Made by a program: the position numbers and the translations under genes. Of a stretch of DNA of 64,000 bases, positions 1-64,000 are shown piece after piece. Numbering within the stretch: the stretch's first letter is position 1; each line of letters starts with the position of its first letter. The notes beneath the pieces are model-generated. The model was given only the letters and a program-made list of their open reading frames with translations, was not told the origin of the DNA and ran no database searches. Location of the stretch: the IMG/VR virus record IMGVR_UViG_3300031576_000015, positions 29,996 through 93,995 of that record; one strand, written 5' to 3'. The DNA comes from a virus (lineage: Duplodnaviria > Heunggongvirae > Uroviricota > Caudoviricetes).

Positions 1-213
1 CAAAGAGACGGTCCCGGAGAGCCCGTAGGATCTCGTTACTCGAAGCCATGTGCGCGGAGATCTGGTTCAGGGTCCCTTGGTCTTCTTTCATATGGTTAAC
101 CAATCCCTTATACAAGAGCTTCTGGTCGGAAAAAATACGCTTGATAATCCAGGTCAAGAGTCCGAGGACGCCGACGGCTAAATAGATGGCTAGAGCTTCT
201 ATATTAGTGGGCA
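1..213 (-). CDS. small membrane protein, partial because the ORF runs off the window edge
   Basis: ATG at 213 (MPTNIEALAIYLAVGVLGLLTWII...), N-terminal hydrophobic helix; no stop before position 1. Confidence 0.4.
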
Positions 214-831
214 TTAGTCTTTCCTCACAAGCACGGTGATCCATCGTGGCATAGCATCTTTGACAATTTCCACCCTACCGTACGGTCTAGCCCAGGCTTC
301 GAGGAGGACAGGGTTCCCGTAGTATTGGTGGGGATATGGATTGGGATGGGCGTGGGATTGTACGTTGAATCCGAACCCGCGCCGAGACGTCTCATCCATG
401 TCCTTCAGTACATCCCGAATGTGCTCCTCCCATTCCTCATAGGAAGAGGATTTTGGCATAGCACTGAAGATGGCGGCGGCAGTGGTGTAGTCGGCCGGGT
501 ATAGACAATGATTAGCCACAAAGAACCTGACATTGGGTGCCTGCCACCGTTTTTTAGCCACCTCGATTAGACGCGGAGCGATATCATAGCCATTGTAATA
601 GTCTAGGCGGCCGGCTATGAACCCGGCGAACTCACCAAACCCGCAACCCAGATCATTGACTGAGACTAGGCCCTCCTGTGGAAACAACTGGGCCAGATAG
701 CCAAACATTTCTAGCTGCTGTTCTCGGCTCTTCCAGCTCATGGCCCGGGCAGGGCCCTTCAGGTCTATGAGGCAGGCAGCACTGTCGAAGAAGTCAACTA
801 CTTCTTGTTCCTTATTGATTGGCAAGGGCAT
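214..831 (-). CDS. class I SAM-dependent methyltransferase
   Basis: 205-aa ORF with Rossmann motif I 'DLGCGFGEF'. Confidence 0.65.
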   Translation of the reverse strand: MPLPINKEQEVVDFFDSAACLIDLKGPARAMSWKSREQQLEMFGYLAQLFPQEGLVSVNDLGCGFGEFAGFIAGRLDYYNGYDIAPRLIEVAKKRWQAPNVRFFVANHCLYPADYTTAAAIFSAMPKSSSYEEWEEHIRDVLKDMDETSRRGFGFNVQSHAHPNPYPHQYYGNPVLLEAWARPYGRVEIVKDAMPRWITVLVRKD

Positions 832-1879
832 AAGCGGCCTTCCCTAGAGAGGTGTTGGGGCCCAGCGCCTCGGCGATATCCAGCCAGTCTTGTCTCAGAT
901 CGAGGGCACGGCGGCTTAATGGGGCTGGCCCACGCGTGTACTGGAAGGTGCAGGCTAGCTTCCCAAAGCCCATCATGTCATCTAGCAGTTCTGCCTCGGT
1001 GACCTTCTCATACACTGGCATTTTGTCTAGGACACCCAAAGCCTTGAATAGCATCATGCTACGTACGCACTTTTCACAGTGGGAGCAGTTGGCTAGTGAA
1101 CCCACATCTGTCTGCCCACAATGGCGCAGGGTTCCGGCGACTAGGGTCCATTGTTCATGCTTTGTCAGCCATTCAGCCTTCTTTAGGCGGCTGATGTGGC
1201 GCCCATACTGTTCTATCTGCAGCTTTTCATGCCCCCATAAGGCAAACTCTTCGTCAGAGAACGGACTGGTGATGCTATAGATGATTCGATCGAATCTGGG
1301 GGATAGGTGATGGGCCGTACTTATCATGGTCCCTATATGTATGAACTTGTGCGGTACGATGTTCATGTTATGTCGATCATCCCAGTTGTGGGAGATACTT
1401 ATGACAGGACGACCCAGTGCATGCCCAATGTCGCGTATGATCCCTGGAGAGCCGGTCTCCCGTTGGCTCAGGCTAGGACTATTGATGATGGCATCCACTC
1501 GATCCAAGTTCTCTAATAGGGCATGCCAGGAATCCAACCCTGCACTGAACATGACCCCGGTGTAACCTAGGGATTCGATAGGTGTGATAGGTATGGCTTC
1601 GATCTCAATGTGTCCGGTCTTTAGGTGTGGATAGATATGGGGATATACCTCGTCCTGCAGTCGATACAGGTTCTTTAGGAGACCGGCGGATATTAGCTCC
1701 TGCACCTCAATGTTCTGCCCGCTGATGAGACTGGGCGCGAACATGGATGCCAGGAAGGCGTCCGCTGTGTGGTTTACCAGGCCCCCATCCGAAACGGTGT
1801 AAAGTACCGTTTCCCGTATTGGAACCCCATCATGCAAAACCTTGGCCCTACCGTATGTTTGCAAGGAGATATGAATCAT
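812..1879 (-). CDS. hypothetical protein, possible PP-loop ATP-pyrophosphatase fold
   Basis: 355-aa ORF; 'FSAGLDSW' resembles the SGGxDS PP-loop; CxxC pair near C-terminus. Confidence 0.35.
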   Translation of the reverse strand: MIHISLQTYGRAKVLHDGVPIRETVLYTVSDGGLVNHTADAFLASMFAPSLISGQNIEVQELISAGLLKNLYRLQDEVYPHIYPHLKTGHIEIEAIPITPIESLGYTGVMFSAGLDSWHALLENLDRVDAIINSPSLSQRETGSPGIIRDIGHALGRPVISISHNWDDRHNMNIVPHKFIHIGTMISTAHHLSPRFDRIIYSITSPFSDEEFALWGHEKLQIEQYGRHISRLKKAEWLTKHEQWTLVAGTLRHCGQTDVGSLANCSHCEKCVRSMMLFKALGVLDKMPVYEKVTEAELLDDMMGFGKLACTFQYTRGPAPLSRRALDLRQDWLDIAEALGPNTSLGKAAYALANQ

Positions 1880-3630
1880 TAGGCAACCACAAAAGCGGCG
1901 TTTTTCTCTAGATTCTTGATACTACCAGTGTAAGTACCATCCCATTCGGATGGGGCCGGGCCCCGTTTCTTAACGGAGCCTCCGGGACCGCCCGAAGCAT
2001 CGAATGTACCGGAGATGACCCGGTTGCGGCTTCGCATTCGTAGGAGCATTCCACCCCCGCATCCTGCTCCACCCTGGCCTCCGTTTCCTCCTAGGCCGCC
2101 GTCAGTGTGAATGGATGTACCACCATCACCGCCACTACCCCCATCGCCATTAGCGGAGCCTGCCGCCCCACCACTACCCCCTGTGCCACCAGTCCTGGAT
2201 GGGTCTGAGACATCAGCTGTGCAACCTGCGGTTCCACCAACACCCCCAGAACCACCGGCACTACCGCCGAGGGCGCCTTTGATATTGACAGTACCGGTCA
2301 TTTTGAAGTTTATGGCACACAGGAAAACGGGTGCGCCGCCGTGGCCACCGCCTTCTCCACCCCCACCACCACCACCAGGACTTCCACAATATTCGACGTT
2401 CCCTGTTTCCTTGTCACCGTGGTCATGGGTATGGGATGCAGCACCAGCTCCAGAACCTCCGCCGGCACCTCCGCCACCACCCCCGGTTCGTAGGTGGTCA
2501 TCATCCGTAGTATCGTTGTTAACAGCCGGGTTGTTATAACCACCACCGCCGCCAGTTCCGCCTACACTACCCGCACCCCCGGTTGAAGTACCGCTCCCAG
2601 AACCCGTGCTGCCTGTTCCACCCGGGGATCCGCCTGCGCCACCACTGCCGCCGGTTCCGCCTGGGCCCCCCGTACCAGCATTTCCAACTACTCCAACAGC
2701 CCCATTATTGGCTGTACCGGGCAATCCGGCGTCTTTAGTGCCACCGGCGCCACCAGCGCCACCAGCGCCACCGGCCAGACCCTGGTAATTGCCATCTATG
2801 ATCCCAACTATCTCGATCTCGACGGCATCGATGGCCAGGAACTTCCCGTTAACCTGGCTATCAACAGTGATTGTTATACCCGAGTTAACCTTGAACTTGC
2901 GGACGTTATAGTCCAGGCCCCTACGTGTTTCGTTGGCCGAGATGGTTATGTCGGCATCGAGACCGTCGCGCCATGGGGCTTCCCGGATCTCAATGGCTAC
3001 GCCTACTATGTCGGCCGCTGCCACGACTGACGCATCGACTGTTGTGTCATTGGCTGCATTGAACTCAGCCATGTGACGCATGGCCGCCTCGGTAGCGAAA
3101 TCGGCCAGTTCAGTGAAGCCGACCCCTTCAGTGAAGATCTGGGAGTTGTTCTGACCGAAGAATCCTAGGGTGGCGTTGTTGGCATTTTCGAAGGCTGCAA
3201 GTGTGACAGTCAGGGAGGTGACGGACGCTGCTTGGTTGACTACGGCTTGTACCACGGCATCGGATGCCGCAAGCCCGGTGAAGCGCAGGCCCCGTAGTTC
3301 TACTACAATCCAGGAGGCCTGTATCTGGGTCTGTGCACTGAAGTCGATGGTAACTGCCCCTGGCGCGGGACGGGATCCCGACCAGGCTCGCAAGACGGTC
3401 AACTTCATAGTGCCCTGGAAGGCCTCACCCGGTGAGATCGGTTGCCAGCCCCCACCACTTTCTATCGGTCCTCCCGATAGGGTAGGGATATTGGGTACGC
3501 CAGAGGCTACACGGCTTAGGACTGCAATGAACAAGACAGACCAATTCCGCCCGACGAATGTTGCCGTCGTGAACGAGGTAGCGTCCGTACCACTCCCCGT
3601 GGCTACGATTGCGGTGGCAGTGACGGCCAT
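1879..3630 (-). CDS. glycine-rich tail-fibre-like structural protein
   Basis: 583-aa ORF with long GGxGG / collagen-like Gly runs, upstream of the tail-fibre gene. Confidence 0.5.
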   Translation of the reverse strand: MAVTATAIVATGSGTDATSFTTATFVGRNWSVLFIAVLSRVASGVPNIPTLSGGPIESGGGWQPISPGEAFQGTMKLTVLRAWSGSRPAPGAVTIDFSAQTQIQASWIVVELRGLRFTGLAASDAVVQAVVNQAASVTSLTVTLAAFENANNATLGFFGQNNSQIFTEGVGFTELADFATEAAMRHMAEFNAANDTTVDASVVAAADIVGVAIEIREAPWRDGLDADITISANETRRGLDYNVRKFKVNSGITITVDSQVNGKFLAIDAVEIEIVGIIDGNYQGLAGGAGGAGGAGGTKDAGLPGTANNGAVGVVGNAGTGGPGGTGGSGGAGGSPGGTGSTGSGSGTSTGGAGSVGGTGGGGGYNNPAVNNDTTDDDHLRTGGGGGGAGGGSGAGAASHTHDHGDKETGNVEYCGSPGGGGGGGEGGGHGGAPVFLCAINFKMTGTVNIKGALGGSAGGSGGVGGTAGCTADVSDPSRTGGTGGSGGAAGSANGDGGSGGDGGTSIHTDGGLGGNGGQGGAGCGGGMLLRMRSRNRVISGTFDASGGPGGSVKKRGPAPSEWDGTYTGSIKNLEKNAAFVVA

Positions 3631-3633
3631 GTC

Positions 3634-5058
3634 TTAGTTGTGCAAGGTGACCATCAAGTCGTTTCCTCCTGGTGTGGTGGATCCGACCTGGGTTATGTCA
3701 AGTGAGATTCGGTCTCCGGCCACTACTGCTATTGAGATGGACGAGGAAGCGGAGTTGCTGCCGGCTGTAATGCTGAATGTGCCTTGGGAGACACCGTTCT
3801 TGTTGATGCGGACTATCAAGTCGGCGCCGGCTGGAGCCGTGTCAGCGTATAGTCGGATGGTGGTAAAGGTAAGGGCTGCCCCAATCAGGGCCTGGGCCAA
3901 CTTGTTGGCGACCTGGGCGTTACCCTGCACGAAGAAACGCAGGTCCATGCCTGTTATGAGGTCATTGAAGGCCCCCGCATTCAGGGAGATCTTGACCTTG
4001 TCGGCCGTGCTGTCATAATAGATGCGCCCGGCGTCGACAGCCGAGACTGCCGGTGCGGCTATGCCAATAATATCTAGAAAGCTAGCCAGTCTGGCATTGG
4101 ACTGCATATCCAGATTGGTGACGCCCACATCAAAGCCGGAGGCCGGAGCCGAGGCGGCGCGGAGCCGTATGGAGGCGGAACCCGCACCAAGAATCAGCTG
4201 GTTCGTGGTGTTGACATCTACAGCCGTGATGTCGGAAACATCGGCCGCATTGCGAACCTTGATTGTCGAGGCGTTGGCCAGGCGAATGGTACCGTCCGAG
4301 GCCGGGCTGGTGCCAATCCTGATACCGGTACCAACATAGACACTACGCACACGAAGGGCACTGGTACCGATGTCAATGCTATTGTCCGGGCTGTAACTTT
4401 GGGCGCCTGTAATTGTGGCAGTGCCAATGGTCTTGTTGGTAAGAGTCTGGGTAGCTGTTAGCAGGACGAATGTATCTGCCGTACCGCCTGGGACTATATG
4501 GGCGCTCGAGCCGAGGACTACCTGGTCCGATGCGTTGACGGCGGCTATGATTATGTCAGCCGCGTCGGCAGCATTCCGTGCTGCTATGTTTTGGGCATTG
4601 GGTATACGTATGATCCCGGCTGAGGCCGGGGTAGCCCCAAGACGCAAAGCACCGGACTTCTCGAAGGAAGCCCGGTGAGCACCTCCGATGCGGTACTCGA
4701 CAAACTTCGAGGCGGCCGCTGAGGCGGTATCCGTTATATCGATCAGAGCGCCAATGAATGTAACAGCGCCAGCATTCCAGGTAGACGAGAAGTTCAGGAA
4801 CTTGGTATCAGCTGTGATGGCGCCCTGGGCGATCTCGATGGTTCGGGTGGCCCAGAAGTCACGCCACTTCTTGGTGGAACTGCCGATATCACGGTTGTCC
4901 GGTGTGGACTCCGGGATCAGATTGTGCTCCAGGCCGTTTATCAGGCCAGTTTCTATGGCATTGACTTCGTCCTGCAGGTCGTTGGCGTGGCTGGCCTGGA
5001 TGACATCGCCTGTATTCCTAGTTATGAAAGACTTTATAGAGGTTGGGTAGGACGCCAT
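3634..5058 (-). CDS. tail fibre protein
   Basis: 474-aa ORF; N-term 'HANDLQDEVNAIETGL' is typical of tail fibres; repeated 'IRLANASTIKVRNAADVSDI'-type beta-repeat units. Confidence 0.6.
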   Translation of the reverse strand: MASYPTSIKSFITRNTGDVIQASHANDLQDEVNAIETGLINGLEHNLIPESTPDNRDIGSSTKKWRDFWATRTIEIAQGAITADTKFLNFSSTWNAGAVTFIGALIDITDTASAAASKFVEYRIGGAHRASFEKSGALRLGATPASAGIIRIPNAQNIAARNAADAADIIIAAVNASDQVVLGSSAHIVPGGTADTFVLLTATQTLTNKTIGTATITGAQSYSPDNSIDIGTSALRVRSVYVGTGIRIGTSPASDGTIRLANASTIKVRNAADVSDITAVDVNTTNQLILGAGSASIRLRAASAPASGFDVGVTNLDMQSNARLASFLDIIGIAAPAVSAVDAGRIYYDSTADKVKISLNAGAFNDLITGMDLRFFVQGNAQVANKLAQALIGAALTFTTIRLYADTAPAGADLIVRINKNGVSQGTFSITAGSNSASSSISIAVVAGDRISLDITQVGSTTPGGNDLMVTLHN

Positions 5059-7121
5059 TAGCGAATCCTCAGGTTCGGCTGGACTCTATACGAGATCTCA
5101 ATACTGTAGATCTTAATGGGCTTGAGGGCGTTGCTTTCGATGGCTACCTCCAGATACCGTCCAAACATGCGATAGGCAAACGAGTTGGCCACTCGTACGA
5201 TACCAGGGCCTCCGTATACCGAGGTGCCGTAGATTCCGGTGCCGTAGGTGGGTAGGACTGAACTAGACGGAATGGTGAAGGATTGGGATGTGGAATCATC
5301 CAGCTCGACAGCCAGAGCGATGACATCCTCATTCGGGGAAGCCCAAAATAGAATGTGCCGCAGATACTTGGTGAAGTCTATGGTACCTAGTATGTACGCC
5401 TTAGAGGCCCACTTGCACAACATGGTGGCGCCATCGGCACTATTGCCGCTATCTTCCTGATATAAAAAGCCTGCGGTGGGGCTGGCGCTGAACAGCTCGC
5501 CTTTGTCCCCTGGCCCCTCGAGATGATGGTAGTACTCTATGGTGCGATCAGTTAGGAACCAGGCATTATTCCGTAGGTCGTAGCAGTACTCTCTGTTGGA
5601 TGTAGTGGCTCCCGCATCCACCGTTGTGTTGACAACAGCTAGGCGATAAACCTTACGTTTATCGTGATAACCGGCAGCCGCGTCGTCGAGATAGGCTGTG
5701 CCGATTTCCCTGATCAGTGGATCTATGTCGTCCGAGATCAAGCGGCTAACAGCCCCATCGAAGGCGTATACTCCGAATCGGGATAGATAGAGGTGGGCGT
5801 TCTCCACGACCTGTATAGTTCTGTCACTCTCGGTTCCTGTCTGGGCGAAGGACCGCTTGACTGTGAAGTCAAATGGCGTTTCGCCAATGACCAAGAAGGG
5901 TGTGTTATGGCCATAGACTATAAGCACGTCGCCCAAGACCTTCAGACCGGTGATTTCATCACCGGGGGTCATGGGGATGTCAACGAAGAAGGTGGCCGGC
6001 CAGGCTTCTGGCTCGAAGAACTCGCTGAAGAACAGGCGGCGGGGATTGGTTGTTTGCCCAGCCAACCAAAGGCGATTCTTGAAGTGCTCTATATACTTGG
6101 TGATGGGCGGCGGATCCTTGTCGATGGGGATATCCGCCCCTAAGCTGGCATCCGCCACATTGTCAGTAAATGTGGTATCTACATTGTTAGTGATATCGCC
6201 CACGAACTTCCAGTCCGACCCACTAGCCAGAGTGCGGTAAATCCTCCGTTTGGTGACGGATGGATTAGATGAGACAGTGATGCCGGTTAGGCTGGCCTGG
6301 CGGTTGGTGAGGGATAGGGACCCTGTGACTGGGGATCCGTTGGACTCTACAGTGGGAGTGACGTATGTGTATTTCCAGGTGTAGGCACCGTTCAGGTTAC
6401 CGACACCACCATCAACGGCCGTCAAGGCTGTTGTCGGTGCTACTATGCCCATGAGGGTCAAGTAGGACCATGTGGCAGTAAAGGTGGCACCGGTGCCAGT
6501 ACCGCCGGTTACACTGACCGGGTTGGTGGGCAGGGCTGTGTAGGAGCCCGGGGTCAGGATGACCACAGTAGCAACTGCACCGCCACCTCCCAAGGTTGCT
6601 ACCCTTACTTGAGCTGCCGTGGTGAACGTACCACCCACAAAAGTGAGCACGTCATTGACTAGATAGCCACTACCTCCCGCACTGACTGCAACGGTCGTCA
6701 GATAGGCCGCGCCGTCCCACTTGCGGTTGGAGTCCACATTGTTCAACATGAACAGAAAGTTGCGGTTGATCTTCATCCGCCACTTAGCTGTCGCGTCGAA
6801 GCCGGTACCTATCTCATCAAAGGTCTTGGGGCCATCATTGCCCTTGTAGATCTTGCCGTTGTGGGCTTCTACGAACTGTGGGGATGCGCCATCTTTATAG
6901 TAGCGTTCCCCACCTAGCATCTTTGAGGCACCCAACGAAGTGACATTCCACTTCGCGAACCCCGTCAGCTTGGTAAGGGCACCCCGCTCATCGAAAGTGA
7001 AATTGAAAATGTCCTGGCACTGGTCATCTGCTATCAGGAACTTGCTTACCCGACGATTGACGCCGGAGAAGCGGGCCAGCTGAAACAGCAGTAGCCCAGA
7101 CCCGGTTCGGTCCTCAGGCAT
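5058..7121 (-). CDS. large tail or baseplate structural protein
   Basis: 687-aa ORF in the structural block; Thr/Gly-rich beta-like segments. Confidence 0.45.
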   Translation of the reverse strand: MPEDRTGSGLLLFQLARFSGVNRRVSKFLIADDQCQDIFNFTFDERGALTKLTGFAKWNVTSLGASKMLGGERYYKDGASPQFVEAHNGKIYKGNDGPKTFDEIGTGFDATAKWRMKINRNFLFMLNNVDSNRKWDGAAYLTTVAVSAGGSGYLVNDVLTFVGGTFTTAAQVRVATLGGGGAVATVVILTPGSYTALPTNPVSVTGGTGTGATFTATWSYLTLMGIVAPTTALTAVDGGVGNLNGAYTWKYTYVTPTVESNGSPVTGSLSLTNRQASLTGITVSSNPSVTKRRIYRTLASGSDWKFVGDITNNVDTTFTDNVADASLGADIPIDKDPPPITKYIEHFKNRLWLAGQTTNPRRLFFSEFFEPEAWPATFFVDIPMTPGDEITGLKVLGDVLIVYGHNTPFLVIGETPFDFTVKRSFAQTGTESDRTIQVVENAHLYLSRFGVYAFDGAVSRLISDDIDPLIREIGTAYLDDAAAGYHDKRKVYRLAVVNTTVDAGATTSNREYCYDLRNNAWFLTDRTIEYYHHLEGPGDKGELFSASPTAGFLYQEDSGNSADGATMLCKWASKAYILGTIDFTKYLRHILFWASPNEDVIALAVELDDSTSQSFTIPSSSVLPTYGTGIYGTSVYGGPGIVRVANSFAYRMFGRYLEVAIESNALKPIKIYSIEISYRVQPNLRIR

Positions 7122-7130
7122 GTCGGCCTC

Positions 7131-7751
7131 TTAGGCTAGGCGTCGTGTTCGAATTTCTTCCAGGATGCCTGCGTAGTTTGGATCCGTCAGAACGCCTGGG
7201 GCGTTGAAGGGACCCCTATCTATGTTGAAGGTTGGGCTGCCGTTGTCCGTACCTATAGATTCCGGCCCACCGGGCATATCAAGCAGAGAAGGGCCTGCAA
7301 CTGGCGGTAGTGCTTCCGTTGGAGATAGGGGCAAAGGTGGTGCTGGCTGCTGGGCCAGGCCAAATTGTGGTGTTTGTGGTGGTGCAGGTGGGCCGAATGA
7401 ACCTACCGGCTCGTTTGTACCCAAAAGAGCGCTGGCTAGGCCGGCTAGGGCCCCACGCTGGGCAGTACGGCCCTCAGGCCCTGCCAGGAGCGGTGTGGGC
7501 TTGGGTAGGACACCGCCGGTCCTTGGAGCTGGTAGTCGGATGCTCTGTCCGAAAGGCGCCACGGCCCTGGCCTGCTGCAGGAGGCGTTGTTCATCCTCCG
7601 GGGCGGCCCCGATGGGGCTAAATGTCTTACCTGGAATTCCTGGTATAGCCATAGGTCTGTCCTCTCGACGGGGTTCTAGTTGCCCGGGGCCGCGTTGCGC
7701 CATAAGCGCACTAAGGACGGCTTCCCGGATTTCAGGTGGTAGGTACGGCAT
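7131..7751 (-). CDS. proline-rich hypothetical protein
   Basis: 206-aa ORF in the structural block. Confidence 0.4.
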   Translation of the reverse strand: MPYLPPEIREAVLSALMAQRGPGQLEPRREDRPMAIPGIPGKTFSPIGAAPEDEQRLLQQARAVAPFGQSIRLPAPRTGGVLPKPTPLLAGPEGRTAQRGALAGLASALLGTNEPVGSFGPPAPPQTPQFGLAQQPAPPLPLSPTEALPPVAGPSLLDMPGGPESIGTDNGSPTFNIDRGPFNAPGVLTDPNYAGILEEIRTRRLA

Positions 7752-7998
7752 CTGATTCCTCTATCGTTTTGGTGTGTTCCCGTTCAGGTAATCTTTGCAC
7801 CCAACTGTCTACTGGGAGTGCATATGGCTCCTTCACATCGATGATCATTTTGGCAGCCATCTCTCCCCCAGCCGGGTCTATGCGGGCATACTTGCACCCG
7901 CAGAATGGGCATTGGATGTCCACTGCCGCGACCGCCACCTCGAAAGGGTGTAGAAATTCGTTGCAGAGCATCCAAACTGTATCGCCGTAGCGGGCCAT
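7732..7998 (-). CDS. small Cys-containing hypothetical protein
   Basis: 88-aa ORF with CxxC ('CPFCGC'). Confidence 0.35.
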   Translation of the reverse strand: MARYGDTVWMLCNEFLHPFEVAVAAVDIQCPFCGCKYARIDPAGGEMAAKMIIDVKEPYALPVDSWVQRLPEREHTKTIEESDAVPTT

Positions 7999-8057
7999 TA
8001 TAACGTCTCCAATAATGCTTGGATTTGTTCTTTGCGACGTCCTATCGAATGAGGCAC

Positions 8058-8351
8058 TTAGTCCTCCTCGGGCTTGTGGGCTTGTGCCAGATGCTGCCGC
8101 AGGCTGTAACCCGGGCGTTCCTTGTCCGAGAAGTCCTTACCACAGAGATCGCAGACCACGGACGGCTTGACTTCCTTGGGCTGTGCAGCCCTGACCGGTC
8201 CGCTATTTACGACCTCAAGGATGGACTTCTTGGCTAGGTGACGTACCACGTCCTCCGGAAGCTCGCGATATTCATCGGCTTCGAAGGCGTAGACCTGCCC
8301 GGCGTACATACCCTCGACACGTTCCTTGGCATGTATCCAAAGCGTTGCCAT
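8058..8351 (-). CDS. hypothetical protein
   Basis: ATG at 8351 preceded by GAAGGAGGGGAG RBS; the listed upstream extension overlaps the neighbouring gene. Confidence 0.45.
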   Translation of the reverse strand: MATLWIHAKERVEGMYAGQVYAFEADEYRELPEDVVRHLAKKSILEVVNSGPVRAAQPKEVKPSVVCDLCGKDFSDKERPGYSLRQHLAQAHKPEED

Positions 8352-8368
8352 GTTTAGCTCCCCTCCTT

Positions 8369-9031
8369 CTATTCGTCTACGTAATGCACGTACTGGGGTC
8401 CACCACTCTTGCCACGAGTGACGAACGACAGTGCGTTTGTCAGGCGGAAGTTGAATTCTACCTGCCATGCAGATTCGGGGCGCTGGTCGGCACGCAGTGC
8501 CAGGATGGTGGCCCACAAAATGACCAACTCCTGGTATTCTTGTGGTAAGTCCGATGTGTCCGTATCGATGGATAGGATCCTTGGCCGCGAGACGTAATGC
8601 ACTTTGACATTGTTGGTTGCAGAACGGTGGGGCTTGGGCAACAGACCGATCTCGAGTATTGGGTCTGCGCCTGTATAGTCCATATTCCAGTAGTAGAACG
8701 CGGGCTCCCCCGAGAACGGGTAGTCATTGCGGCGACTCTTATCGATCTCCCCCAGATAGAACGGGGATCCAAGATCGGTGATCTCTACCTGCCGGATCTC
8801 GAACGGGTTCACGGAGGCTAGACTGTACTCCTCCTGGTCCAGTACGTACGAGAGCAGTGCGGTCTTCACTCCGATGAAGTCGGGGTTTGCCGCCATGATC
8901 TTCAGGAAGACGATCTCTGAGCCAGCGTTGAGCCAATTGTTGACGGCTGTTGGGGTGAACCAGCCCGTGGACACAATGGGCTCGGCAATATTATCCTGTA
9001 CGCGGTTACGAAGGGTTAGTAGGGTGGACAT
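8369..9031 (-). CDS. hypothetical structural protein
   Basis: 220-aa ORF; its stop sits 18 nt upstream of the next RBS. Confidence 0.45.
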   Translation of the reverse strand: MSTLLTLRNRVQDNIAEPIVSTGWFTPTAVNNWLNAGSEIVFLKIMAANPDFIGVKTALLSYVLDQEEYSLASVNPFEIRQVEITDLGSPFYLGEIDKSRRNDYPFSGEPAFYYWNMDYTGADPILEIGLLPKPHRSATNNVKVHYVSRPRILSIDTDTSDLPQEYQELVILWATILALRADQRPESAWQVEFNFRLTNALSFVTRGKSGGPQYVHYVDE

Positions 9032-9470
9032 CGGGTTTCTCTATCTGTATGGTGTATTTGCGGAACCCTAGCTCACCACGTAGTTCGTCTCGTAGGTGGT
9101 TCCAGTTCTCTTTAGACTGGTAATCGATACGGTCCCGATGCTCCTCATCGAGCTCCTCAGACCGCTTTTGGTTTCGCTCGTCCATCTCTCGGACATATTG
9201 CCGGAAATTTATCCTACGGGTGTCTTTCTCACGCAGGTAATTCAGCAGCCAACCGGATGGGGACATGGGGTGCCCTTCATCGTTCTGGCAGACCAGGATC
9301 TCCATGAGATTGCCGGCCGACACCCGACGCTGTATCTCTGCATCTGTATACTCCACGGCCGGGGTTCCGTATTTTTCTGGCATGCGCAGAAGTACCCAGC
9401 GCCCTCGCCCGGGATCGAAATGAAGCACTAACTGCCGGTCATATTGTCGTATCTGTTTGTAGATCCTCAT
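9006..9470 (-). CDS. hypothetical protein
   Basis: 154-aa ORF. Confidence 0.4.
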   Translation of the reverse strand: MRIYKQIRQYDRQLVLHFDPGRGRWVLLRMPEKYGTPAVEYTDAEIQRRVSAGNLMEILVCQNDEGHPMSPSGWLLNYLREKDTRRINFRQYVREMDERNQKRSEELDEEHRDRIDYQSKENWNHLRDELRGELGFRKYTIQIEKPDVHPTNPS

Positions 9471-9856
9471 TAACGGCGCCGTCCCGCCCTTCGATAGTAG
9501 AGTCCCAGGTATCCGACACCGCCTGCTGTATAGATCAGCTCGGCATTGAATCCAGTTATTGTGTAGGCGCCAGATCCGGCATTGAGTAAACGGGTGGCCA
9601 GGAGTGTAGCGGCCGAACCACTCAAAACATATGTACCTGGACTTGCGACCATCAAGAAATCATGTGTAAGTGTGGCCGCAGACCCACTGATTATATATGC
9701 CCCGGCTCCGGCATTGATCACACGACCCGTAAGAAGTGTAGCGGCAGCGCCACTAATGCTGTAGGAACCTGGCTCCGCATTGAGCTCGACAGCACCGGCA
9801 GCCAAATTGTACGGGATGCGCGAACGTCGGACGTTGGTGGCGAGGCCACGGGGCAT
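9470..9856 (-). CDS. hypothetical structural protein with internal repeats
   Basis: 128-aa ORF with repeated ~22-aa 'SGSAATL...AGAGAY' units. Confidence 0.4.
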   Translation of the reverse strand: MPRGLATNVRRSRIPYNLAAGAVELNAEPGSYSISGAAATLLTGRVINAGAGAYIISGSAATLTHDFLMVASPGTYVLSGSAATLLATRLLNAGSGAYTITGFNAELIYTAGGVGYLGLYYRRAGRRR

Positions 9857-9871
9857 CTTGCTTTCCTACGG

Positions 9872-10360
9872 CTAGGCCGGTTCCGCCCAGATGACCCAGG
9901 GAATTGCGTTTACGTCCGCCGCAAATAACGCCCTGATTCGCAGGAAACGAGAAGCCTTCACTTTTGGACGCACGATTTCGGGGAACCAGATGCTGTAACC
10001 CGTCTGCGGATGGACCTCCCCGCCGTCGAGAATCCGCGAGCCTGTGATTGTCCCCTCCACGGTGGCATTGTAGCCTGTCGCTGCGGTCCCGCCGATGCAG
10101 AGGGACGCCTGGCTGTCGTCAGACCCCCACTCCTCGGGTGTCAACGTCGTCACGGTCGCCGCGACGTCAACGTCGATCAGCGTGAGTTGTCCAGGTGCTG
10201 CCGTGGGTGAAACCCCGTCGAAAGAAACGCCCCAGGCTACGACCCGAAGGTCAGTTGTCGAAGGCGTTGCGACCTGTAGAAGCGTTTTGATTACCGTCCC
10301 CGTCGCGACCTCGACCAGGGCGTGGGAGGCTTTCGGAATAGCTAGGTATAATGCGCCCAT
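9872..10360 (-). CDS. hypothetical structural protein
   Basis: 162-aa ORF. Confidence 0.4.
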   Translation of the reverse strand: MGALYLAIPKASHALVEVATGTVIKTLLQVATPSTTDLRVVAWGVSFDGVSPTAAPGQLTLIDVDVAATVTTLTPEEWGSDDSQASLCIGGTAATGYNATVEGTITGSRILDGGEVHPQTGYSIWFPEIVRPKVKASRFLRIRALFAADVNAIPWVIWAEPA

Positions 10361-10372
10361 TTCAGTCTTCCT

Positions 10373-10693
10373 TTACCATGTAGTGTACGATGCTCGTGTG
10401 GGTGGTCTCTCGGGCATCCTGCGGCGTAGTATCTTGATGAGGGCAACCATCTTCTTAACCGGCCAGGGGATCTTCTTGTCCGTTCCGCCAGTCCAGTTTC
10501 GGGTGAACTGGTTGTCCGCGCCGTCATTATTTGGGCGGAAACGGCCCATGGGCCGATGAGAGTTCCAAGACATTAGCCCCAACATCACCGCGCCATTAGT
10601 ATGAGTATGAGTTATGCCAAGCACATTCTGCCGGATAGCCTGGGTCTCTCTTTGTTCGGTAGTAGCACTAGCGACACTGTGCAACAACAACAT
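10373..10693 (-). CDS. hypothetical protein
   Basis: 106-aa ORF. Confidence 0.3.
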   Translation of the reverse strand: MLLLHSVASATTEQRETQAIRQNVLGITHTHTNGAVMLGLMSWNSHRPMGRFRPNNDGADNQFTRNWTGGTDKKIPWPVKKMVALIKILRRRMPERPPTRASYTTW

Positions 10694-11877
10694 TACCCGT
10701 CACATGTGCGAAGGAAGTAGGTGCCTGTACCACTCGAAGTACCGTTGGCGAAACAGTACGCGGTGAGACACCCCAGTACACCACCAGCTGTCAGTACCAA
10801 CTCCGTAATTCCGTCAATTTGGACCGTGCTATCGCGCTCGACGTAGATATTTGATGCGACCCCGGGGACAAATGCAAGCGGAAAATAGAGATTGAGCGCA
10901 ACGACCCCGGCACCCATTGCGGAGGAAAAGGCGAGCGTCTCCACCGACCGGACCCCGAAGTCCCCAGACGCCAGCTCCATGAACGGACCCAGTGCCGTTG
11001 GCTGGAGGCGGTTGGCGATAGCCGAAGTGGTCATAGCCACGGCAGGTGTCGTCTGCGCCGCAGTTCCGCCCTGGTCTGTGTAGGAGTTTACCGTCAAGTT
11101 CGACGCGGTAGCACCCAGCGCCGTCGTGACGTCGAAGGTCATCATGACGCCATTACCGTTGGTATAGCGTGTCAGTGCCACACTGTTTATGGTCTGGTTA
11201 CCGGTCACGTTGGCATTGATGTTCCCAGCCGCCACGAGCAGGTCGACGAGAACAATCATGTTCACTGTCGAGCCGTGCGCGTATCCTAGCGAGAGCAGGT
11301 ACTTCTTGTCCGGGCTTGTCGGGTTCACCAGACCGAAGGACCACGCGCCCGTCGACGCCCGAGTGTGCTCCGCTCCACCCGGGATGTTCGTGTATGTTCC
11401 TGCGACAGGAAAACCGCCGGCCCGAAAGAGAGTCGAGTAGGCGGTAGCGACGGTAGTGATGGACGCCTTAGATAGGCTCACGTCGAAGCCCTTCCCCCCA
11501 CCACGCGCATTGATGATGCCGTCGTAGGTCGTAATGGCTCCCCGTTCAGCCCACTCGAGCGGTAACTTATGACCTATGAAACGTTCGATTAGCCTTTGAA
11601 TTGGACTACGTGGGAAAACATGTGCGGGGAAATGCGTCATTCCAAGCTCCTTGGGGTCCATGTTCAGATACAGCCCCTTGCCTGGAAGCACGCGACCTAT
11701 ATACTCCCCTCCAGGTCCGCAGTAGGGATGTGAGATGTGCGCCCCAATCCATGACGGTGGCATCGACCGCGCCATGGCCCCGGCGTAGGCTAGGTTCCTA
11801 GCCACCTGATCGGGATCAGAGCTAGGTGGAATCCAGATATGAGCCATTGTTAGGTCTGCTCCAGCATCGTATGCCAT
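10693..11877 (-). CDS. hypothetical virion structural protein
   Basis: 394-aa ORF in the structural block. Confidence 0.45.
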   Translation of the reverse strand: MAYDAGADLTMAHIWIPPSSDPDQVARNLAYAGAMARSMPPSWIGAHISHPYCGPGGEYIGRVLPGKGLYLNMDPKELGMTHFPAHVFPRSPIQRLIERFIGHKLPLEWAERGAITTYDGIINARGGGKGFDVSLSKASITTVATAYSTLFRAGGFPVAGTYTNIPGGAEHTRASTGAWSFGLVNPTSPDKKYLLSLGYAHGSTVNMIVLVDLLVAAGNINANVTGNQTINSVALTRYTNGNGVMMTFDVTTALGATASNLTVNSYTDQGGTAAQTTPAVAMTTSAIANRLQPTALGPFMELASGDFGVRSVETLAFSSAMGAGVVALNLYFPLAFVPGVASNIYVERDSTVQIDGITELVLTAGGVLGCLTAYCFANGTSSGTGTYFLRTCDG

Positions 11878-12104
11878 GTGTTACTCTTAGCCTCAATCAC
11901 CATTAAATACCCACCCCTACGATGCCTAAATATCCAGGGTCGAGAGATAACTCAAAATGCCGTGCTTCGCAGATTCGGCAAATACGTACAACTAAATCAG
12001 GACGTGCATCTGGGTGACCAATGATAACGGGAACATTCCCGGGCATCCGGCAGCATTTGTGTGGTGCCCTTGTCACGTAATCCTGGTCGTTCATATGCAG
12101 CCTC

Positions 12105-12563
12105 CTAAGTAAGTGTAAAGATAGTTCCATCTGTTACAACGTTGTTAAATTTAACTGTAAACGTCTCGCCATCAAGTAGCGTAAGAGCCGAACCGTAATC
12201 CCACCACGAGACTAACGGGTCGGCAGGGGTGACGGGTGTGTCATTATATAGCACGGCGTAACGAAATGGTCCAATGCTTCCTCCGGCGGCAGTCCAGACA
12301 ATCTGGTCCCCGTCAAGAGTAACTGTACCAGTTGCCCTCGTTCCATTAGAGGAGACGGTGTTGCCGCCGGCTGTATATCCATTGCCGGCCGCGATTTCGG
12401 TCAGGTCAGCCTTGACGCTGTTGGTGGCTACCGGGGCTGGCGAGTTCACCAGCATTAACTTAAGGATATCACCAGTTGGGGATCCAAAGAGGTCGTGGAT
12501 CTTGTTCGCTAAGTCCTCCACGAAGACATTGAACTTGTTGTAGACGACAGCAAGGTTAATCAT
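12105..12563 (-). CDS. hypothetical structural protein
   Basis: 152-aa ORF. Confidence 0.4.
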   Translation of the reverse strand: MINLAVVYNKFNVFVEDLANKIHDLFGSPTGDILKLMLVNSPAPVATNSVKADLTEIAAGNGYTAGGNTVSSNGTRATGTVTLDGDQIVWTAAGGSIGPFRYAVLYNDTPVTPADPLVSWWDYGSALTLLDGETFTVKFNNVVTDGTIFTLT

Positions 12564-12873
12564 GTTATTTCCTCGGTTCTAGGGGCTCCTGCCCGGTGGC
12601 AGAAGTCGGCCTAGACCTCTTGGCGTTTGCCTTGGAGGGCTTGTCGCTACCAACGAGCAGGCGCTCCTTGCGCAGGTGCTCAAGAAAGGCCTTGAGATCA
12701 ATCTCTACGTGGACGTCGATGGTCTTTCCCATTACGTTGTCCTATCCTGGTGCGGACAATAGCCGAAATGGCCTAGAGCAAAGTTACAGTTCATACAGAG
12801 AACCCGATAGCCGGGCGGAAAGCCCTGCTTACGGAGTAGGCCGCTGTCTTGGCTGCCTTATCCTTAAACGGCA

Positions 12874-13239
12874 TTAGGACCCTTCCGATACTGAGAAGCC
12901 CATCAGGGTGACCGTACCTATGATACCAACGCCCCCGGATGCCAACTCGGCCGAGACAGCCTCGTTAACATTCTCGGCGTCCAGTCCCTCGGACGCAAAG
13001 TCGAAAGCCCCTGAACCGTGGATGTACTTCTCGGCGATCAACGCGGCTCCGGACTTGAGTTGTAACAGTCCCGAAGTGCTGGAAGTGCTATAAGAGGCAT
13101 CTACCTGTAGGACGTAGTGTCGCGTGCCCGCCTGGGCAGCCTGGGTTGCCGTCGCCAAGGCAGCTGTCTGCTTGTCCTTGACAATGAACCCGTTCTGTAT
13201 TCGGGCCTTCGCAAAGTCGGCGGGGGAAGGGCGTGGCAT
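12874..13239 (-). CDS. hypothetical small structural protein
   Basis: 121-aa ORF. Confidence 0.4.
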   Translation of the reverse strand: MPRPSPADFAKARIQNGFIVKDKQTAALATATQAAQAGTRHYVLQVDASYSTSSTSGLLQLKSGAALIAEKYIHGSGAFDFASEGLDAENVNEAVSAELASGGVGIIGTVTLMGFSVSEGS

Positions 13240-13242
13240 GGA

Positions 13243-13623
13243 TTAGTGGAACCTAATGGCTACGACAATGTCGCGGGTGGCGCCCTGAGCGACGACTGCG
13301 CCCGAAGTCCCACTACGGACCTTCATGTAGCGGTAGCCATGGGCCAGGGCATCCGGGAAATCAGCTGGAATTACGGCGTGGAACGTATCGGCTTGTACCG
13401 GAGTGGCAACGGCGCCTATGACAACTTCAGTCGGTGCGCCAACACCGGCACTCTTGAACAGGTTAAAGTAGTCAATGCCATTGACGCTAACCTGGAATGT
13501 GACGGCAGCAGCTGTCCAGGCCGCCTTGATGATGAAGCCGCCAAAGACGCCACCGGCTAGGTCTATGACCCCGCTCAGGGAGGCGCCACTTAGGATCTGT
13601 ACTGCTGCGGTTGATACACCCAT
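13243..13623 (-). CDS. hypothetical small structural protein
   Basis: 126-aa ORF. Confidence 0.4.
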   Translation of the reverse strand: MGVSTAAVQILSGASLSGVIDLAGGVFGGFIIKAAWTAAAVTFQVSVNGIDYFNLFKSAGVGAPTEVVIGAVATPVQADTFHAVIPADFPDALAHGYRYMKVRSGTSGAVVAQGATRDIVVAIRFH

Positions 13624-13688
13624 AGGTGTCCTCTGATTACAGAAGTGATAGTACTAAGGGCGGGGCCAGTTAGACCCCGCCCTATGGA

Positions 13689-14135
13689 TTACAAGTCAAT
13701 GCCAGGCTGGATGTCGTCACCCGATACTCGCAGGGTGAAGACAACCTGCACGCCACGGAAGGCCGGGGTCGTGCCACCAAAGGCACCTGTGTTGAATGCC
13801 AGGATGTCGTTTGGCACCAGGCTAAAGGCTCCCGTCGGAACTGCCTCGACCAGGTTTGGCGCAGCAACACCGGTAACAGCTAGTGCGCCACCGGTGATAG
13901 CCGTGCCATTGATTGTGGGTGTGATTGTGACGGTGTTGTCGGCGTTTGCCTTGGCTCGAACACGTATCTGGCATCGAACAACCTTACCCGGGCCGGGGCC
14001 GTAATACTTGACCCCTTCGTGGCCGGTTGTCGAGGCTATGAGGGCTTCGTTTGCGACGGCCCCCATAGCGGTTATGACTATATATTCGTGAGCAGCATTG
14101 GATAACTTGCTAATGCTACGGTCATGTACGGGCAT
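13689..14135 (-). CDS. hypothetical protein, possibly a head decoration or auxiliary protein
   Basis: 148-aa ORF immediately downstream of the capsid gene. Confidence 0.4.
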   Translation of the reverse strand: MPVHDRSISKLSNAAHEYIVITAMGAVANEALIASTTGHEGVKYYGPGPGKVVRCQIRVRAKANADNTVTITPTINGTAITGGALAVTGVAAPNLVEAVPTGAFSLVPNDILAFNTGAFGGTTPAFRGVQVVFTLRVSGDDIQPGIDL

Positions 14136-14276
14136 GATATGGCCTCCTTGTTTATTAACGAGTCATGAGGAACGACTCGATGGATTGTTCCTCCCGGGAT
14201 ACTGCTGCCGGTGTGGACCCACACTCCCGGGAGGAAGATGTAGGCCCGCACCTTAATAACCGTTATAGGCTATTGG

Positions 14277-15434
14277 CTAATAACCTGTTGGCTCGTTCAG
14301 GTTTCGAAGGACTACGTGGCGGTCTGGCTGGTACGTGCCGAACTCCATGTGGCCTTCCAGCGTTGCGCTGTAGACAAGCTTGGAGGAGTCTCGGGCCAGG
14401 ATTGCGCCGTCGTCGTCCATCCAGTCAATGTCGGCCAGCATGAAGAAGCGGAGCACGCTCTCGTCGAGGCCGAAGACAACCTTCTTTTCGGCGTCTCGGT
14501 CGACGAACCAGGGCTTGCCATTGTACTCCAGAGCCTCGAAACCGGCGTCAAACTTCAGTGTGTTCACGTAGCGCCTGTCGGCGGTTACGATCTGCACATA
14601 GTTGGATCGCTGGCCCAGGTTGGAGTAGAAGGCGGAGAGCTTACCGCCACCCTTGATGTAGGCCTTGTCCTCCATCTGCTGCAGAAGTACCTGCGTCAGA
14701 TCTCGGTCCGTAGCGTTCTCAAGGGCTGTAGACTTCCAGTACTCGTTGGTTGCCCGTGCAATGTTCTGCAGGGTGCCAACGAAGTCGCCGTCGTCGACGA
14801 CGCCTAGTAGACCCATAACATTAATGCCGCGACCGGTGCTCTTGAAGATGAAGTCGTTGTTGGACCCATCGGACCAAGCAGTGTCGATCGTGATGACATG
14901 GGTGTCGTAGTTAACGTCTGTGACGGTCTTGGCGGCGCCACCACCCGTTCGCTGTGTACCACCCGTTCGCGCAGACCACATGTTTAGGACCATGTTCTTG
15001 CGGACGTTGAGGGAGTTGTCAGCGGTTAGGGAGGTTGTTGTAGCGCCTGCTGTGATCTTTGCAAGGGCACCAGACCCGTCGCTGTTAAGCATCCAGTTCA
15101 GGTCCTTGCGTAGGTTGTCGCCTACGTTCTTCAGCTTGAAGTCCACTGCCTGAACGAAGGCTCCCCGGTCATTCTTAGTGGCGGCGATGACCTTGGTGGT
15201 TACTTCGAACTTACCGAAGACCGTTCGGACTGGTCCGGACGATTCGGCCGTGGACTCTGTTCCCGGAGCGGGAATGGCAGAGTCTTCGCCGATAGCACCA
15301 GAGGTTTCACCCCATGCGGAGTGGACCGGGAAGTAAAACTTCTTACCTACCACATTCTCTCTATCCCGCTTGATGCGGTTATAGAGCACGATCTCCTTGT
15401 TGAACTGCTGCTGTAGTACTGGCAGGTAGTCCAA
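14277..15434 (-). CDS. major capsid protein (HK97-fold candidate)
   Basis: 385-aa ORF following the scaffold-like gene; size and position fit a major capsid protein. Confidence 0.6.
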   Translation of the reverse strand: MDYLPVLQQQFNKEIVLYNRIKRDRENVVGKKFYFPVHSAWGETSGAIGEDSAIPAPGTESTAESSGPVRTVFGKFEVTTKVIAATKNDRGAFVQAVDFKLKNVGDNLRKDLNWMLNSDGSGALAKITAGATTTSLTADNSLNVRKNMVLNMWSARTGGTQRTGGGAAKTVTDVNYDTHVITIDTAWSDGSNNDFIFKSTGRGINVMGLLGVVDDGDFVGTLQNIARATNEYWKSTALENATDRDLTQVLLQQMEDKAYIKGGGKLSAFYSNLGQRSNYVQIVTADRRYVNTLKFDAGFEALEYNGKPWFVDRDAEKKVVFGLDESVLRFFMLADIDWMDDDGAILARDSSKLVYSATLEGHMEFGTYQPDRHVVLRNLNEPTGY

Positions 15435-15451
15435 CTTCAGGACCGCGTCGA

Positions 15452-15949
15452 CTATTGGACTTTATCTTCATCCTTCTTGGCGGAAGGAGCAACCCGTAAA
15501 GTCTCTGAGGTACCCTTTCGAAGCGCGGCCAATTCGGCCCGCACCCTTTGCCCGAGGTCATCGGCATTTGTGTGGAAGGACCGTTCAAGCCGTTCACTGG
15601 TAAATTCCAGTAACTTCTCAGCTTGGTCCTTCTTGCCGACTAAAGCCGGGGCAATTTTGGGTAGGAAAGCGTGAACACGCTTAACACCCCGAATTGCAAG
15701 TCGTTTAATAGGCTTGTGCCGTGGGTTGTGCTTGGTCTGTGTCCAGACATACACACCAACATCCAGCCTATGAATGATATCAACAGCACGTTCAACAATG
15801 CGTTGATCGGTGTTGGTTATCGTAATTCGGGGGGTCCATTGGTGGCCGTGCTGTAAATCGAACGAGCCTTCGCCGTCGATTAGTCCGGCCAGCCATCCCA
15901 CTTCGATATCGGTTACCTGCTGATTGTCCCTTCCCTTGGTTTCTCGCAT
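15452..15949 (-). CDS. free-standing LAGLIDADG homing endonuclease
   Basis: Canonical 'WLAGLIDGEGSF' motif; ATG at 15949 with GAGGTG RBS (GTG alternative at 15958); sits between scaffold and capsid genes. Confidence 0.8.
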   Translation of the reverse strand: MRETKGRDNQQVTDIEVGWLAGLIDGEGSFDLQHGHQWTPRITITNTDQRIVERAVDIIHRLDVGVYVWTQTKHNPRHKPIKRLAIRGVKRVHAFLPKIAPALVGKKDQAEKLLEFTSERLERSFHTNADDLGQRVRAELAALRKGTSETLRVAPSAKKDEDKVQ

Positions 15950-16005
15950 TGTCAGCACCTCGGTTCAGCGGGAGTTTCCAGCATATGGGATTGTTGATCT
16001 TGCCA

Positions 16006-16078
16006 CTACAGAAACCCACCTGTATTACTACAGGGCCACTCTCGACATTGTTGTTAAAGTGGTCATGGTTTCTGTAGC
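16006..16078. repeat. 11-bp inverted repeat (ctacagaaacc / ggtttctgtag) with a 51-nt loop
   Basis: Perfect inverted repeat directly upstream of the homing endonuclease start; an extra 'actacag' copy at 16027. Confidence 0.6.
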
Positions 16079-16126
16079 CATGACTAGTTCACCTCTCGGT
16101 TAGGATGTTGAGTTGGTTTGGTTGGC

Positions 16127-17107
16127 TTACACGCCTTTACGGATGCTGATTGGGCTTCCACCCATAGCAGCCTTCATGCGTTCAAGAGCCGACGCTCGAG
16201 CGTCATCCCAGTCCTTCGGCTCCTTAGTAGATACAGCCGGAGCACCAGTTCGACCACCTGTCTCTACCCGCGCGTTGGCGTTGGCCTTGCGCTTCTCGAG
16301 ATTGGTGCGTTCTCGCTGGCTTACGAAAGCCTGCCAGTGGTCATTGCTGAGCTTGGCAAGCTCCTCGAGGTTAGCCTCCGGATTGTCCCGGAAGGCCTGG
16401 ATAACCTCATCGGGGAACAAGTATGGGTACTTGTCCTGCAAGGACGTGACTTGTCCCTGGGCATAGGCCTCGCGACCTGCGAAGTACTGATCCCAGGCAT
16501 ATTGGTTGTACTCCTGGAACCGTTTGTCGTAGGCCGTCAAGATCTGGGCTACCTGGCCGCGCATGGTGTCTATATCAGTGCGCCAAGGCTCCACTTCTGC
16601 TCCCGAAAAACCTTCCGGGGTAGCCGTTGGTTGGCCTTCGAAACCAGGCTGTGCCGCTGGTTCACCCTGCAGAACCCTTGCGATCTCGCGACCCAGGGTC
16701 TGCATCAGGTCTGGATATTGCTGGAGCGTGTTCCAGGCTTCGGCAGCCTGTCGATGCTCTGCGATCTGGCGTCGTTCCTCGGCTATCTCACTGGTCTTCT
16801 GCCGGTAGTCTTTCTCCAGCATCCCACCCTTGATGTAGCCTCGGAGGTCCGACGTCTTGTACTCTTTACCGTCAATGGTAAAGGGCTGATCGCTTTCTCC
16901 GCCTTCCAACTCGGCTCCTTCGGCGCCTTCAAGTTCGGTTGGCTCAAAGTTGAGCTCTGAACCCTCACCACCTATTGGTTGGCCGGTCTGAGCGAATCCG
17001 TCCATGTTACTCACCGTGTTTGTAGCACCGCTTGGCTTAGTAGGCTCCCCAAAGGGCTGGCCTCTACGAGCTGCAGTCGTGCCGTCTATGGGGCAGTGGA
17101 CAACCAC
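16127..17107 (-). CDS. scaffolding-like protein
   Basis: 326-aa acidic, Glu/Gln-rich coiled-coil-like ORF between portal and capsid. Confidence 0.5.
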   Translation of the reverse strand: MVVHCPIDGTTAARRGQPFGEPTKPSGATNTVSNMDGFAQTGQPIGGEGSELNFEPTELEGAEGAELEGGESDQPFTIDGKEYKTSDLRGYIKGGMLEKDYRQKTSEIAEERRQIAEHRQAAEAWNTLQQYPDLMQTLGREIARVLQGEPAAQPGFEGQPTATPEGFSGAEVEPWRTDIDTMRGQVAQILTAYDKRFQEYNQYAWDQYFAGREAYAQGQVTSLQDKYPYLFPDEVIQAFRDNPEANLEELAKLSNDHWQAFVSQRERTNLEKRKANANARVETGGRTGAPAVSTKEPKDWDDARASALERMKAAMGGSPISIRKGV

Positions 17108-17132
17108 CCCATGCTTTTATGGGTAGTGGATA

Positions 17133-17285
17133 CTACCCACGCTTTTTGTTGAAGAAACGAATCTGTGAGAGGCGCTTTCGCGCCTGAGCTAGGGACATGC
17201 CGGCCTTGCTAAGTTTCTTGCCGGTCTTGTGTGAGTACACCGTGTAACCACCTTCGGTCTTACGAATGACCGCCAGCCCCAGCAT
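17133..17285 (-). CDS. small Lys/Arg-rich protein (50 aa)
   Basis: ATG at 17285 preceded by TAAGGAGTAAAC RBS; not in the supplied ORF track because it is under 60 aa. Confidence 0.45.
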   Translation of the reverse strand: MLGLAVIRKTEGGYTVYSHKTGKKLSKAGMSLAQARKRLSQIRFFNKKRG

Positions 17286-17295
17286 GGTTTACTCC

Positions 17296-17751
17296 TTATG
17301 GCAACCTTCTTATGACAGCTTTCTTCTTAGGGGGAAGTCCGTAGTTCGGGCTTTCCATTTCGATGATACGACCACCTAGGCTATTGGGATTCTTGATAGC
17401 ATTCGGATTTGGGACAGGACCACCAAACGGCCCCTGACCACCCTCAACCCTCTCGATGACCTTGGCCGGGTTGTAGCTATCTTTTTCCTCTTCTGGCATT
17501 CCCATCTCTGGCCCCTCCATCCATCGCTCGTGAATTGCCGAGGCATTTTCCGCCAGCCCTTTTAGGGCGGCAATTGACATACGGTCGTCATAGACTCCAG
17601 CATCCTGGGCATCAGCGATGATGTCGTTCACGTCCTGAATGACCTTCTGGATCCGCTCGTTCAATTCAGCAGCCGAACCGCCACTCTCTGCGGCGGGGTT
17701 TATACCCCCCGGGACGGCTGCTAGTGGGTTCTCAAATGGGAGCTTAGGCAT
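17296..17751 (-). CDS. hypothetical protein
   Basis: 151-aa ORF. Confidence 0.4.
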   Translation of the reverse strand: MPKLPFENPLAAVPGGINPAAESGGSAAELNERIQKVIQDVNDIIADAQDAGVYDDRMSIAALKGLAENASAIHERWMEGPEMGMPEEEKDSYNPAKVIERVEGGQGPFGGPVPNPNAIKNPNSLGGRIIEMESPNYGLPPKKKAVIRRLP

Positions 17752-18114
17752 GTTACTTCCTCATCAGTTTCTTACGCCCGAGTTGGTAGCGAGCCTTCTC
17801 TAGGGCGTAGCGGTTGATCAAATTGTCGGACTCCGGCTTTACCCCGGCCGGGCCGCCACTCTCCCCATGCCCGGATTCGCGGGCCGGGTGGGCCTCTTCT
17901 TCGGAATGGGCTCCTACACCGACCTTCTTCTCGTGACTCATTGTCTCCTCCTACTTCACCATACGGGTGGGACTTTGTGCTCGTTCAGTTTTAATCCGTT
18001 CCTCCACCAACCGGCGACGACGCAACCGCTGCAATGCTGTCTCTCCCTTAGATGGCTTGCCCAGGTAGCCAATCTTCAGAACGGCATCCATGGTATTAAG
18101 AGTTTCTGTGGCCA

Positions 18115-18630
18115 TTAGGGTTTGGGCTTCTTGATTGCCGGAGCGAGCGGGTTGTGGACGCTGCGCTTGTATTCCTGTAGACGGCGCCACATGTCAGGAT
18201 GTCGGCGGTACAGCTCTAGATCAGCACGGTTCAGGCCCAGTGCCTTTGAGCGGGCCTCAACTTCGGCTTCTGCTCGTGCCCGTGCCCGATTTTGCATGGC
18301 ATAGGCGTCCTTTTCGTACTGGATGTCTTGCAAAGGGTTCTTGCCCTGTAGTAGGGTTGCGATTATGGCGCCCGTCAGCTTGGCACGATCACGGAATCTA
18401 CGCACCTGGCCTATATGGGTCATTTCGTGGACTATCAGTTGCTCAATGGGAATTTCTGAGTCGGGGTCGATTGCTATGTAGGGCTTTGTGAATGGCAGTG
18501 GGATGAGGCCAAGGTTCCAGCCTCGGACCTGACCGGCTAGTGGCGGGGGCAGCTCCTGCTGCCGCACGTCCACCCCTAACCGACTCGTCCACGGTGGTAG
18601 GTTAGCTTTGACTCGCTTAGCGTCCGCCAC
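18115..18630 (-). CDS. hypothetical protein with HExxH motif (possible zinc metallopeptidase)
   Basis: 171-aa ORF containing 'IVHEMTHIGQ'. Confidence 0.4.
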   Translation of the reverse strand: MADAKRVKANLPPWTSRLGVDVRQQELPPPLAGQVRGWNLGLIPLPFTKPYIAIDPDSEIPIEQLIVHEMTHIGQVRRFRDRAKLTGAIIATLLQGKNPLQDIQYEKDAYAMQNRARARAEAEVEARSKALGLNRADLELYRRHPDMWRRLQEYKRSVHNPLAPAIKKPKP

Positions 18631-18940
18631 GTCGCAGCCTCAGCCGGGCCATCAGTTGCCTGATCGCCCCGCCTAGACCGCCGGGCATGTCCCATGGAAC
18701 CGTCTTGTCGGGCAGTTCTTTCTCATACAGTTCCTGTAGTGTGCCCGGGCTGGCTTGACCAGATGGCCGTCGCCCCAATGGTACTATCTGCGGTTCCTCG
18801 AACTTTGGTGTCTGCCCTGTACCTGATGTCCCTGGCGCCGGCTTGCGGCCACGGCGTATGAGCTTGAACTGGGGTGGGTAGGATGGGAGCATGAACCACT
18901 CATCCTCCTCACCCGGGCGATCGACTAGGTCATTGAGCAT
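18617..18940 (-). CDS. hypothetical protein
   Basis: 107-aa ORF. Confidence 0.3.
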   Translation of the reverse strand: MLNDLVDRPGEEDEWFMLPSYPPQFKLIRRGRKPAPGTSGTGQTPKFEEPQIVPLGRRPSGQASPGTLQELYEKELPDKTVPWDMPGGLGGAIRQLMARLRLRRGGR

Positions 18941-19030
18941 GCCTGGAAACTGCCTGAAGATGTCGAGGAAGATTCTGGCCCATGCCAGCTAGTAGTCTGG
19001 CCAGTGGATTGTTAGGCTGGGGTGCTGGCA

Positions 19031-19501
19031 CTAGCGTGGCCCCCACGGATATGGTGCAAACGGATTAAACTCTGGCAGAGCTGGTTCAGGTGCGGCTGAT
19101 CTCTTTGGTCCGATCGGGGCTGCGGCCAAAGACTCTAGTAGCTCTGGTAGACCTTCTAGATCCGATACGGCCTTGCCTGTGTCATAGTCGTATCCATACT
19201 GCTTCCAGGTGTCCCGCATCTGGTTTTTGACCTGGTTCAGGTATTGCTCGAACTTCGGGTTGTAGTAGGACGGCTTTAGTTCGCGGCCTATCTCTCCCGC
19301 TTTATAACGTTCCATCGTCCGGCCACCCGGCTTGGCCTTTGACTTCGAGGCCATCTTACGGGCTCGCTCTTCGGCCGATCGGCGCTGGGTTTTCTGTCTG
19401 GATTGCTTGCGGCGCTTCGCCTCGGCCACGGCAGTTTCTGGATATCCCTGCTGATGGGTCATGCCAAAGGGTGGTTTTCTGGATTCCGAGTCGTATGCCA
19501 T
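19031..19501 (-). CDS. hypothetical basic protein
   Basis: 156-aa ORF. Confidence 0.4.
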   Translation of the reverse strand: MAYDSESRKPPFGMTHQQGYPETAVAEAKRRKQSRQKTQRRSAEERARKMASKSKAKPGGRTMERYKAGEIGRELKPSYYNPKFEQYLNQVKNQMRDTWKQYGYDYDTGKAVSDLEGLPELLESLAAAPIGPKRSAAPEPALPEFNPFAPYPWGPR

Positions 19502-19510
19502 AGTGCTCCT

Positions 19511-21607
19511 TTAGGCCTCAGCCCCGGGTGGTGGGCCTCCAGGCCCCTCGGACCCTGGCGGGGGACCAGCTTGTGCTGGTGGGGCTGCTGGAGCGCTTGG
19601 CGGGGCTCCTGGTGGTGGTTGTGGGAGTGCGGGCGGTCCTGGAGGGCCGCCCGGGGCGCCTGGTTGTGGTGGAACCATAGCCATTTGCAGCTGTTGAATG
19701 CCCTGCTGGATGGACAGTTTCTCTTCTTCCTGCTTGAGAATAATCTGCCGCATGCGTAGCTCGTGCCCACGAATGTGGTTGGTCATGATCTCAATTACGG
19801 TCTGGGCGGCCTCCTCATCCCCATGCTCGAGGGCATATTCCTTGAGGAAACGGACGTGCTGGTTCATGTGAACCATGTGATTGTCGTATTCGCCCGGCTC
19901 AAACTGGGATTGTCGATCTCGCATCTCTACGTTCTCGGTACGGGCCACCCGTAGGTCGATGCTCTCGTCCTGTCGGAAGACATCCACGGCGGATTGCATC
20001 TCTAGGAACTCGAAGAACTTGGCTTCATCCGGTTGGTTACGTTCGTTACGGAAGAAGCCCCGGTCAAGCATTTCCAGAGCGAACTGCATACGTGCCGCCT
20101 TGGACATAGGCAGGGATGAACCTATGTCTACCAGAACCCGGAATCGGCCCTGCAGCTTCTCCCGGGTAAACTCCACAACGGCCGCCTCGGTACCCAGGCC
20201 CATGTAGACGATGCGGGCCTCGGTATAGAACTGCTTGGCCAACTCAAGGATATGCTCTCCGACCTTACGGAAGCTATTCTCATTCCATTGCAGTACGGGG
20301 CCAAATGGAGTGTCATCGGCCTCCTGCAACATAGCCATGCCTGCGGCGGTACGAACACCCGGAGCGTTCATGCCCCGGCTGATGTAGTGATGGGAGCTGG
20401 TCTCCATCATGTCCTGCTCAGTGCGGTCTAGCTCCTGCAATACGTAGCCAGGGATCGGCGGCGGAACCCAAGGTTCCGGCCTTCCTCCCAAGGGGCTGAA
20501 GTAGACCTTCTCGCCCGGTTCACTTGTCCAGGCATCCGCGCTGATCTCAGCTGATGTTGGTATGAGCAGCTTTGGCTTCGACATCAGGTTCTTGTTCTCG
20601 ATGATCTGGCTACGGGTTCGGTTATACTCCCTTTGAAGCGGGATCAGCTGCTCGATGATACCGCCACCCCACCAACGTCCAGGGTATACGATGTAATCAA
20701 ATTTAATTAAGGGGAGTTCGCCGTGTTCATAGGGGAGTTCCTCTTCGTATTTTACAAAGACGTCCCCCACCAGTACGGCGTGCCGTCCCTTAGGATACTT
20801 CTTTGAGGGTCGTTCGAAGTACTCTTTCAGACGGGCCATGTCCTTGGCAACCGGGGGTGTTTCCCGGATGCCAAATTGTGGTCCCTGCATGATCGGGTCA
20901 AACGGGTAGATGATAGCTTCCAGCCCCGACTCGGGATGAATCTCATCCTTCATGTCTGGGTATCGTTCTTTAAGTGTTGCGACGGGTAGGGCTTTAGACC
21001 TCCAAACCCATTGCATGTCATCCCAATTCGTCGCTATAGGATCGGGGTAGACCTCGAACGGTGATACCACATCCAGGACGACGTCGCCCATCTTTTCCAG
21101 ACCTGCGTCCTTGTCCGTCAGGAGAGCATCCGGCTCGGCCATCTCCGGCATCTCGATAGCATCCCCGACCGAGTGGTCCCACCACGGCATCACAAAGCCG
21201 GTGCCGCAAGCTAAGATCCAACCGTACAACTCAATGGACTTGCGTCCATCGAAGTCCTGTGTGTTCCAAATATGCTTGACGAGTCTGTCACCAACTTTAG
21301 CAGTTTGCACGTCCTGCTCATCGCCGGAGGCTGGAATTACGTCCGGCATGGGGCGGGTCTTGAGAAGCCGTCCTAGGCTGGATCGCCAGATAGGCAGAAT
21401 GCGGTTGGCTACCAGACGTACGCGCCATGATGGCGCTGGCATCTCGATGATCTTACGCTGAAGACGGTGCCATGCGGTGTACTGGCGACCGATGAGCCAG
21501 GCCAGATTAAGGCGCCACTGAGTCTCGAATGGATTCCGTGCCACCTCGGCATCGTGGAACCGCTCGTTTATCGTACCCTTGACCTTGGAATCGAGTTTTA
21601 GGGCCAT
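19511..21607 (-). CDS. portal protein
   Basis: 698-aa ORF next to the terminase; Pro/Gly-rich C-terminal tail; size and synteny fit a portal. Confidence 0.7.
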   Translation of the reverse strand: MALKLDSKVKGTINERFHDAEVARNPFETQWRLNLAWLIGRQYTAWHRLQRKIIEMPAPSWRVRLVANRILPIWRSSLGRLLKTRPMPDVIPASGDEQDVQTAKVGDRLVKHIWNTQDFDGRKSIELYGWILACGTGFVMPWWDHSVGDAIEMPEMAEPDALLTDKDAGLEKMGDVVLDVVSPFEVYPDPIATNWDDMQWVWRSKALPVATLKERYPDMKDEIHPESGLEAIIYPFDPIMQGPQFGIRETPPVAKDMARLKEYFERPSKKYPKGRHAVLVGDVFVKYEEELPYEHGELPLIKFDYIVYPGRWWGGGIIEQLIPLQREYNRTRSQIIENKNLMSKPKLLIPTSAEISADAWTSEPGEKVYFSPLGGRPEPWVPPPIPGYVLQELDRTEQDMMETSSHHYISRGMNAPGVRTAAGMAMLQEADDTPFGPVLQWNENSFRKVGEHILELAKQFYTEARIVYMGLGTEAAVVEFTREKLQGRFRVLVDIGSSLPMSKAARMQFALEMLDRGFFRNERNQPDEAKFFEFLEMQSAVDVFRQDESIDLRVARTENVEMRDRQSQFEPGEYDNHMVHMNQHVRFLKEYALEHGDEEAAQTVIEIMTNHIRGHELRMRQIILKQEEEKLSIQQGIQQLQMAMVPPQPGAPGGPPGPPALPQPPPGAPPSAPAAPPAQAGPPPGSEGPGGPPPGAEA

Positions 21608-21610
21608 GCG

Positions 21611-21919
21611 TTACGTTTCCTCCACCCATTCGTTCATCAGGTCGCGGTTGCGAGCCCGGCGCCGTCCCTCTACTAGCGATTCCCACTCGTCGTCCTGCAT
21701 GGGGTTGTCAGTGCTTGGGTGTGGGGTAAGCTGGCCTTCTTGCTGGGCTTGTGCCAGGAGGAAGTTCCGTGCGCCCCTGCTCGAGGCGGAGGTAGCGGAT
21801 AGGAGGATTACTTGTCGTGCGAGGTCTTTGCGACTATCCTCAATACGACGGATCGCGTATCCGGCTACGTATGCCAGGGCTGCGATTGCGACGCTCGTTA
21901 TGGTGACGATCTCCCACAT
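21611..21919 (-). CDS. hypothetical protein
   Basis: 102-aa ORF. Confidence 0.3.
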   Translation of the reverse strand: MWEIVTITSVAIAALAYVAGYAIRRIEDSRKDLARQVILLSATSASSRGARNFLLAQAQQEGQLTPHPSTDNPMQDDEWESLVEGRRRARNRDLMNEWVEET

Positions 21920-21927
21920 AATGGCTC

Positions 21928-22206
21928 CTAGTCATCGAGATCCCCTCGCTTGGTGCGCCGAAGGATTTCGTTGCGCATGACGGACTCGTTCACTTTCAGA
22001 GCGTCGCAGATGAGAGTGAAGAAATCCGAATTGACGAACTCTAACGCGTCTGCTGCGTTGAGGACTTTCTGAGTGAGTGAGTCTTCGGTCTGTTCTGTCA
22101 GTACTCGGATGTCGAGGGCTGCCTGGCGAAGGATTCCTGTAATCAGTGATTTGAGGTGTTCTTCATGTCGCTGTTCCCGCAGGGCCTTACGAATTTCGGT
22201 ATCCAT
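21928..22206 (-). CDS. hypothetical protein
   Basis: 92-aa ORF. Confidence 0.3.
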   Translation of the reverse strand: MDTEIRKALREQRHEEHLKSLITGILRQAALDIRVLTEQTEDSLTQKVLNAADALEFVNSDFFTLICDALKVNESVMRNEILRRTKRGDLDD

Positions 22207-22319
22207 TGGGTCCCACCTCCAGACCCATCATAGCATACCTGTCAAGTTATCCGGAACAGGATGGTCACTTTAATCCAGGATAGTCAATAATCTGGACTAT
22301 GCGAATATCTTAGTCCAGA

Positions 22320-24536
22320 TTAGATCTCCCAGGTGGCCTGGAACATCTCCTCTTCCTTCATGCCCCGTGCCCAAGTTGTTACCTGCTTAGGCGTACGGTC
22401 AGGAGACGCTGTTGGCCGGCTTACCAATAGATAGCGTAGGGCGTCTAGTGCATGATCGTTGATCTTACGAGGCCTTTCCGGCTCGTTACGCCGGGACCGC
22501 CTAAGTGTGCTCAACTCGTCCCAGACATACTCCTTGAACTCCCGGATTAGGTTGGGTGCCATTCCAGATAGGATCTGGAGTTTGGGCCGGCCTGTGGTCG
22601 GGTCGAGCACGTTCAGGTACTTCTGGACAACGGCAATACCCGATCCTACGTCTCGTAAGGACTCGGCGACCGGAGCTTTCACGACAGGAACCCCGACCTC
22701 ATAGTACTGCTGGGCCGGGCTTTCTCCGGAGGTACCTTCCTTGTTGAACGCCGATGGGTCAATAAGGGAGTATTGGAACCGTTCTAGCGGTATCAGTTCC
22801 CCTGTCTTGTGATCCCTCATTGTGCGGCGCTTGCGAATCTCCTTGGCATGATCCATAGCCAAGGGGCCGGGCTGATAATACTCGTCGTAGATATAGACAG
22901 TACCGGTTGGGCTTATCGTTGCCCACAAGCAGACGGTAGGATTGCGGGTTCCATGATCGATAGTCCGATACCGGTGCCAGTATTCTGGTATCTCTCTTGT
23001 GAACTGACCATTGACCAGGACACCTGGGGAGAGATGCGTAGGAAGCAAATTGTAGACAAGACCGCCGGCTTCTTCCCAGGACCCGTAGTAGTGGCGTCTC
23101 TTCCACTCCTCCGGCATTGCCTCCATGTCAGCAATATAGTCCTCCGGCAGATTCTCTATGTTGTCTAAGGTGCTACCTTCGACCAGGACGTAGTCAGTGG
23201 GATCGAAGCCTGGTATCTTTCGGCGTCCAGAAGCTTCTTGCCCCTCCTGGGTGAAGAGCTGCCAGTACCAGTTGTGTCCTCGGTAGTTGGCTTCCAGAAA
23301 GGCGTATTGCCGGGGCAACGGGCCCCAGCGTCCCGACTGGCGGCGCAGGCGCTTCGTGAGCTCCTGCCAGTGTTCCTCAGTTATTCCGTCGTCATCTGCC
23401 TGGCTGATCCCGAAGAAGTTGAGGTTCTCACTGTTCTTGCTAGCATAGCCCCAGACCACATAATTGCCGGTTGTGGTCTCTAGAGCATAGACATCTTCTT
23501 CTCCATCTGGAGTAACCGAGACAATTTCTTCCTTACTCAGTGCTAACTTGCCCCGGCCGTCCAGAACTTCACGCAATCGTCCAGCTTTCGCGGGTCGGCA
23601 CAGTAATAGAAATCTGTGGATTCCGGCTATTCCGTCAGTAATTAAGTATTTGGTGCCTTCATCGCTATCCGACTTACTCCAGGAAAAGCCTAGCATGGCG
23701 AGGGCCAATTCGATTCGATCACAAACTTCGGGATTCGTCTTCCTATTCTGGAACAGTGATAGGGTAGTACCGTCCACATCCCGACGGACATTTCCCTCGC
23801 CGTCGAAGATTCCACCCAACCAAAGAGCAAGTTCATTCTGTTCTTCGGTAAGTGGAGTAATCAGTTTGGATACACGAGCCAAAACCAATCCGACTCGTGT
23901 TCTTCGATAATATGGGTCCTGGTCCATAGAGGGGGAATAGAGGGCTTTGAACCAGCGATGATCCGCTGTACAACGAATTATTTCGCCCGAGGTCAGTTGA
24001 ACCTTGACTATCGGCGCCCGAAGTTTGGCAACTGCTAGGATTGTTGCTGTGGTTGGTCTCCGGGTCTGCCCTTGGTTGCCTATATCAAAACCTATGATAT
24101 GGTCGCCGACCACTATCTGGTTGATTGGTTTATAGGACCAATCCGCCATAAGAATAGGGGCCTCCCCCGGATTACAACGGTACTTCCTGGGGTCTTCCAG
24201 GTTGCGGAAGAGGATGGTAGATGTCCCTTCCAACGTTGGGCCCGACCGTAGCTCTAGCACTCCCTCGCTTCTTCGCCACTTACGGATCAGACCCTGCGGC
24301 AGTATCTCAAAGAACTGCGGCACTAAGGTGTTGTTTAGTTCTGGATAGGTGTAACGGGCGAGGATCCCACGGGAGTCAGGGTACTTTGTTGCGATGGCGA
24401 TTGCGCGTCGACAGAAGGCGGACGTCTTTCCGCATCCCATTGTACCCACGTAGGCGGCATATCGCTTGCTAGTAGCGATGAATGCAGATTGCTTGGGATT
24501 CCACTTACGTTCGAACGTCTCAGTTTGTCGAGCCAT
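22320..24536 (-). CDS. terL: terminase large subunit carrying an intein
   Basis: 738-aa ORF; Walker A 'GTMGCGKTSA'; intein blocks A (C121), B 'GEIIRCTADHRWF', F 'DVYALETTTGNYVV', LAGLIDADG-like 'LWLGGIFDGEGNV'. Confidence 0.75.
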   Translation of the reverse strand: MARQTETFERKWNPKQSAFIATSKRYAAYVGTMGCGKTSAFCRRAIAIATKYPDSRGILARYTYPELNNTLVPQFFEILPQGLIRKWRRSEGVLELRSGPTLEGTSTILFRNLEDPRKYRCNPGEAPILMADWSYKPINQIVVGDHIIGFDIGNQGQTRRPTTATILAVAKLRAPIVKVQLTSGEIIRCTADHRWFKALYSPSMDQDPYYRRTRVGLVLARVSKLITPLTEEQNELALWLGGIFDGEGNVRRDVDGTTLSLFQNRKTNPEVCDRIELALAMLGFSWSKSDSDEGTKYLITDGIAGIHRFLLLCRPAKAGRLREVLDGRGKLALSKEEIVSVTPDGEEDVYALETTTGNYVVWGYASKNSENLNFFGISQADDDGITEEHWQELTKRLRRQSGRWGPLPRQYAFLEANYRGHNWYWQLFTQEGQEASGRRKIPGFDPTDYVLVEGSTLDNIENLPEDYIADMEAMPEEWKRRHYYGSWEEAGGLVYNLLPTHLSPGVLVNGQFTREIPEYWHRYRTIDHGTRNPTVCLWATISPTGTVYIYDEYYQPGPLAMDHAKEIRKRRTMRDHKTGELIPLERFQYSLIDPSAFNKEGTSGESPAQQYYEVGVPVVKAPVAESLRDVGSGIAVVQKYLNVLDPTTGRPKLQILSGMAPNLIREFKEYVWDELSTLRRSRRNEPERPRKINDHALDALRYLLVSRPTASPDRTPKQVTTWARGMKEEEMFQATWEI
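23433..24176 (-). mobile_element. intein with LAGLIDADG-type endonuclease domain inside terL (approximate boundaries, ~aa 121-368)
   Basis: Hint-domain blocks plus 'LGGIFDGEG'; terminase is ~250 aa longer than usual. Confidence 0.55.
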
Positions 24537-24539
24537 GCG

Positions 24540-24836
24540 TTACCGTCCCTGGTCAGGGTCCATGGGCTGCTGGCCCAGGGCTGTAACCGGACGCATGCGT
24601 TGTGGATCGGATTGCCGACCACTGTACTGCCGATCCCAGGCATCCAGGGCCATTTGATCCTTAAACTGCCCTAGGGCCTGGATCAACTCATAGACAGTAT
24701 CCCGTAGCTCGTCTATGGCTACGCGTAGATCCCGGCGGTCATCCTCGTACTGCCGCTCTTTCCGATGTAGGGGCCCTGGGGCCTCCTGCTCGTTAGGCGG
24801 CAGGTTCAGGTTGCTTCTCGGATCCTGCGCTGGCAT
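24540..24836 (-). CDS. hypothetical protein
   Basis: 98-aa ORF. Confidence 0.3.
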   Translation of the reverse strand: MPAQDPRSNLNLPPNEQEAPGPLHRKERQYEDDRRDLRVAIDELRDTVYELIQALGQFKDQMALDAWDRQYSGRQSDPQRMRPVTALGQQPMDPDQGR

Positions 24837-25044
24837 CTTGGGCTCGTTTTGTCAGTTCTTCCCGTAGTTCGGGGTTTTCGGCCATCTCTCGGGTAAACAT
24901 GGCCTGGGCCCCGGTAATGATCAGCAGTGTGGCCGCCTCACCTACCCCAACGCCGCTGGCCGTTGCGGTGTCCTCAAGGTCCTTATACAGTTCCTCGGGA
25001 ATATACACCGCCTTCCAGCGGGTAGGGTTACTTGAATTGGCCAT
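24793..25044 (-). CDS. hypothetical protein
   Basis: 83-aa ORF. Confidence 0.3.
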   Translation of the reverse strand: MANSSNPTRWKAVYIPEELYKDLEDTATASGVGVGEAATLLIITGAQAMFTREMAENPELREELTKRAQDASAGSEKQPEPAA

Positions 25045-25540
25045 AGAGGACCTCGGTATCCATGCCGAGACGTTTCATGATCCCCTCGATAAGCTTGTAC
25101 CGCGTGAGATCATGATGCATTAACTGAGAACGCCATACACCAGCGCGGAGTTTCTTATGGCACCAATATGCCACGAAATCCCCGGCCCAGCCTTCTTGGA
25201 CGTTCTCTTTCTGGTAATCGTTGAGCAGGTAACCTTGGGCTCGAGCCGCCTTCCATAGTGGGTGGTACTGACCCCATTTTTCCTGTGGGGTGAGGAGTAA
25301 GGACCAAACCGCATGCCCCAACTCATGGAGGTGACCCGGGTAGGAACGATACGCGGACAAACCTTTCTCATTCAAGTACATTCGCTTCTCGAACGGGATG
25401 TAGGTAGCGGCCCGTCCTCCGAAGACGGCATCTCGCCAATCGCCGAATTCTAGGTTACCACTTTCCTCCGTACGGTACTCAATGATCATCCCCCGCTCGA
25501 GGCACAACTCCACTAGGGAGCTCAGACCTTCCCAAGCCAT
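25028..25540 (-). CDS. putative zinc metallopeptidase
   Basis: 170-aa ORF with 'HLHELGHAVW' HExxH motif. Confidence 0.45.
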   Translation of the reverse strand: MAWEGLSSLVELCLERGMIIEYRTEESGNLEFGDWRDAVFGGRAATYIPFEKRMYLNEKGLSAYRSYPGHLHELGHAVWSLLLTPQEKWGQYHPLWKAARAQGYLLNDYQKENVQEGWAGDFVAYWCHKKLRAGVWRSQLMHHDLTRYKLIEGIMKRLGMDTEVLYGQFK

Positions 25541-25802
25541 CAGTCTGCACCTTCCTGATCACTCGGTGGCATTTGGCACACCGAATGATGTAACTGTGTA
25601 TCATTTGTCTTACTTCAAACTCCATACCGCCGCAGGTTATGCAGCGACCGGAGCCGGTCCAGGTCAATATACGAGGCTTGGGGTTAGATGCGGTGGCGGA
25701 AGGTACCTTCCGTGGTACCTGTGCCTTTCTTATGAAGTTGCGGATCCGGTCGAGGACCCACATGGGGCACCTCGACAACTGGAGGCAATGGGTGCATGAC
25801 AC
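25479..25802 (-). CDS. zinc-ribbon hypothetical protein
   Basis: 107-aa ORF with Cys pairs (CITCGG ... CAKCHRV). Confidence 0.3.
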   Translation of the reverse strand: MSCTHCLQLSRCPMWVLDRIRNFIRKAQVPRKVPSATASNPKPRILTWTGSGRCITCGGMEFEVRQMIHSYIIRCAKCHRVIRKVQTDGLGRSELPSGVVPRAGDDH

Positions 25803-26017
25803 ACCTCCACGTTAGGGTAGGCCTATCGTTTCTCCCGTACCTATGCGGACGAGGGCGGCGGCCAGCTTCTCAACGCCGGCCTCGCCGCCCACCGTCTCAT
25901 AGACTTGCTTGATCTTCCCGTGCGTGAACATAGAATCAAACATGCCACGAGCAAAGAACGGCAGCTCTTTCCTGAACGGATCAAACGCCTGCTTGATGAT
26001 GTCCAGATCGGTAGCCA

Positions 26018-26443
26018 TTATCTGCTACTATCCCTGCCGTGGCCAGCTACTGCCTCTGCGACCTCGTCCAGGTCATCAGAAACCCTGTCTGGCTGGTCCC
26101 CGATGACAGATTGGTAATCGCCGGCTCCACGAGCGTCGTGGTTTCCCCGCTCGTCCTCAGCCGTTTCTTCGGCCGACGGCTGGGCATTGAACTTGTCAAG
26201 AGCTCTCTTGAAGAGTTCCTCGAACTTGCGCTCGGCGACGAAGTAATCTTCGTCTGCGTTCTCTCGGTCTTCTGGAATCAGGCTCTGCCAGTGCTCTAGC
26301 AGCAGCCCCGTTCGTAGAATCTCGCGGGCTACAGCAAAACGGCCGCGAAGGACAGCTTCCAGCCAGACGGCAAGGCAGACATCTTCGGTGTCAGTAAAGA
26401 TCTTGACCTTATCGAGGAGTTGATCGAACTTTACTAGGTCCAT
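26018..26443 (-). CDS. hypothetical acidic protein
   Basis: 141-aa ORF. Confidence 0.35.
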   Translation of the reverse strand: MDLVKFDQLLDKVKIFTDTEDVCLAVWLEAVLRGRFAVAREILRTGLLLEHWQSLIPEDRENADEDYFVAERKFEELFKRALDKFNAQPSAEETAEDERGNHDARGAGDYQSVIGDQPDRVSDDLDEVAEAVAGHGRDSSR

Positions 26444-26945
26444 GGTTAACCTCCTTTTCCGTATTATAGTAGTATCGGGCCTTACCTATCAAGCGCTTCC
26501 AATGGACTAGGAAATGCCGTCCAGGGCACGCCGTTTGTGACACGACACAATGTGGCACAACTCCCTGTCCGGCCTTTAAGGCTTCCTGGCTGTCGTATGG
26601 GTGAATGTTCCATTCCGCACATAGTTGACCGATCAGGGCCGCGCCACGCTCTATCTGCCGGCCACTTGGCTCAAATGGTGGCTTCTCGTCGTCGAAATTG
26701 CCCTCGAACGCCACGCCTATCGCTGAACTGTTGTTGACGTGCTTGGCCCATACATAGTCCGGTACTATATGGGCGCCCTTCTTTGCCAGCGATCTGCCCT
26801 TAACTAGATCACCGGAGGGGTATTCCAGCCAAAAGTCGTAGGGCGCATCTGTAAAGGGCGAACGAATATGATCCCGGAGTGTCTTGTCGATATTGTCGTC
26901 CGCCGGGTGATGCACCACAATATAGTGTATCTGGCGGGCCCCCAT
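26409..26945 (-). CDS. endolysin, N-acetylmuramoyl-L-alanine amidase (Amidase_2/PGRP fold)
   Basis: 178-aa ORF with 'IVVHH', 'GVAFEGNF' and 'HC..TACPG' Zn-amidase motifs; downstream of holin-like genes. Confidence 0.75.
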   Translation of the reverse strand: MGARQIHYIVVHHPADDNIDKTLRDHIRSPFTDAPYDFWLEYPSGDLVKGRSLAKKGAHIVPDYVWAKHVNNSSAIGVAFEGNFDDEKPPFEPSGRQIERGAALIGQLCAEWNIHPYDSQEALKAGQGVVPHCVVSQTACPGRHFLVHWKRLIGKARYYYNTEKEVNHGPSKVRSTPR

Positions 26946-26947
26946 GG

Positions 26948-27184
26948 TTAGACTGGGTATTTGGCCTCAAACGCCGCTACCAGGGCGGTTATCAGGCCGC
27001 GCAGCTGGTTGAGCTGACCTGGCGGTAGTTCATTTGAGTATTCTACAGTCTTGCCGCCAAAATCATCTATGACGTTACCGTCCTCTTTCACTATCGAGCG
27101 CCAGTGTAATACGATTCTGCCACTTTCTGGCTCGATAGAGATGAGACCAAGCTTGGCTTCTATCGTTTTAACTATCGTCTTCAT
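26948..27184 (-). CDS. hypothetical protein
   Basis: 78-aa ORF. Confidence 0.35.
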   Translation of the reverse strand: MKTIVKTIEAKLGLISIEPESGRIVLHWRSIVKEDGNVIDDFGGKTVEYSNELPPGQLNQLRGLITALVAAFEAKYPV

Positions 27185-27462
27185 TAACCGTACCTGCCAA
27201 GGACGCTAGGACCACCGCTTTGGCTGGTGATAAGCAGGTCGATGTTGTCGGCCAGCCTTTCGAGTATGGCAATGAGAACGTAGTTCATGGGCTGGCCCGG
27301 TATAGGGGCCGGCAGGCCTAGGCGGAGACTCAGGAAGCGTATGCGCCGTACAGCGTCTTCTGCCTCACCAATGAAGTCGGGACTCAGCTCTACCCCGGCA
27401 TCTTCGCCCTTCACCACAACACGCTCGAACTCCTTAACCTGTTTTGGGTAACCGTCTTCCAT
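27184..27462 (-). CDS. hypothetical protein
   Basis: 92-aa ORF. Confidence 0.35.
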   Translation of the reverse strand: MEDGYPKQVKEFERVVVKGEDAGVELSPDFIGEAEDAVRRIRFLSLRLGLPAPIPGQPMNYVLIAILERLADNIDLLITSQSGGPSVLGRYG

Positions 27463-27839
27463 TAGAGCTCCTCCAGGTTCAGGTTCTCGCGGTAGACGAT
27501 CTGTACGTTACCCTTGTGTTCAATCTCGGAGCGTTCGCGGTATGTCGGGTCAAGTTTGCCAAGTAGGAATTTGATGAGTTGGTCGCTGCGTGTGACGGCT
27601 CTCTTTAGGGCTACCGCCTCTAGCTCTTCTTTGGTCTCAAGCTCTAGCTCTTCTAGAATGTCATCGAACTGCGCAGCAAATGCCTCGTCTTCCTCCATCC
27701 ACGCCTTCAGTTGCTTCAGGGTCAGGTCCGCGTCTGTAAGGGCCTTGGACTGCATACCCCATTTGCGGAACGATATCAGAAATCGTTCCTTGTGTGGGAG
27801 GGACTTATCGGTTGGGATGCGTGGTCGCCTACGTGGCAT
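27462..27839 (-). CDS. hypothetical helix-turn-helix-like protein
   Basis: 125-aa ORF; 'ERFLISFRKWGMQSKALTDADLTLKQLKAWM' looks like an HTH. Confidence 0.35.
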   Translation of the reverse strand: MPRRRPRIPTDKSLPHKERFLISFRKWGMQSKALTDADLTLKQLKAWMEEDEAFAAQFDDILEELELETKEELEAVALKRAVTRSDQLIKFLLGKLDPTYRERSEIEHKGNVQIVYRENLNLEEL

Positions 27840-27877
27840 ATTGGCCCTATAAAGAAAGAAGGCCCGGTTGCCCGAGC

Positions 27878-28048
27878 CTTACCTGCGTCTAACGACCGCG
27901 ACCTCGATATCGAAGTCCCGGCCGTCTACACCATTAAAGTTGATGGCTGGTAGGTTCACCCGACCGCCGACCACTTCTATGGCGGCCGCATAGACCAAGA
28001 TCTGGCCTATGATTGCAAGTCCTCTAGCTAGTTTTGTCCAGAATCCCA
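27878..28048 (-). CDS. small membrane protein, holin or antiholin candidate (56 aa)
   Basis: ATG at 28048 with AAAGAGGTAAC RBS; hydrophobic 'LARGLAIIGQILVYAAAIEVVGG'; under 60 aa so absent from the ORF track. Confidence 0.45.
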
Positions 28049-28061
28049 TGTGGTTACCTCT

Positions 28062-28253
28062 TTATACGGGCAACTTGTCCAGCCCGAAGTAATCCCTGAC
28101 ATACTTAGCTGCGGCAGTTATAGCAGCTCCGATTAGCGGAACGAGTCGTGGGTCGACCTCTGCAATGCCGAGATTCTCGGCGGCCCACGCTAAACCAAAA
28201 GCAAGGGCCTGGCCTACCGCAACACGAACAAAACGCCAAAGTGATGACTTCAT
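28062..28253 (-). CDS. holin-like small membrane protein
   Basis: 63-aa ORF with AGGAGG RBS, two hydrophobic segments, upstream of the endolysin. Confidence 0.5.
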   Translation of the reverse strand: MKSSLWRFVRVAVGQALAFGLAWAAENLGIAEVDPRLVPLIGAAITAAAKYVRDYFGLDKLPV

Positions 28254-28309
28254 GTGTCCTCCTAGGTTTACTACGGAGCCGGGATTGTCCGTTTAGGACC
28301 CACCCAGCA

Positions 28310-28387
28310 TGGAGGGCCGTGAGGGACTCGAACCCTCAACCTGCTGATTAAAAGTCAGCTGCGCGTGCCTGTTGCGCCTCCGGCCCG
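28310..28387 (-). tRNA. tRNA-Lys (anticodon TTT), CCA encoded
   Basis: Cloverleaf: T-arm GAGGG-TTCGAGT-CCCTC, anticodon loop CTTTTAA. Confidence 0.8.
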
Positions 28388-28560
28388 TGTCGTTTGATGT
28401 GGCAGGGTTTACACCGAAGCATACACTTGTGTATCTCATTTTGGAACGCCTGCTCTGTGGCGCTCCATAACTTGCCAATCACAAAGAGCTTAGTATTTGA
28501 GTCCCTATGATCGAATTCAAGGTTTTCTGCCGATCGGCAATCCACACACTGCCCGCCCAA
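28348..28560 (-). CDS. HNH endonuclease
   Basis: 70-aa ORF with 'CxxC..EFDHRD..N..CKPCH'; C-terminal tail overlaps tRNA-Lys. Confidence 0.7.
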   Translation of the reverse strand: MGGQCVDCRSAENLEFDHRDSNTKLFVIGKLWSATEQAFQNEIHKCMLRCKPCHIKRHGPEAQQARAADF

Positions 28561-28675
28561 TGACTGAACTGCGGCCGCCCGGCGCTTGTGATATCGAGCT
28601 AACTGATATCGCCGATGGTACTTGTTGTGTTGTGTTCGGACCTCAATTTATGTGGCATTTACCACTCCTTGAGGA

Positions 28676-28750
28676 TGGCCCGCCCGGCAGGAATCGAACC
28701 TGCGCATCAGCCTTCGCAGGGCCGTGGTCTATCCACTAGCCTACGGGCGG
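28676..28750 (-). tRNA. tRNA-Arg (anticodon GCG)
   Basis: T-arm GCAGG-TTCGATT-CCTGC; anticodon loop CTGCGAA; perfect 7-bp acceptor starting C1-G72; D-stem has one mismatch. Confidence 0.6.
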
Positions 28751-29023
28751 TTTGGTGGAGGCGACGGGGTATGGCCCCGTGTCCGGGCGACCGTTGTAGA
28801 ACACCGTTCACACCGGCGGGCTCAAGTCGGTTGTACTCGCCCGCTTGGTTCACTTACGGCCTCTCCGTACCGACGGCCGCCGTAAGCCGGTCAACTGGTT
28901 CCCGTCGATCAACACGCCCCCGGGTTTCTGCGGAAGAGGAGTTACCTCTTCCGTGGCCGCAGTCGATGCTTCAGTTCGCGGAATAACCATCCTTACACGA
29001 ACCTTTGCGACTCCGCATATTAT
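28751..29023 (-). other. structured GC-rich non-coding spacer of unknown nature, ending ...GCCTCCACCA
   Basis: 273 nt between two tRNA genes; perfect hairpin GGAAGAGG-TAAC-CCTCTTCC; 3' end is acceptor/CCA-like but no T-loop. Confidence 0.3.
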
Positions 29024-29100
29024 TGGAGGATCCGGGGAGATTCGGACTCCCGACCTAAGCGTTAGGACCGCCTCGCTCTAGTCCACTGAGCTACGGACCC
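29024..29100 (-). tRNA. tRNA-Arg (anticodon CCT)
   Basis: T-arm GGGAG-TCCGAAT-CTCCC; anticodon loop GTCCTAA; CCA encoded. Confidence 0.7.
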
Positions 29101-29104
29101 TCGA

Positions 29105-29445
29105 TAGTGTGGAGGAGTAGACTGATACGCCGGGTTCTGTGTAGGCCCATCATCTGTCTGGGCCGACCGTTACCGTATCGGCTCACTGCGTCCAACCCGG
29201 GGATCAGCGGGCAGCCTCATCTCCCTCAGTTAGGACTTGCACCAGGTAGAGTTTACCGCGTTTCACTCCCCACTTAAGGGGCTCGTCTCTGTGGCACTTG
29301 TCGTCGCGTCACCGCGCCAGGCCGTTAGCCTGTACCCTGCCCTATGGAGCCCGGACGTTCCTCTGTCAGTTGGGTGGTGTCTGTAGCGCCGCCGAGGCGG
29401 CTCCCACTACTGTCCAGCGATGGGCTTGTCTACTCCTCCACCCTC
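29105..29445 (-). ncRNA. rnpB: RNase P RNA (bacterial type A-like)
   Basis: Exact P4 strands: rc(29337-29356)=GTCCGGGCTCCATAGGGCAG with rc(29346-29361)=GGAACGTCCGGGCTCC, and rc(29129-29140)=ACAGAACCCGGC; 14-bp P1 pairs 29428-29441 with 29109-29122. Confidence 0.85.
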
Positions 29446-29456
29446 TATTGTACCAT

Positions 29457-29484
29457 ATAAAGCTGGTTTTGCAAGTACCTAGGA
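29457..29484 (-). promoter_or_regulatory. sigma70-like promoter for rnpB (TTGCAA-N16-TACAAT)
   Basis: -35 at 29484-29479 and -10 at 29462-29457 on the minus strand; predicted start site falls at the P1 5' end. Confidence 0.55.
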
Positions 29485-29640
29485 ACCAACATAGTGCATA
29501 ACGACATGCGAGTCCGCTGCAAGTAGGTTTATCAGTACCAAGTGTTAGTGCTTGATTCGAGGATCGTTTTACACGGACGGGGGGCTGTAGACTAAGTACG
29601 GAACCGGCTAGAATCTTACTGTCTTTTATCATTTCACACA

Positions 29641-29859
29641 CTAAAAAACGAGCAAAGACTGATCTTCATCGTCTGCCCGTCTCTGATCATTCCCTTGGTC
29701 CTCAAGACGGGCGTACCAGCGTTCAAGCTTTCCCACGAGTGTAGACAGGTCTCCTGCTCCCCACCGTGAGACAACTCTGCTCCAGGTATTCGCCTTCCAG
29801 AGGCGCTCTACCTGGTCCCACCAGATAAACAATTCTATCTCAGTTGCCCGCATTGTCAA
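29641..29859 (-). CDS. hypothetical small protein
   Basis: 72-aa ORF; its start codon lies inside a promoter-like element, so its reality is doubtful. Confidence 0.3.
   Translation of the reverse strand: MTMRATEIELFIWWDQVERLWKANTWSRVVSRWGAGDLSTLVGKLERWYARLEDQGNDQRRADDEDQSLLVF
29832..29859 (-). promoter_or_regulatory. candidate promoter TTGACA-N16-TAGAAT
   Basis: On the minus strand directly downstream of tRNA-Arg(TCT); overlaps the ATG of ORF 29641-29859. Confidence 0.35.
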
Positions 29860-29862
29860 GTT

Positions 29863-29938
29863 TGGCCCGCCCAGGAGGATTCGAACCCCCGACTTACCGG
29901 GTAGAAACCGGTTGTTCTGTCCACTGAACTATGGGCGG
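29863..29938 (-). tRNA. tRNA-Arg (anticodon TCT)
   Basis: Full cloverleaf; anticodon loop TTTCTAC; CCA encoded. Confidence 0.8.
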
Positions 29939-29939
29939 A

Positions 29940-30015
29940 TGGTACCCGCAGGTGGAGTTGAACCACCAATCAACGGTTTATAAGACCGTCCCGATCACCG
30001 TATCGGCTTGCGGGT
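29940..30015 (-). tRNA. tRNA-Ile (anticodon TAT)
   Basis: T-loop TTCAACT; anticodon loop CTTATAA; perfect acceptor; CCA encoded. Confidence 0.7.
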
Positions 30016-30016
30016 A

Positions 30017-30104
30017 GAGTCCCGGTCGAGGGATTGAACCTCAGTGGCCACCGTACGAACGGCCGTCCCGCTGCTTGCGCACTTGGCGGGCATTACCCCG
30101 GGTA
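30017..30104 (-). tRNA. tRNA-like element, identity unresolved (possibly type II)
   Basis: Good T-arm TGAGG-TTCAATC-CCTCG, but the acceptor and anticodon arm could not be paired canonically. Confidence 0.3.
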
Positions 30105-30190
30105 TGGCGGAGAGTGTGGGATTCGAACCCACGGGGCTTGCGCCCACGCGCTTTCCAGACGCGCCCACTAGGCCGCTATGGGAACTCTCC
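30105..30190 (-). tRNA. tRNA-Ser (anticodon GGA), type II
   Basis: Anticodon loop CTGGAAA; long variable arm GGGCGCAAGCCC; CCA encoded. Confidence 0.75.
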
Positions 30191-30191
30191 A

Positions 30192-30265
30192 TGGTAGGCG
30201 ACCAGGGACTCGAACCCCGCCGAGCGGTGTGTAGGACCGCTGCACTACCCCTATGCTAGTCGCCT
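30192..30265 (-). tRNA. tRNA-Val (anticodon TAC)
   Basis: Anticodon stem GCGGT/ACCGC, loop CCTACAC; CCA encoded. Confidence 0.75.
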
Positions 30266-30266
30266 T

Positions 30267-30351
30267 TGGTACCGAAGGAGAGATTCGAACTCTCACGGGA
30301 CAAGCCCACCGGGTTTTGAGGCCGACGCGTCTGCCATTCCGCCACTTCGGC
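30267..30351 (-). tRNA. tRNA-Leu (anticodon CAA), type II
   Basis: Anticodon loop CTCAAAA; long variable arm; CCA encoded. Confidence 0.65.
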
Positions 30352-30352
30352 A

Positions 30353-30436
30353 TGGTGCTGACGGTGGGACTCGAACCCACACGGTATAACCACGGGCTTC
30401 TAAGGCCCGCGTGTCTGCCAATTCCACCACGTCAGC
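30353..30436 (-). tRNA. tRNA-Leu (anticodon TAG), type II
   Basis: Anticodon stem CGGGC/GCCCG, loop CTTAGAA; CCA encoded. Confidence 0.75.
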
Positions 30437-30511
30437 TGGTTGGGGAAGTGGGATTCGAACCCACGACCTCTGGCTTCCGACGCCAGCATGCTTCCTCTGC
30501 ACCATCCCCCA
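30437..30511 (-). tRNA. tRNA-Pro (anticodon CGG)
   Basis: Anticodon stem CTGGC/GCCAG, loop GTCGGAA; CCA encoded. Confidence 0.75.
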
Positions 30512-30512
30512 T

Positions 30513-30561
30513 TGGTGGACCGACTGGGACTCGAACCAAGGACTTCCTGACTGCCTAGTTA
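30513..30561 (-). tRNA. half-tRNA-like fragment (CCA, acceptor 3' strand and T-arm only)
   Basis: 49 nt 'tggtggaccga-ctggg-actcgaa-ccaag...' with no D or anticodon arm; same 'tggtggaccg' start as the adjacent tRNA-Ala. Confidence 0.3.
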
Positions 30562-30635
30562 TGGTGGACCGGATAGGAGTCGAACCTACATTCTTCGCCA
30601 TGCCATGGCGCTGCGTTCCCATTACGCCACCGGCC
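30562..30635 (-). tRNA. tRNA-Ala (anticodon GGC)
   Basis: Anticodon loop ATGGCAT; D-stem GCGT/ACGC; CCA encoded. Confidence 0.7.
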
Positions 30636-30878
30636 CACTCTTACAGACGATTTACCTATGATACTTTCAGCCGGTATGAGATAATCTTCCCCACCGGCTG
30701 TAAGAATATAAAGCAGATCAAAGTCTCCCGCCTGATATATTCTATGAGTATTTCTGCCGTAGGTCCGTAGTGGTACTTCGTAGCACCTGCCTACTTTATG
30801 AGACGTGTATTTGCATTGCACACGTTTCAAACGGCCATCCTGCTCAATCACTAAATCATATTTTGATCCATATAGCAT
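30636..30878 (-). CDS. hypothetical protein in an AT-rich island (possible small nuclease)
   Basis: ORF 30555-30878; 'GDFDLLYIL...GEDYLIP' is PD-(D/E)xK-like; composition differs from the flanks; the listed C-terminus reads through tRNA-Ala. Confidence 0.3.
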
Positions 30879-30952
30879 GACCTACAGCTATATTTCCTTT
30901 CGTGTTGCTATTCATGATGCTCTCCTTTTGGAGAGCCTGGCTGGCAGCTTCT

Positions 30953-31022
30953 ATGGCCTACAGAGATTCGAACTCTGCTTTCCAGCCGAACGGCTGGCGT
31001 TCTCCCACTGAACTATCGGCCC
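30953..31022 (-). tRNA. aberrant tRNA-like gene (possible pseudo-tRNA; Glu or Asn-like loop)
   Basis: Clean T-arm CAGAG-TTCGAAT-CTCTG and D-arm, but a 6-nt anticodon loop (CCAGC-CGTTCG-GCTGG) and two acceptor mismatches. Confidence 0.35.
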
Positions 31023-31023
31023 T

Positions 31024-31098
31024 TGGCTCCAAGGGTAGGATTCGAACCTACAACCAACCGGTTAACAGCCGGCCGCTCTACCGTTGAGCTACCTTGGA
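31024..31098 (-). tRNA. tRNA-Asn (anticodon GTT)
   Basis: Anticodon loop CTGTTAA; perfect acceptor; CCA encoded. Confidence 0.8.
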
Positions 31099-31099
31099 A

Positions 31100-31174
31100 T
31101 GGAGCGGAGAACGGGACTCGAACCCGCGACCTCGTCCTTGGCAAAGACGCGTTCTACCACTGAACTATCTCCGC
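31100..31174 (-). tRNA. tRNA-Gly (anticodon GCC)
   Basis: Anticodon loop TTGCCAA; perfect acceptor; CCA encoded. Confidence 0.8.
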
Positions 31175-31180
31175 ATGTTT

Positions 31181-31317
31181 GGTCTTCGCTGGACTCGAAC
31201 CAGCGTCTCCAGCTCTTGGGTGCTATTGCTCCGGCGTTACTAATAAATTGTTGCAACAATTCAATAGTGCTCCGGCATGACACCAGCTGGCGTCCTCGCC
31301 ATCTAGACGAGAAGACC
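31181..31317 (-). tRNA. tRNA gene interrupted by a ~64-nt insertion or intron in the anticodon arm; anticodon unresolved
   Basis: Perfect acceptor GGTCTTC/GAAGACC, D-arm, T-arm GCTGG-TTCGAGT-CCAGC and anticodon stem CCAGC/GCTGG separated by 71 nt containing the palindrome AATTGTTGCAACAATT. Confidence 0.5.
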
Positions 31318-31318
31318 T

Positions 31319-31394
31319 TGGTGAGCCCGAGAGGAATCGAACCTCCACTGAACCGTGTTTAAGACGGCTCCCTCTGCCCTTGGGGTACGGACTC
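31319..31394 (-). tRNA. tRNA with anticodon TAA (Leu UUA/UUG) but a short variable arm (type I)
   Basis: Anticodon loop CTTAAAC with stem GCCGT/ACGGT; 5-nt variable region; A73; CCA encoded. Confidence 0.55.
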
Positions 31395-31396
31395 AT

Positions 31397-31471
31397 GGTG
31401 GGCCAGGTAGGACTCGAACCTACGACCTCCTGCGTGTCGAGCAGGCGCCCTAACCACTGGGCGACTGGCCC
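31397..31471 (-). tRNA. tRNA-Val (anticodon GAC)
   Basis: Anticodon stem CCTGC/GCAGG, loop TCGACAC; perfect acceptor; CCA encoded. Confidence 0.8.
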
Positions 31472-31472
31472 T

Positions 31473-31546
31473 TGGAGCGGGTACCGAGACTCGAACCCGG
31501 TCCTCTTGCTTGGAAGGCAAGGGCACAACCCTTATGCAATACCCGC
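31473..31546 (-). tRNA. tRNA-Gly (anticodon TCC)
   Basis: Anticodon stem CTTGC/GCAAG, loop CTTCCAA; CCA encoded. Confidence 0.75.
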
Positions 31547-31547
31547 A

Positions 31548-31633
31548 TGGTGTCCGGAGAGGGACTCGAACCCTCACGATGATTAGTCACAGGCTTCTGA
31601 GGCCTGCGCGTCTGCCAATTCCGCCATCCAGAC
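31548..31633 (-). tRNA. tRNA-Leu (anticodon CAG), type II
   Basis: Anticodon stem CAGGC/GCCTG, loop CTCAGAA; long variable arm. Confidence 0.75.
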
Positions 31634-31711
31634 TGGGGTGACCGATGGGATTTGAACCCACGTTTACCTGGTTCACAGCCAGGCGCCTTAGACCACTAGG
31701 CCACGGCCACC
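31634..31711 (-). tRNA. tRNA-His (anticodon GTG) with encoded G-1
   Basis: Anticodon loop CTGTGAA; extra 5' G pairing with C73; CCA encoded. Confidence 0.8.
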
Positions 31712-31712
31712 A

Positions 31713-31797
31713 TGGTGTCGTCGGGGGGACTCGAACCCCCACGTCTGTTCAACACAAGGCTCTCGACCTTGCGCGTCTGCCATTTCGCCACGACGAC
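31713..31797 (-). tRNA. tRNA-Leu (anticodon GAG), type II
   Basis: Anticodon stem CAAGG/CCTTG, loop TCGAGAG; long variable arm. Confidence 0.65.
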
Positions 31798-31799
31798 AC

Positions 31800-32054
31800 T
31801 TACCTCTTATCGGTTGGACGATAGATTCCTTGCTTGATGTAACCCTGTACCATACTCTCGAGCCGCGAGATCAGCTCGCTGGGCTTCGATCCATGGATCA
31901 TGGCCGGCATCCAACCCGGTGATCGCTCGACAGTCCCACTGGGACGCTTGCGCACATTCCAGATTGGTATGACGACCTTGGTGATGAATCCGTAGATTCC
32001 GTATCCACTGTTGTACTGCGGGGTGATCTTGATCTCATGCCGAATCTTCGGCTT
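31800..32054 (-). CDS. hypothetical protein (84 aa)
   Basis: ATG at 32054 with GGAGGG RBS; the longer listed ORF start runs through tRNA genes. Confidence 0.45.
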   Translation of the reverse strand, partial: KPKIRHEIKITPQYNSGYGIYGFITKVVIPIWNVRKRPSGTVERSPGWMPAMIHGSKPSELISRLESMVQGYIKQGIYRPTDKR

Positions 32055-32075
32055 GCGCTCCATGATCACCCTCCG

Positions 32076-32127
32076 ATAAGGAGATGGTGGAGGCTCGGGA
32101 ATCGGACCCGATTCTTGGCGACCACGC
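32076..32127 (-). tRNA. half-tRNA-like element (CCA, acceptor and T-arm plus a short hairpin)
   Basis: 52 nt; T-arm TCGGG-TCCGATT-CCCGA; ends CCTCCACCA directly upstream of the RBS of gene 31800-32054. Confidence 0.3.
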
Positions 32128-32202
32128 TGCCCCCCCATGGTCGGGCCGGGCGGGATCGAACCGCCGACTTCATGCACCCCATGCATGCGTGCTACCGCTG
32201 CA
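32128..32202 (-). tRNA. tRNA-Pro (anticodon GGG)
   Basis: Anticodon stem CATGC/GCATG, loop ATGGGGT; perfect acceptor; CCA encoded. Confidence 0.8.
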
Positions 32203-32203
32203 C

Positions 32204-32277
32204 TACGGCCCGATGGTCAGGGAACGGGGATTCGAACCCCGGACACTAGCTCCCAAAGCTAGCGTGTTACCTCTACA
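32204..32277 (-). tRNA. tRNA-Pro (anticodon TGG)
   Basis: Anticodon stem CTAGC/GCTAG, loop TTTGGGA; perfect acceptor; CCA encoded. Confidence 0.8.
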
Positions 32278-32278
32278 C

Positions 32279-32354
32279 TATTCCCTGTTGGTACTGAGGG
32301 GTGGATTCGAACCACCGATCTTCCGGGTATGAACCGGTTGCTCTGACCACTGAG
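32279..32354 (-). tRNA. tRNA-Met elongator or tRNA-Ile2 (anticodon CAT)
   Basis: Anticodon loop TTCATAC; G1-U72; no initiator features. Confidence 0.65.
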
Positions 32355-32356
32355 CT

Positions 32357-32442
32357 ACCCCAGCATTGGCGGAAGGGAGGAGAGTCGAACTCCTATGCCC
32401 TTTCGGGCGCCCGTTTTCAAGACGGGACCGATACCGTTCCGG
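32357..32442 (-). tRNA. tRNA-Ser (anticodon TGA), type II
   Basis: Anticodon stem CCCGT/ACGGG, loop CTTGAAA; variable arm GCCCGAAAGGGC. Confidence 0.75.
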
Positions 32443-32443
32443 T

Positions 32444-32518
32444 CACCCTTCCATGGTAGCCCCAAGGGGAGTCGAACCCCTCTTCGCAGTTTGAAAGGCT
32501 GCTGTCCTCACCGATAGA
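32444..32518 (-). tRNA. tRNA-Glu (anticodon TTC)
   Basis: Anticodon loop CTTTCAA; one mismatch at 31:39; CCA encoded. Confidence 0.65.
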
Positions 32519-32519
32519 C

Positions 32520-32595
32520 GATGGGGCTGTGGTGGACCAGGTTGGAATCGAACCAACAACCTCCTGTTTATCAGACAGGCTGTCTTACCATTGGC
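32520..32595 (-). tRNA. tRNA-Ile (anticodon GAT)
   Basis: Anticodon stem CCTGT/ACAGG, loop CTGATAA; perfect acceptor; CCA encoded. Confidence 0.8.
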
Positions 32596-32596
32596 A

Positions 32597-32673
32597 TACT
32601 GGTCCATGGAGGGCCTCTGGGGACTCGAACCCCAAACCTGCTGTTTAAGAGACAGCTGCTCTAGCCTGTTGAG
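32597..32673 (-). tRNA. tRNA-Lys (anticodon CTT)
   Basis: Anticodon stem GCTGT/ACAGC, loop CTCTTAA; perfect acceptor; CCA encoded. Confidence 0.8.
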
Positions 32674-32675
32674 CT

Positions 32676-32745
32676 AGAGGCCCGATGGCAGATTGCCGAC
32701 GAATCGAACGCCGCTGCGTGGTTTTGGAGACCTCGCTGATCCCAG
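32676..32745 (-). tRNA. aberrant 70-nt tRNA-like gene (non-canonical D and anticodon arms)
   Basis: T-arm CGGCG-TTCGATT-CGTCG and 7-bp acceptor present, but the internal 35 nt fold as GATC-TGG-GATC plus an irregular arm. Confidence 0.3.
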
Positions 32746-32746
32746 A

Positions 32747-32820
32747 TCGCAACCTATGGCGGTCCCAAGGAGGATCGAACTCCCGACTCAGCCGTGACAG
32801 GGCCGTGTTTTGCCACTAAA
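32747..32820 (-). tRNA. tRNA-Asp (anticodon GTC)
   Basis: Anticodon loop CTGTCAC; D-stem GTTT/AAAC; perfect acceptor; CCA encoded. Confidence 0.75.
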
Positions 32821-32821
32821 C

Positions 32822-32897
32822 TATGGGACCATGGAACACCCGGAGGGAATCGAACCCCCGACCACTGCGTTCGAAGCGCAGCACTCTGTCCACTGAG
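32822..32897 (-). tRNA. tRNA-Arg (anticodon TCG)
   Basis: Anticodon stem CTGCG/CGCAG, loop CTTCGAA; CCA encoded. Confidence 0.8.
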
Positions 32898-32898
32898 T

Positions 32899-32973
32899 TA
32901 CGGGTGCATGGAGGCGGCGGAGGGATTCGAACCCCCGGATAGATGGTTTGCAGCCATCTGCCTTTCCTCTTGG
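32899..32973 (-). tRNA. tRNA-Cys (anticodon GCA)
   Basis: Anticodon stem GATGG/CCATC, loop CTGCAAA; CCA encoded. Confidence 0.8.
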
Positions 32974-32974
32974 C

Positions 32975-33049
32975 TACGCCGTCTTGGTGACCCTACGGAG
33001 AGTCGAACTCCGCTTTCCGCCTTGAGAGGGCGGTGTCCTGACCGATAGA
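32975..33049 (-). tRNA. tRNA-Glu (anticodon CTC)
   Basis: Anticodon stem CCGCC/GGCGG, loop CTCTCAA; CCA encoded. Confidence 0.75.
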
Positions 33050-33051
33050 CG

Positions 33052-33125
33052 ACAGGGTCGATGGTGGAGGGACGGGGAATCGAACCCCGAAGTCCTGCGT
33101 GCAAAGCAGGCAGTTGCCCATTAGC
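33052..33125 (-). tRNA. tRNA-Ala (anticodon TGC)
   Basis: Anticodon stem CCTGC/GCAGG, loop TTTGCAC; CCA encoded. Confidence 0.75.
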
Positions 33126-33126
33126 T

Positions 33127-33201
33127 TATCCCCCCATGGTGGATAGGGACGGAATCGAACCGCCGACGCCGGGCTCTTCAGACCCGCGCTCTACCCCTGA
33201 G
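33127..33201 (-). tRNA. tRNA-Phe (anticodon GAA)
   Basis: Anticodon loop CTGAAGA; perfect acceptor and D-stem; CCA encoded. Confidence 0.8.
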
Positions 33202-33292
33202 CTACCTATCCATGGAATGGCGACAGCGGGGCAACCAGCCCCACCCGCTTCACCGTCAGTCGGTCGTTACGCAACGCGGCTCAGTCGGCCCG

Positions 33293-33484
33293 TCAGCCAA
33301 CCTCAACGCCACGGCGGGCTTTTACCCGCACCCGGCCATCCACTGGTTTGTAGGGACCGAGACGTGCCACCCCGGTGGGGCAGCCGACCCTGCACCGGTA
33401 GCACTGCGGTACCTTCCGACAGTTAGCGACCTTCCCAGGCTTAGGAAGTGCCTTCCCCGCGTGAACAACGGGGGCCTCGGCCAT
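33293..33484 (-). CDS. possible leaderless small Cys-rich protein (CX5CX2CX3CP); may instead be a structured ncRNA
   Basis: ATG at 33484 sits ~+1 of a consensus promoter; 63 codons, GC-rich with many hairpins; no RBS. Confidence 0.3.
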   Translation of the reverse strand: MAEAPVVHAGKALPKPGKVANCRKVPQCYRCRVGCPTGVARLGPYKPVDGRVRVKARRGVEVG

Positions 33485-33487
33485 GCC

Positions 33488-33515
33488 GCCACATTTCATT
33501 ATAGCACACTACCAG
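33488..33515 (-). promoter_or_regulatory. near-consensus sigma70 promoter TTGACA-N16-TATAAT with extended TG
   Basis: -35 at 33515-33510 and -10 at 33493-33488 on the minus strand; drives the downstream tRNA run. Confidence 0.7.
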
Positions 33516-33532
33516 ATCTTGTCAAGTACCGC

Positions 33533-33620
33533 AGACTAAATTTGGCGGAGGGCCGGAGATTCGAACTCCGACGGGCAGACGCCCGACTACCGGCTTCGAA
33601 CCGGATACGTTGCCGTTCCG
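33533..33620 (-). tRNA. tRNA-Ser (anticodon CGA), type II
   Basis: Anticodon loop TTCGAAG; variable arm GGGCGTCTGCCC; CCA encoded. Confidence 0.7.
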
Positions 33621-33621
33621 T

Positions 33622-33716
33622 CAACCCTCCATGGCGATGAGAGTGGGATTCGAACCCACGGGCCAGGCTCATTGCCCAGCCACCCGCTTAGCAGGCGGGT
33701 GCTTTCGACCACTCAG
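33622..33716 (-). tRNA. tRNA-Ser (anticodon GCT), type II with 22-nt variable arm
   Basis: Anticodon stem CCCGC/GCGGG, loop CTGCTAA; CCA encoded. Confidence 0.75.
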
Positions 33717-33791
33717 CCATCTCACCTGGAGCCCTTGACGAGGATCGAACTCGTGACCTCCGCCTTACCAAGGCGACGCACTACCACTATG
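33717..33791 (-). tRNA. tRNA-Thr (anticodon GGT)
   Basis: Anticodon loop TTGGTAA; perfect acceptor; CCA encoded. Confidence 0.75.
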
Positions 33792-33792
33792 C

Positions 33793-33867
33793 TACAAGGG
33801 CCTGGAGCCGAAGAGCGGATTCGAACCGCCAACCTACACTTTACGAAAGTGCCGCGCTACCGTTGCG
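33793..33867 (-). tRNA. tRNA-Thr (anticodon CGT)
   Basis: Anticodon loop TTCGTAA; D-stem GCGC/GCGC; CCA encoded. Confidence 0.75.
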
Positions 33868-33868
33868 C

Positions 33869-33943
33869 CACTCCGGCATGGTTGCGGGGGCAGGAATCGC
33901 ACCTGCGACCTGCTGGGTATGAGCCAGCCGAGCTGCTACTGCT
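33869..33943 (-). tRNA. initiator tRNA-fMet (anticodon CAT)
   Basis: Acceptor CGCGGGG...CCCCGCA-A-CCA with C1:A72 mismatch, identical to the E. coli initiator acceptor; anticodon loop CTCATAC; T-loop TGCGATT. Confidence 0.7.
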
Positions 33944-33958
33944 CCACCCCGCGTGATG

Positions 33959-34045
33959 GTGTAGAGAATGGTGGGCAGGGTAGGACTCGAACCTACGAAG
34001 GCCCGAAGGCCGTGTGGTCTACAGCCACATGCAATAGCCGCTATG
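33959..34045 (-). tRNA. tRNA-Tyr (anticodon GTA), type II
   Basis: Anticodon stem TGTGG/CCACA, loop CTGTAGA; long variable arm; CCA encoded. Confidence 0.75.
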
Positions 34046-34430
34046 CGACCTGCCCTTTACGTTTCCGAGCTAAATCTAGAGAGTATTTTGCTGGGTCTTC
34101 TCGGCGCCGGCGCATTCGCATACGACGCCCTTCTTTCTCCGAAGACCATTTCTTCCACGGTTTACTAGACGCGCTTATATTACACTTAATGTGACTGTAA
34201 CTGATATTTTTTACATCAAAGAAGGCCGCTCTTGGGTCGTCCGCACCCTGCCACGGCGTCATGTGCTCTATAGAAAAATCTTCAATAGCATTTATTGGAT
34301 TTCCGCATTGGAAACATCGGTTCTCTCCAAGGCGACAAATCAAAGAGAACAGAATAGCCTTTCTCAATTTATTTGTGGCAGTACCATACGGCATGCCAAG
34401 CTGGTTTGCCTTTTTTGCATTATTACCCAT
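34041..34430 (-). CDS. HNH endonuclease
   Basis: 129-aa ORF with 'CFQCG..IEHMTPW..N..SHIKCN'; Lys/Arg-rich C-tail. Confidence 0.7.
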   Translation of the reverse strand: MGNNAKKANQLGMPYGTATNKLRKAILFSLICRLGENRCFQCGNPINAIEDFSIEHMTPWQGADDPRAAFFDVKNISYSHIKCNISASSKPWKKWSSEKEGRRMRMRRRREDPAKYSLDLARKRKGQVA

Positions 34431-34452
34431 CTCTGGCCTCCGCCATTGACGT

Positions 34453-34529
34453 GGAGCCGAGTACAGGATTCGAACCTGCTACCTGCCGCTTACAAGGCGG
34501 CCGCTCTACCCAGTTGAGCTAACCCGGCA
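34453..34529 (-). tRNA. tRNA-Thr (anticodon TGT)
   Basis: Anticodon stem GCCGC/GCGGC, loop CTTGTAA; CCA encoded. Confidence 0.8.
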
Positions 34530-34543
34530 AGTTTTACAACACA

Positions 34544-34825
34544 TTACGCAGTTGGTGCGTCACTCCGGCGGGAGGCTTTCTCACGCCTCCGGTGGCACGC
34601 CTCGCAGAGAACCACACACTTGTCTATCTCTGCTTGCAGCCTCTTCGAACCTACAAAATGCCGCTCGTGGGACGCGTTCCCGATAGTAAAGGACTTCTCC
34701 GTCCGGTCCAGGTGATGGAAGGTCAGGTTCGTCGTAGCCCCGCAGTCCTTACAGAAGACCCGGTTCTCGACAATCTGTGCCATCGCCTGGCGTTCCTTGA
34801 GACGGTTACGAGCCGCACCCTTCAT
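34544..34825 (-). CDS. HNH endonuclease
   Basis: 'CKDCG..FHHLD..N..CEACHRR'; start moved to M13 (34825) because the listed N-terminus overlaps tRNA-Gln. Confidence 0.7.
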   Translation of the reverse strand: MKGAARNRLKERQAMAQIVENRVFCKDCGATTNLTFHHLDRTEKSFTIGNASHERHFVGSKRLQAEIDKCVVLCEACHRRREKASRRSDAPTA

Positions 34826-34832
34826 ATCAGTT

Positions 34833-34906
34833 GGTTGGGGAGGAAGGAGTCGAACCCTCATTCACAGGTTCAAAGCCTGTTGTCCTGCCGTTAAACGACT
34901 CCCCAA
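34833..34906 (-). tRNA. tRNA-Gln (anticodon TTG)
   Basis: Anticodon stem ACAGG/CCTGT, loop CTTTGAA; perfect acceptor; CCA encoded. Confidence 0.75.
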
Positions 34907-34907
34907 T

Positions 34908-34980
34908 GGCTGCGAGACAAGGATTCGAACCTCGGCTTCAGGGTTCAGAGCCCTGCGTCCTACCACTAGACGATCCCGCA
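34908..34980 (-). tRNA. tRNA-Gln (anticodon CTG)
   Basis: Anticodon stem CAGGG/CCCTG, loop CTCTGAA; CCA encoded. Confidence 0.75.
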
Positions 34981-35015
34981 ATGACGGGAAGAGCGCAACT
35001 CCCCCATCTACTCCT

Positions 35016-35043
35016 ATTATACCACACTTTTGGCGTTTGTCAA
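35016..35043 (-). promoter_or_regulatory. near-consensus sigma70 promoter TTGACA-N16-TATAAT with extended TG
   Basis: -35 at 35043-35038; -10 at 35021-35016, overlapping the def stop codon; preceded by a CCCCGAAAGGG hairpin. Confidence 0.7.
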
Positions 35044-35496
35044 GTCCCTTTCGGGGTCCGTGATCAGGATCCCGTCTAGATGGTCCACCTCGTGCTGGAG
35101 GACCCTCGCCAGGAGCCCCTGAGCCCTAATGCGGACTCCCTTGCCCCGCCTGTTCTTGCCCTCCGCCGTCAGGCAGTAGGCTCGAGCTACGGGCACCGCC
35201 ACATCCGGGATGGACAGGCAGCTTTCCACAGCTACCTCAGTCCCGGAGGCCATCCGCAGCACAGGGTCTACCAGAACGTGTGTTTGTCCCTCTAGCTCGA
35301 CTACCAGAATGCGCTTGCTGACCCCAACTTGGGGGGCGGCCAAACCAAGCCCGCCAACCTCCTGTAGAGTGGCGATCATATCTTCGATCAGGTCATAGTC
35401 CTCTGTGCCCAGCCGGCCGACCGCCTTGGCCTTCCGGCGGAGCACCGCCTCCCCTGGCCAACCTACAGTAACTATCGTTCTAGTACCTACCCGCAT
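35017..35496 (-). CDS. def: peptide deformylase
   Basis: 159-aa ORF with the three PDF motifs 'GLGLAAPQ', 'ESCLS', 'HEVDHL'; GGAG RBS. Confidence 0.85.
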   Translation of the reverse strand: MRVGTRTIVTVGWPGEAVLRRKAKAVGRLGTEDYDLIEDMIATLQEVGGLGLAAPQVGVSKRILVVELEGQTHVLVDPVLRMASGTEVAVESCLSIPDVAVPVARAYCLTAEGKNRRGKGVRIRAQGLLARVLQHEVDHLDGILITDPERDLTNAKSVV

Positions 35497-35636
35497 ATTT
35501 TGACTCCAGCCATTTTATAAGGGTCTCCAAAGTATACACCGTATTATTCCTCTGGTACTCGTTTAGGTGCAGGGTCCACGTCGCCGCCCGGGGGCGCTTG
35601 ATCCATGGCGTGGACGAGGCGGGCATCGCCGTCGTG

Positions 35637-35942
35637 TTAGTCAGTCTTCGCCGCAGTGCCATCACCGTCCCCTATCTGGGCAGCCCGTAAGAGCAACTGC
35701 CTGACCCTGAATGCACGTAGGGCCTCCCTGGCCACAGGTGTCTGCTCTAGCGCTCGATGGACATGTTCTAAAACCTCCACAGCCTCAATGCCGGAATCTG
35801 TGTAGGCTTCTTTGGCAACGATCGTCTGGGCCTTCTCCAGAGCCTCACGCAGGATCACCAGTTCGGCCGTCAGCCGGGCTATAGTCGTATTCTTGCTCTG
35901 CCTAACGGCGTCTAGCCGCTGGGCCGGTGTTCGCTTTGCCAC
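35637..35942 (-). CDS. hypothetical coiled-coil protein
   Basis: 101-aa ORF, first gene downstream of promoter 36355-36382. Confidence 0.4.
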   Translation of the reverse strand: MAKRTPAQRLDAVRQSKNTTIARLTAELVILREALEKAQTIVAKEAYTDSGIEAVEVLEHVHRALEQTPVAREALRAFRVRQLLLRAAQIGDGDGTAAKTD

Positions 35943-36354
35943 GTTTCCTCATCCTCCTAGGTTGTTTCTTGCGTCTCTTTGGTTCGTGAACAAGATTATG
36001 GAACATGTTACCACTCTCGAGTAAAAGTGTCAACGTGCTCAATTCCGTAATGATTGTATCCTGATTCCACTCCTCCACCCTCACATGATAGACTAGTGTG
36101 GGTGATATGGATGACGACATCCGGCCCGGTGGTAAGTTCAGTGGCGTAATAGTAAGGGTTAGTTCCATCTTTACCTTTCACCGACAATCCACCTCGAATG
36201 CCTGGATGCATAGAAACGGGCCGAATGTAAGAATTCAAGGTACTGAACTACCTCTGCCAGAGTGCGTTTGCTTGCCTACCCTAGCCCCGGCAAAGCCTCC
36301 GGCTAGGGCCTTCCTGATACGTGCTCGAAAGGGTACCATTCTGCCCTCAATCTC

Positions 36355-36382
36355 ATTATATCATAGGCTTTTCATTTGTCAA
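36355..36382 (-). promoter_or_regulatory. consensus sigma70 promoter TTGACA-N16-TATAAT
   Basis: -35 at 36382-36377 and -10 at 36360-36355 on the minus strand, in the divergent intergenic hub. Confidence 0.7.
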
Positions 36383-36394
36383 GCCCTAAATTGA

Positions 36395-36420
36395 GGGCTC
36401 TCCGATTTCGGGCTCTCCGA
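36395..36420. repeat. direct repeat GGGCTCTCCGA x2 (iteron- or operator-like)
   Basis: Two 11-nt copies 4 nt apart, immediately upstream of the -35. Confidence 0.5.
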
Positions 36421-36710
36421 GCCCTACCCTAAAGGTCCCAAACCCTATTAAAACCTGGCCAAAAGCCCTCCCGAAAGGGTCGGGAATGGCCCTCGATGGG
36501 TATGGCTAGGGTACAGACACATAGCAACCCGTTCTTGTATTTAGTCCCGTTCGAATCATTGCCGGTACCACTAGAAATTGACCCTAAAGTGATCTATCTT
36601 GGCGCCAAAGTGATACCCTAAGTACCTAAATTTGGTTGTTTGGGACTCCAGTACCCTTCCCGGGGTGGCCCGGGGTGTCATATAGGGGGGTAGTATGGCC
36701 TCGATGGCCT

Positions 36711-36758
36711 GGGGTAGTGGGTAGGGTGGGATATGCAAGAATGGTGGGTGGGAGGGTG
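36711..36758 (+). repeat. G-quadruplex-forming G-run cluster
   Basis: GGGGTAGTGGGTAGGGTGGGATATGCAAGAATGGTGGGTGGGAGGGTG; eight G3+ tracts. Confidence 0.5.
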
Positions 36759-36912
36759 CGTATACCACTAGGGGTCGTGGTCGCGTCAAGCCCATACTAC
36801 CAGGGGTGGTAGTCCGTAGGGTGTCGCCGGGGTGTTTCTGCGGAAATGCAGGCGGGCCGGGTACACACCGCCACGCGCGTAGTGCCTCTTACCTAGAACT
36901 GCACTACCAAGA

Positions 36913-36962
36913 TATAGCCCCCTACCCCCCCAGGTTCAGGGTCGTGAAAAGAGGGTGAAGGG
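36913..36962 (+). repeat. conserved ~50-nt upstream element, copy 1 (...CCCCC..GGGTCGTGAAAAGAGGGTGAAGG)
   Basis: About 80% identical to the 37339-37387 copy; each lies 40-60 nt upstream of a plus-strand gene start. Confidence 0.55.
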
Positions 36963-37000
36963 TTGGGGAACGTACCTGGCCCTTCGTGGAGGATAGTTCG

Positions 37001-37249
37001 ATGGCGAAGGACTACGAGAAGGCGCAGGTGGTCGCGTTCGTGCAGTTGCGGGCTGTCGAGTTACGTGCGTTGGCAACGGCGGAGCCGGGGACGGCGACGG
37101 CCGTGCAGGCGGAGTTGGCCCGACGCAAGCGCAACCGGGACAAGCGGCTTGCCGCATGGCAGGCGCGTCAGCCGGTCAAGGCACCACAGCCGGCGACGGT
37201 GGACCTAGACGCCCTGGTGCAAGCCGTACGGAAGGCACTAGGACGCTAG
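37001..37249 (+). CDS. hypothetical protein
   Basis: ATG at 37001 with GGAGG RBS (the listed ORF starts at 36986). Confidence 0.4.
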   Translation: MAKDYEKAQVVAFVQLRAVELRALATAEPGTATAVQAELARRKRNRDKRLAAWQARQPVKAPQPATVDLDALVQAVRKALGR

Positions 37250-37338
37250 GCCCGTAGGGCCGGGCAGGGAACGGGAAACCTGCCCGGCTTCACGTCTTTC
37301 ACGCGCGTAGTACTTCGGATCTAGTTCTAGGTAACTAG

Positions 37339-37387
37339 ATACAGCCCCCATCCCCCAAGCCGGGGGTTCGTGAAAAGGGGTGAAGGT
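37339..37387 (+). repeat. conserved ~50-nt upstream element, copy 2
   Basis: ATACAGCCCCCATCCCCC...GTTCGTGAAAAGGGGTGAAGG; preceded by inverted repeat ATCTAGTT/AACTAGAT. Confidence 0.55.
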
Positions 37388-37446
37388 CGGCGGTATTGGC
37401 CCTACTGTCCGGGGCTAGCATCTGTGGCCGGAGGGAGGTGAATCAC

Positions 37447-37767
37447 ATGGCGACGAAGAATCTGCCGGCGTTCTCCAGCGGTGCTGTCGTGAACGCCTAC
37501 CAGGGCGAAGGGAGCATCACCCTGCGATTCCCGAAGGGTGCCTACCCCATCGTGCGGGGGGCGTTGAACGCGCTAGGGTATGCCCTGCCGGAGCAGCCCA
37601 CGACAGACCGCAAGTCGGCGGCCGCGTGGCTGATGGCCGATGGGAGCCAATCCTTCGCGGCACCCCAGCCTGCGGTCGTGGGCAGGCAGGGCCGGAAGGC
37701 GAAGGTCAGCAACGAGCAGGTGCTCGCGGCTGTCACGCAGGCCATTCGGGAGAAGTTGGGCCTGTGA
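37447..37767 (+). CDS. hypothetical protein
   Basis: ATG at 37447 with GGAGGGAGG RBS. Confidence 0.4.
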   Translation: MATKNLPAFSSGAVVNAYQGEGSITLRFPKGAYPIVRGALNALGYALPEQPTTDRKSAAAWLMADGSQSFAAPQPAVVGRQGRKAKVSNEQVLAAVTQAIREKLGL

Positions 37768-37832
37768 CCAACACAGGCGGGGGTGGTGCGACCTATGTAG
37801 GTGCCGCCCCCGCTTGACTTGGGGGCAGAACA

Positions 37833-38159
37833 ATGGGTATCGGCGCTCTACTGCTATGTTGGGATTGTAAGCGGCCGGACGTGTTCCCCTGCTCGGAAGA
37901 GGATTGGATTCACATGGGCCGTAGATACGGAACCCATGTCTGCCGTCACTGTGGTGCCAGGGGCGACCGTACCGACTTTTCCGCCAGGTTTTGGTTCGTA
38001 GGTGTGGACCTGCACGGGACCGCCTTCGTAATTCCCCGTGAGCCGACCCGTGGGGACGGGTATCGCTTCGGTCTTGGCCCATTCGAGTATGAGGACGCAG
38101 AACAACGGGCCTACCTATGGAACACAACGGAGGTAACCCATGAGCCAGGAGGAATCTAG
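37833..38159 (+). CDS. Cys-rich zinc-binding hypothetical protein
   Basis: 108-aa ORF with CxxC ... CxxC. Confidence 0.4.
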   Translation: MGIGALLLCWDCKRPDVFPCSEEDWIHMGRRYGTHVCRHCGARGDRTDFSARFWFVGVDLHGTAFVIPREPTRGDGYRFGLGPFEYEDAEQRAYLWNTTEVTHEPGGI

Positions 38160-38523
38160 CCTTGCACGCCACATCCAGAGGTCGCAGGAGGCACAGGCAA
38201 TGTTCCGGTCTATAAATGGGCCTGCGGCCGAGTTCCTACTCACGGTCCCAGGCTACGCTCTTGGTAGGTGCCGCGTCGAATCCGAAGGGCTTGTGGATTA
38301 CCTCCACGTCGTTGGAATCCCTGCGGAACTCATCTTACTGTCGCATGGCATGGGCAATTGGATCAATCACTACGCCGTGCGCGTAGGCTACTACATCATC
38401 GACCTGACGACAGCACAGTTCCCCTGCTACGAAGAACTCGGCGATAGGCCGGTGGTATTCCCATACACCGACCTTGCCCGGTGGAACTACGCTGAAGTAA
38501 GGCCGGTAGTGAACAAGCCATGA
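38140..38523 (+). CDS. hypothetical protein
   Basis: 127-aa ORF. Confidence 0.4.
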   Translation: MSQEESSLARHIQRSQEAQAMFRSINGPAAEFLLTVPGYALGRCRVESEGLVDYLHVVGIPAELILLSHGMGNWINHYAVRVGYYIIDLTTAQFPCYEELGDRPVVFPYTDLARWNYAEVRPVVNKP

Positions 38524-38969
38524 GGCGTATTGGCATCGTTGGCAACGGGCAGGACAAGTTCACCCCACCCCAGGTGCAGATCGTAGGTGCCCTGATACGG
38601 CAACTCTTGCGGGGTATCCCTGGGGCTGTCGTGATTTCTGGACACTCCCCTGTGGGTGGGGTGGACATTTGGGCAGAAGAGGCAGCCAACGAACTTGGTC
38701 TGCCTGTTGACATCAAAACCCCGCGCCAGCACTCATGGCATGGAGAATACGGCTACCGCGCCCGAAACCTGGACATCGCCAGGGATTCTGACGAAGTTCA
38801 CGTCATCGTTGCACAATCGTACCCGCCCGGTTACAATGGACGTAAGTTCAAGGTCTGCTACCACTGTCAGAACCACGCCCAGCCGCCCCATGTGAAGTCG
38901 GGTGCCTGCTGGACGGCTTGGCAAGCGGCAAAGATGGGCAAGGCCGTGTTCTGGCACATCATTCCATAG
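38520..38969 (+). CDS. SLOG/DprA-like Rossmann-fold protein with C-terminal Zn-ribbon
   Basis: 'IGIVGNG...VVISGHSPVGGVDIWAEEAA' resembles the DprA/SLOG core; 'CYHCQNH...C'. Confidence 0.35.
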   Translation: MRRIGIVGNGQDKFTPPQVQIVGALIRQLLRGIPGAVVISGHSPVGGVDIWAEEAANELGLPVDIKTPRQHSWHGEYGYRARNLDIARDSDEVHVIVAQSYPPGYNGRKFKVCYHCQNHAQPPHVKSGACWTAWQAAKMGKAVFWHIIP

Positions 38970-38986
38970 GGGAAGGAGCGAGTCAC

Positions 38987-39352
38987 ATGGAAAGCACCAA
39001 GTTCACGGATAAAGAGCGGCGTCAAGTAAACTCCGCCGCCAACGGAATTGAAGATGCCATCATGGAGGTCATCAAGGAAGCCCTGCCCGACTTGAACCTG
39101 GTAGGCGGGCAGGTCATGTATGCTATTGGTCTAGCCTTGTCGCACAGTCTCCTGCGGGCGGCAGACGAGTATGTGTCCGACGACATGAGGGTCGAGTGGG
39201 TTGGGATCGTCTGCGAACTGGCAATCGAGATCGTTCGCACTATGTCCAAGTCAGGCGGACCGCTTCACCGACGCCGGAATCTGGGAAGGTTGCCACACGG
39301 CCCAGACGACGAAGATGACGGCGAAGGCGAAGACGACGACACCACACACTAG
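38987..39352 (+). CDS. hypothetical acidic protein
   Basis: ATG at 38987 with GGAAGGAG RBS; Asp/Glu-rich C-terminus. Confidence 0.4.
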   Translation: MESTKFTDKERRQVNSAANGIEDAIMEVIKEALPDLNLVGGQVMYAIGLALSHSLLRAADEYVSDDMRVEWVGIVCELAIEIVRTMSKSGGPLHRRRNLGRLPHGPDDEDDGEGEDDDTTH

Positions 39353-39364
39353 GAGTGATGCAAG

Positions 39365-39559
39365 ATGCCCAAATTGTTCGGTTTAGTCACACACCTTATG
39401 CGGTGGGCATCGTGGCGACCACCCCGTATCGGTAGTGTGCTGGATGCGTATGTCTCACACCGCATGGTCTGCCCAGCACACGGAGAGTACGAAGGTGCCG
39501 ATTGCCCCATGTGCGACTTTGAAGTGGAGTATTTCGAGCAGACAGGGAAGTGGCCGTGA
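39365..39559 (+). CDS. small zinc-finger protein
   Basis: 64-aa ORF with CPxHG...CPMC. Confidence 0.35.
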   Translation: MPKLFGLVTHLMRWASWRPPRIGSVLDAYVSHRMVCPAHGEYEGADCPMCDFEVEYFEQTGKWP

Positions 39560-39609
39560 CCTTCTGCCCAGCAAGTCTACTTTGCAGTGAGAAGAGGAGG
39601 AGATAAGCC

Positions 39610-39933
39610 GTGGCGAGAACAGAGGCTAGACAGGTGGCAGAGATGATTGACATTGTGAAGAAGGACGCACGGGGGAGAGGGGCTTTGATTGACGATAAAG
39701 GTCAGCCGTGCGCGCTCGGGGCCTTGTTCCAGGCTGCTGGGGAGCAGCGCCTGGGGGTGCCCGGTGTTCGCCCGAAGTTGTTTAGGTTGTTTCGGCGGTT
39801 CCCCGTCCTGCGCTACGGCTGCCGTGTGAGGGAGGTGTGGGTGACGAACGACACCTACATTGACGTAAGGTCCCGGCGGAAGGCCCTGATCGCTCTGTTC
39901 AAGTCGTGGCTCCCCGTAGGGCGATGGACTTGA
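39610..39933 (+). CDS. hypothetical protein
   Basis: 107-aa ORF. Confidence 0.35.
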   Translation: MARTEARQVAEMIDIVKKDARGRGALIDDKGQPCALGALFQAAGEQRLGVPGVRPKLFRLFRRFPVLRYGCRVREVWVTNDTYIDVRSRRKALIALFKSWLPVGRWT

Positions 39934-40274
39934 ACTGTTCTCTTGAGCAAGTAGTACTGTCCGACGACGAGATGGCTAGAGAGCGAACCTATGCCGTAGA
40001 CCAGGAGACAAGTGGGTGGACATCGTTTGGGCTGTCGTTGGTGCAGTTGCTCTGTTGTACCTCTATACATTCCTCACAGAAAGGAAGGAGCCATGAGCAA
40101 GTGTTGGTAGCGGCTATCGAGTCCTTCGGCAAGGAAGATGGACGACCAGCCAGATGAACCGCGCCCGGCTTTGGATTGCTTTCGGGATCACCCGTTTGGC
40201 CCATTGGCTCTGCGACCTCATCGCAGGCACGGCCGCAAGCCTAGCGGAGTTCATCGCACCAGGAGGGCAGGAAA

Positions 40275-40634
40275 ATGAACCATAGGCCGCTTGATGTGCT
40301 CGACCTGTTTCTCCTACCTGTAGCATGGCTGATGCTGAACTTGAGCCTTATATGCATCAGGGCGTCCCGCCTCTTCCTGAAGGTGGCGAACGTCGTGGAC
40401 AGTGCTGCTCTACGGGTGGCACGGACCACTAGGGAGGAAGCGGAAAGAGGTTCAGCAGACACAGCCTCCCTACTTGCCATCGCCGGGCTTCTTACCCTGA
40501 TTGGAGCCTGGAAGTTGTTCAATACCCTTACTGTGCCACCATCCGTCCTCTTCGGCCTTGCGGTAATCACTTTAGTGGTACTCGGTGCCACGTTGGCCTT
40601 GATGGCATGGACAAGGATGCTAGACGATGGCTAA
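40275..40634 (+). CDS. integral membrane protein
   Basis: 119-aa ORF with three or more hydrophobic helices. Confidence 0.4.
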   Translation: MNHRPLDVLDLFLLPVAWLMLNLSLICIRASRLFLKVANVVDSAALRVARTTREEAERGSADTASLLAIAGLLTLIGAWKLFNTLTVPPSVLFGLAVITLVVLGATLALMAWTRMLDDG

Positions 40635-41469
40635 ACTCGAAGGCGCACAACTTGCCGAACAGTACCACGGTGAACCTCTGCCCTATCCGCATCTGCTCGA
40701 ACCGAAACTCGACGGGCTGCGCGGGATTGCCCTCATCAGCGATGATGAGATACGGTTTGTCAGCCGGAACGGCAAACCGTATCACAACACAGAGGCAGTA
40801 GCCAACAACATCCGTGACCTGGGCCTAACAGGAGAATGGGTGCTGGACGGGGAACTATTTGTGGATGACTGGAACACCACAGCCCACACCGTCCGGTCAG
40901 AGAAGCGCGTCATCGAATACGACAGGCTCATGTTCATCATCTTCGACATCATGGAGAGGGAGGATTGGGACGCCGGGCGAAGCAAGTCCACGCTCCAACA
41001 GAGGTGGGACGCCCTGGTATACCTCATCGGGACTGATGAGTTCTCAAACATCAGACTCTCCCCGCACCGCATGGTGTCCACGCCAGAGGAAGTCTACGTC
41101 GCCGCCCGTGAGTTTGTTGCCCGGGGGTACGAAGGGGCCATGCTGAAGGACCCAAGGGCTATCTATCAGCGGCGTAGGTGGTCGGCGTGGCGCAAGGTAA
41201 AGTTCGCGAACGACTACGACGTTGTGGTCGTGGGCGTCCAGCCGGGCGAAGGCCGGCACAAGGGCAGGCTCGGTGCCATCGTATTCGAGCATAACGGGAT
41301 TCGCTCGGAGGTGGGCACGGGCCTGACTGACACCCAACGTGACGAACTGTGGACGTTGTATCAGCAGGGTGGGCTGGTAGGCAAGACCATCGAGATAACA
41401 TCACAGGAGATTACAGGCGGCGGCCACCATCGCTTCCCGGTCTTTGTGCGATTGAGGGAGGATAAGTAG
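40627..41469 (+). CDS. ATP-dependent DNA ligase (minimal type)
   Basis: 280-aa ORF with adenylation motif I 'EPKLDGLR' (KxDG) and a downstream nucleotidyltransferase core. Confidence 0.7.
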   Translation: MAKLEGAQLAEQYHGEPLPYPHLLEPKLDGLRGIALISDDEIRFVSRNGKPYHNTEAVANNIRDLGLTGEWVLDGELFVDDWNTTAHTVRSEKRVIEYDRLMFIIFDIMEREDWDAGRSKSTLQQRWDALVYLIGTDEFSNIRLSPHRMVSTPEEVYVAAREFVARGYEGAMLKDPRAIYQRRRWSAWRKVKFANDYDVVVVGVQPGEGRHKGRLGAIVFEHNGIRSEVGTGLTDTQRDELWTLYQQGGLVGKTIEITSQEITGGGHHRFPVFVRLREDK

Positions 41470-41647
41470 TGTCATCCTGTAGTGTCATCTTGAGGAGGAG
41501 GAAGTAATGCTGGACGTTGACAGGGGGAGCGGTTGGGACGCCACCCAGCCCGACGTAGCGGAGCCGAGGGGTGATGAGGCTACGGCGCCGGCAGGCTATA
41601 GCCGGCCCCCACTGTGAACGTGTCATCCTGGGGAGGAGGTGATGACT

Positions 41648-41785
41648 AATGGGCCGGTACTTGGGCATCGAACTCGTCTTTGCGTTCATCCTGGCGGGGC
41701 TGGTAATCTACCTGTTCTACGTCCGACTCCGGCGTGTCAAGCGGTACGACCCTGACGACGGCGTGAACCACACCGACAAACCCTA
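41648..41785 (+). CDS. small membrane protein (45 aa), possible NfeD-like partner of the SPFH protein
   Basis: GGAGGAGG RBS; 'LGIELVFAFILAGLVIYLFYV'; under 60 aa so absent from the ORF track. Confidence 0.4.
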
Positions 41786-41813
41786 AACGGGCTATCCAAA
41801 GAGGAGGTAACAC

Positions 41814-42842
41814 ATGGCATCACTTGCAAAGTTCGTGCTCGTCTTGATTGCCCTGGGCGTAGGTGCGCTACTAACCCTGCGCCTTCGCGCTGTCAAGGAT
41901 TCCCGCACTGGACAGACCGAGAGTGTGCTCGGCTACAGCATCGGCGGAGCCGTCGTTTCGATGTTCCTGCTCATCGGCGCCTTCGCTCTTACGCCCGCTT
42001 TCGGGTACATCCCCGTCGGCCACCGTGGGCTGGTCGTTGGCCCAAGCGGCGTCGTCATGATTGACACCAACAGCGACGGCAGGACTGACACAGGTAAGGT
42101 ACTTGGGGAGGGGTTCTACTTCGTGACTCCGTTCCTCTACAACGTCGAAGTTCTATCTGTCAGGACGGAAGCATTTACTGCGGAGGCAGAGGCCGCATCC
42201 AGTGATTTGCAGGATGTGAAGGCCACAGTCACCATCAACTACCGTATCGAGCCGAACAATGTCTGGCGCATCTATCAGCAACTCGGCACCGACTGGCAGG
42301 CCAAGGTGTTCACCCCTGCCGTGCAGGAGGCTGTAAAAGCCAGCACGGCCCAGTTCAACGCCGAAGACCTCATTCAGCAGCGACCCAAAGTAGCGTCTGC
42401 CATCCGGTCGGTGCTGGAACACCGTGGGCAACTCTTCGGATTCGAGATTCAGGCCGTGTCCATCGTGAACTTCAACTTCGGTGCGGAGTTCAATAAGGCT
42501 GTCGAAGCGAAGGCCAGGGCCACCCAGGAAGCCCAGACCGCCGAGCGTAACGTGCAGCGAGTAAGGGCGGAGCAGCAGCAGAAGATCCTGGAGTACCAAG
42601 CCGATGCCACCCGGCGACAACTGGAACTTGAAGCCCAGGCCGCAGGGCAGAAGGCGCAGTTGCAAAGCATCACACCGATGCTGATTCAACTACGGTACGC
42701 TGACGCTGCCCTTGAGATGTCCAAGCGGTGGGATGGCAAGACCCCACTCTGGATGACCGGCACCGGCGGGCTATCTACGCTGTTACAGGTGGCACCGCCA
42801 ACGGAACGGCCACCGGGCGCGCCTGCAGGCGTTGGCCGGTAA
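41814..42842 (+). CDS. SPFH/band-7 (prohibitin/HflK-like) membrane protein
   Basis: 342-aa ORF with N-terminal TM helix, SPFH core, and a Gln/Ala-rich coiled-coil C-terminus; AGGAGG RBS. Confidence 0.7.
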   Translation: MASLAKFVLVLIALGVGALLTLRLRAVKDSRTGQTESVLGYSIGGAVVSMFLLIGAFALTPAFGYIPVGHRGLVVGPSGVVMIDTNSDGRTDTGKVLGEGFYFVTPFLYNVEVLSVRTEAFTAEAEAASSDLQDVKATVTINYRIEPNNVWRIYQQLGTDWQAKVFTPAVQEAVKASTAQFNAEDLIQQRPKVASAIRSVLEHRGQLFGFEIQAVSIVNFNFGAEFNKAVEAKARATQEAQTAERNVQRVRAEQQQKILEYQADATRRQLELEAQAAGQKAQLQSITPMLIQLRYADAALEMSKRWDGKTPLWMTGTGGLSTLLQVAPPTERPPGAPAGVGR

Positions 42843-43058
42843 GAAAGTCGTGCGTCCCTAGAGGCGCACGGGTGCAGAGCCTACTTTAGCGGCTCGTGGC
42901 GGCCATAAAACCGTCGGTTGCAGCCGGTTGGGACCCAAGGGGTAGGCTGGCCGGGAGCGGGAGGAGCGACCCGGCACCAAAGAGGGGGGCAGGCCACGTC
43001 CAGACCGTTTCTTCTTGCCAGTGTAGGACGGGACCCCAAAGGGAGGGAGCAGGGAGCC

Positions 43059-43154
43059 ATGAAAGAAGTGAATGAACTGGTCATCGTGTTTTGGGTTGTC
43101 ATCATTGCCGTCATTCTGCTGCCGTTCTGGCCGACAAGGAAGAGGGAGCCATGA
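43059..43154 (+). CDS. small membrane peptide (31 aa)
   Basis: GGAG RBS; 'LVIVFWVVIIAVILLPFW'; ATGA overlap with the next gene. Confidence 0.35.
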   Translation: MKEVNELVIVFWVVIIAVILLPFWPTRKREP

Positions 43155-43579
43155 ACGACGACACTCACCCCATTTTGAAACTCTACCAGTGGCTGGAGCA
43201 ATACAACCGGGAAGAGGAGGAATGTAATAAAAAGGCACGACAAGCCATGACCTTCTATCTGCCCGTACTCCGAGCAATGGGCGTAAGCCGAGTCCTAGTC
43301 TACTTCGATGGAAGTGGGGACAGCGGATCTATCGACCGCCTGGAGATTCGTAGTTCAGCCACAGCGGAGGGTGTCATCAGCGCACTTGCCCGATGGGAAA
43401 TACCTAGCCACATCACCGAAGCCTTGGGCGAAGCGGCATACACCGTACTACCAGGCGGGTGGGAAATCAACGAAGGTTCATCAGGGTACGTTGAACTTGA
43501 CGTAAGAACCGGGGAAATGAGCGTCCACATCCAATGGAATCCACCGGACACTGATGAGGGGGAGGGTGAGGACGAATGA
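43151..43579 (+). CDS. hypothetical acidic protein
   Basis: ATG at 43151 translationally coupled to the upstream peptide (the listed ORF starts at 43091). Confidence 0.4.
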   Translation: MNDDTHPILKLYQWLEQYNREEEECNKKARQAMTFYLPVLRAMGVSRVLVYFDGSGDSGSIDRLEIRSSATAEGVISALARWEIPSHITEALGEAAYTVLPGGWEINEGSSGYVELDVRTGEMSVHIQWNPPDTDEGEGEDE

Positions 43580-43815
43580 GGCCCGTCAAGTGTAGTGCCT
43601 GCGGTGGGTATGGCACACGGCTTCGGAGGACGGGATTCGAGCCAGAGGATGCGATCATAAGCGAACCGTGTGAGCACTGTGAGGGGACAGGACTCGACAT
43701 CCTGGCGACGGCGGAGAGTCTCGGGCCGTTATTCATTGGTCTCTCGGCGGTCCCTGGTCCCGACATGAATGAGCGGGATGCACTCATTGACGGCGGCCGT
43801 CCGGTACGGAGATAA
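43576..43815 (+). CDS. zinc-ribbon protein
   Basis: 79-aa ORF with CSACGG...CEHCEGTG. Confidence 0.4.
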   Translation: MRPVKCSACGGYGTRLRRTGFEPEDAIISEPCEHCEGTGLDILATAESLGPLFIGLSAVPGPDMNERDALIDGGRPVRR

Positions 43816-43836
43816 TGGGAGAGGGAGTGCAACCAA

Positions 43837-44223
43837 GTGAACAGGCTGACGCACAACCGTATAAAGTCGTACTATGCTCAGGTGCCGGGCGTCCGTCCGG
43901 CATACAAAGACTTTGGCGCCGGGAACTTCATTACCAATCCCAACTCCGATTGTTCGTGCGCCGTCCCTGTAGCCCTGCAAGTCGAAGGCGTGGGCGACGA
44001 ACTACGGATGGCATTCAGCGGGGCACATATCCCTGTCGTGGAGTGGTATCGGATTGCTTCCGATGCCCTGGGGGTCACAAAGGGCTACCTTGTGGGATGG
44101 GTCAAGGGGCTTGAGGCCCACCAGGACCGAGAGTTTGGGCCTCCAACCGGAGTTGACCAGTACATGGGCTTTGAAGATGCCACGGCTTTCTGCCAGTGGG
44201 TAGATTCTCTGGAGGGTAAGTGA
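43837..44223 (+). CDS. hypothetical protein
   Basis: 128-aa ORF. Confidence 0.4.
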   Translation: MNRLTHNRIKSYYAQVPGVRPAYKDFGAGNFITNPNSDCSCAVPVALQVEGVGDELRMAFSGAHIPVVEWYRIASDALGVTKGYLVGWVKGLEAHQDREFGPPTGVDQYMGFEDATAFCQWVDSLEGK

Positions 44224-44693
44224 TGCATCCACGGGAGCACGCGCAATCATCGGCTCGTAAGTGGGGCGGCAGGCTGGAGGATTACCTGCCCATCCACGAC
44301 TGGTTCGACGAGAGCAAGAGCCACCTGCCCGACATCAGGCATCGTGCCCTACGACACCACGCCCAAGGAATCTTCTGGGCCGAAGAGGTCTTTGGGCACA
44401 CTATCGCCAACAGCGCCGGCAAAGAGATTCCTGTGCGATATGTCGGGGAACAGCACGTCAAGGAGGACTTGGGCCGCATCCCTATCATCGCCGACTGGTT
44501 CAGGAACCTTACGCTCGAGCCGTGGATGCTAAAGGGCGGCCGCGACCCCGAGATTTCGGTGGTCTTCGATGGAGCCGAACTGCTCCACGGTTTTATCCCG
44601 TCCGACCAGGATGATCCAGACATGTGTGAGGTATGCGGGCGGGACCGGGGATACACACACCACATACGGCCGCTTGGTGTAACCCGTGACTAA
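44220..44693 (+). CDS. hypothetical protein
   Basis: 157-aa ORF. Confidence 0.4.
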   Translation: MMHPREHAQSSARKWGGRLEDYLPIHDWFDESKSHLPDIRHRALRHHAQGIFWAEEVFGHTIANSAGKEIPVRYVGEQHVKEDLGRIPIIADWFRNLTLEPWMLKGGRDPEISVVFDGAELLHGFIPSDQDDPDMCEVCGRDRGYTHHIRPLGVTRD

Positions 44694-45060
44694 AACATAC
44701 GATGTGGTAGCAACGTACGAAGAAAATTCACTCCGGCCTGTGGAATGGCCCAACCCACACGACATTATGGCCCTAGAGTCCTATGGGGTGCTCCAGGTGC
44801 TGATAATCTTCCATCTGTCGTGGGATGGTGCCATCAGCAAGTATTTCCAGGTCCTTGGTTCGCACTTCGGTCAAGACGAAGGACTGGTCATGGCCCGCCT
44901 TGGAAGGGAAGGTTTCTCCGCCGCCCTGTCAGGTCTAAAAGAAACTACTGAAGAGGTACTCGCCAAACGCTACAGCAAGGAGTACGAAGGGAACTACGAA
45001 GGCACTATCGTTGTGGACGTGAAGCATGGCACCTATCTCATGGGCACAGGAGGGACGTAA
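44686..45060 (+). CDS. hypothetical protein
   Basis: 124-aa ORF. Confidence 0.4.
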   Translation: MTKTYDVVATYEENSLRPVEWPNPHDIMALESYGVLQVLIIFHLSWDGAISKYFQVLGSHFGQDEGLVMARLGREGFSAALSGLKETTEEVLAKRYSKEYEGNYEGTIVVDVKHGTYLMGTGGT

Positions 45061-45175
45061 TGGGGGGGGCCTGACGGACGACTCATTACCTGAAACATGG
45101 CTCCCGTCACTAGTGCTTCACCTTGAGGACTTCCTCAAGACAAGGACAAGGATGACGTGAGAGAGCGGGTGAAAC

Positions 45176-45496
45176 GTGCCAAGGAAGCCGAAGAATCCTG
45201 GTGATGCCAGAGAGCCAATCGAAGAGGCCGGCCCATCACGTACAGGCGATATCGTGAACGGCGAATGGTGGATGTTCGTCCGATGGCTCAAGCACAATAA
45301 CACAATCGAGCAGGTTCATCCCCTACTACAAGAGGTCCAACGGACTCTCGGTTCTGCCCACCTGACCTATGCCACCATCCGCCGATTTCTTGACTCGAAG
45401 GACCCACAGTTCACATTGCGGCAGATGCAAGAGCAGCATGGTGCTGCACCAGCCGCCAGAGAGGCGGCAGAGGGAGGGGAAGATGGAAAGGGATAG
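45176..45496 (+). CDS. hypothetical protein
   Basis: 106-aa ORF. Confidence 0.35.
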   Translation: MPRKPKNPGDAREPIEEAGPSRTGDIVNGEWWMFVRWLKHNNTIEQVHPLLQEVQRTLGSAHLTYATIRRFLDSKDPQFTLRQMQEQHGAAPAAREAAEGGEDGKG

Positions 45497-45782
45497 GGCA
45501 GTTCTGGCTTTGAAGTCCGCCGTGCGCCACACTCTCCTAGTGTGGGATGCCACTCACGACCTAGAGACGGCACTCGACGCTAAAGAGGTTGGAGAGGAGG
45601 AAAGATACGACCTCCTTGCGTTCATCGAGCAGGTTGCTGTGGGATTTGACACCTCAGAACAGGTTACAACCGAAGCCATGAGCAACGCACTCGACAATTA
45701 CCTAACCTACCTAGGTGCCATCTCCGCCGGGATGGCAGCCGGGGACGAAGAAAAGGGGGACGATGATGGCGAACCCAACTGA
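45483..45782 (+). CDS. hypothetical acidic protein
   Basis: ATG at 45483 with GGAGGGGGAAG RBS. Confidence 0.4.
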   Translation: MERDRAVLALKSAVRHTLLVWDATHDLETALDAKEVGEEERYDLLAFIEQVAVGFDTSEQVTTEAMSNALDNYLTYLGAISAGMAAGDEEKGDDDGEPN

Positions 45783-46021
45783 CGTCTGCGGTCATCCAAA
45801 AGTTGCGGTCGGTGTCACGCTCAACGAGCCGCCCCTGAAGTTACGCGGCTTCTTCAACGCTGAAACCGGAAAGGCGATTCGGCTCCTGGCACCACGTACG
45901 TCCGCTGACTCAGTCCCATCCTGCTTGCCATGACACAAAAGGAGTGCCAAGACCTGGGCATCCCATTCGAGATTCTGCCTGACAACGAATACAAGGCTAT
46001 CGCGCCGGAAGGGGAGGACTA

Positions 46022-47227
46022 ATGCAGATTGCCCGTGTGCTCTCGATCCCAATCCAAATCCATATGCCAGTCCTAGTCATCGGGGAGCCAGGTGTCGGTA
46101 AGACCGCCACCATGTATAGCATCTCCCGTGCTCTTGGCTGGCACCTGGAGGTAGTCATCGCTTCCATTCGTGAGCCGGTGGACTTCTCTGGCTTCCCGTC
46201 CTTCAAGGACGTGCAGGTGGGGAACCGCATCCTCAGGGGCACCAGCCTTGCTGCACCCGACTGGGCACTCCGGTGCCTGGACACCAGTGGGACCTGCACT
46301 AGCCCACACTGCCCGTTCTACGACCGGGAACACCCTGTTGCGGGGCCGAGCATCATCCTGTTCGACGAGATCACTACAGCCGCGCCTGCCGTACAGGCCG
46401 CCCTGCTCCGCCCGGTGTTTGAGGGTGTGGTCGGGGAAGTAGCCTTGCCCAAGATTGCGGCACGGGTGGCTGCTGCCAACCCGGCGGAGATGGCTGCCGG
46501 TGGGTGGGACCTCACCGCCCCTCTCGCCAACCGCTTCATCCATCTGCCCTGGAAGTCCGAGACGGATGAATGGATTGAAGGCTCGTTGGCCGGGTGGCCG
46601 GAGCCGAAGTTGCCCATGCTCCCCGCCAAATGGATGGACCACTACCCGGACGCCATCACCAAGGTCGTTTCTTTCATCCGGGCCAAGCGCCAGTTGATTC
46701 AGATAGTCCCGGAGACAGAGGAACAGAAGGGCCGGGCATGGCCAAGCCGGCGCACCTGGACTATGGCCGCCCGCGTTTTGGCTGCCTGCAACAGCATCAA
46801 CGCCGACGATGGCATCCGCATCCCACTCATTGCCGGGTGTGTAGGCGTAGGACCTGGACAGGAGTTCGTGAACTGGCTCAAGCACCTGGACCTGCCCGAC
46901 CCGGCAGACCTCATCAAGAACCCGGAGTCGTTCAAGTTGCCCAAGACGGGCGACCAGCAATTCACCATCCTAGCGTCAGTGGCTACCTATACTGCCGGCA
47001 AGATCGAGAGTGACACCCTCACCAACAAGTCGAAAGAAGCCATCTGGCGGGCCGCCTGGAAGGTCATGGGAATGGCCGCCGAGCAGAACGCCAAGGACAT
47101 CGCCGCTGCGGCAGCGAAAACCCTGGCCAACCTGAAAGCCAAGCATCTGTGGCTACCCCTGCCAAAGGAGGATATCAAGCAGTTCGTGCCGCTCATGAAG
47201 CAGGCTGGCATGCTTGATGACGACTGA
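46022..47227 (+). CDS. MoxR-family AAA+ ATPase
   Basis: 401-aa ORF; Walker A 'GEPGVGKT', Walker B 'ILFDEI'; GGAGG RBS. Confidence 0.75.
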   Translation: MQIARVLSIPIQIHMPVLVIGEPGVGKTATMYSISRALGWHLEVVIASIREPVDFSGFPSFKDVQVGNRILRGTSLAAPDWALRCLDTSGTCTSPHCPFYDREHPVAGPSIILFDEITTAAPAVQAALLRPVFEGVVGEVALPKIAARVAAANPAEMAAGGWDLTAPLANRFIHLPWKSETDEWIEGSLAGWPEPKLPMLPAKWMDHYPDAITKVVSFIRAKRQLIQIVPETEEQKGRAWPSRRTWTMAARVLAACNSINADDGIRIPLIAGCVGVGPGQEFVNWLKHLDLPDPADLIKNPESFKLPKTGDQQFTILASVATYTAGKIESDTLTNKSKEAIWRAAWKVMGMAAEQNAKDIAAAAAKTLANLKAKHLWLPLPKEDIKQFVPLMKQAGMLDDD

Positions 47228-47478
47228 TGCCCAACAGCGACGACGCTGTCACCTTGAAGGCTGGCTTCACCGAAGATGGGAAGGTAGAGGTCCTGAAGGT
47301 GAAGTGCAACAACGGTGAGTTGCACCGCCTACAAATCAAGGATGGTAGAGTGCTCCTGCTTGACCACCCGCAGGACGAGATTGAGGCTGAGCAGGTGATG
47401 ACCAAACTCGGTGGCCGCCCTTGCGAATGTGTCCGTTTTCTCATGTGGGAACGCCAGAACATGAAGAGAAACCGATGA
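47227..47478 (+). CDS. hypothetical protein
   Basis: 83-aa ORF between the ATPase and the VWA gene; ATGA overlap at its end. Confidence 0.4.
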   Translation: MPNSDDAVTLKAGFTEDGKVEVLKVKCNNGELHRLQIKDGRVLLLDHPQDEIEAEQVMTKLGGRPCECVRFLMWERQNMKRNR

Positions 47479-48926
47479 GATGGCCGATGAGATGGCCAAG
47501 GTGGCCACGCTTCCAGCCTGTCGCTGTAATTGGGAAGTCGGGCGCCGAGACAATGCCGTTCGAACTCCAGGCAGCCCGTCTCGCCCTGGGTGACAAAAGA
47601 CCCTACCTCCAGACACTTCTCTACAGCCTCATCCCGCTTGAGAGAGCAACAGGAACTATGGGGCCACTTCCAACTCTGGCCGTAGACAAGTTCCACCGAC
47701 TTTACTATAATCCAGAAGTGGGCACAAAGTGGAATCAAGAACAACTCATGGCGGTGCTTTACCATGAGGTCCAGCATCTGCTTAGGGAGCATCCGGGTCG
47801 GGGGGAGGACAACCACGCCGACCCGACAATTTTCAACATCGCCGGGGACCTGGAAATCAACGACGACATTCAGGATGAAGAGGGCGGTACGTTCAAGTTG
47901 CCCAAGCCCTATCTTCACCCGAAGAACTTCGAGATGAACGGTAAGAAGTTCGAATGGCCTACTGGGCTAATGGCGGAGGAGTATTACGCCAAAATCCTGA
48001 AGGAAATCCCACCAGAACTCAAGCAAGGCGGTAAAGGCGGTAAACAGGAAGGTGGTGGCGGCCAGCCCCAGCCCGGCCAGGGAGCAGGCAAGGACCAACG
48101 AGTCAAGCAGGGTCAAGTCCAGCCCGGTGCGGGGTCCTGCGGCTCGGCATCCCACGGTCAGAAGGAGGAATGGGAGGAGGAAGGGCCTGGAGGCGCTGGA
48201 AAAGACGGCAAGCCAGCCCCTAACGGCGTTAGCCGGGCCGAGTCCGAACTCATCCAGCGCAAGGTGGCAGAGGACGTCAGGGACTACGACCCAAACGCAG
48301 AAGGGAACAAAGGCCGGGGTGACGCGCCAGCCTGGATGAAGCGATGGGCCAAGGACAAACTGAACCCAAAGGTCCCTTGGCAGAGGGTTCTGGCGGGTGT
48401 GTTCCGCAGGGCCATCGCGGATGTAAGTGGCATGGTGGACTTCACCTACCGCAAGCCGTCCAGGCGCATGGGTGCCAACCCCGACTTCGTGCTTCCGGCG
48501 TTCCGCCGGCCCATGCCACGCATCGTCTTCGTCGTGGATACCAGTGGTTCTATTTCCGATGCTATGCTGGCCCAAGACTTGGCGGAGGTCGCCCAGGTGC
48601 TGAAGACAGTGGGTGTATACGGCGGGATTACCGTAATGTCTGTGGACCACGCCGTCGGAACCTGCAAGAAGGTCATGTCCGTCAAGCAGGTGGACCTCAT
48701 TGGCGGCGGTGGTACGGACATGGGCATTGGGTTGGCCCACGCCGAAACCCTGAGGCCCAAGCCGGACATTGTGTGCGTCTTGACCGATGGTATCACACCC
48801 TGGCCAGGAAAAGCACCCAAGGGGTTCAAGGTTATCATCATTATCATGGGCAAGAACGCAATGCCAACTCCACCCTGGGGACGGGTGTTGTACATTGACG
48901 ACCCTATGAAGGGAGTGAGGGACTGA
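47475..48926 (+). CDS. VWA-domain protein with N-terminal HExxH metallopeptidase-like domain (DUF2201-like MoxR partner)
   Basis: 'YHEVQHLLREH' HExxH; MIDAS 'VVDTSGSIS'; start ambiguous (47475 ATGA-coupled, or 47553). Confidence 0.65.
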   Translation: MRWPMRWPRWPRFQPVAVIGKSGAETMPFELQAARLALGDKRPYLQTLLYSLIPLERATGTMGPLPTLAVDKFHRLYYNPEVGTKWNQEQLMAVLYHEVQHLLREHPGRGEDNHADPTIFNIAGDLEINDDIQDEEGGTFKLPKPYLHPKNFEMNGKKFEWPTGLMAEEYYAKILKEIPPELKQGGKGGKQEGGGGQPQPGQGAGKDQRVKQGQVQPGAGSCGSASHGQKEEWEEEGPGGAGKDGKPAPNGVSRAESELIQRKVAEDVRDYDPNAEGNKGRGDAPAWMKRWAKDKLNPKVPWQRVLAGVFRRAIADVSGMVDFTYRKPSRRMGANPDFVLPAFRRPMPRIVFVVDTSGSISDAMLAQDLAEVAQVLKTVGVYGGITVMSVDHAVGTCKKVMSVKQVDLIGGGGTDMGIGLAHAETLRPKPDIVCVLTDGITPWPGKAPKGFKVIIIIMGKNAMPTPPWGRVLYIDDPMKGVRD

Positions 48927-49291
48927 TGAATTCTACGAAGATGCCTGTCGAGCGCAACGCCATAATCGAAAGTGCAGACATCAGCAATGACGACCACGGG
49001 GTTCTCTCGGCCTGGATTCATTTGGACTACGGCGGGAGTGGTCAGGGGTTTGGCGGCTACGTCCTATACCTGCCGGGTAACTTCAGGCACAGCACCAACC
49101 AAAAGAACTATGCCGGCCTGTTCATTTGGCGTGTGATGGAAATTGTAGGTGTCGAGCAGTGGTCTGAACTGAAAGGCAAAACAGTTCGAATTCGGCACAC
49201 TGACGACAAAGTCCACGCCATCGGGCACATCGTCAACAATGACTGGTTCGATCCGTCCGTCGAGTTTGCGCGACTGAGGGAGAACACATGA
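48926..49291 (+). CDS. hypothetical protein
   Basis: 121-aa ORF. Confidence 0.4.
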   Translation: MNSTKMPVERNAIIESADISNDDHGVLSAWIHLDYGGSGQGFGGYVLYLPGNFRHSTNQKNYAGLFIWRVMEIVGVEQWSELKGKTVRIRHTDDKVHAIGHIVNNDWFDPSVEFARLRENT

Positions 49292-49542
49292 GTTACCGCT
49301 GTCAGAACTGCGGCGCCAGGATTCCTCCGAACAATCCGGCCTTCCGAAAGGTGGTGGAAACCCGTGCCAAGACCTATCCGCGCCGCCCGAAGACAAATCG
49401 TTTCGTCCGCCAGGAGCGTCGTATCCCCTGGCCGGAGAAGTGGCAAAAGGAAGGCGGGTTCATCCTCACAGACGACTCTGGCGGAGTGGGCCAAGAGGTC
49501 GTCAAAGAGGTCTTGGTCTGTGCCAGGTGCCACCGTGGTTGA
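49288..49542 (+). CDS. zinc-ribbon protein
   Basis: 84-aa ORF with CQNCGAR...CARCHRG. Confidence 0.4.
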   Translation: MSYRCQNCGARIPPNNPAFRKVVETRAKTYPRRPKTNRFVRQERRIPWPEKWQKEGGFILTDDSGGVGQEVVKEVLVCARCHRG

Positions 49543-49754
49543 AGGGAAGCCGGACACTTTCGGAGGCCCACGTCCAAGAAGTGATAGCGGCAGGCTGGGT
49601 CGTAGTGGAGTACCTAGAACCGACCCGGGGCATGAGAAACCACGCTATCATTATAACCTCTGGCCGAAGTCCTCCGATCAGCACTGGGACGTAGCCCGTA
49701 ACCTGGAACAGTTGTACCGCTTGTTCAAGAAATGGGTCTATTGGGAGGGGTAGC

Positions 49755-50681
49755 ATGGCCTGGAGAAAGGACCCGTCTACCGGAGCCTGGAAGCGGTATC
49801 GCCGGACCTACAACAAGGAAACGCAACAGTGGGACTACAAAGAAATCAAAGGGCGAAGAAAGTACACCACCACAGATTCGGTAACCATTCAAGTCCGGTG
49901 CTCCGGGCATCTGCACACTATTTCGTTTACACCCCATAAGACTGTACCAGGGCGCAAGATACGCCACGGCGGGCGTCTAACTCTGCATCACCACGATATC
50001 CACGAAGACTTGCCGCTGGAAAAGGCTATGGTACGGCTCGGACAGGGTAAACTGAGCCGGTGTTTCCATGTCTTCGATGCTTTCGTGGACTTGCAGAAGA
50101 GGACTGGTCGCTACGGCAGTGCCTACGTTAGCCGCCGAAGACTTCCTCCAGAGTTGCAGTACCTCCTTCAAGACGTCATCATCCCGGCACTCCGTCACAG
50201 GGAGAACATCAAATGGCGCAGGAGTCAGAAGATGATAAACCCAGATCTCCTGGCAATGCCATTGTCTGAACGCCTGCCGTATATTGTGAGCATGGCTGCC
50301 AAAACGGCCCTACGGCTGACACGGTACTTTTCTCTGGTGAAGCGCAATCCAGAGACAGACGATTACGAAACAATCGTCGTGCGAGACGATGAATACGGAA
50401 GTATTCATGGCTACGCGAACTCATGGCGCGGGGGAATCAGCCTCAAGGCCAAAATCCACCTGTCCCGCTGGTGGAAACTACGTCGGATTGGAGCCGCACT
50501 TGTCGAAGGGTTGTTCATCGCAGACTTGGCCCACGAGAAACTACAGGAAAAGTACCCGGTTGGCGAAAACGAGTTGCTGGTGATAGCAGGAAAGCCAATC
50601 CAAAACGATATGGTGACAGACGGTCTAGCCGTCATCCAACTGGAGGGCGCGGAGTGGAAACTCGTCAGATGGGTACCCTAA
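49755..50681 (+). CDS. hypothetical protein
   Basis: 308-aa ORF. Confidence 0.4.
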   Translation: MAWRKDPSTGAWKRYRRTYNKETQQWDYKEIKGRRKYTTTDSVTIQVRCSGHLHTISFTPHKTVPGRKIRHGGRLTLHHHDIHEDLPLEKAMVRLGQGKLSRCFHVFDAFVDLQKRTGRYGSAYVSRRRLPPELQYLLQDVIIPALRHRENIKWRRSQKMINPDLLAMPLSERLPYIVSMAAKTALRLTRYFSLVKRNPETDDYETIVVRDDEYGSIHGYANSWRGGISLKAKIHLSRWWKLRRIGAALVEGLFIADLAHEKLQEKYPVGENELLVIAGKPIQNDMVTDGLAVIQLEGAEWKLVRWVP

Positions 50682-51376
50682 CGGCGGCGCTTCTGGTATG
50701 GGAAATTGGCGCACGCATGATTGGGTATCCAGTCCTAGTGCCGCCGTCGTTGGTAGTGCCACACCTGGTAGGTGTAGGGCTGTCCCACATCTGGGCTAGT
50801 ATGCAAGTCGTTCTCCTGGGCTTCGCTCTGGCCGGCACAACAGGTACGGCCGCCGGAATCCTGTCAGTACGTTATCATCTGGCCCACGACCTAGTTGTAC
50901 CAGTGGCCGACGCCATGCGGAACGTGTCCGCCCTAGCCCTGTTTCCACCACTCATCATTTTCCTAGGTCTGGGACTGTGGAGCAAGGGCTTTGTCATCTT
51001 GTGGGCGGCATGGCCAGCCGTGCTCCTATCCACCATCTTCGGATTGACAGCCGTAGACCGGGACGTTGTAGACGCCGCCCAACTTGACGGGGCCGGCCCT
51101 TGGATCGTGCTGTGGCACATCACCCTACCACTGTCGATGGGTGTCGTGCTTACAGGCTTGCGAATTGGCATGGGCGCTGGATGGGTAGCCTTGGTGGCCG
51201 CCGAGATGCTTGGGGCTAGCCGGGGCCTGGGCTGGCTGGTATTGTCCTATGCCCACACCTTTCAGTTCCCGGAGATGTACGCGGCCATCGTAGTCATAGC
51301 GGCCATAGGGTTCTGCATGAACACGGCTCTGCTTTGGCTGCAGGGTACTATCGAGAGGAGGTTATACGATGCGTAG
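50669..51376 (+). CDS. ABC transporter permease (SsuC/TauC/NrtB-like)
   Basis: Multiple TM helices plus the EAA-loop region 'AAQLDGAGPWIVLWHITLP'; start chosen at 50669, the first Met after the upstream stop. Confidence 0.6.
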   Translation: MGTLTAALLVWEIGARMIGYPVLVPPSLVVPHLVGVGLSHIWASMQVVLLGFALAGTTGTAAGILSVRYHLAHDLVVPVADAMRNVSALALFPPLIIFLGLGLWSKGFVILWAAWPAVLLSTIFGLTAVDRDVVDAAQLDGAGPWIVLWHITLPLSMGVVLTGLRIGMGAGWVALVAAEMLGASRGLGWLVLSYAHTFQFPEMYAAIVVIAAIGFCMNTALLWLQGTIERRLYDA

Positions 51377-52271
51377 ACTGGTGTTGATTCTGGCCGGCTT
51401 GCTCTTGCTAATGGCCGCTATCGTGGGGATTGCCCGGTCAGCAGTTCCGCCCAAGGTGCGTTACCTCTCCATCAAGTTCTACGACCCATTCTACATCGCC
51501 TACGAGCGGGGGCTGTTTGCCAAGCATGGCATCCGGGTGACCCTGGAGTTCACGCACGCAGGCGGTCCCACCGTGGTTGCCGCCATCGCAGGTGGCTCGG
51601 CTGACGTGGGCACTGTAGCCATCCCGGCACTAATCAATGCCACCGTCGCCGGCTTGCCCGTCGTTGGTTTCGCCGACGTACAAAGCATCCTGCCGGGCCA
51701 GCCGTTACTGGCATTTTTCGTTAGGAATGATTCGCTAGTGAAAACTCCAGCCGACGCCTATGGCCGAATCTGGGCAGTAAACACGTCTGGCGCGGCGTTC
51801 CACTACCTGGCCATACTAGCCCTCAAGCAGTGGAATGTGGACCCGGCCGAGGTGAACTTCGTGACCCTGCCTTTCGATGCACAGGTACTCGCCTTGGAGC
51901 ACGGCACAGTAGACATCATCGGCCTGCCAGAGCCCTTTGCTACCTACGCCGGGCAGCGTGGATTCCGCCGACTCATCACAGCCCTAGACATCGTCGGCCC
52001 CAAACAAGTGACCTTATACGCGGCTAGGCCAGACTTCGATAAGAAGACACTAGCCAAGTTCGTCGGGGCTGTGAACGAGGCCGTCTTGTGGTCCTACAAG
52101 AATCCGCAGGAGGCCGCCAAGATAGTCAGCAAGTACACAGGAGTACGGGCAGAGGACATAGTGATTGTGCGGTTCCAGCCTGCCATGCGGGTAATGGTAG
52201 ACGATTGCCTATGGTGGGCCAACCTCCTGGGCAAGAAGGTCCTGCCCTGCACAGACCGGGTACGCCCTTGA
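51369..52271 (+). CDS. ABC transporter substrate-binding protein (NMT1/SsuA-like)
   Basis: 300-aa ORF with signal-anchor N-terminus; overlaps the permease by 8 nt. Confidence 0.55.
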   Translation: MRRLVLILAGLLLLMAAIVGIARSAVPPKVRYLSIKFYDPFYIAYERGLFAKHGIRVTLEFTHAGGPTVVAAIAGGSADVGTVAIPALINATVAGLPVVGFADVQSILPGQPLLAFFVRNDSLVKTPADAYGRIWAVNTSGAAFHYLAILALKQWNVDPAEVNFVTLPFDAQVLALEHGTVDIIGLPEPFATYAGQRGFRRLITALDIVGPKQVTLYAARPDFDKKTLAKFVGAVNEAVLWSYKNPQEAAKIVSKYTGVRAEDIVIVRFQPAMRVMVDDCLWWANLLGKKVLPCTDRVRP

Positions 52272-52384
52272 GTGGAATAGTGAGTAGAATAGGGCTAGAG
52301 GCACCGATACGTCGCATTTCTGAGAGAGAGAATACCAGAAATGCTTGGCGCCGGGTTCGAAACAGGCGCAAGAAACTGAAGTCA

Positions 52385-53215
52385 ATGACAGTGATAGGAA
52401 AGTCCCACGTTATTTGCCTGAAGAAACATCGGCATAACGTGCAGTTTGTGCGGGGTAGTCTTATCGTCCCACACGCGCCCGATGAGTTCCTTATAGACAA
52501 AGTCTTTCGTCGACTCGGGCCACGCCAGATGAAGGCGTTCCGGTGCCACAACTTGGTGTTGGAATGGCGCGGCAAACGAAACAAATGGGGCGGCACGAAG
52601 ACGGATTACAGGAGCATCCCGGAGGACCTACGACATATACGCGAAACAGGGTGGCAAATCACCCGGGCGCGGGCAACCTTTCACCGGTGCCTAAGCCAAC
52701 TGAACGACTGGACCGGGAATGGTGACATACTGACCGCCCAAAAAGAGAAACGGGCACAACTCCGCATGGTGAGCACGGCCCGGGTACTGCTGGAGCGATA
52801 CACGAAGCAGGTGAACCTTGGCTCTCGCCCTGCTAAACGCGGTAAGCGAACTGTCCAGGAGTTCAAAGTCAGTTGGGACCCACAGGAAAGAGGACATGTG
52901 TACAATCACCTCTCTCTCTGGCGTAAGGCGGCCACGATCATATTCCAGGCCAGTCTATTCTGGGATGTTCACAAAGCCGGCATTGCCATTGCCACTCACT
53001 CCACGGAAGGCAAGGTGCTAGTCTTGGAAATCAAATCCAGAAAGGACAAGGTCTTCAAGGTTGAGGCCCTTTACCAATGGATGAAGGAGGAATATGGATG
53101 GGACTCGACAGGAAGTTACAGCCCAACCGGAAAGAAGCGCCTAGACCTAGAGTTCCGGGCGGCAACAGTCACCCTGGAGAACGGAACGCCGATGCTGAAG
53201 TGGACGACGAAGTGA
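52385..53215 (+). CDS. hypothetical basic protein
   Basis: Listed ORF 52088-53215 overlaps the SBP gene; first plausible start is ATG 52385 (GTG at 52280 also possible). Confidence 0.4.
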   Translation: MTVIGKSHVICLKKHRHNVQFVRGSLIVPHAPDEFLIDKVFRRLGPRQMKAFRCHNLVLEWRGKRNKWGGTKTDYRSIPEDLRHIRETGWQITRARATFHRCLSQLNDWTGNGDILTAQKEKRAQLRMVSTARVLLERYTKQVNLGSRPAKRGKRTVQEFKVSWDPQERGHVYNHLSLWRKAATIIFQASLFWDVHKAGIAIATHSTEGKVLVLEIKSRKDKVFKVEALYQWMKEEYGWDSTGSYSPTGKKRLDLEFRAATVTLENGTPMLKWTTK

Positions 53216-53243
53216 CTTCCAGGATCACAAGGGAGGTGATACG

Positions 53244-53561
53244 ATGAAGGCGGCCCGGCTAAGCAAGGATGATAAGCAGTACCGTTGCGGACTGTGCCTA
53301 TCATTCGTTCGGGTGGGTGAGTATTACCACGATGGTCACGGCCGCCTGATTGTGAACCATTCAGGTTCTAACCTGGCGTACCATCCCAGGTGCATCAAGA
53401 AGGCAGGCAAGAAAACTCAGGAGGTGGTTAGAAATGAGGTCGTACTGGAGCAGCCTAACGGAGAAGGAGAAACTCCTTTGGGCAGCGGGTTTCCTAGAGG
53501 GCGAGGGGAACTTCCAGTGGAACAAGACCCCGACAGCCCAGGCGAACCAGACTCAGCCTAG
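53244..53561 (+). CDS. small zinc-binding protein
   Basis: AAGGGAGGTGA RBS; 'CGLC...H..H...C'; low-complexity tail overlaps the endonuclease remnant. Confidence 0.4.
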   Translation: MKAARLSKDDKQYRCGLCLSFVRVGEYYHDGHGRLIVNHSGSNLAYHPRCIKKAGKKTQEVVRNEVVLEQPNGEGETPLGSGFPRGRGELPVEQDPDSPGEPDSA

Positions 53562-53700
53562 GACCGCTCCGTAGACTCCGGTCTATCTTCGGTGGTAATA
53601 TCTATCGCCTAAGCCTAGCCGGGGAAAGGGCGAAGGGACGTAAGACCAGGGACGCCCACCGATGGGCCGTACACGGCTTCAAGGCACGTTCCGCGATGGA
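53434..53700 (+). pseudogene. frameshifted LAGLIDADG homing endonuclease remnant sharing Ku's MRSYWS start
   Basis: Frame 1: MRSYWSSLTEKEKLLWAAGFLEGEGNF...stop at 53572; frame 2 continues ...SIFGGNIYRLSLAGERAKG...(HE C-terminal 'GGxIY' region). Confidence 0.55.
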
Positions 53701-53769
53701 CCGGCTATATCCGCACCTAAGCACACGACGCCAGAAACAAATCCAAGTTGCAAAGGGGAGTGGATTCTG

Positions 53770-54546
53770 ATGCGGAGTTACTGGTCAGGAACCTTGACCA
53801 TCGGATTGCTGTCGATACCCGTAAAACTCTACGGGGCGGTGAAGAGCCACGACAGTTCGTTCAAGAGGGTTCACAAAAACTGCATGAGCCCAGTGAAACA
53901 GGTGAACCGGTGCCCGGAGTGTGAACGGGATGTTCTCCACACAGAACTGACACGGGGTCATGAGTTCACCAAAGGTCGTTTCGTAGAGGTAACGGACACC
54001 GACCTGGATAACCTCCCCCTCCCATCGGCAGGGACTATTCTGCTCGATGGCTTTGCTCCCTCCGGCATATTGCCGGACATGCGCCGGGAGAAGTCAGTCT
54101 ACTTGGGACCGGACAAGGGCGGCGGCAAGGCATATGCCGTGCTGGCAAGGGCCATGCGGGACCAGGGCGTATCGGCTGTGGGCAAGGTGGCTATCAGGGA
54201 CCGTGAGCACCTGGTGGCTATCGAGTCGCCCGACGGACGGGCACTGACGCTCACCCAAGTCTACTACGCCGATGAAGTGGCGCCGGCTTCCGAGATCCCA
54301 GACCTACCGGACACTGACGCCGCCTCCCCCAAGGAGGTTGACATGGCAAAGCAAGTCATCGGCATCCTGCCCTTGGATGGGGCACTGGATAACTACACCG
54401 ACGGGGCACAGGAAGCCCTGGGCAAGATTCTGGAAGCCAAGGCTACCGGCCAGCCCTTGCCAGAGGTCAGGGTTCGCCCAGCCACCGCACCGGACGATCT
54501 GCTCACAGCCTTGAAGAAGACACTGGAGGCCAAGAGGGGGGCATAG
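53770..54546 (+). CDS. ku: Ku (NHEJ DNA end-binding protein)
   Basis: Canonical bacterial Ku N-terminus 'MRSYWSGTLTIGLLSIPVKLY'; the listed ORF start at 53662 is an upstream extension. Confidence 0.8.
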   Translation: MRSYWSGTLTIGLLSIPVKLYGAVKSHDSSFKRVHKNCMSPVKQVNRCPECERDVLHTELTRGHEFTKGRFVEVTDTDLDNLPLPSAGTILLDGFAPSGILPDMRREKSVYLGPDKGGGKAYAVLARAMRDQGVSAVGKVAIRDREHLVAIESPDGRALTLTQVYYADEVAPASEIPDLPDTDAASPKEVDMAKQVIGILPLDGALDNYTDGAQEALGKILEAKATGQPLPEVRVRPATAPDDLLTALKKTLEAKRGA

Positions 54547-54549
54547 GCC

Positions 54550-54738
54550 ATGCATGAGTTCTGGCACTTGCTGACGGATCCTGCCCACTGGGGCCTGGAG
54601 ATTGTGGCCAATCTAGTCATCGACGGCTTACTCCTGGCCCTGCTCTGGCCCCGACTCCGCTCGAGCGTCTTTCGGCATTTGCATCGTTACATTCAGGACG
54701 CCAAAGAGGGTCGGCCTCTTGACAAGGAGGGAGGATAA
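54550..54738 (+). CDS. small membrane protein
   Basis: 62-aa ORF with a hydrophobic helix. Confidence 0.35.
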   Translation: MHEFWHLLTDPAHWGLEIVANLVIDGLLLALLWPRLRSSVFRHLHRYIQDAKEGRPLDKEGG

Positions 54739-55037
54739 TGATTCCGTTTGTGACATGGCAGTGGGAAGTTGAATGGTACCTAAGTGTTACAATCCTCCTC
54801 TGGGCCACCGCGTTTATCTTTGCGGGATACCGGGGCTTCGATGAAGTTATTGAAGGCGTCTCAGCGGACACGAACGTCGCCGTAGTCTTCTTCGTGCCAC
54901 TATTCTGGCCAGTGATACTTGGCATCGCTGGCCTTATTGTGCCATTCTATTGCTTATGGTGGTTGGGCCGTTGGGTACGCCGTAAGATAGAGTTCTGGCC
55001 CAAGGTCATACGCCGGCTTGGGGGTGACAGATCATGA
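54738..55037 (+). CDS. membrane protein
   Basis: 99-aa ORF with three TM helices. Confidence 0.4.
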   Translation: MIPFVTWQWEVEWYLSVTILLWATAFIFAGYRGFDEVIEGVSADTNVAVVFFVPLFWPVILGIAGLIVPFYCLWWLGRWVRRKIEFWPKVIRRLGGDRS

Positions 55038-55939
55038 GAGCACCACTCATCGCAATCCTGAAGGTCGCCATGAAGTCGAAGAATAGAAAGACGGGTGAGG
55101 TAGTGGCTACCTACCGCACACAGGACTCCTGCCCACTCTCCTGCCCATTCCTCAAGAACGGGTGCTACGCCGAGCATGGGTTCCCGTCATCCTTTGACAT
55201 CGCCGAGAAGTGGGGCAAGACGGAGGTGGAGACTGTTCAGGAAATCATCGACGCCGCGCCTTTTGGCGGGCTCGTCCGACATCATGTTTCTGGAGATATT
55301 GGGCGGCTCGCCGCAGCCACACTGGGTCATCCCGGGTATTCCCCAGGGCAAGATTACAGCGCCAACAAAGAAGACCCCGGGCAGCGCAGTCCTTCTTCTG
55401 GCACAGTGCACAACACCCACGGACTTGCGCCTCATACCACTCCTCCGACAGACCATACTTCCATTTCAAGTCAGCACGCCGACGTGCCTGCCGCCATTTC
55501 TGTCCTCGACGATACCGAGATATTGCTTCGCGGTCGTACACGGGACACCTCCATCGATTGGACTTACCTAGACCTACTCAAGAGTATAGCACAGAAGCGA
55601 CCGGACCTCAAGCATATCCTTTACACACATTACTGGAGGGAAGTCACTCCAGACCAGTTCGCCTGGCCCGTGAACGCATCCTGTGAAACGGAAGGGGAGA
55701 TTCAGGAGGCCCTGGATCGTGGGTTTGAGGCAGTTGTCACAGTGGGCCATCCAACAGATCCGCTAGTGGGTAAGGTAATCGGCGGGAAGAAGGTCATCAT
55801 CTGCCCGGAGGAGACACATGAGAACGTTACCTGCGCCTCCTGCAAACTCTGCGCCCGGAACCGAAAGTCCATCGTCGCCTTCGTCGCCCATGGGGCTGGA
55901 CAGAGGAAAGTCAGAGCCGCGCTCAATGCTAAGCGGTGA
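55034..55939 (+). CDS. Gp37/Gp68-like (DUF5131) protein with a low-complexity central insert
   Basis: N-terminal 'SCPLSCPFLKNGCYA'; central Pro/Ser/Thr-rich ~80 aa exactly where an antisense EndoVII-like ORF lies. Confidence 0.4.
   Translation: MRAPLIAILKVAMKSKNRKTGEVVATYRTQDSCPLSCPFLKNGCYAEHGFPSSFDIAEKWGKTEVETVQEIIDAAPFGGLVRHHVSGDIGRLAAATLGHPGYSPGQDYSANKEDPGQRSPSSGTVHNTHGLAPHTTPPTDHTSISSQHADVPAAISVLDDTEILLRGRTRDTSIDWTYLDLLKSIAQKRPDLKHILYTHYWREVTPDQFAWPVNASCETEGEIQEALDRGFEAVVTVGHPTDPLVGKVIGGKKVIICPEETHENVTCASCKLCARNRKSIVAFVAHGAGQRKVRAALNAKR
55245..55541 (-). CDS. endonuclease VII-like (HNH-related) protein, antisense within 55034-55939
   Basis: 'KYGLSEEWYEAQVRGCCALC...RGLLCWRCNLALG' matches the Endonuclease_7 family; DHDH segment absent. 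Confidence 0.5.
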   Translation of the reverse strand: MYDREAISRYRRGQKWRQARRRADLKWKYGLSEEWYEAQVRGCCALCQKKDCAARGLLCWRCNLALGNTRDDPVWLRRAAQYLQKHDVGRARQKARRR

Positions 55940-55952
55940 CCTGGAATTCCAG

Positions 55953-56129
55953 ATGTTGGGCACAAGCATAGCCATCATCGAAGACGGCATGGCATACCCG
56001 TTCAGGTGGACGAACGGTGCGGATATTATCCACATCTTGGAGGAGTTCCGTAGTTCTCCCACTACTTTTACGTTACCGTGGGCAAAGGTTCTCGTACAGT
56101 GGCGGGGTCCGTCTCGCCCCCGCTCCTAA
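55953..56129 (+). CDS. hypothetical small protein
   Basis: First Met after the upstream stop, within listed ORF 55818-56129. Confidence 0.3.
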   Translation: MLGTSIAIIEDGMAYPFRWTNGADIIHILEEFRSSPTTFTLPWAKVLVQWRGPSRPRS

Positions 56130-56149
56130 CAGGAAGGGGATACCGACAT

Positions 56150-56584
56150 ATGAACGCAGAGAACGAAAGGAAACTGTATGCCAACTTCCCGTTCTACACC
56201 CGTCCCGGCTGGAAAGAAGGACTCATGGTCTTCGGATTCGAGTGTGGCGACGGCTGGTTCCCAATCCTGTGGGATTTGAGCCGGGACATTGAGAGCATCC
56301 TACAACGAGGGCCGGAGGAACTACGAGAGCGATTTCAGGTAGTGCAGGTGAAGGAGAAATACGGTACCCTCCGGGTCTACACCAAGTGGTCCACAGAAGA
56401 GATAGAGGACTGTATTGACAGAGCCGAAGCCAGGTCGGCAAAAACCTGCGAGATGTGTAGCCGGCCCGGGGAGACCACTACTAGCAACGGTGGGTGGGTA
56501 CGGACCGAATGCGACGAATGCCGCTACCATCGGTGGAACAAGAACGGAGCGATCAAACTGGAGCCTCTCGATGAGAACCCCTAA
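56150..56584 (+). CDS. hypothetical Cys-rich protein
   Basis: ATG at 56150 with GGAAGGGGA RBS; 'CEMCS...CDECRYH'. Confidence 0.4.
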   Translation: MNAENERKLYANFPFYTRPGWKEGLMVFGFECGDGWFPILWDLSRDIESILQRGPEELRERFQVVQVKEKYGTLRVYTKWSTEEIEDCIDRAEARSAKTCEMCSRPGETTTSNGGWVRTECDECRYHRWNKNGAIKLEPLDENP

Positions 56585-56676
56585 GCCAGCAGTAATTGAC
56601 AACTCCCAAATCGGGGTGGTCATCATAGCCCTACTCATTTTGTACCTACACGCGATGTCCAGAGGAGGGTGGAGAG

Positions 56677-57129
56677 ATGACTGATGCAACACGCCTGGCA
56701 CTCATGATTGGGGCCGGGCAAATCCTGATGTACATACTCCTGAGTCTGCCTGGCATCCTGCGACGGGAGAAGCCGGAGCCCATCGCTGCCAGCCCGGCAT
56801 GGGGTATAGTCATCGGACCCAGTTTAGAGGAACTCCTCTTTCGCGGGATCCCACTGTTCCTCTACATCCGATGGCCCACCTTGGGATTACTGGCTGCCGG
56901 GGTATCTCTGTTTCTCTTCGTTGTGGGCCATATTTACCAATGGAAGTCGGGTGACATGGCTACAAACGTGGTGAACCTGCTCTGGAAGTTGATTGTGGGG
57001 GGCTGCTGGATGTGGGTAACGTTGGCCAGCGGGTCTATCGCCTGGGCTATCCTGCTCCATGCTTTCAACAATACTGCCGGATATGCCATCTGGTATATCA
57101 TGAGGAGACGCCACGATGTCGGAGTATAA
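56677..57129 (+). CDS. CPBP (CAAX-protease/Abi-like) intramembrane metalloprotease
   Basis: 'EELLFRG' motif 1, 'FVVGH' motif 2, 'HAFNN' motif 3, and TM helices. Confidence 0.6.
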   Translation: MTDATRLALMIGAGQILMYILLSLPGILRREKPEPIAASPAWGIVIGPSLEELLFRGIPLFLYIRWPTLGLLAAGVSLFLFVVGHIYQWKSGDMATNVVNLLWKLIVGGCWMWVTLASGSIAWAILLHAFNNTAGYAIWYIMRRRHDVGV

Positions 57130-57412
57130 CGACAGGAAACTAGCAGACCAGTGGCGGGAGTTTCCCGAGTCGTGGAAGGGTGCAGCCTTTGAGAAGGTAC
57201 TGGACGACGTACGCCGCAAGGACCGACGCCGAAAATGGGGCCTCCCGGAGGGGAAACCTGGGTGTAACGATGAAGGCAAGTTATGTGATGAGGGCCTGCG
57301 CCTGCTAATGGAAATCGTCGGGGCTTATGCCCGCAAGGAGGACATAACAGCCACTGTGGACCGCTATCTGGAGCACATCACCCTAGAGAGGACGGTGCGC
57401 CGGCTACGATGA
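57116..57412 (+). CDS. hypothetical protein
   Basis: 98-aa ORF. Confidence 0.4.
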   Translation: MSEYNDRKLADQWREFPESWKGAAFEKVLDDVRRKDRRRKWGLPEGKPGCNDEGKLCDEGLRLLMEIVGAYARKEDITATVDRYLEHITLERTVRRLR

Positions 57413-57576
57413 GTGACCCGTACAACAATCCAGAAGCCCTGGGACTGGATGACGTCATCCGATACATGGAGGGGATTTACGAACTATGGGCAATACGAGC
57501 AAGGGGGGAGGACAAAAGTGGGACCGAAGAGAAAGCAAACGCCGCCGAAAGCGGGAGCACTACCCCGGCAATCTAG
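57409..57576 (+). CDS. small acidic protein (55 aa)
   Basis: ATGA-coupled start at 57409; MSDPYNNPEALGLDDVIRYMEGIYELWAIRARG...; competes with the frames of listed ORFs 57413-57775 and 57486-58043. Confidence 0.35.
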   Translation: MSDPYNNPEALGLDDVIRYMEGIYELWAIRARGEDKSGTEEKANAAESGSTTPAI

Positions 57577-57746
57577 CGGCGTCTCTAAGAAAGGTAGGAC
57601 CAGCACGCCTGAAGAACAGGGCCGTGAAGGCATTGTCAAAGAAGAGGCCGAAAAGGGCCTCCGGGCACCAGGGGCAACCCTCTCCTGGGTACTGCCCGAC
57701 GTACGGACTGCGGACACCTGTGGACGCAGAGAGCGGGGCCTACAAA

Positions 57747-58043
57747 ATGCGGACGGTGCGGCCACCTATACTTGACATGGTTGGACCACCCTTTGAATAT
57801 GAGGTAACTATCAAACAAACATGGGCAGGTTTCCGGGTCTGCCTACGGGTGCCTTGGGTGGTACCGTGGTCTTTGTGGAAGAACTACCACCACGGTTGGA
57901 GTGAAGAGTCCCTGGACATCAGGGGCCTGTTCGACCTGAACGAAGGACTGGTCCGGCTACGGCGCTACCTGGACCCGAATCCGAATACCGCCGCCCGAAT
58001 CCGAATACCGCCGCCCGTTGGGATGAAAGCGTGGCCCAAATAA
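57747..58043 (+). CDS. hypothetical protein whose C-terminal tail is altered by a 20-nt tandem duplication
   Basis: Protein-like sequence starts at M88 of listed ORF 57486-58043. Confidence 0.35.
   Translation: MRTVRPPILDMVGPPFEYEVTIKQTWAGFRVCLRVPWVVPWSLWKNYHHGWSEESLDIRGLFDLNEGLVRLRRYLDPNPNTAARIRIPPPVGMKAWPK
57975..58014 (+). repeat. perfect 20-nt tandem duplication (ccgaatccgaataccgccgc x2)
   Basis: Direct read; not a multiple of 3, so it shifts the frame ('DPNPNTAA' then 'RIRIPPP'). Confidence 0.8.
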
Positions 58044-58049
58044 CGGAAC

Positions 58050-58095
58050 CAGGGGCCGGCCCCGACGGATGGCCGGGCTACTCGGCCCCGGGGTA
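58050..58095. terminator. bidirectional hairpin cluster between convergent transcription units
   Basis: GGGGCCGGCCCC palindrome and CCGGGCTACTCGGCCCCGG hairpin in the 120-nt convergent gap. Confidence 0.45.
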
Positions 58096-58163
58096 TTATC
58101 GGAGTATCCATATGACGATCGTACGCGGCTATTATTAGAAACATTTCCGTCTAAGCCGCGTCC

Positions 58164-59471
58164 CTAGTAGTCATCGTCATAATACCCTTCGAACGAATCC
58201 CCGAACTTCTGGAATCCTACAGTCCGCCGCTTCTCCATCCCAACCTGCGCCGCTTTGATAATCTCCTTCAGTTCCGCCACACCTACCTTTATGTTCCCTT
58301 GTGTAACCCGGCTCATGTGCCGGCGGAGAACCTCCGTCGCCACAAAGCGTAACTGGGCATACGACAGAGCAGAATCCCCGCAGGCCTTGATCAATGATTG
58401 GGGTGGTTTCAGGCCAGACGGGGAGAAGTAACCCTTAAATGCGGCCTGGGCCATCTCCGTCGACGGCACCTCGAAAGACCAAACCTCATCAAATCGGCCG
58501 GGTCGTTTGAAGGCAGGATCCAGTTGGTCCATAAAGTTCGTTGTGGCAATGATGACAACCTGATTCAAGGGTACCACTGCCCCATCCATTATATCTAACA
58601 GAGCCTGCACCGTTGGGTTATCGATGAGCGTCTCACGGCTACGCGCCAGGAGCTCGATGTCCTCGAGCACCAAGACCAGAGGGGAATACTTATGAAGGAA
58701 TGAGAAAACAGCCCTGATGGCCCCATGACGAGAAAAGAACTGGTCAGCCGAAAGATGGGCCACTGTGACCTTGCCAGCAAAGTGCCTGATAAGGGTCTTG
58801 ATGAGGTAGGTCTTACCAGTGCCAGTGCCACCATGCAGGAGGAGCCCAAGCTTGGGTGCGATCCCCACCTTCTGGAACTCCTCGGCCCTGTCGAAGAACG
58901 GCAGGACCACCTGCTCTACTCGGTCAGCAAGGTCGGGGTCCACCGTCTCCCGTACCTCAGCCCATTCCGGGCCCAGAGCCGTAATCTCCGCAGCCTTCAG
59001 GATCTTCACCTCGTCGTGTACAACCAGGACCTTGTTCTTGAACTGCCGATCCACCATCCGTGTGAAGACTCGCATGACAGTCTGGGATGTAATCTCATCC
59101 TTTGCTATGATCTCATAGGACAGACCCTGTTCACCTCCTCGCTCATCAATGTTGAAGATGTAGTTCCCATCCCCACTGAGCCAACGCCCGTCGGAATAGA
59201 AAGACTCAGCCCCAATACCCTTACGGGATGGAAGCCGAGTCACAAGAAAAGGCTTATAATCATACCGTTTCAGAAACCCACGAACAGCGTGGTCCACCAC
59301 CGGGGCCAATCTCAGTGGATAGTGCACTCGTTCCTCATGCGGCACAGCCCCAAAACGCTCATGGAAGTACGTGAGCTGGACACGATAGACGGATGCCTGG
59401 ATGTCTTCCGCGCCTACGAGTTCCGGAAGGAGTTTCTCAAACTCCTCGTTATCGAGGAAGAACCGACCCAT
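58164..59471 (-). CDS. AAA+ ATPase (classic AAA clade)
   Basis: 435-aa ORF; Walker A 'GGTGTGKT', Walker B 'LVLEDIE'; N-terminal substrate-domain-like region. Confidence 0.7.
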   Translation of the reverse strand: MGRFFLDNEEFEKLLPELVGAEDIQASVYRVQLTYFHERFGAVPHEERVHYPLRLAPVVDHAVRGFLKRYDYKPFLVTRLPSRKGIGAESFYSDGRWLSGDGNYIFNIDERGGEQGLSYEIIAKDEITSQTVMRVFTRMVDRQFKNKVLVVHDEVKILKAAEITALGPEWAEVRETVDPDLADRVEQVVLPFFDRAEEFQKVGIAPKLGLLLHGGTGTGKTYLIKTLIRHFAGKVTVAHLSADQFFSRHGAIRAVFSFLHKYSPLVLVLEDIELLARSRETLIDNPTVQALLDIMDGAVVPLNQVVIIATTNFMDQLDPAFKRPGRFDEVWSFEVPSTEMAQAAFKGYFSPSGLKPPQSLIKACGDSALSYAQLRFVATEVLRRHMSRVTQGNIKVGVAELKEIIKAAQVGMEKRRTVGFQKFGDSFEGYYDDDY

Positions 59472-60081
59472 TTGGTCTCCCTATCGAATGGGGGCATTTC
59501 TGATTCTGCAACGGTATCGCGTAGACGTGTTCACCATCGTACGCGCTTATCGACGCAATCGCCATTCCCCTGTAGATCACTGGTCCTCCTGACATGCCAT
59601 CCGCTCGGCCCCTAAACGTCAGCATTACCACCGGGCCAATAAATACAGGTGGCTGCCGATTAAACGTCACATACCGAACATATCCGTGTACAAACGCCGT
59701 CCGCTCGACCAGCACGTATGCGTTTCCGGCCATGCGCCATCCTAGCAAGGACACTTTATCGCCGAGAAACGGAGGCGCGCCAATCCCATAGCCTCTCAAG
59801 GGTACATCGCTCTCAATCGTCACACTATCCGTTTCGCTATCACTACATACCACCTGCGCCACACTCATCTGTCCCGGCCAGCCAACCGTTTGCAGCACTC
59901 TCGTATTAAATACATGATGCGCCGTCCTCACTATTCCATTCGCGCGAAAGGCTGACCCGGTGAATCCCCGATCAGTCCATACCATCGCTACACGATCATC
60001 GAACGGTTGAGGAGCAGCCGTCACCCAGACCGCCCCATGCGTTACCGCAAGGAGCAGCAGGACCCAAGCAACGTATGTCAC
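59449..60081 (-). CDS. secreted trypsin-like (S1) serine protease
   Basis: Signal peptide; catalytic triad contexts 'TAHHV', 'DSVTIESD', 'GMSGGPV'. Confidence 0.6.
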   Translation of the reverse strand: MTYVAWVLLLLAVTHGAVWVTAAPQPFDDRVAMVWTDRGFTGSAFRANGIVRTAHHVFNTRVLQTVGWPGQMSVAQVVCSDSETDSVTIESDVPLRGYGIGAPPFLGDKVSLLGWRMAGNAYVLVERTAFVHGYVRYVTFNRQPPVFIGPVVMLTFRGRADGMSGGPVIYRGMAIASISAYDGEHVYAIPLQNQKCPHSIGRPNGSVLPR

Positions 60082-60086
60082 GGCTT

Positions 60087-60545
60087 TTACGGCTTTTTAT
60101 TTGCAAGATAGTGCATGAGTGCGTCACACGGATGTCCACCGAACACATCGTCAAACACGACACCTACGATATCGGCGTACCCGTTCAGATCAAGGTCCAT
60201 CAGCAGACGATCAACCGTATCGTAATCCGGCGCACGCCAGTACACGGCCATGAATGGCTTCTTCTCAGGCTTCAGAAAGTACAGTGCAGTATCAGCCGCC
60301 GGAATCCCTTTTACACCATCACCGCGCGTATTGTAAAATTTCACCGTGTACGAAACGGCAAATGCGCACTCACGCTCGAGCTCGCCAACAAGCACGGAAC
60401 GCGATATATCCGGCATTCTTTCCCGTAGCGGAACCGACGCCGGAGCCGCATATACAGGTAAAATCACCGGCGCGAAGACCTCCAGGGGCGATATCAACCC
60501 GCCACACAGCATCGCGATTACTGTAAAGATGGCTACACGCTTCAT
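60087..60545 (-). CDS. secreted hypothetical protein
   Basis: 152-aa ORF with an N-terminal signal peptide. Confidence 0.4.
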   Translation of the reverse strand: MKRVAIFTVIAMLCGGLISPLEVFAPVILPVYAAPASVPLRERMPDISRSVLVGELERECAFAVSYTVKFYNTRGDGVKGIPAADTALYFLKPEKKPFMAVYWRAPDYDTVDRLLMDLDLNGYADIVGVVFDDVFGGHPCDALMHYLANKKP

Positions 60546-60561
60546 GACGACATGCTGCCTC

Positions 60562-60849
60562 CTATTGACGCCGGGCTATCACTAAACCCGGCGTTTCTAC
60601 TAGCGGCCGTTCTTGCACCCGAACCATGGGCTTACGACATTCTGGGTTAGGGCACAGCATTGGCGTGAACACGAGGGGCGTAGGCACTTCAGTGAGCTCT
60701 CCTCGCAGGGTGATGCGGAGGAGCGGAACCACAGTGACTAGGCACTTATCGCCGAAGTCGAGTCCACAAGCCGTGCAATGTGCCCCAGATAGGGCCTTGC
60801 CAAGATCTACCATGTGGCCTCCCATAGAATGTAGGGTGGCCAGAACCAA
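60562..60849 (-). CDS. zinc-ribbon hypothetical protein
   Basis: 95-aa ORF with CTACG...CPNPEC. Confidence 0.35.
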   Translation of the reverse strand: MVLATLHSMGGHMVDLGKALSGAHCTACGLDFGDKCLVTVVPLLRITLRGELTEVPTPLVFTPMLCPNPECRKPMVRVQERPLVETPGLVIARRQ

Positions 60850-60925
60850 ATACTAACGGTCCAGCGCCCAATCTTACGTACTAAATCTGGCTCTTTGGCC
60901 CGAGATCCCATGGACTATTCTCCGA

Positions 60926-61207
60926 CTACCGAATACGTGTAGACACCTCTTGTGTCGCGGACAACTCTCCACCAGTCAATTCTTCTAGCCGGTCAGCCAA
61001 CTCTCCCGCAAGGCTACCTGCAACGTGCAGGGCATCATACAGATCGATGAACAATGCATTATGGGACGGCATGGCTTCTGATGCACTAGGACGAGACCCT
61101 AAAACACGGTCTACCACTGTTGCTATCCTGTTCAAGGCCTTATTGATCTCACGAACACGCCCGTCCACACGACTGAACCACGGTTCTTGTTCTGGCACTT
61201 CCATCAT
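60926..61207 (-). CDS. hypothetical protein
   Basis: 93-aa ORF. Confidence 0.35.
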   Translation of the reverse strand: MMEVPEQEPWFSRVDGRVREINKALNRIATVVDRVLGSRPSASEAMPSHNALFIDLYDALHVAGSLAGELADRLEELTGGELSATQEVSTRIR

Positions 61208-61212
61208 CCTCC

Positions 61213-61875
61213 CTAGATTGATCTACGTACGACTGACTTCATATAGGGTTCTAGGCGCACATGCACTTTTTCAAGAACACGTACATCCTCAATGTTGTGG
61301 TGCAAGATGTAGCTAAGCGCCTCTTTATCACCCAGTGAAGCCTTCACCCACACCTCGCCCCGTAGAGGAGTCTTGCCTTCGATACCGAGAAACTCGGCCA
61401 CGGCCTGCAACCGATTCGAATGCATCTTCATCCGGCCTCGGGCGACGTAATACAAATCAACGTGGATTGCCATGCCATAGCCGGGGAATGGCAACCTATG
61501 GTACATGCACCTGGTACGCAGGAACTTCACATCAAACCCCGTGCCATAGTATGTGATCCAGCAGTTGAAGGGTTTGACATCCTCAAGGAATTGCTCCAAC
61601 AGTTCCTTCTCGCCAGCCAGAGATCGTTGCTTGATGGCCCGAGCGATAACCCGGGTTTGGCCCTGCGGCTTCAGTGCATACGAATGGAGCTGGCCGAAGC
61701 TAGCATCCAGATTCGAAGTCTCGATATCCAAATATGCAGGCGTCAGGTCATCCTCGATGACCACTGGGTGGCGCCATCGACAACGAAACTCACCCTCCTG
61801 TACGACGTGACGGTAACTACATCTCTTGGAAACCTTCACTTCTGTGATCGGTAGCTTGCGTCGGGGCTTTGCCAT
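61213..61875 (-). CDS. DEDD-family 3'-5' exonuclease (PolB-exo/RNase H-like fold)
   Basis: Exo I 'YLDIETSNL', Exo II 'YYGTGFDVKFL', Exo III 'HHNIEDV'. Confidence 0.65.
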   Translation of the reverse strand: MAKPRRKLPITEVKVSKRCSYRHVVQEGEFRCRWRHPVVIEDDLTPAYLDIETSNLDASFGQLHSYALKPQGQTRVIARAIKQRSLAGEKELLEQFLEDVKPFNCWITYYGTGFDVKFLRTRCMYHRLPFPGYGMAIHVDLYYVARGRMKMHSNRLQAVAEFLGIEGKTPLRGEVWVKASLGDKEALSYILHHNIEDVRVLEKVHVRLEPYMKSVVRRSI

Positions 61876-61883
61876 TAGTCCTC

Positions 61884-62360
61884 CTATGGTTTTGCCCGTA
61901 TGATACGCCGCACCCGACGGGCATCTATGTGAAGATGGGCGGCTACTTCCTTGATCGGATAGCCTTCCCCATACAGCCCTATTACCTTTTCCACGAACTC
62001 GCCATCGCGCCGCTTCTGCAGCAGGGATCGCATCTGTTGGGCCGTGTAAGTCATGAAGCCGGCCCGGCGTATAGCCAAGGCAATGGCCCCTCGATCATGG
62101 CTGGTCGCTTTGGCTAGTTCCCGCAGACTCTTGTGCTCATGCTGGTGCGCCCTAACCAGGTCCTTCACCTCTTGCTTGGTGACCTGAAGATGGCGACCCG
62201 GTGGTCTACGGTCTATATCGCGGGAGGCCAGCCACTTACGTAGACCCGAGTAAGAGACACTGGTAGTGTGGGCCGCCTGCCGCAGGGATGCCCCCTTTTG
62301 GTAGAGTGCCCCAGCCCGCTCCATACGGGTCTGCTTCTCTAGGCTCGGATCGAACTTCAT
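61884..62360 (-). CDS. tandem helix-turn-helix DNA-binding protein
   Basis: 158-aa ORF with two HTH-like segments (ASLRQAAHTTSVSYSGLRKW; SLRELAKATSHDRGAI). Confidence 0.45.
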   Translation of the reverse strand: MKFDPSLEKQTRMERAGALYQKGASLRQAAHTTSVSYSGLRKWLASRDIDRRPPGRHLQVTKQEVKDLVRAHQHEHKSLRELAKATSHDRGAIALAIRRAGFMTYTAQQMRSLLQKRRDGEFVEKVIGLYGEGYPIKEVAAHLHIDARRVRRIIRAKP

Positions 62361-62366
62361 TTGTGA

Positions 62367-62729
62367 CTATTTCCTCTTAGGCCCGGAGCCCGGAGCCCAT
62401 GCGCTCCAGGACGTTGGTGTAAAACTTGTTCTGCCGGAGCCCATGCGCTCCAGGACGTTGGTGTAAAACTTGTTCTGCTTAGTGACTACACGATCCCCGA
62501 TTAGAAAGGATATGACGGCTGCGACGGCGAAGACAAAGAAGCCACCCACTGCGAGCCCAAAGGGAATCGCAGTATATGCGGCTATCGCTACCGGCAGCCC
62601 CACAAAAACGCCCAGGAATGCGGTAACTATACCGCCACCAACACGGAGACTCTCGAAAACATGCGCCCGGGTCAACTTCCGTGGCTCCTTCTTCTTTGTC
62701 GCTGGTTCTGGGGTGGGTGCATTGTACAT
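62367..62729 (-). CDS. membrane protein with a C-terminus rewritten by a 44-nt tandem duplication
   Basis: Three TM helices; the last ~22 aa are read from the second repeat copy in a shifted frame. Confidence 0.45.
   Translation of the reverse strand: MYNAPTPEPATKKKEPRKLTRAHVFESLRVGGGIVTAFLGVFVGLPVAIAAYTAIPFGLAVGGFFVFAVAAVISFLIGDRVVTKQNKFYTNVLERMGSGRTSFTPTSWSAWAPGSGPKRK
62391..62478. repeat. perfect 44-nt tandem duplication
   Basis: cggagcccatgcgctccaggacgttggtgtaaaacttgttctgc x2 (62391-62434 and 62435-62478). Confidence 0.85.
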
Positions 62730-63532
62730 TATTTCTTCCTCCCTCGGGCAGCCTGCGCGAAGATGGGCAGGGATCCCGGCTCATTGAGCAGATGATTGTA
62801 GCAGGACTCGTAGACCGGGCAGAAGCCGCACATCCAGAGTAGTAGGTCGGCCGGCACGTCCCGGTACAACGGCATCCGTTTGTTCTTGAGAGCCTCGGCT
62901 AGGGGGACGAACCGTTTGTTGAGAAAAGCCTCAACCTGCGTATCCGACCAATAGTCGCGCGCCTTAACAGCACGCTCCGCAACCTCAGCCCCGTTGAGGT
63001 CGAAGTAGATCACAGACATGTCCGTCCCCTTTGCCGGGAGCTCGTACAACCATCGATAGAGGTTGACCTGTTGAACGTGATTGGACCACGGGCTGTAGAG
63101 GGGCACGCGCTTGGTGCTCTTAAAGTCCCGCAGTTTGTATCGACCATTTACACGGGTGGTAATGATCGAGTCGGCGGTGCCGTATAGGGTGTGACCAGCA
63201 TAATCCCGCGACGTTCGAGTTTCTACAGTGGCCTCCTCCTCTGCGTAGTTGGCCAATATTTGGTGCAGAAGGGTACCCCGGAAGGCAGCCATCATGTCCT
63301 CTGGCCTTTCAGCGTACTCCTCGTTGGTCTTCAGATACTTAGCCCGAGGGCAGCCAATGACATCGGTGACTGAGACTTGGTCCTCGGGAATAGCGGCTTG
63401 CCGGTCAGTGATACCGGACACAACAGCCTTGATGAAGGGATATGGAAGGTTTGTCTCCCCGATCTTGGCCAGCTTCAAGGCCGTATCGAAGTCTACCTTC
63501 TCCCCATTGATGATCAATTTTGAGAGGGGCAC
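62729..63532 (-). CDS. PD-(D/E)XK nuclease, Cas4/RecB-like, with a predicted Fe-S Cys cluster
   Basis: N-terminal Cys 'IGCPRAKY', C-terminal 'CGFCPVYESC' (CX2CX5C), and an internal D/E-K core. Confidence 0.6.
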   Translation of the reverse strand: MPLSKLIINGEKVDFDTALKLAKIGETNLPYPFIKAVVSGITDRQAAIPEDQVSVTDVIGCPRAKYLKTNEEYAERPEDMMAAFRGTLLHQILANYAEEEATVETRTSRDYAGHTLYGTADSIITTRVNGRYKLRDFKSTKRVPLYSPWSNHVQQVNLYRWLYELPAKGTDMSVIYFDLNGAEVAERAVKARDYWSDTQVEAFLNKRFVPLAEALKNKRMPLYRDVPADLLLWMCGFCPVYESCYNHLLNEPGSLPIFAQAARGRKK

Positions 63533-63562
63533 TATCTGGCTCCGCCTCGGCCCCTGTGCCGC

Positions 63563-63937
63563 TTAGCCATTATTTCCCTCCTCTGACGGAAGTCCTCGAT
63601 GATAGGATCGTGCGATAGAAAAATTGGCCTTGATTAGATCCAAATCAGCCGTGTCAAATCCCGAAACAACCTCGCCCCATGGCTCCACATCGACGGATCG
63701 GGGGTTCGCTCTATTTAGAAGTCCCCATTGAAATAGGGTATCAAATAGGTATTCCCGACATATGGAGACATTATAAATTGATGACTTTACTCCTCGAGAA
63801 AAGATTATGGTATTAGGTACGGGAATCAGGGCCAGCCCTCGGGGAAGCAGTAACGACACAACCGATCCCCGTCCTGGGAGGGAACCCAATCGTCCAACGG
63901 CTCGCGAAACTTCCTCGGCACTTGATCGACGTTGCAA
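63563..63937 (-). CDS. hypothetical protein
   Basis: 124-aa ORF. Confidence 0.35.
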   Translation of the reverse strand: MQRRSSAEEVSRAVGRLGSLPGRGSVVSLLLPRGLALIPVPNTIIFSRGVKSSIYNVSICREYLFDTLFQWGLLNRANPRSVDVEPWGEVVSGFDTADLDLIKANFSIARSYHRGLPSEEGNNG

Positions 63938-64000
63938 CCCTCACGTGTCGGCTGCTTGTGAATAACGCCAGTGCGCCGATTGCGGATATAGGGCTTCCGT

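What the first reader, a model, noticed from the sequence alone, without database searches (positions are those of the whole stretch)
29105..29484. Phage-encoded bacterial-type RNase P RNA (rnpB) with its own promoter inside the tRNA array
The minus strand between tRNA-Arg(CCT) and tRNA-Arg(TCT) carries the universally conserved RNase P RNA P4 helix strands. The strings GUCCGGGCUCCAUAGGGCAG / GGAACGUCCGGGCUCC and ACAGAACCCGGC match the E. coli M1 RNA P4 almost base for base. A 14-bp P1 helix closes the ~340-nt molecule. A TTGCAA-N16-TACAAT promoter places the predicted transcription start at the P1 5' end. RNase P RNA is a core cellular ribozyme, and I know of no established phage-encoded copy. 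Here it sits among ~45 tRNA genes, an initiator tRNA and peptide deformylase, which fits a virus supplying its own tRNA 5'-maturation activity.
Basis: partly seen in the sequence, partly recalled or inferred. Interest (0 to 1): 0.9.

Follow-up and report, generated by a model that had tools for sequence, protein, structure and literature searches.

The report
Phage-encoded RNase P ribozyme gene
A complete ~94-kb phage genome carries its own streamlined copy of the RNA enzyme RNase P, which cells use to trim transfer-RNA precursors, inside its 43-tRNA gene array; similar copies occur in other large phages, and I found no earlier report of a virus encoding this core ribozyme.

Summary
Window 29441-29109 (minus strand) encodes a 333-nt bacterial type-A RNase P RNA (Rfam RF00010, 156 bits against a gathering score of 100, E 2e-48). 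P1, P2, the P4 and P6 pseudoknots, P18 and the L15 GGU motif are intact. P13/P14 are missing, P12 is a stub and P3 is enlarged. A TTGCAA-16-TGnTACAAT promoter puts the transcription start at P1.

The genome is viral. The window wraps the ends of a circularly closed ~93.9-kb contig that has terminase, portal, capsid and replication genes and no RnpA protein gene.

A second phage (terminase 79% identical) has the gene in the same slot. Of 68 helix pairs compared, 14 changed compensatorily and none broke.

At least 16 other viral contigs, up to 463 kb, carry RNase P RNAs inside tRNA arrays. They range from complete forms to 227-nt minimal forms below Rfam's threshold. None was found in GenBank phages, in plasmids or in the literature.

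Most likely mechanism (inferred): the RNA pairs with host RnpA and cuts the phage's tightly packed, CCA-encoding tRNA precursors.

The parts
29447..29474 (-). Promoter of the RNase P RNA gene: -35 TTGCAA (29474-29469), 16-nt spacer, TG extended -10 (29455-29454), -10 TACAAT (29452-29447)
   Evidence: 9/12 match with TG. L001 has TGCTACACT at the same distance from P1 but no properly spaced -35.
29109..29441 (-). RNase P RNA (rnpB), 333 nt, bacterial type A with a reduced specificity domain
   Evidence: RF00010, 156.3 bits, E 1.9e-48; closing inverted repeat; MFE -137.8 kcal/mol, z -2.3; recovers P1, P8, P9, P12, P18; helix map.
29428..29441 (-). P1, 5' strand (GUGGAGGAGUAGAC); pairs with 29122-29109
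29109..29122 (-). P1, 3' strand (GUCUACUCCUCCAC)
29419..29425 (-). P2, 5' strand GCCCAUC; pairs with GAUGGGC at 29151-29145
   Evidence: 7 bp; one compensatory and one single-sided change in L001.
29364..29418 (-). Enlarged P3 (55 nt; 86 nt in L001) with a conserved 3' strand GCUACAGAYACCACCCAAC
   Evidence: folds; CAGU/ACUG in the window becomes CGGU/ACCG in L001.
29350..29358 (-). P4, 5' strand ACG(U)CCGGG with the bulged U at 29355; preceded by J3/4 AGGAA
   Evidence: The A-to-C variant pairs with the G in the 3' strand.
29127..29134 (-). P4, 3' strand CCCGGCGU, preceded by the conserved ACAGAA
29339..29342 (-). P6 pseudoknot, 5' strand GGGC; pairs with GCCC at 29212-29209 in the P17 loop
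   Evidence: GGGC/GCCC in the window becomes GAGC/GCUC in L001 (compensatory).
29244..29337 (-). Specificity domain: P7, P8, P9 (GUGA loop), P10/P11, J11/12 ACAGAGACGA, 4-bp P12 stub (29281-29268). P13/P14 are absent.
   Evidence: 43 model positions reduced to 1.
29190..29236 (-). P15-P16-P17 with the L15 internal loop; GGU at 29197-29195, the motif that pairs with the tRNA 3'-CCA in type-A enzymes
29162..29182 (-). P18 hairpin with GUAA tetraloop
   Evidence: three compensatory and two single-sided changes against L001.
29024..29100 (-). tRNA-Arg(CCT), 8 nt downstream of P1 with no terminator between; probably co-transcribed, so an RNase P cut at its 5' end would also make the ribozyme's 3' end
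   Evidence: no terminator until 27880-27859.
28310..34980 (-). Array of 43 tRNA genes, the presumed substrates: 42 encode 3'-CCA and 30 of 42 spacers are 0-2 nt
35016..35043 (-). Perfect TTGACA-16-TATAAT (+TG) promoter at the head of the tRNA array. A second perfect one lies at 33525-33498 and a third (TTGACA-16-TAGAAT) at 29859-29832.
27859..27880 (-). Terminator-like hairpin plus T-run, the first one downstream of rnpB and the last three tRNAs

Best explanation
Window 29441-29109 (minus strand) is a functional gene, carried by a phage, for the catalytic RNA subunit of bacterial-type RNase P.

Shown:
- It is a type-A RNase P RNA with an intact catalytic domain and a reduced specificity domain.
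- It lies in a circularly closed ~93.9-kb phage genome that has no RnpA gene.
- A related phage keeps it in the same slot, with compensatory base changes.
- Its neighbours are 43 tRNA genes that encode CCA and are mostly 0-2 nt apart.

Inferred:
- It is transcribed from its own extended -10 promoter, starting at P1, together with the downstream tRNA-Arg(CCT), tRNA-Arg(GCG) and tRNA-Lys(UUU).
- It assembles with the host's RnpA protein. The host is probably an actinobacterium.
- The holoenzyme cuts at the 5' end of every tRNA in the long phage precursors. Because the spacers are so short, each cut also frees the upstream tRNA with a trailer of 0-2 nt. RNase P would then be essentially the only endonuclease needed to dissect the array.
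- A cut at tRNA-Arg(CCT) would also trim the ribozyme's own 3' end.
- The benefit to the phage is extra tRNA-maturation capacity, independent of the host, for arrays driven by consensus promoters. This could add to a limiting pool of host RNase P RNA or replace one that is lost during infection.
For: Identity:
- RF00010 hit of 156.3 bits, E 1.9e-48.
- 98 of 118 highly conserved consensus positions from J3/4 onward are matched.
- P1 is recovered independently as an inverted repeat.
- P4 keeps its bulged U, and the P6 pseudoknot, P18 GNRA loop and L15 GGU are present.
- Fold z-score is -2.3.

Viral origin:
- Head and packaging genes lie 4.6 kb away; phage-type genes lie on the other side.
- The contig closes into a circle.
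- No bacterial rnpB in the sample is closer than about 75% over 230 nt.

Selection:
- L001 (terminase 79% identical) has rnpB between the same two tRNA-Arg genes in a 43-tRNA array, scoring 162 bits.
- Over 68 pairs in 13 helices: 46 unchanged, 7 changed on one side, 14 compensatory, none broken.

Expression:
- Promoter found; the extended -10 is conserved in L001.

Substrate logic:
- 42 of 43 tRNAs encode CCA; 30 of 42 spacers are 0-2 nt.

No protein subunit:
- None in Pfam or phmmer searches of the window, and none in the precomputed Pfam hits of the extra 20 kb.

Generality:
- RNase P RNAs inside tRNA arrays occur in at least 16 other viral contigs spanning 40-71% GC. Several have phage genes alongside.

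Baseline:
- T4 relies on the stable host rnpB transcript (PMC9697503).
Against: - There is no experimental evidence of transcription or cleavage.
- P13/P14 are absent, P12 is a stub and P5 has a U-U mismatch. These could weaken folding or substrate binding, although both phages share them. From memory, engineered and archaeal RNAs without these helices remain active.
- L001 lacks the L15 GGU even though its tRNAs encode CCA. CCA pairing is therefore not conserved within the lineage.
- The closest relatives that have tRNA arrays (L054, L059; terminase 58% identical) show no rnpB in the 10 kb retrieved. The gene is dispensable for this phage group.
- The host is unknown, so compatibility with its RnpA is assumed.
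- The helix registers were set by hand.
Confidence: 0.72

Rival explanations
1. The gene is a passenger or decaying relic. A host rnpB was captured together with tRNA genes and is no longer functional.
For: The specificity domain is eroded: no P13/P14 and only a P12 stub. P5 has a U-U mismatch. The gene is absent from the retrieved parts of the nearest tRNA-array relatives.
Against: Between two phages whose terminases are only 79% identical, there are 14 compensatory and 7 one-sided changes and no broken pair. The catalytic core is intact. An extended -10 is conserved at the right distance from P1. The same arrangement recurs in many unrelated viral contigs.
Confidence: 0.05
2. The RNA is a decoy or regulator and not an enzyme. 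It would bind and sequester host RnpA, or pre-tRNAs, to shut down host tRNA maturation or to time phage tRNA release.
For: The phage has no protein subunit of its own, so the RNA must compete for host RnpA. The specificity domain is weakened.
Against: The residues and helices needed only for catalysis are all kept: the P4 bulged U, J3/4, the ACAGAA of J18/2 and the P6 pseudoknot. A decoy would also block maturation of the phage's own 43 tRNAs.
Confidence: 0.07
3. The RNA is an active RNase P whose main selective value is counter-defence or autonomy. It would keep phage tRNA maturation going when host RNase P is lost, inhibited or degraded during infection or abortive-infection responses. It might work without the host protein or with an unrecognised phage protein.
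For: Array-embedded copies recur in large phages and shrink to 227-266 nt. A J11/12 variant is found only in the P13/P14-less phage copies, among 162 cores compared. The enlarged P3 has a conserved strand that could be a protein-binding site.
Against: No defence system that targets RNase P is known to me. No candidate phage protein partner was identified. During T4 infection the host rnpB transcript is stable. This reading overlaps with the main explanation and is not exclusive of it.
Confidence: 0.12
4. The locus is an artefact: host chromosome, a prophage flank or a chimeric assembly.
For: Many IMG/VR and GenBank 'phage' records with rnpB are exactly this. They carry canonical genes of 270-318 bits at contig ends or among housekeeping genes.
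Against: The contig closes into a circle at ~93.9 kb and was assembled in three sources. Phage genes lie on both sides. The same gene order is found in an independent metagenome (L001). The rnpB is divergent and embedded in the array on the array's strand.
Confidence: 0.02

Closest known systems
Bacterial type-A RNase P RNA (Rfam RF00010; E. coli M1 RNA, rnpB)
   Same: Same family by covariance model. Shared features: P1-P4 core with the bulged U in P4, J3/4 AGGAA, ACAGAA before the P4 3' strand, P6/P16/P17, P8/P9 with GNRA loops, P18 and the L15 GGU. The AACGUCC form of P4 is the actinobacterial variant.
   Different: It is encoded by a virus, inside a tRNA array. It lacks P13/P14, has a 4-bp P12, an enlarged P3 and a U-U mismatch in P5. 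Its J11/12 reads ACAGAGACGA. No rnpA gene accompanies it. It is at most ~75% identical to any bacterial copy sampled.
Organelle-encoded rnpB (mitochondria of yeasts and jakobids, some plastids). This comparison is from my own knowledge and was not tested here.
   Same: A small dependent genome encodes only the RNA subunit and relies on the 'host' for protein. The RNAs are structurally reduced. As I recall, yeast RPM1 lies between tRNA genes and is co-transcribed and processed with them, as proposed here.
   Different: Organellar genes are vertically inherited relics of an endosymbiont. The phage gene is an accessory gene that is patchy even among close relatives.
Extra RNase P RNA copies in Mycobacterium austroafricanum and M. 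sp. YC-RL4 (Behra et al. 2022, PMC9569102)
   Same: These are additional rnpB homologs in Actinomycetota with altered specificity domains and conserved catalytic residues. They were attributed to horizontal transfer, and an endonuclease gene lies between them.
   Different: They were reported in bacterial genomes and were not linked to a phage or a tRNA array. Their function was left open. I could not retrieve those loci to compare sequences.
Other translation-related RNAs carried by large phages: tRNA arrays, tmRNA, Ro60/Y RNA
   Same: The same genomic neighbourhood and the same logic, that is a phage supplementing the host's translation and RNA machinery. tmRNA co-occurs in L282, L208 and L211. 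Ro60/TROVE occurs in L030, L054 and L059. tmRNAs in huge phages are reported in PMC7162821.
   Different: Those RNAs are substrates, adaptors or rescue factors. This one is the processing enzyme itself, a universal ribozyme.
Naturally or artificially minimised RNase P RNAs (archaeal type A without P13/P14/P18, Pyrobaculum type T, engineered 'Micro P'). From my own knowledge.
   Same: Peripheral specificity-domain helices are lost while the catalytic core is kept. The 227-266-nt phage forms in other contigs resemble type T in lacking most of the S-domain.
   Different: The window RNA keeps P7-P11 and P18 and is clearly of bacterial type. The archaeal forms work with four or five proteins.

Membership tests
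Bacterial RNase P RNA class A (RF00010) | Covariance-model score at or above the curated gathering score | tested here: met
   156.3 bits against 100, E 1.9e-48. L001 scores 162 bits.
Bacterial RNase P RNA class A (RF00010) | P4 long-range helix with a bulged U, flanked by conserved J3/4 (AGGAA) and ACAGAA | tested here: met
   ACG(U)CCGGG at 29358-29350 pairs with CCCGGCGU at 29134-29127, giving 8 pairs. The C-G pair replaces the usual A-U.
Bacterial RNase P RNA class A (RF00010) | P1/P2 closing helices that join the 5' and 3' ends | tested here: met
   14-bp P1 (inverted repeat) and 7-bp P2, both with compensatory changes in L001.
Bacterial RNase P RNA class A (RF00010) | Conserved core nucleotides (regions CR-I to CR-V) | tested here: met
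   98 of 118 upper-case consensus positions are matched from J3/4 onward. The mismatches lie in P12 and L15, or are the compensated P4 pair.
Bacterial RNase P RNA class A (RF00010) | P6 pseudoknot with P16/P17 (a type-A feature) | tested here: met
   GGGC (29342-29339) pairs with GCCC (29212-29209). It covaries to GAGC/GCUC in L001.
Bacterial RNase P RNA class A (RF00010) | P13/P14 arm and a full-length P12 in the specificity domain | tested here: not met
   43 model positions are reduced to 1, and P12 is reduced to 4 bp. The same loss is seen in L001, L033 and L208. These helices are typical of the class but not needed for the chemistry, so I file the RNA as a reduced variant of the class.
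Bacterial RNase P RNA class A (RF00010) | P18 with GNRA loop, and an L15 GGU that pairs with the tRNA 3'-CCA | tested here: met
   P18 at 29182-29162 with a GUAA loop; GGU at 29197-29195. L001 keeps P18 but lacks GGU.
Bacterial RNase P RNA class A (RF00010) | Endonucleolytic 5' maturation of pre-tRNA, and binding of the RnpA protein | not testable with these tools
   This needs in vitro cleavage or complementation. No rnpA gene is present in the ~84 kb examined, and the remaining ~10 kb is almost filled by two long genes.
Virus-encoded gene (as opposed to host or prophage-flank DNA) | Lies within a complete viral genome, with viral hallmark genes on both sides | tested here: met
   Circular closure at ~93.9 kb. 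Terminase, portal, major head, scaffold and adaptor genes. Tail genes, PolA-primase, RecA and RuvC.
Virus-encoded gene (as opposed to host or prophage-flank DNA) | Conserved in related viruses at the same position | tested here: met
   L001 has it in the same slot between tRNA-Arg(TCT) and tRNA-Arg(CCT). Conservation is patchy beyond that.

The most novel reading that the evidence does not exclude
The window RNA belongs to a phage-specific clade of streamlined RNase P ribozymes that circulates among large phages of unrelated hosts. Its members lack P13/P14 and share the J11/12 variant ACAGRGACGA. Other phage lineages have shrunk the RNA further, to ~227 nt. These RNAs would act as an orthogonal, phage-controlled tRNA-maturation enzyme. 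They might work without the host protein or with an unrecognised phage partner. That would make the phage's tRNA supply independent of host RNase P and resistant to its loss or inhibition.
Probability: 0.25. Interest if true: 0.95.

Novelty: new variant of a known kind. Interest (0 to 1): 0.85.

Why it matters
RNase P RNA is one of the two universal ribozymes of cells. As far as I could find, it has been regarded as strictly cellular or organellar. Phages are known to bring tRNAs, tmRNA, aminoacyl-tRNA synthetases and ribosomal proteins, but to rely on the host enzyme to mature their tRNAs.

A phage-borne, selectively maintained RNase P RNA adds the processing enzyme itself to the list of translation functions that viruses carry. 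It recurs in many large phages.

It gives a natural series of progressively minimised bacterial-type ribozymes (333, 269, 243 and 227 nt) for structure-function work.

It raises testable questions about whether host RNase P limits phage tRNA arrays, and about compatibility between the RNA and host RnpA as a host-range factor.

It also exposes an annotation blind spot. Huge-phage studies annotated only tRNAs and tmRNAs, and the smallest forms fall below Rfam's threshold.

Tried and rejected
- Megablast of 24 kb of the window against GenBank phages found no match, so no cultured relative is available.
- The cmscan alignment of the 5' end places P1-P3 inside the enlarged P3. I rejected it in favour of the inverted repeat.
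- The MAFFT pairwise alignment misregistered P2, P15 and P18 and produced false 'broken' pairs. I replaced it with helices defined independently in each sequence.
- The metagenome scan used a lineage-specific 23-mer and returned only L001's own contig.
- The first genome-collection pattern found nothing. The shorter pattern gave only taxonomic affinity.
- Hits in GenBank 'phage' records were rejected as analogues. Microcystis phage MaAM05's match lies among fabI, engB, mtgA and glyS. Salmonella and Acinetobacter 'phage' records and faecal virome scaffolds have no tRNA arrays.
- The PLSDB 'plasmid' hits inspected were all chromosomal-type contexts.
- RnpA was searched for with Pfam (only the top 25 of 38 families were displayed). 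It was also searched with phmmer, using three RnpA sequences recalled from memory, against all six-frame ORFs. Nothing scored below E = 0.25.
- Terminase relatives L054, L055, L057 and L059 have no rnpB in the retrieved 10 kb.
- The type-B P4 motif gave two small contigs without tRNAs. I did not pursue them.
- I did not build my own covariance model. A ~330-position model would exceed the calibration limit.
- The promoter-driven stretch 29826-29476 shows no Rfam hit and no fold signal (z -0.7).
Full report
**1. Observation**

The minus strand between tRNA-Arg(TCT) (29938-29863) and tRNA-Arg(CCT) (29100-29024) matches the Rfam model for bacterial class-A RNase P RNA. The match scores 156.3 bits against a gathering score of 100, with E 1.9e-48.

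cmscan starts its alignment at 29404 because the P3 element is unusually long. The true ends are given by an inverted repeat found independently by the repeat tool: 29428-29444 against 29106-29122, 17 nt, 94% complementary, 305 nt apart. This is a perfect 14-bp P1 (29441-29428 with 29122-29109) closing a 333-nt RNA.

The promoter scan reports TTGCAA-16-TACAAT with an upstream TG at 29474-29447. It places the transcription start at the first bases of P1.

The thermodynamic fold recovers P1, P8, P9, P12 and P18. It is more stable than 99 of 100 shuffles (z -2.3).

**2. Anatomy**

I mapped the helices by homology to the model.

| Element | Window coordinates and sequence |
|---|---|
| P2 | GCCCAUC / GAUGGGC |
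| P3 | enlarged, 55 nt |
| J3/4 | AGGAA |
| P4 | ACG(U)CCGGG / CCCGGCGU, with the conserved bulged U; the 3' strand is preceded by ACAGAA |
| P5 | CUCC / GGUG, containing one U-U mismatch |
| P6 pseudoknot | GGGC in J5/7 with GCCC in the P17 loop |
| P7, P8, P9 | P9 has a GUGA loop |
| P10/P11 | present |
| P12 | 4-bp stub |
| P15-P17 | L15 strand reads CGGGUU, keeping the GGU that pairs with tRNA CCA ends |
| P18 | GUAA loop |

P13 and P14 are absent: 43 model positions are reduced to 1.

From J3/4 onward, 98 of the model's 118 highly conserved positions are matched. The mismatches sit in P12 and L15, or are the compensated A-U to C-G pair of P4.

The catalytic domain is therefore complete and the specificity domain is reduced.

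**3. Phage or host?**

The left flank holds a phage head and packaging module:
- terminase large subunit, 22320-24536
- P22/SU10-type portal, 19511-21607
- scaffold, 16127-17107
- major head protein, 14277-15434
- adaptor and internal virion protein

The right flank holds phage-type genes: peptide deformylase, ATP-dependent DNA ligase, a MoxR-type ATPase with a DUF2201/VWA protein, Ku, and nucleases.

The window's terminase occurs on a 94,014-bp contig assembled in three sources. Two window genes map to that contig with offsets of +42,770 and -51,103, which I confirmed by sequence matching. The difference is 93,873 bp, which is 94,014 minus 141, the assembler's k-mer overlap. The window therefore runs across the contig ends, and the genome closes into a circle of about 93.9 kb.

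The 20 kb outside the window adds tail genes, a 2,297-aa protein, a 1,418-aa UDG/PolA/primase-helicase protein, RecA, an RNaseH-like protein and RuvC.

The segment is not host chromosome.

**4. No protein subunit**

No ORF in the window matches Ribonuclease_P in the Pfam output shown. None resembles three RnpA sequences by phmmer. None of the called genes in the extra 20 kb has that Pfam family. The remaining ~10 kb is almost filled by the two long genes.

The RNA must therefore work with the host's RnpA, with an unrecognised partner, or alone.

**5. Conservation and covariation**

A terminase search of IMG/VR found L001, a 15-kb soil-type viral contig whose terminase is 79% identical. It has 43 tRNAs. 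An RNase P RNA of 162 bits sits in the same slot, between tRNA-Arg(TCT) and tRNA-Arg(CCT).

The two RNAs are 76% identical. L001 is about 110 nt longer. It has a longer P3, a long branched P12 and an extra hairpin before the P4 3' strand. It also lacks P13/P14.

I defined the helices independently in each sequence and compared 68 pairs in 13 helices.

| Outcome | Pairs |
|---|---|
| Identical | 46 |
| Differ on one side (G-C to G-U type) | 7 |
| Differ on both sides and still pair | 14 |
| Pair in one RNA but not the other | 0 |
| U-U mismatch in P5, shared by both | 1 |

The compensatory changes include:
- the P6 pseudoknot (GGGC/GCCC to GAGC/GCUC)
- P8 (2 pairs)
- P15 (2 pairs)
- P18 (3 pairs)
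- the base of P3 (CAGU/ACUG to CGGU/ACCG)

This is the pattern of an RNA under selection for its fold. The helix registers were set by hand, anchored on invariant flanking sequence.

L001 also has an extended -10 (TGCTACACT) 6-7 nt before P1, but no properly spaced -35.

The gene is not universal in the group. Two relatives with terminases 58% identical (L054, L059) have tRNA arrays and a Ro60 gene but no rnpB in the 10 kb retrieved. Two others have no tRNAs there.

**6. Origin**

The AACGUCC form of the P4 strand, with its compensating G, is almost confined to Actinomycetota. Among the genome-collection rows displayed, the hits were Streptomyces, Microbacterium, Actinomyces, Kitasatospora, Micrococcales and relatives, plus a single Vibrio.

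The capsid protein's only GenBank relatives, at 25-29% identity, are from Arthrobacter, Microbacterium and Cellulosimicrobium phages and two uncultured Caudoviricetes.

An actinobacterial host and source is therefore likely. No sampled bacterial rnpB is closer than about 75% over 230 nt, so this is not a recent capture.

**7. Substrates and mechanism**

- Of the 43 tRNA genes, 42 encode the 3'-CCA.
- 30 of the 42 spacers are 0-2 nt.
- The array is driven by consensus promoters, two of them perfect TTGACA-16-TATAAT with TG.

For most tRNAs the 5' leader is simply the CCA end of the preceding tRNA. One RNase P cut per junction would mature the downstream 5' end and release the upstream tRNA with almost no trailer.

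The ribozyme gene is followed after 8 nt by tRNA-Arg(CCT). No terminator appears before 27880-27859. It is probably co-transcribed with three tRNAs and has its 3' end made by an RNase P cut.

In other contigs the gene abuts tRNAs on both sides without a promoter of its own. In L051 the spacers are 0 and 2 nt.

I infer that the RNA joins host RnpA and adds tRNA-processing capacity for the phage's own arrays. The accepted picture so far is that phages use the host enzyme. In T4 infection the host rnpB transcript stays stable and is assumed to process T4 tRNAs (PMC9697503).

**8. Other examples**

A strict 5' P4 motif matched only 33 of 2.9 million IMG/VR contigs. Most are canonical genes of 270-318 bits, without tRNA arrays and often at contig ends. 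They look like host flanks.

Eight contigs have the gene inside a tRNA array:
- L001
- L026
- L028 and L033 (155-kb and 100-kb contigs)
- L030
- L037, L044 (369 kb) and L051 (114 kb)

A second scan used the 3' P4 strand. It was capped at 120 rows and filtered locally. With an E-value-mode Rfam search it added seven more contigs:
- L244 (162-kb contig; complete type A, 280 bits)
- L191 and L276 (no P18, 264 bits)
- L208 (463-kb contig; no P13/P14, 208 bits)
- L282 (243 nt, 85 bits)
- L207 and L289 (227 nt, 80 bits)
- L211 (266 nt, 65 bits)

The last three forms lack most of the specificity domain and fall below the gathering score.

These contigs span 40-71% GC. Some carry phage genes beside the array:
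- Mu-type portal: L026, L191
- Ro60 and DNA ligase: L030
- PHROG families: L207, L211

Among 162 non-redundant RNase P cores in hand, the J11/12 variant ACAG[A/U/G]GACGA occurs only in the five P13/P14-less phage copies: window, L001, L030, L033 and L208. These are also each other's nearest neighbours. This hints at a phage-specific clade. The bacterial sample is biased toward Actinomycetota, so convergence is not excluded.

**9. What is known**

Eight full-text searches found no report of a phage- or virus-encoded RNase P RNA. The huge-phage survey annotated tRNAs with tRNAscan and tmRNAs with ARAGORN and does not mention RNase P.

The nearest precedent is a note that M. austroafricanum and M. 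sp. YC-RL4 have two extra RNase P RNA homologs. These have altered specificity domains and were attributed to horizontal transfer, with function unknown (PMC9569102).

GenBank phage records and PLSDB plasmids gave no true analogue.

Papers in subscription journals are not covered by the search, so priority cannot be excluded.

**10. Verdict**

The observation and the interpretation hold. This is a selectively maintained, promoter-equipped, structurally reduced type-A RNase P RNA gene in a complete phage genome. It is one member of a wider set of array-embedded phage RNase P RNAs that appears to be undescribed.

Catalytic activity, use of host RnpA and the benefit to the phage are inferred, not shown.

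Noticed in passing
L207:4368-4594(-), L289:8569-8795(+), L282:5635-5877(+), L211:3884-4149(-), L030:5399-5667(-): Very small RNase P-like RNAs (227-269 nt) sit inside the tRNA arrays of other viral contigs. They lack most of the specificity domain and P18. Three of the forms score below Rfam's gathering score (80, 85 and 65 bits), so routine annotation would miss them.
   Followed up: partly
window 50423-52271 (+): ABC-transporter-like genes lie inside the phage genome: a permease (BPD_transp_1, 50423-51376) and an NMT1/THI5-like substrate-binding protein (51369-52271). They sit between phage-type genes and may be an auxiliary metabolic module.
   Followed up: partly
window 22320-24536 (-): The terminase large subunit is 738 aa, while its closest relatives are 479-511 aa and cover only about half of it. 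Weaker hits are to intein-bearing proteins (Intein_splicing, LAGLIDADG_3). The terminase probably carries an intein.
   Followed up: no
window 29476-29826 (-): A strong promoter (TTGACA-16-TAGAAT, 29859-29832) directly after tRNA-Arg(TCT) drives about 350 nt. This stretch has no tRNA, no Rfam hit, no convincing ORF and no fold signal (z -0.7). It is absent from L001. A T-run lies near 29650.
   Followed up: partly
window 28387-28675 and 28751-29023 (-); also other gaps of 144-396 nt in the array: The last three tRNAs are separated by unexplained inserts of 273-289 nt, while in L001 the same three tRNAs are contiguous. Other long gaps in the array hold small ORFs of 105-129 aa or internal promoters.
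   Followed up: no
window 30952-31023 (-): A tRNA-like gene with an abnormal anticodon loop (ARAGORN reports '???'; Rfam tRNA score 38.9 bits). It is the only one of the 43 that does not end in CCA.
   Followed up: no
window 32686-32765 and 32757-32830 (-): tRNA-Trp is called as 80 nt with its anticodon at position 39, and it overlaps tRNA-Asp by 9 nt. This is either a miscall or an unusual or interrupted tRNA.
   Followed up: no
window 51104-51244: This 141-nt stretch corresponds to both ends of the 94,014-bp ENA contig k141_3047314. It is the circular-closure overlap, so the window is a rotated version of that assembly.
   Followed up: yes
window 40627-41469 (+) and 53662-54546 (+): The phage encodes an ATP-dependent DNA ligase and a Ku homolog, a two-component end-joining pair. 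From my own knowledge, this pair is known from some actinobacteriophages.
   Followed up: no
L054:4833-6467, L059:4681-6321, L030:389-1867: Ro60/TROVE genes lie next to the tRNA arrays of related and unrelated phages. tmRNA genes lie in L282, L208 and L211. Several RNA-quality-control or translation RNAs and proteins cluster with these arrays.
   Followed up: no
L060 (MW495066.1 111323-119478): The GenBank record 'Microcystis phage MaAM05' (274 kb) contains an unannotated RNase P RNA-like stretch among bacterial housekeeping genes (fabI, engB, mtgA, glyS). Part of the record may be host DNA.
   Followed up: partly
L001:6139-6170: L001's L15 region (CCCUAAAUGAGC) lacks the GGU motif that the window RNA keeps, although L001's tRNAs also encode CCA. 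Substrate 3'-end recognition may differ within the lineage.
   Followed up: partly

Follow-up and report, generated by a model that had tools for sequence, protein, structure and literature searches.

The minus strand of the window, i.e., the whole 64,000-nt stretch of phage DNA analysed here, carries a complete tRNA frame whose anticodon arm is interrupted by a hairpin. We tentatively read this element as a class-I tRNA gene with a Glu/Gln/Gly-type body, the anticodon loop of which harbours a 64–65-nt hairpin, which belongs to a recurrent and unexplained class of phage genes, and whose product is most likely non-decoding.

The interrupted tRNA gene

Read from the sequence, the RNA sense of the element runs from 31317 to 31181. 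Its parts, and the short tail that follows it, are:

31181..31317, minus strand: whole interrupted tRNA frame, 137 nt (sequence, ARAGORN intron mode, frame scanner, fold z −4.4)
31286..31317, minus strand: 5' part (direct reading and ARAGORN cloverleaf)
31311-31317, minus strand: acceptor 5' strand, then U8 C9
31292-31308, minus strand: D arm, then G26
31286-31290, minus strand: anticodon-stem 5' strand CCAGC
31214..31285, minus strand: stretch between the anticodon-stem strands, 72 nt (a loop remnant of 7–8 nt plus an insert of 64–65 nt)
31181..31213, minus strand: 3' part (direct reading, ARAGORN intron mode, frame scanner)
31209-31213, minus strand: anticodon-stem 3' strand GCUGG, then variable loop AGAC
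31188-31204, minus strand: T arm
31181-31187, minus strand: acceptor 3' strand
31175..31180, minus strand: discriminator A73 and trailer AACAU, no encoded CCA

The first-pass annotation had described a perfect 7-bp acceptor, a D arm, a T arm and a 5-bp anticodon stem that all pair, and this description holds, on the minus strand: the acceptor GGUCUUC/GAAGACC is Watson–Crick throughout (7/7), the D arm reads GUCU-AGAUGGCGA-GGAC with G18 and G19 present, and both the anticodon stem CCAGC/GCUGG and the T arm GCUGG-UUCGAGU-CCAGC are paired at 5/5 positions. Altogether, 21 of 21 stem pairs are intact, as are the conserved and tertiary-interaction positions (U8, A14, G15-C48, A21, G53, U54 U55 C56, A58, C61), and no decay is visible in the body. 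The 4-nt variable loop (AGAC) defines a class-I frame and, along with the type of the D arm, makes the body resemble those of Glu, Gln and Gly tRNAs, in place of the Trp- or Leu-like identity first proposed. An identity as Gly(CCC) was rejected because it needs a 2-nt register shift with a G-G mismatch. Separately, we note that a Gly(CCC) tRNA is absent from the window and that the 3' junction of the insert reads CCCAAG.

The element is missed by default ARAGORN and by the Rfam tRNA model; in intron mode, ARAGORN calls a 73-nt tRNA with a 65-nt intron at this place. A strict tRNA-frame scanner finds it as the sole over-long frame of the array, with 0 frames in 50 shuffles, and a folding energy of −55.1 kcal/mol (z = −4.4) is obtained for the element as a whole. 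Direct reading, scanner and ARAGORN intron mode thus agree that one tRNA gene frame is split in its anticodon arm by about 64–65 nt, as the earlier reading had it. Palindromes can be library artefacts, and chimeric or fold-back reads might have created such an insertion. However, a MEGAHIT contig (ENA ERZ27247320) and a Logan contig (SRR8536157), products of two assemblers with different algorithms, agree on every base of the element, even if both assemblies may derive from the same reads. Moreover, the position of the insert, mid-contig in 94 kb of sequence, coincides exactly with the gap between the paired strands of a single tRNA, and analogous inserts occur in many unrelated contigs. We regard an assembly artefact as very improbable.

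A palindromic hairpin in the anticodon arm

Since the stem strands lie 72 nt apart (one more than initially counted), 64–65 nt are in excess, namely 65 nt if the loop had 7 nt and 64 nt if it had 8 nt, while the GC repeated at either end leaves the junction itself ambiguous. The GC content is 44% in the 72-nt middle vs. 63% in the tRNA body. On its own, the anticodon arm with its insert folds at −29.6 kcal/mol (z = −4.1) into an irregular hairpin coaxial with the anticodon stem, the insert being placed exactly between the stem strands and stacking on both. It contains a palindrome flanked by direct repeats, both already described and both recovered here:

31246..31261, no strand: perfect 16-nt palindrome AATTGTTGCAACAATT, core of an imperfect 28-nt palindrome (31240-31267)
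31268..31276, minus strand: direct repeat copy 1 (GCCGGAGCA in RNA sense)
31227..31235, minus strand: direct repeat copy 2 (GCCGGAGCA in RNA sense)

The 9-nt repeats read TGCTCCGGC at 31227-31235 and 31268-31276. In the window, the palindrome is unique, the next-best match needing 3 mismatches, and the insert as a whole is single-copy in the ~88% of the genome covered. It has no template elsewhere in the genome (no shared k-mer of 11 nt or more, 10-mers at chance level), no source among 185,579 species genomes beyond chance 20-mers, and neither a promoter nor a terminator within it. A host-derived mobile element was rejected, as the 20-mer core of the insert matches 8 GTDB genomes, all with random flanks. 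By direct reading, removal of the palindrome and one direct repeat still leaves a 31-nt "loop". The features expected of a MITE or an insertion sequence, i.e., a removal that restores the target and several copies in the phage or host genomes, are thus lacking, and the tiny mobile insertion evoked by the first-pass annotation cannot be demonstrated for a single-copy sequence that has no genomic source and whose removal in this way restores no tRNA.

Excision products and decoding capacity

Single excisions were enumerated for loops of 7 or 8 nt and variable loops of 4–5 nt. Every product has C33 or G33 and none has U33, so that 0 solutions combine a canonical 7-nt loop (U33, R37) and a sensible anticodon. 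The anticodons that can be reached (CAA, GAA, GUA, GUG) are all supplied already by normal tRNAs of the array. Excision does restore the 5-bp stem CCAGC/GCUGG (P = 0.045 in shuffled middles). At the 3' end, 42 of the 43 ARAGORN-called array tRNAs encode CCA followed by 0–2 nt, whereas the element has a 6-nt tail, A-AACAU, and its loss of CCA requires at least two substitutions. Compared with a functional elongator tRNA, the gene departs by the 72 nt between its stem strands and by a CCA that is not encoded; compared with a pseudogene, it has lost its loop and CCA, yet all stems and tertiary positions are intact.

These results bear on the possibility that the insert is a genuine short intron of an uncharacterised bacterial or phage kind, the hairpin being cut by nucleases and the halves ligated. 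One possible route would be through RNase III or RNase E-type cuts, with 5'-P/3'-OH ends sealed by an ATP-dependent ligase. The result would be a tRNA of 72–73 nt whose loop is unusual (U-C-CAA-G-A or the 8-nt ACCCAAGA) and to which a host enzyme would add CCA; its exon junction (slash) would read ...GACGCCAGC(U)/(A)CCCAAGAGCUGG... The restored stem, the intact body accepted by the intron mode of ARAGORN, and the ATP-dependent ligase and RNase P RNA encoded by the phage all speak for an intron, while the absence of U33 from every product, the lack of a CCA that every normal array member has, and the redundancy of the anticodon speak against it. Nor is a splicing pathway for such short introns known from bacteria. 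In view of these points, and of those from other phages given below, we rate the intron as possible but on the unlikely side.

Known intron and ribozyme types

The phage is identified as such by its portal, terminase and capsid genes, and has a genome of ~94 kb with 56% GC. Its host is a bacterium, as indicated by an initiator tRNA with C1xA72, a G-1 tRNA-His, perfect sigma-70 promoters, a peptide deformylase and a type-A RNase P RNA; on these markers, an archaeal virus was rejected, despite the best full-length terminase matches being haloviruses (26–27% identity). The archaeal/eukaryal-type tRNA intron once suggested for the insert does not survive these host markers, the more so as no excision gives a canonical loop. 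Moreover, a programmatic search for a bulge-helix-bulge at the exon/insert junctions, as had been advised, found none: the minimum free energy structure has one 4-nt bulge only, on the 3' strand, instead of 3-nt bulges and a 4-bp helix. Likewise, no splicing endonuclease (EndA), RtcB, RNA ligase, PNK or CCA-adding enzyme was found with Pfam families in ~88% of the genome, and this lack of a recognisable splicing motif or enzyme also counts against any intron.

Bacterial tRNA genes are not known to hold introns other than self-splicing ones (group I). Group I introns have a catalytic core (P3-P9) and typically measure ~200 nt or more. At 65 nt, the insert is too short for one, as the first-pass annotation had stated, and the group I model (RF00028) has no match at E <= 10 locally or at E <= 5 across the array. 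There is no match to Rfam ribozymes or other Rfam families at the insert either, which led us to reject the small self-cleaving ribozymes (hammerhead, twister, pistol, hatchet, HDV-like/theta). For the theta/HDV-like type, the sole long-range pairing moreover closes a plain hairpin, not the HDV double pseudoknot, and the position is also wrong, theta ribozymes being located 3' of tRNAs. Finally, YrlA (RF02553) was rejected, with 17.2 bits against a threshold of 69 bits and a match that bridges two different genes; no TROVE/Ro gene was seen in ~88% of the genome.

The tRNA array and its neighbourhood

The element lies in phase within an operon of 43 tRNAs and, as its neighbours do, starts 1 nt past the CCA of the preceding tRNA. 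Four features of the surrounding array matter here:

33498..33525, minus strand: nearest upstream promoter, TTGACA-16-TATAAT (12/12, with TG)
30952..31023, minus strand: second aberrant tRNA ("???"), with a 6-nt loop and acceptor mismatches, without CCA
30637..30915, minus strand: decayed free-standing PD-(D/E)XK homing-endonuclease gene (PF11645), its N-terminal piece in another frame
29110..29404, minus strand: RNase P RNA of bacterial type A, encoded by the phage within this array

No terminator-like site separates the promoter from the element, and co-transcription with the neighbouring tRNAs is therefore expected. For 5' cleavage of the element, the phage RNase P RNA is a possible candidate. 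Between 30500 and 31320, the neighbourhood is a patchwork, made of the mosaic "???" tRNA, the decayed PF11645 gene and a 50-nt tRNA 3' fragment. The array also holds a mini tRNA-like piece and, elsewhere, three HNH-type ORFs. The "???" tRNA and the element have an identical anticodon stem with its flanks (G-CCAGC...GCUGG-A), at a rate of 2/903 tRNA pairs sharing a stem, and the two genes may be linked.

The decayed gene lies ~300 nt and three tRNAs away from the element, and its match covers only positions 34-108 of the 138 of the profile. Intact homologues of PF11645 are found in tRNA clusters in 4/4 sampled contexts, beside tRNA-Tyr. PF11645 is the Pfam family of I-Ssp6803I; a profile-free sequence search of the ORF against the solved I-Ssp6803I structure gave no match. 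[quoted passage not shown]

Such surroundings raise the idea that selection acts on the DNA, the RNA being a by-product: by breaking the symmetric DNA of the anticodon stem-loop, the insert would confer immunity to a homing endonuclease or an integrase, or else its palindrome would bind a dimeric protein. The proximity of a decayed nuclease gene, the tRNA-cluster contexts of its intact homologues, the rarely shared stem of both aberrant tRNAs, the perfection of the palindrome, and the availability of Ku and a ligase for mutagenic end joining are all in line with this idea. Against it, the intact homologues adjoin tRNA-Tyr and not this type of tRNA, the profile-free search does not link the ORF to I-Ssp6803I, no second copy of the palindrome points to a regulon, and the insert bears no promoter or terminator signature. 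We hold selection at the DNA level to be improbable.

Over-long tRNA frames in other phages

When IMG/VR was scanned by pattern for over-long tRNA frames, 24 non-redundant ones emerged in other phages. One excision yields a canonical tRNA in 9 of these 24 frames (0.27 expected), with sensible anticodons (Gln, Gly, Thr), and restores a 5-bp stem in 15 (1.36 expected), the stems differing from one frame to another and pairing only after excision. The "introns" of L037 (1005-1297) and of L077/L088 were rejected, since they arise by forcing distinct tRNAs or fragments into one. Given how far above chance canonical arms are restored, the interrupted phage tRNA frames behave, as a class, like real introns. 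Six of the 15 stem-restoring frames have non-canonical loops, and products without U33 also arise from the class members L054a, L075b, L059 and L085. The element, a bacteriophage tRNA frame that is complete but longer than normal by tens of nt, belongs to the subset in which the stem is restored and the loop is not. On this account, its lack of U33 argues less strongly for a dead gene than initially supposed.

Conserved short "enigmatic introns" have also been described in the tRNA genes of Lak megaphages (Devoto et al. 2019; PMC6784885). The statement that such an insert would be unexpected in a phage tRNA consequently holds only with a qualification, as there is a precedent in Lak megaphages and there are many more parallels in IMG/VR. 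For the intron, a non-random class of interrupted frames, the conservation of the Lak introns and the non-U33 loops of other class members are further arguments, whereas an insert sequence unrelated to that of any comparison frame and a sister phage without the element are arguments to the contrary. That the short (about 42–70 nt), non-group-I, non-BHB tRNA inserts of many phage lineages are removed by an undescribed bacterial or phage splicing, the element itself being spliced to an unconventional loop (C33 or 8-nt), strikes us as doubtful.

Regarding conservation, the only related lineage that the terminase-based scans recovered is L001/L022, with a terminase 79% identical and likewise 43 tRNAs, and a homologue of the element is absent from it (L001/L022/L023). 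Beyond these contigs, no relatives were found in IMG/VR, in JGI metagenomes or among 5.8 billion proteins, in which the anchor ORF forms just two clusters; an RNase P-based search returned one unrelated contig without tRNAs. No DNA similarity to GenBank phages and no exact match to the exons or the insert in IMG/VR were detected, and the search of the insert against other phage genomes proposed at the outset thus came back empty for GenBank phages and, at the level of exact matches, for IMG/VR. As the sole related lineage lacks the gene, conservation of the insert in related phages is not observed.

Fate and origin of the element

According to our preferred reading, in which this copy is probably non-decoding or dead, the sigma-70 promoter at 33525-33498 would drive transcription of the element together with the rest of the tRNA operon. 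RNase P, be it the host enzyme or the one with the phage RNA, would then cut its 5' end, since the acceptor/T-arm module is intact, while the 3' end might be set by trimming after the RNase P cut of the next tRNA, 6 nt downstream. A tRNA-like RNA of ~137–142 nt, with a long arm replacing the anticodon loop, would persist, and it would be neither aminoacylated nor used by the ribosome. On this reading, the RNA would probably not be spliced. In support of it stand an intact frame without a usable loop, the missing CCA, the redundant anticodons, the lack of a sister homologue and, in ~88% of the genome, of splicing enzymes, and the patchwork neighbourhood; against it, an old pseudogene would hardly have kept such a flawless body, the insert is placed precisely between the strands, and the class is intron-like.

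As for its origin, the insert may stem from a DNA-level insertion or rearrangement into the DNA of the anticodon loop, or else the already interrupted gene may have been acquired horizontally. The array is rich in homing-endonuclease genes and tRNA fragments, and the phage genome encodes Ku and an ATP-dependent ligase, the latter at 40627-41469. A 16-nt palindrome that is perfect up to its centre would more readily result from an event at the level of DNA than from selection on a hairpin in RNA.

A non-decoding RNA is not necessarily useless, and the element could serve as a decoy or sponge for tRNA-binding factors (anticodon nucleases, modification enzymes, defence sensors) or as a scaffold presenting a hairpin. 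Defences that target tRNAs are known to be countered by phage tRNAs (PMC10264068, PMC11464382, PMC11555353), and the tRNA cluster of T4 includes, beside a homing endonuclease, two stable RNAs of 139 and 119 nt that are not tRNAs. The perfect body joined to a highly structured arm, the expression predicted from a strong operon promoter, and the non-canonical loops of 6/15 stem-restoring class members would fit such a role. However, conservation cannot be demonstrated because the sister lineage lacks the element, the usual target of nucleases, i.e., the anticodon loop, is precisely the part that is missing, no partner protein such as Ro/TROVE is seen in ~88% of the genome, and the proposal is purely inferential. 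Overall, we deem a functional decoy or scaffold unlikely.

Comparison with known systems

Short inserts in phage tRNAs had been noted once before, as "enigmatic", in Lak megaphages, and they are found here to recur in many unrelated phage contigs. If the class is spliced, it implies an undescribed route of tRNA splicing in the bacterial world; if it is not, tRNA-shaped RNAs with some other role would form a family of phage products. The element is an atypical test case, yet a tractable one, given the small size of the phage, its strong promoters and the RNase P RNA that it encodes; even if simply dead, it may illustrate how homing endonucleases and break repair churn the tRNA arrays of phages.

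The closest parallels are the Lak introns and the IMG/VR frames. These too are phage tRNA genes exceeding the normal length by tens of nt, the excess being located in the anticodon arm; they show no features of group I introns, cannot be assigned to a known splicing mechanism, and vary in presence/absence among relatives. Sizes are comparable (42–70 nt vs. 64–65 nt in the element), and the 5-bp stem is restored on excision, as in 15/24 IMG/VR frames. In contrast to 9/24 of these frames, no single excision of the element gives a canonical loop; its insert shares no sequence with the others and is a near-perfect palindrome flanked by direct repeats, and its phage, at ~94 kb and 56% GC, is unlike the Lak megaphages. 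Like archaeal/eukaryal BHB introns, the insert is short, interrupts a tRNA whose structure is otherwise normal, lies in the anticodon arm, and extends the anticodon stem by pairing. It differs in that there is no 3-4-3 bulge-helix-bulge, the host is bacterial, no EndA or RtcB was found in ~88% of the genome, and U33 is not restored.

Bacterial group I introns in tRNA anticodon loops are exemplified by tRNA-Leu(UAA), by tRNA-fMet with I-Ssp6803I (PMC1995217) and by Patescibacteria (PMC13011429). The insertion site is the same, i.e., the anticodon loop of a bacterial-type tRNA gene, and a PF11645 gene lies near the element; yet the insert has 65 nt instead of roughly 200 nt or more, and the nuclease gene is free-standing and decayed. 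The tRNA pseudogenes and fragments of phage arrays resemble the element in lacking an anticodon loop and CCA, but its body is undecayed and what disrupts it is a structured insert, placed precisely between the two strands of the stem.

RNAs C and D of T4 (species 1 and 2; 139 and 119 nt) are similar in size, are packed directly after a tRNA, belong to a cluster that also holds a free-standing homing endonuclease (segB), and are non-decoding, as is predicted for the element. The T4 rnaC has a canonical T arm and paired termini. Unlike the element, however, RNAs C and D have no D arm and no anticodon-stem frame, rnaD is even devoid of tRNA features, and there is no sequence relation; as context and size are all they have in common with the element, rnaC and rnaD were rejected as structural homologues. 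Finally, YrlA also joins a tRNA-like module to a long helix, and work of the Wolin laboratory on bacterial Y RNAs reportedly places YrlA RNAs in phages near tRNA arrays, but YrlA is permuted, with the T arm before the D arm and the termini in the long stem, whereas the order of the arms in the element is the canonical one.

An interrupted tRNA gene in the array

ARAGORN finds 43 tRNA genes in the array (28310-34980, minus strand), and the end of tRNA-Leu(UAA) at 31319 and the start of tRNA-Gly(GCC) at 31174 delimit a stretch of 144 nt without any call by default ARAGORN or the Rfam tRNA model. Direct reading nevertheless gives a complete tRNA frame there (the element, 31181-31317):

From 31317, minus strand: acceptor 5' strand GGUCUUC, then UC
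Within the element, minus strand: D arm GUCU-AGAUGGCGA-GGAC, then G
Within the element, minus strand: anticodon stem CCAGC / GCUGG, strands 72 nt apart
Within the element, minus strand: variable loop AGAC
Within the element, minus strand: T arm GCUGG-UUCGAGU-CCAGC
To 31181, minus strand: acceptor 3' strand GAAGACC, then A

All stems are paired, and the element keeps U8, A14, G15/C48, G18 G19, A21, G53 U54 U55 C56, A58 and C61. It starts 1 nt past the CCA of the preceding tRNA, with the same spacing as its neighbours, and its whole fold reaches -55.1 kcal/mol (z = -4.4). Run in intron mode, ARAGORN removes a 65-nt intron to leave a 73-nt tRNA. A strict frame scanner reports the element and no other over-long frame in the array (0 in 50 shuffles). 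The split tRNA gene flagged by the first-pass annotation is therefore real, although its strand, the spacing of the stem strands (given as 71 nt) and the insert size had to be amended: instead of about 64 nt, the insert measures 64 or 65 nt, an ambiguity due to a GC shared by the two junctions. The element ends in A-AACAU and does not encode CCA, whereas CCA followed by 0-2 nt ends 42 of the 43 called tRNAs, the sole other exception being an aberrant neighbour left without identity by ARAGORN (the "???" tRNA).

Three sigma-70 promoters match the consensus perfectly or nearly so: 35016-35043 (12/12), 33498-33525 (12/12) and 29832-29859 (11/12), all on the minus strand. The first two also have the TG of an extended -10. 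Together they drive the array and the stretch upstream of an RNase P RNA gene. Two array tRNAs are themselves unusual. The "Leu" tRNA with anticodon UAA is class-I-sized (76-77 nt), with a 3-bp D stem, A73 and no long variable arm, in both this phage (31319-31394, minus strand) and its sister (L001, 3886-3962). The sole tRNA-Trp(CCA) (32686-32756, minus strand; about 70 nt including CCA) has a reduced D arm (4-bp stem, 3-nt loop, no G18 G19), lies under the Rfam tRNA threshold and overlaps tRNA-Asp in the ARAGORN call; the Trp tRNA of the sister phage is normal.

The insert and the intron reading

The insert has a GC content of 44%, against 63% for the tRNA body. As first noticed, it contains a perfect 16-nt palindrome (31246-31261), unique within the window and nested at the centre of an imperfect one of 28 nt, and direct repeats, GCCGGAGCA occurring twice. 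Its fold is an irregular hairpin that stacks onto the anticodon stem (in order: CCAGCU/AGCUGG, a 4-nt bulge, GGUGU/GCACC, CCGG/CCGG and the palindrome hairpin), the arm reaching -29.6 kcal/mol (z = -4.1). An assembly artefact is very hard to believe, since the insert is identical base for base in the MEGAHIT contig (ENA) and the Logan contig, and hence not one assembler's peculiarity. Neither a second copy nor any insert k-mer of at least 11 nt occurs elsewhere in the genome searched; the comparison with other phage genomes suggested at first pass gave no match in IMG/VR, and 185,579 species genomes yielded chance 20-mer matches only.

The insert had been likened to an archaeal/eukaryal-type intron. 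This reading is not supported: the bulge-helix-bulge fold proposed as a check is absent from the junctions, the host markers are bacterial, and no RtcB, RNA ligase, PNK, splicing endonuclease or CCA-adding enzyme was found among the ORFs of the window and about 20 kb of flanking genome. Neither a group I intron nor a ribozyme or other Rfam family matches the element, permissive thresholds included. Theta/HDV-like ribozymes accompany phage tRNAs, but are located 3' of the tRNA (PMC10879173), and the insert has the pairing topology of a plain hairpin. Finally, every single excision was enumerated, allowing 7- or 8-nt anticodon loops and 4-5-nt variable loops. The resulting loops range from CCCAAGA and UCCAAGA to UGGUGUC, none of the products has U33, and the anticodons obtained (CAA, GAA, GUA, GUG) are each already supplied by normal array tRNAs.

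Genome, host and sister lineage

The genome (about 93.9 kb, circular or terminally redundant) encodes a portal, a large terminase and major head proteins. The terminase (738 aa, 22320-24536, minus strand) carries an intein (about residues 112-373) resembling those of mycobacteriophage portal genes, which its L001 homologue (491 aa) lacks. Because the terminase is weakly similar to those of haloviruses, we considered an archaeal host, in which an intron would have been ordinary; this was rejected on tRNA, promoter, deformylase and RNase P markers. The initiator tRNA has a C1xA72 mismatch, tRNA-His an encoded G-1, the array promoters are of the sigma-70 type (12/12), a peptide deformylase gene lies just upstream, and the best-scoring model for the RNase P RNA is bacterial type A (156 bits). 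The evidence thus says that the host is bacterial. The RNase P RNA, encoded in the array, is complete (29110-29404, minus strand), with P13/P14 absent and P12 short, and has a conserved counterpart in the sister lineage (L001, about 5909-6211); a single literature search covering 7.7 million PMC papers and bioRxiv brought up no earlier report of a phage-encoded RNase P RNA.

The phage also encodes, with Ku and the ligase giving it a potential for end joining:

53662-54546, plus strand: Ku
40627-41469, plus strand: minimal ATP-dependent DNA ligase
50423-52271, plus strand: ABC-transporter permease with NMT1-type binding protein
41814-42842, plus strand: SPFH/Band 7 protein

The lineage is very rare, a single related one having been found (L001/L022/L023; terminase identity 79%). 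Its tRNAs also number 43 and it carries the RNase P RNA too, but its array order is shuffled and it contains no homologue of the element.

Over-long tRNA frames in other phages

An unrelated 98-kb phage contig (L037) has, in its tRNA array, a 189-nt frame (3235-3423) with perfect acceptor, D and T arms, about 140 nt separating the D arm from the T arm instead of the usual 22 or so. It lies about 380 nt upstream of a Ro60/TROVE gene (3806-5206), with a class I tRNA synthetase gene nearby. A gapped pattern (Glu-type D arm 70-96 nt from the T loop) returned 52 loci from IMG/VR. Of 43 pattern instances, 22 are enclosed over 117-136 nt by one acceptor stem, which is mostly 7/7 paired. The general frame scanner, then applied to these loci, identified 31 over-long and 118 normal frames, with several types of D arm. 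The 24 non-redundant frames, which serve as denominators below, are 107-217 nt long and come from unrelated phage contigs (L045-L096; e.g., L058 529-648 and 659-779, L054 6261-6379 and 6800-6935, L067 9835-9976 in reverse complement, L072 10761-10893). Three of the contigs are marked as bacteriophages by the tmRNAs they carry. Several frames exceed the threshold of the Rfam tRNA model, which places 58-64 extra nt within the anticodon stem-loop.

Removing one contiguous stretch recreates a canonical arm (5-bp stem, U33, R37) in 9/24 frames, versus 0.27 expected from shuffled middles, and a 5-bp stem with any loop in 15/24, versus 1.36 expected. The stems of four frames (GGAGC/GCUCC, CAGGC/GCCUG, ACGGC/GCCGU, GCGGU/ACCGC) pair only after excision, and the anticodons that result make sense (Gln in Gln-type bodies, Gly, Thr at position 37/38). 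The junctions of the over-long frames show no bulge-helix-bulge. The inserts start at varied positions (after nt 27-37), often within the 5' strand of the anticodon stem; an internal T-arm-like hairpin occurs in one high-GC family, and an ACAGCA motif is common to low-GC inserts. The tRNAs of Lak megaphages carry "enigmatic introns", which their authors gave no mechanism for and had not seen reported in phage tRNAs before (PMC6784885). Our set matches these introns and widens them.

In our element, excision gives back a perfect stem (chance probability P = 0.045) without a canonical loop, which groups it with the 6/15 stem-restoring frames having odd loops (e.g., AAUCCAA with A33 in three independent frames, C33 in L085). 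Its insert shows no sequence relationship to any of the others and is the only one built on a near-perfect palindrome with flanking direct repeats. Since excision yields no canonical loop and no conservation is shown, the element is not a full member of the class. The main rival to our interpretation, i.e., splicing through an unknown pathway into a tRNA with an unconventional loop, draws its chief support from the excision statistics of the class and, for this element, is a doubtful though serious possibility.

Selfish and broken pieces around the element

The array is strewn with selfish and broken pieces:

34544-34861, 34041-34430 and 28348-28560, minus strand: three small HNH-type ORFs in array gaps (CxxC...HH...CxxCH)
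30512-30561, minus strand: 50-nt tRNA 3' half ending in ACCA, right behind Ala(GGC)
About 32084-32137, minus strand: mini tRNA-like piece of about 54 nt (acceptor, one hairpin, T arm), ending in ACCA
30016-30104, minus strand: uncalled 89-nt tRNA-like element (acceptor-like stem, two hairpins, T arm), without CCA
30952-31023, minus strand: "???" tRNA, lacking CCA, whose acceptor has two mismatches and whose anticodon loop (CGUUCG) is 6 nt long
30637-30915, minus strand: decayed free-standing PF11645 PD-(D/E)XK nuclease gene, about 300 nt downstream of the element

Among the HNH-type ORFs, only 34544-34861 has a Pfam HNH match, a weak one. The "???" tRNA, which adjoins the nuclease remnant, is 95% identical to the neighbouring Gly(GCC) in its D-arm region and shares with the element the anticodon stem and its flanks (G-CCAGC...GCUGG-A), a sharing seen in 2/903 array tRNA pairs; it has the appearance of a mosaic or of a gene in decay. 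The nuclease remnant scores 36 bits (cut-off 26) over profile positions 34-108 of 138, with an N-terminal piece in a different frame. We take PF11645 to be the family of I-Ssp6803I. The latter is the homing endonuclease of a group I intron in tRNA-fMet (PMC1995217). Direct sequence search from the nuclease ORF did not reach the solved I-Ssp6803I structure. Intact PF11645 homologues were sampled in four contexts, two on bacterial chromosomes (L039, L041) and two in phage arrays (L037, L043); in each the gene is free-standing within a tRNA cluster. These homologues measure 114-130 aa and lie beside tRNA-Tyr. All this fits an array repeatedly cut and repaired, which does not in itself prove the origin of the element's own insert. 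Selection at the DNA level, the palindromic insert serving as a protein-binding site or conferring immunity to an endonuclease, appears quite improbable.

Interpretation and comparison with T4

We tentatively regard the element as an interrupted tRNA gene of the Lak-like class that is non-decoding here. It would be co-transcribed within the array; RNase P would make the 5' cut and trimming would set the 3' end, so that a tRNA-like RNA of about 137-142 nt might either persist or be degraded. The element itself may well be a dead gene, while the class raises a testable question: whether splicing of short tRNA introns exists in the bacterial world, and what would carry it out. That the element acts as a functional decoy or scaffold is unlikely, even though such a role has its nearest analogue, by context and size, in the stable RNAs C and D of T4. 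There, rnaC (139 nt) combines paired termini with a canonical T arm but lacks a D arm, tRNA features are absent from rnaD (119 nt), and both are packed behind tRNA-Arg, beside the segB homing endonuclease gene (NC_000866, 70908-71171).
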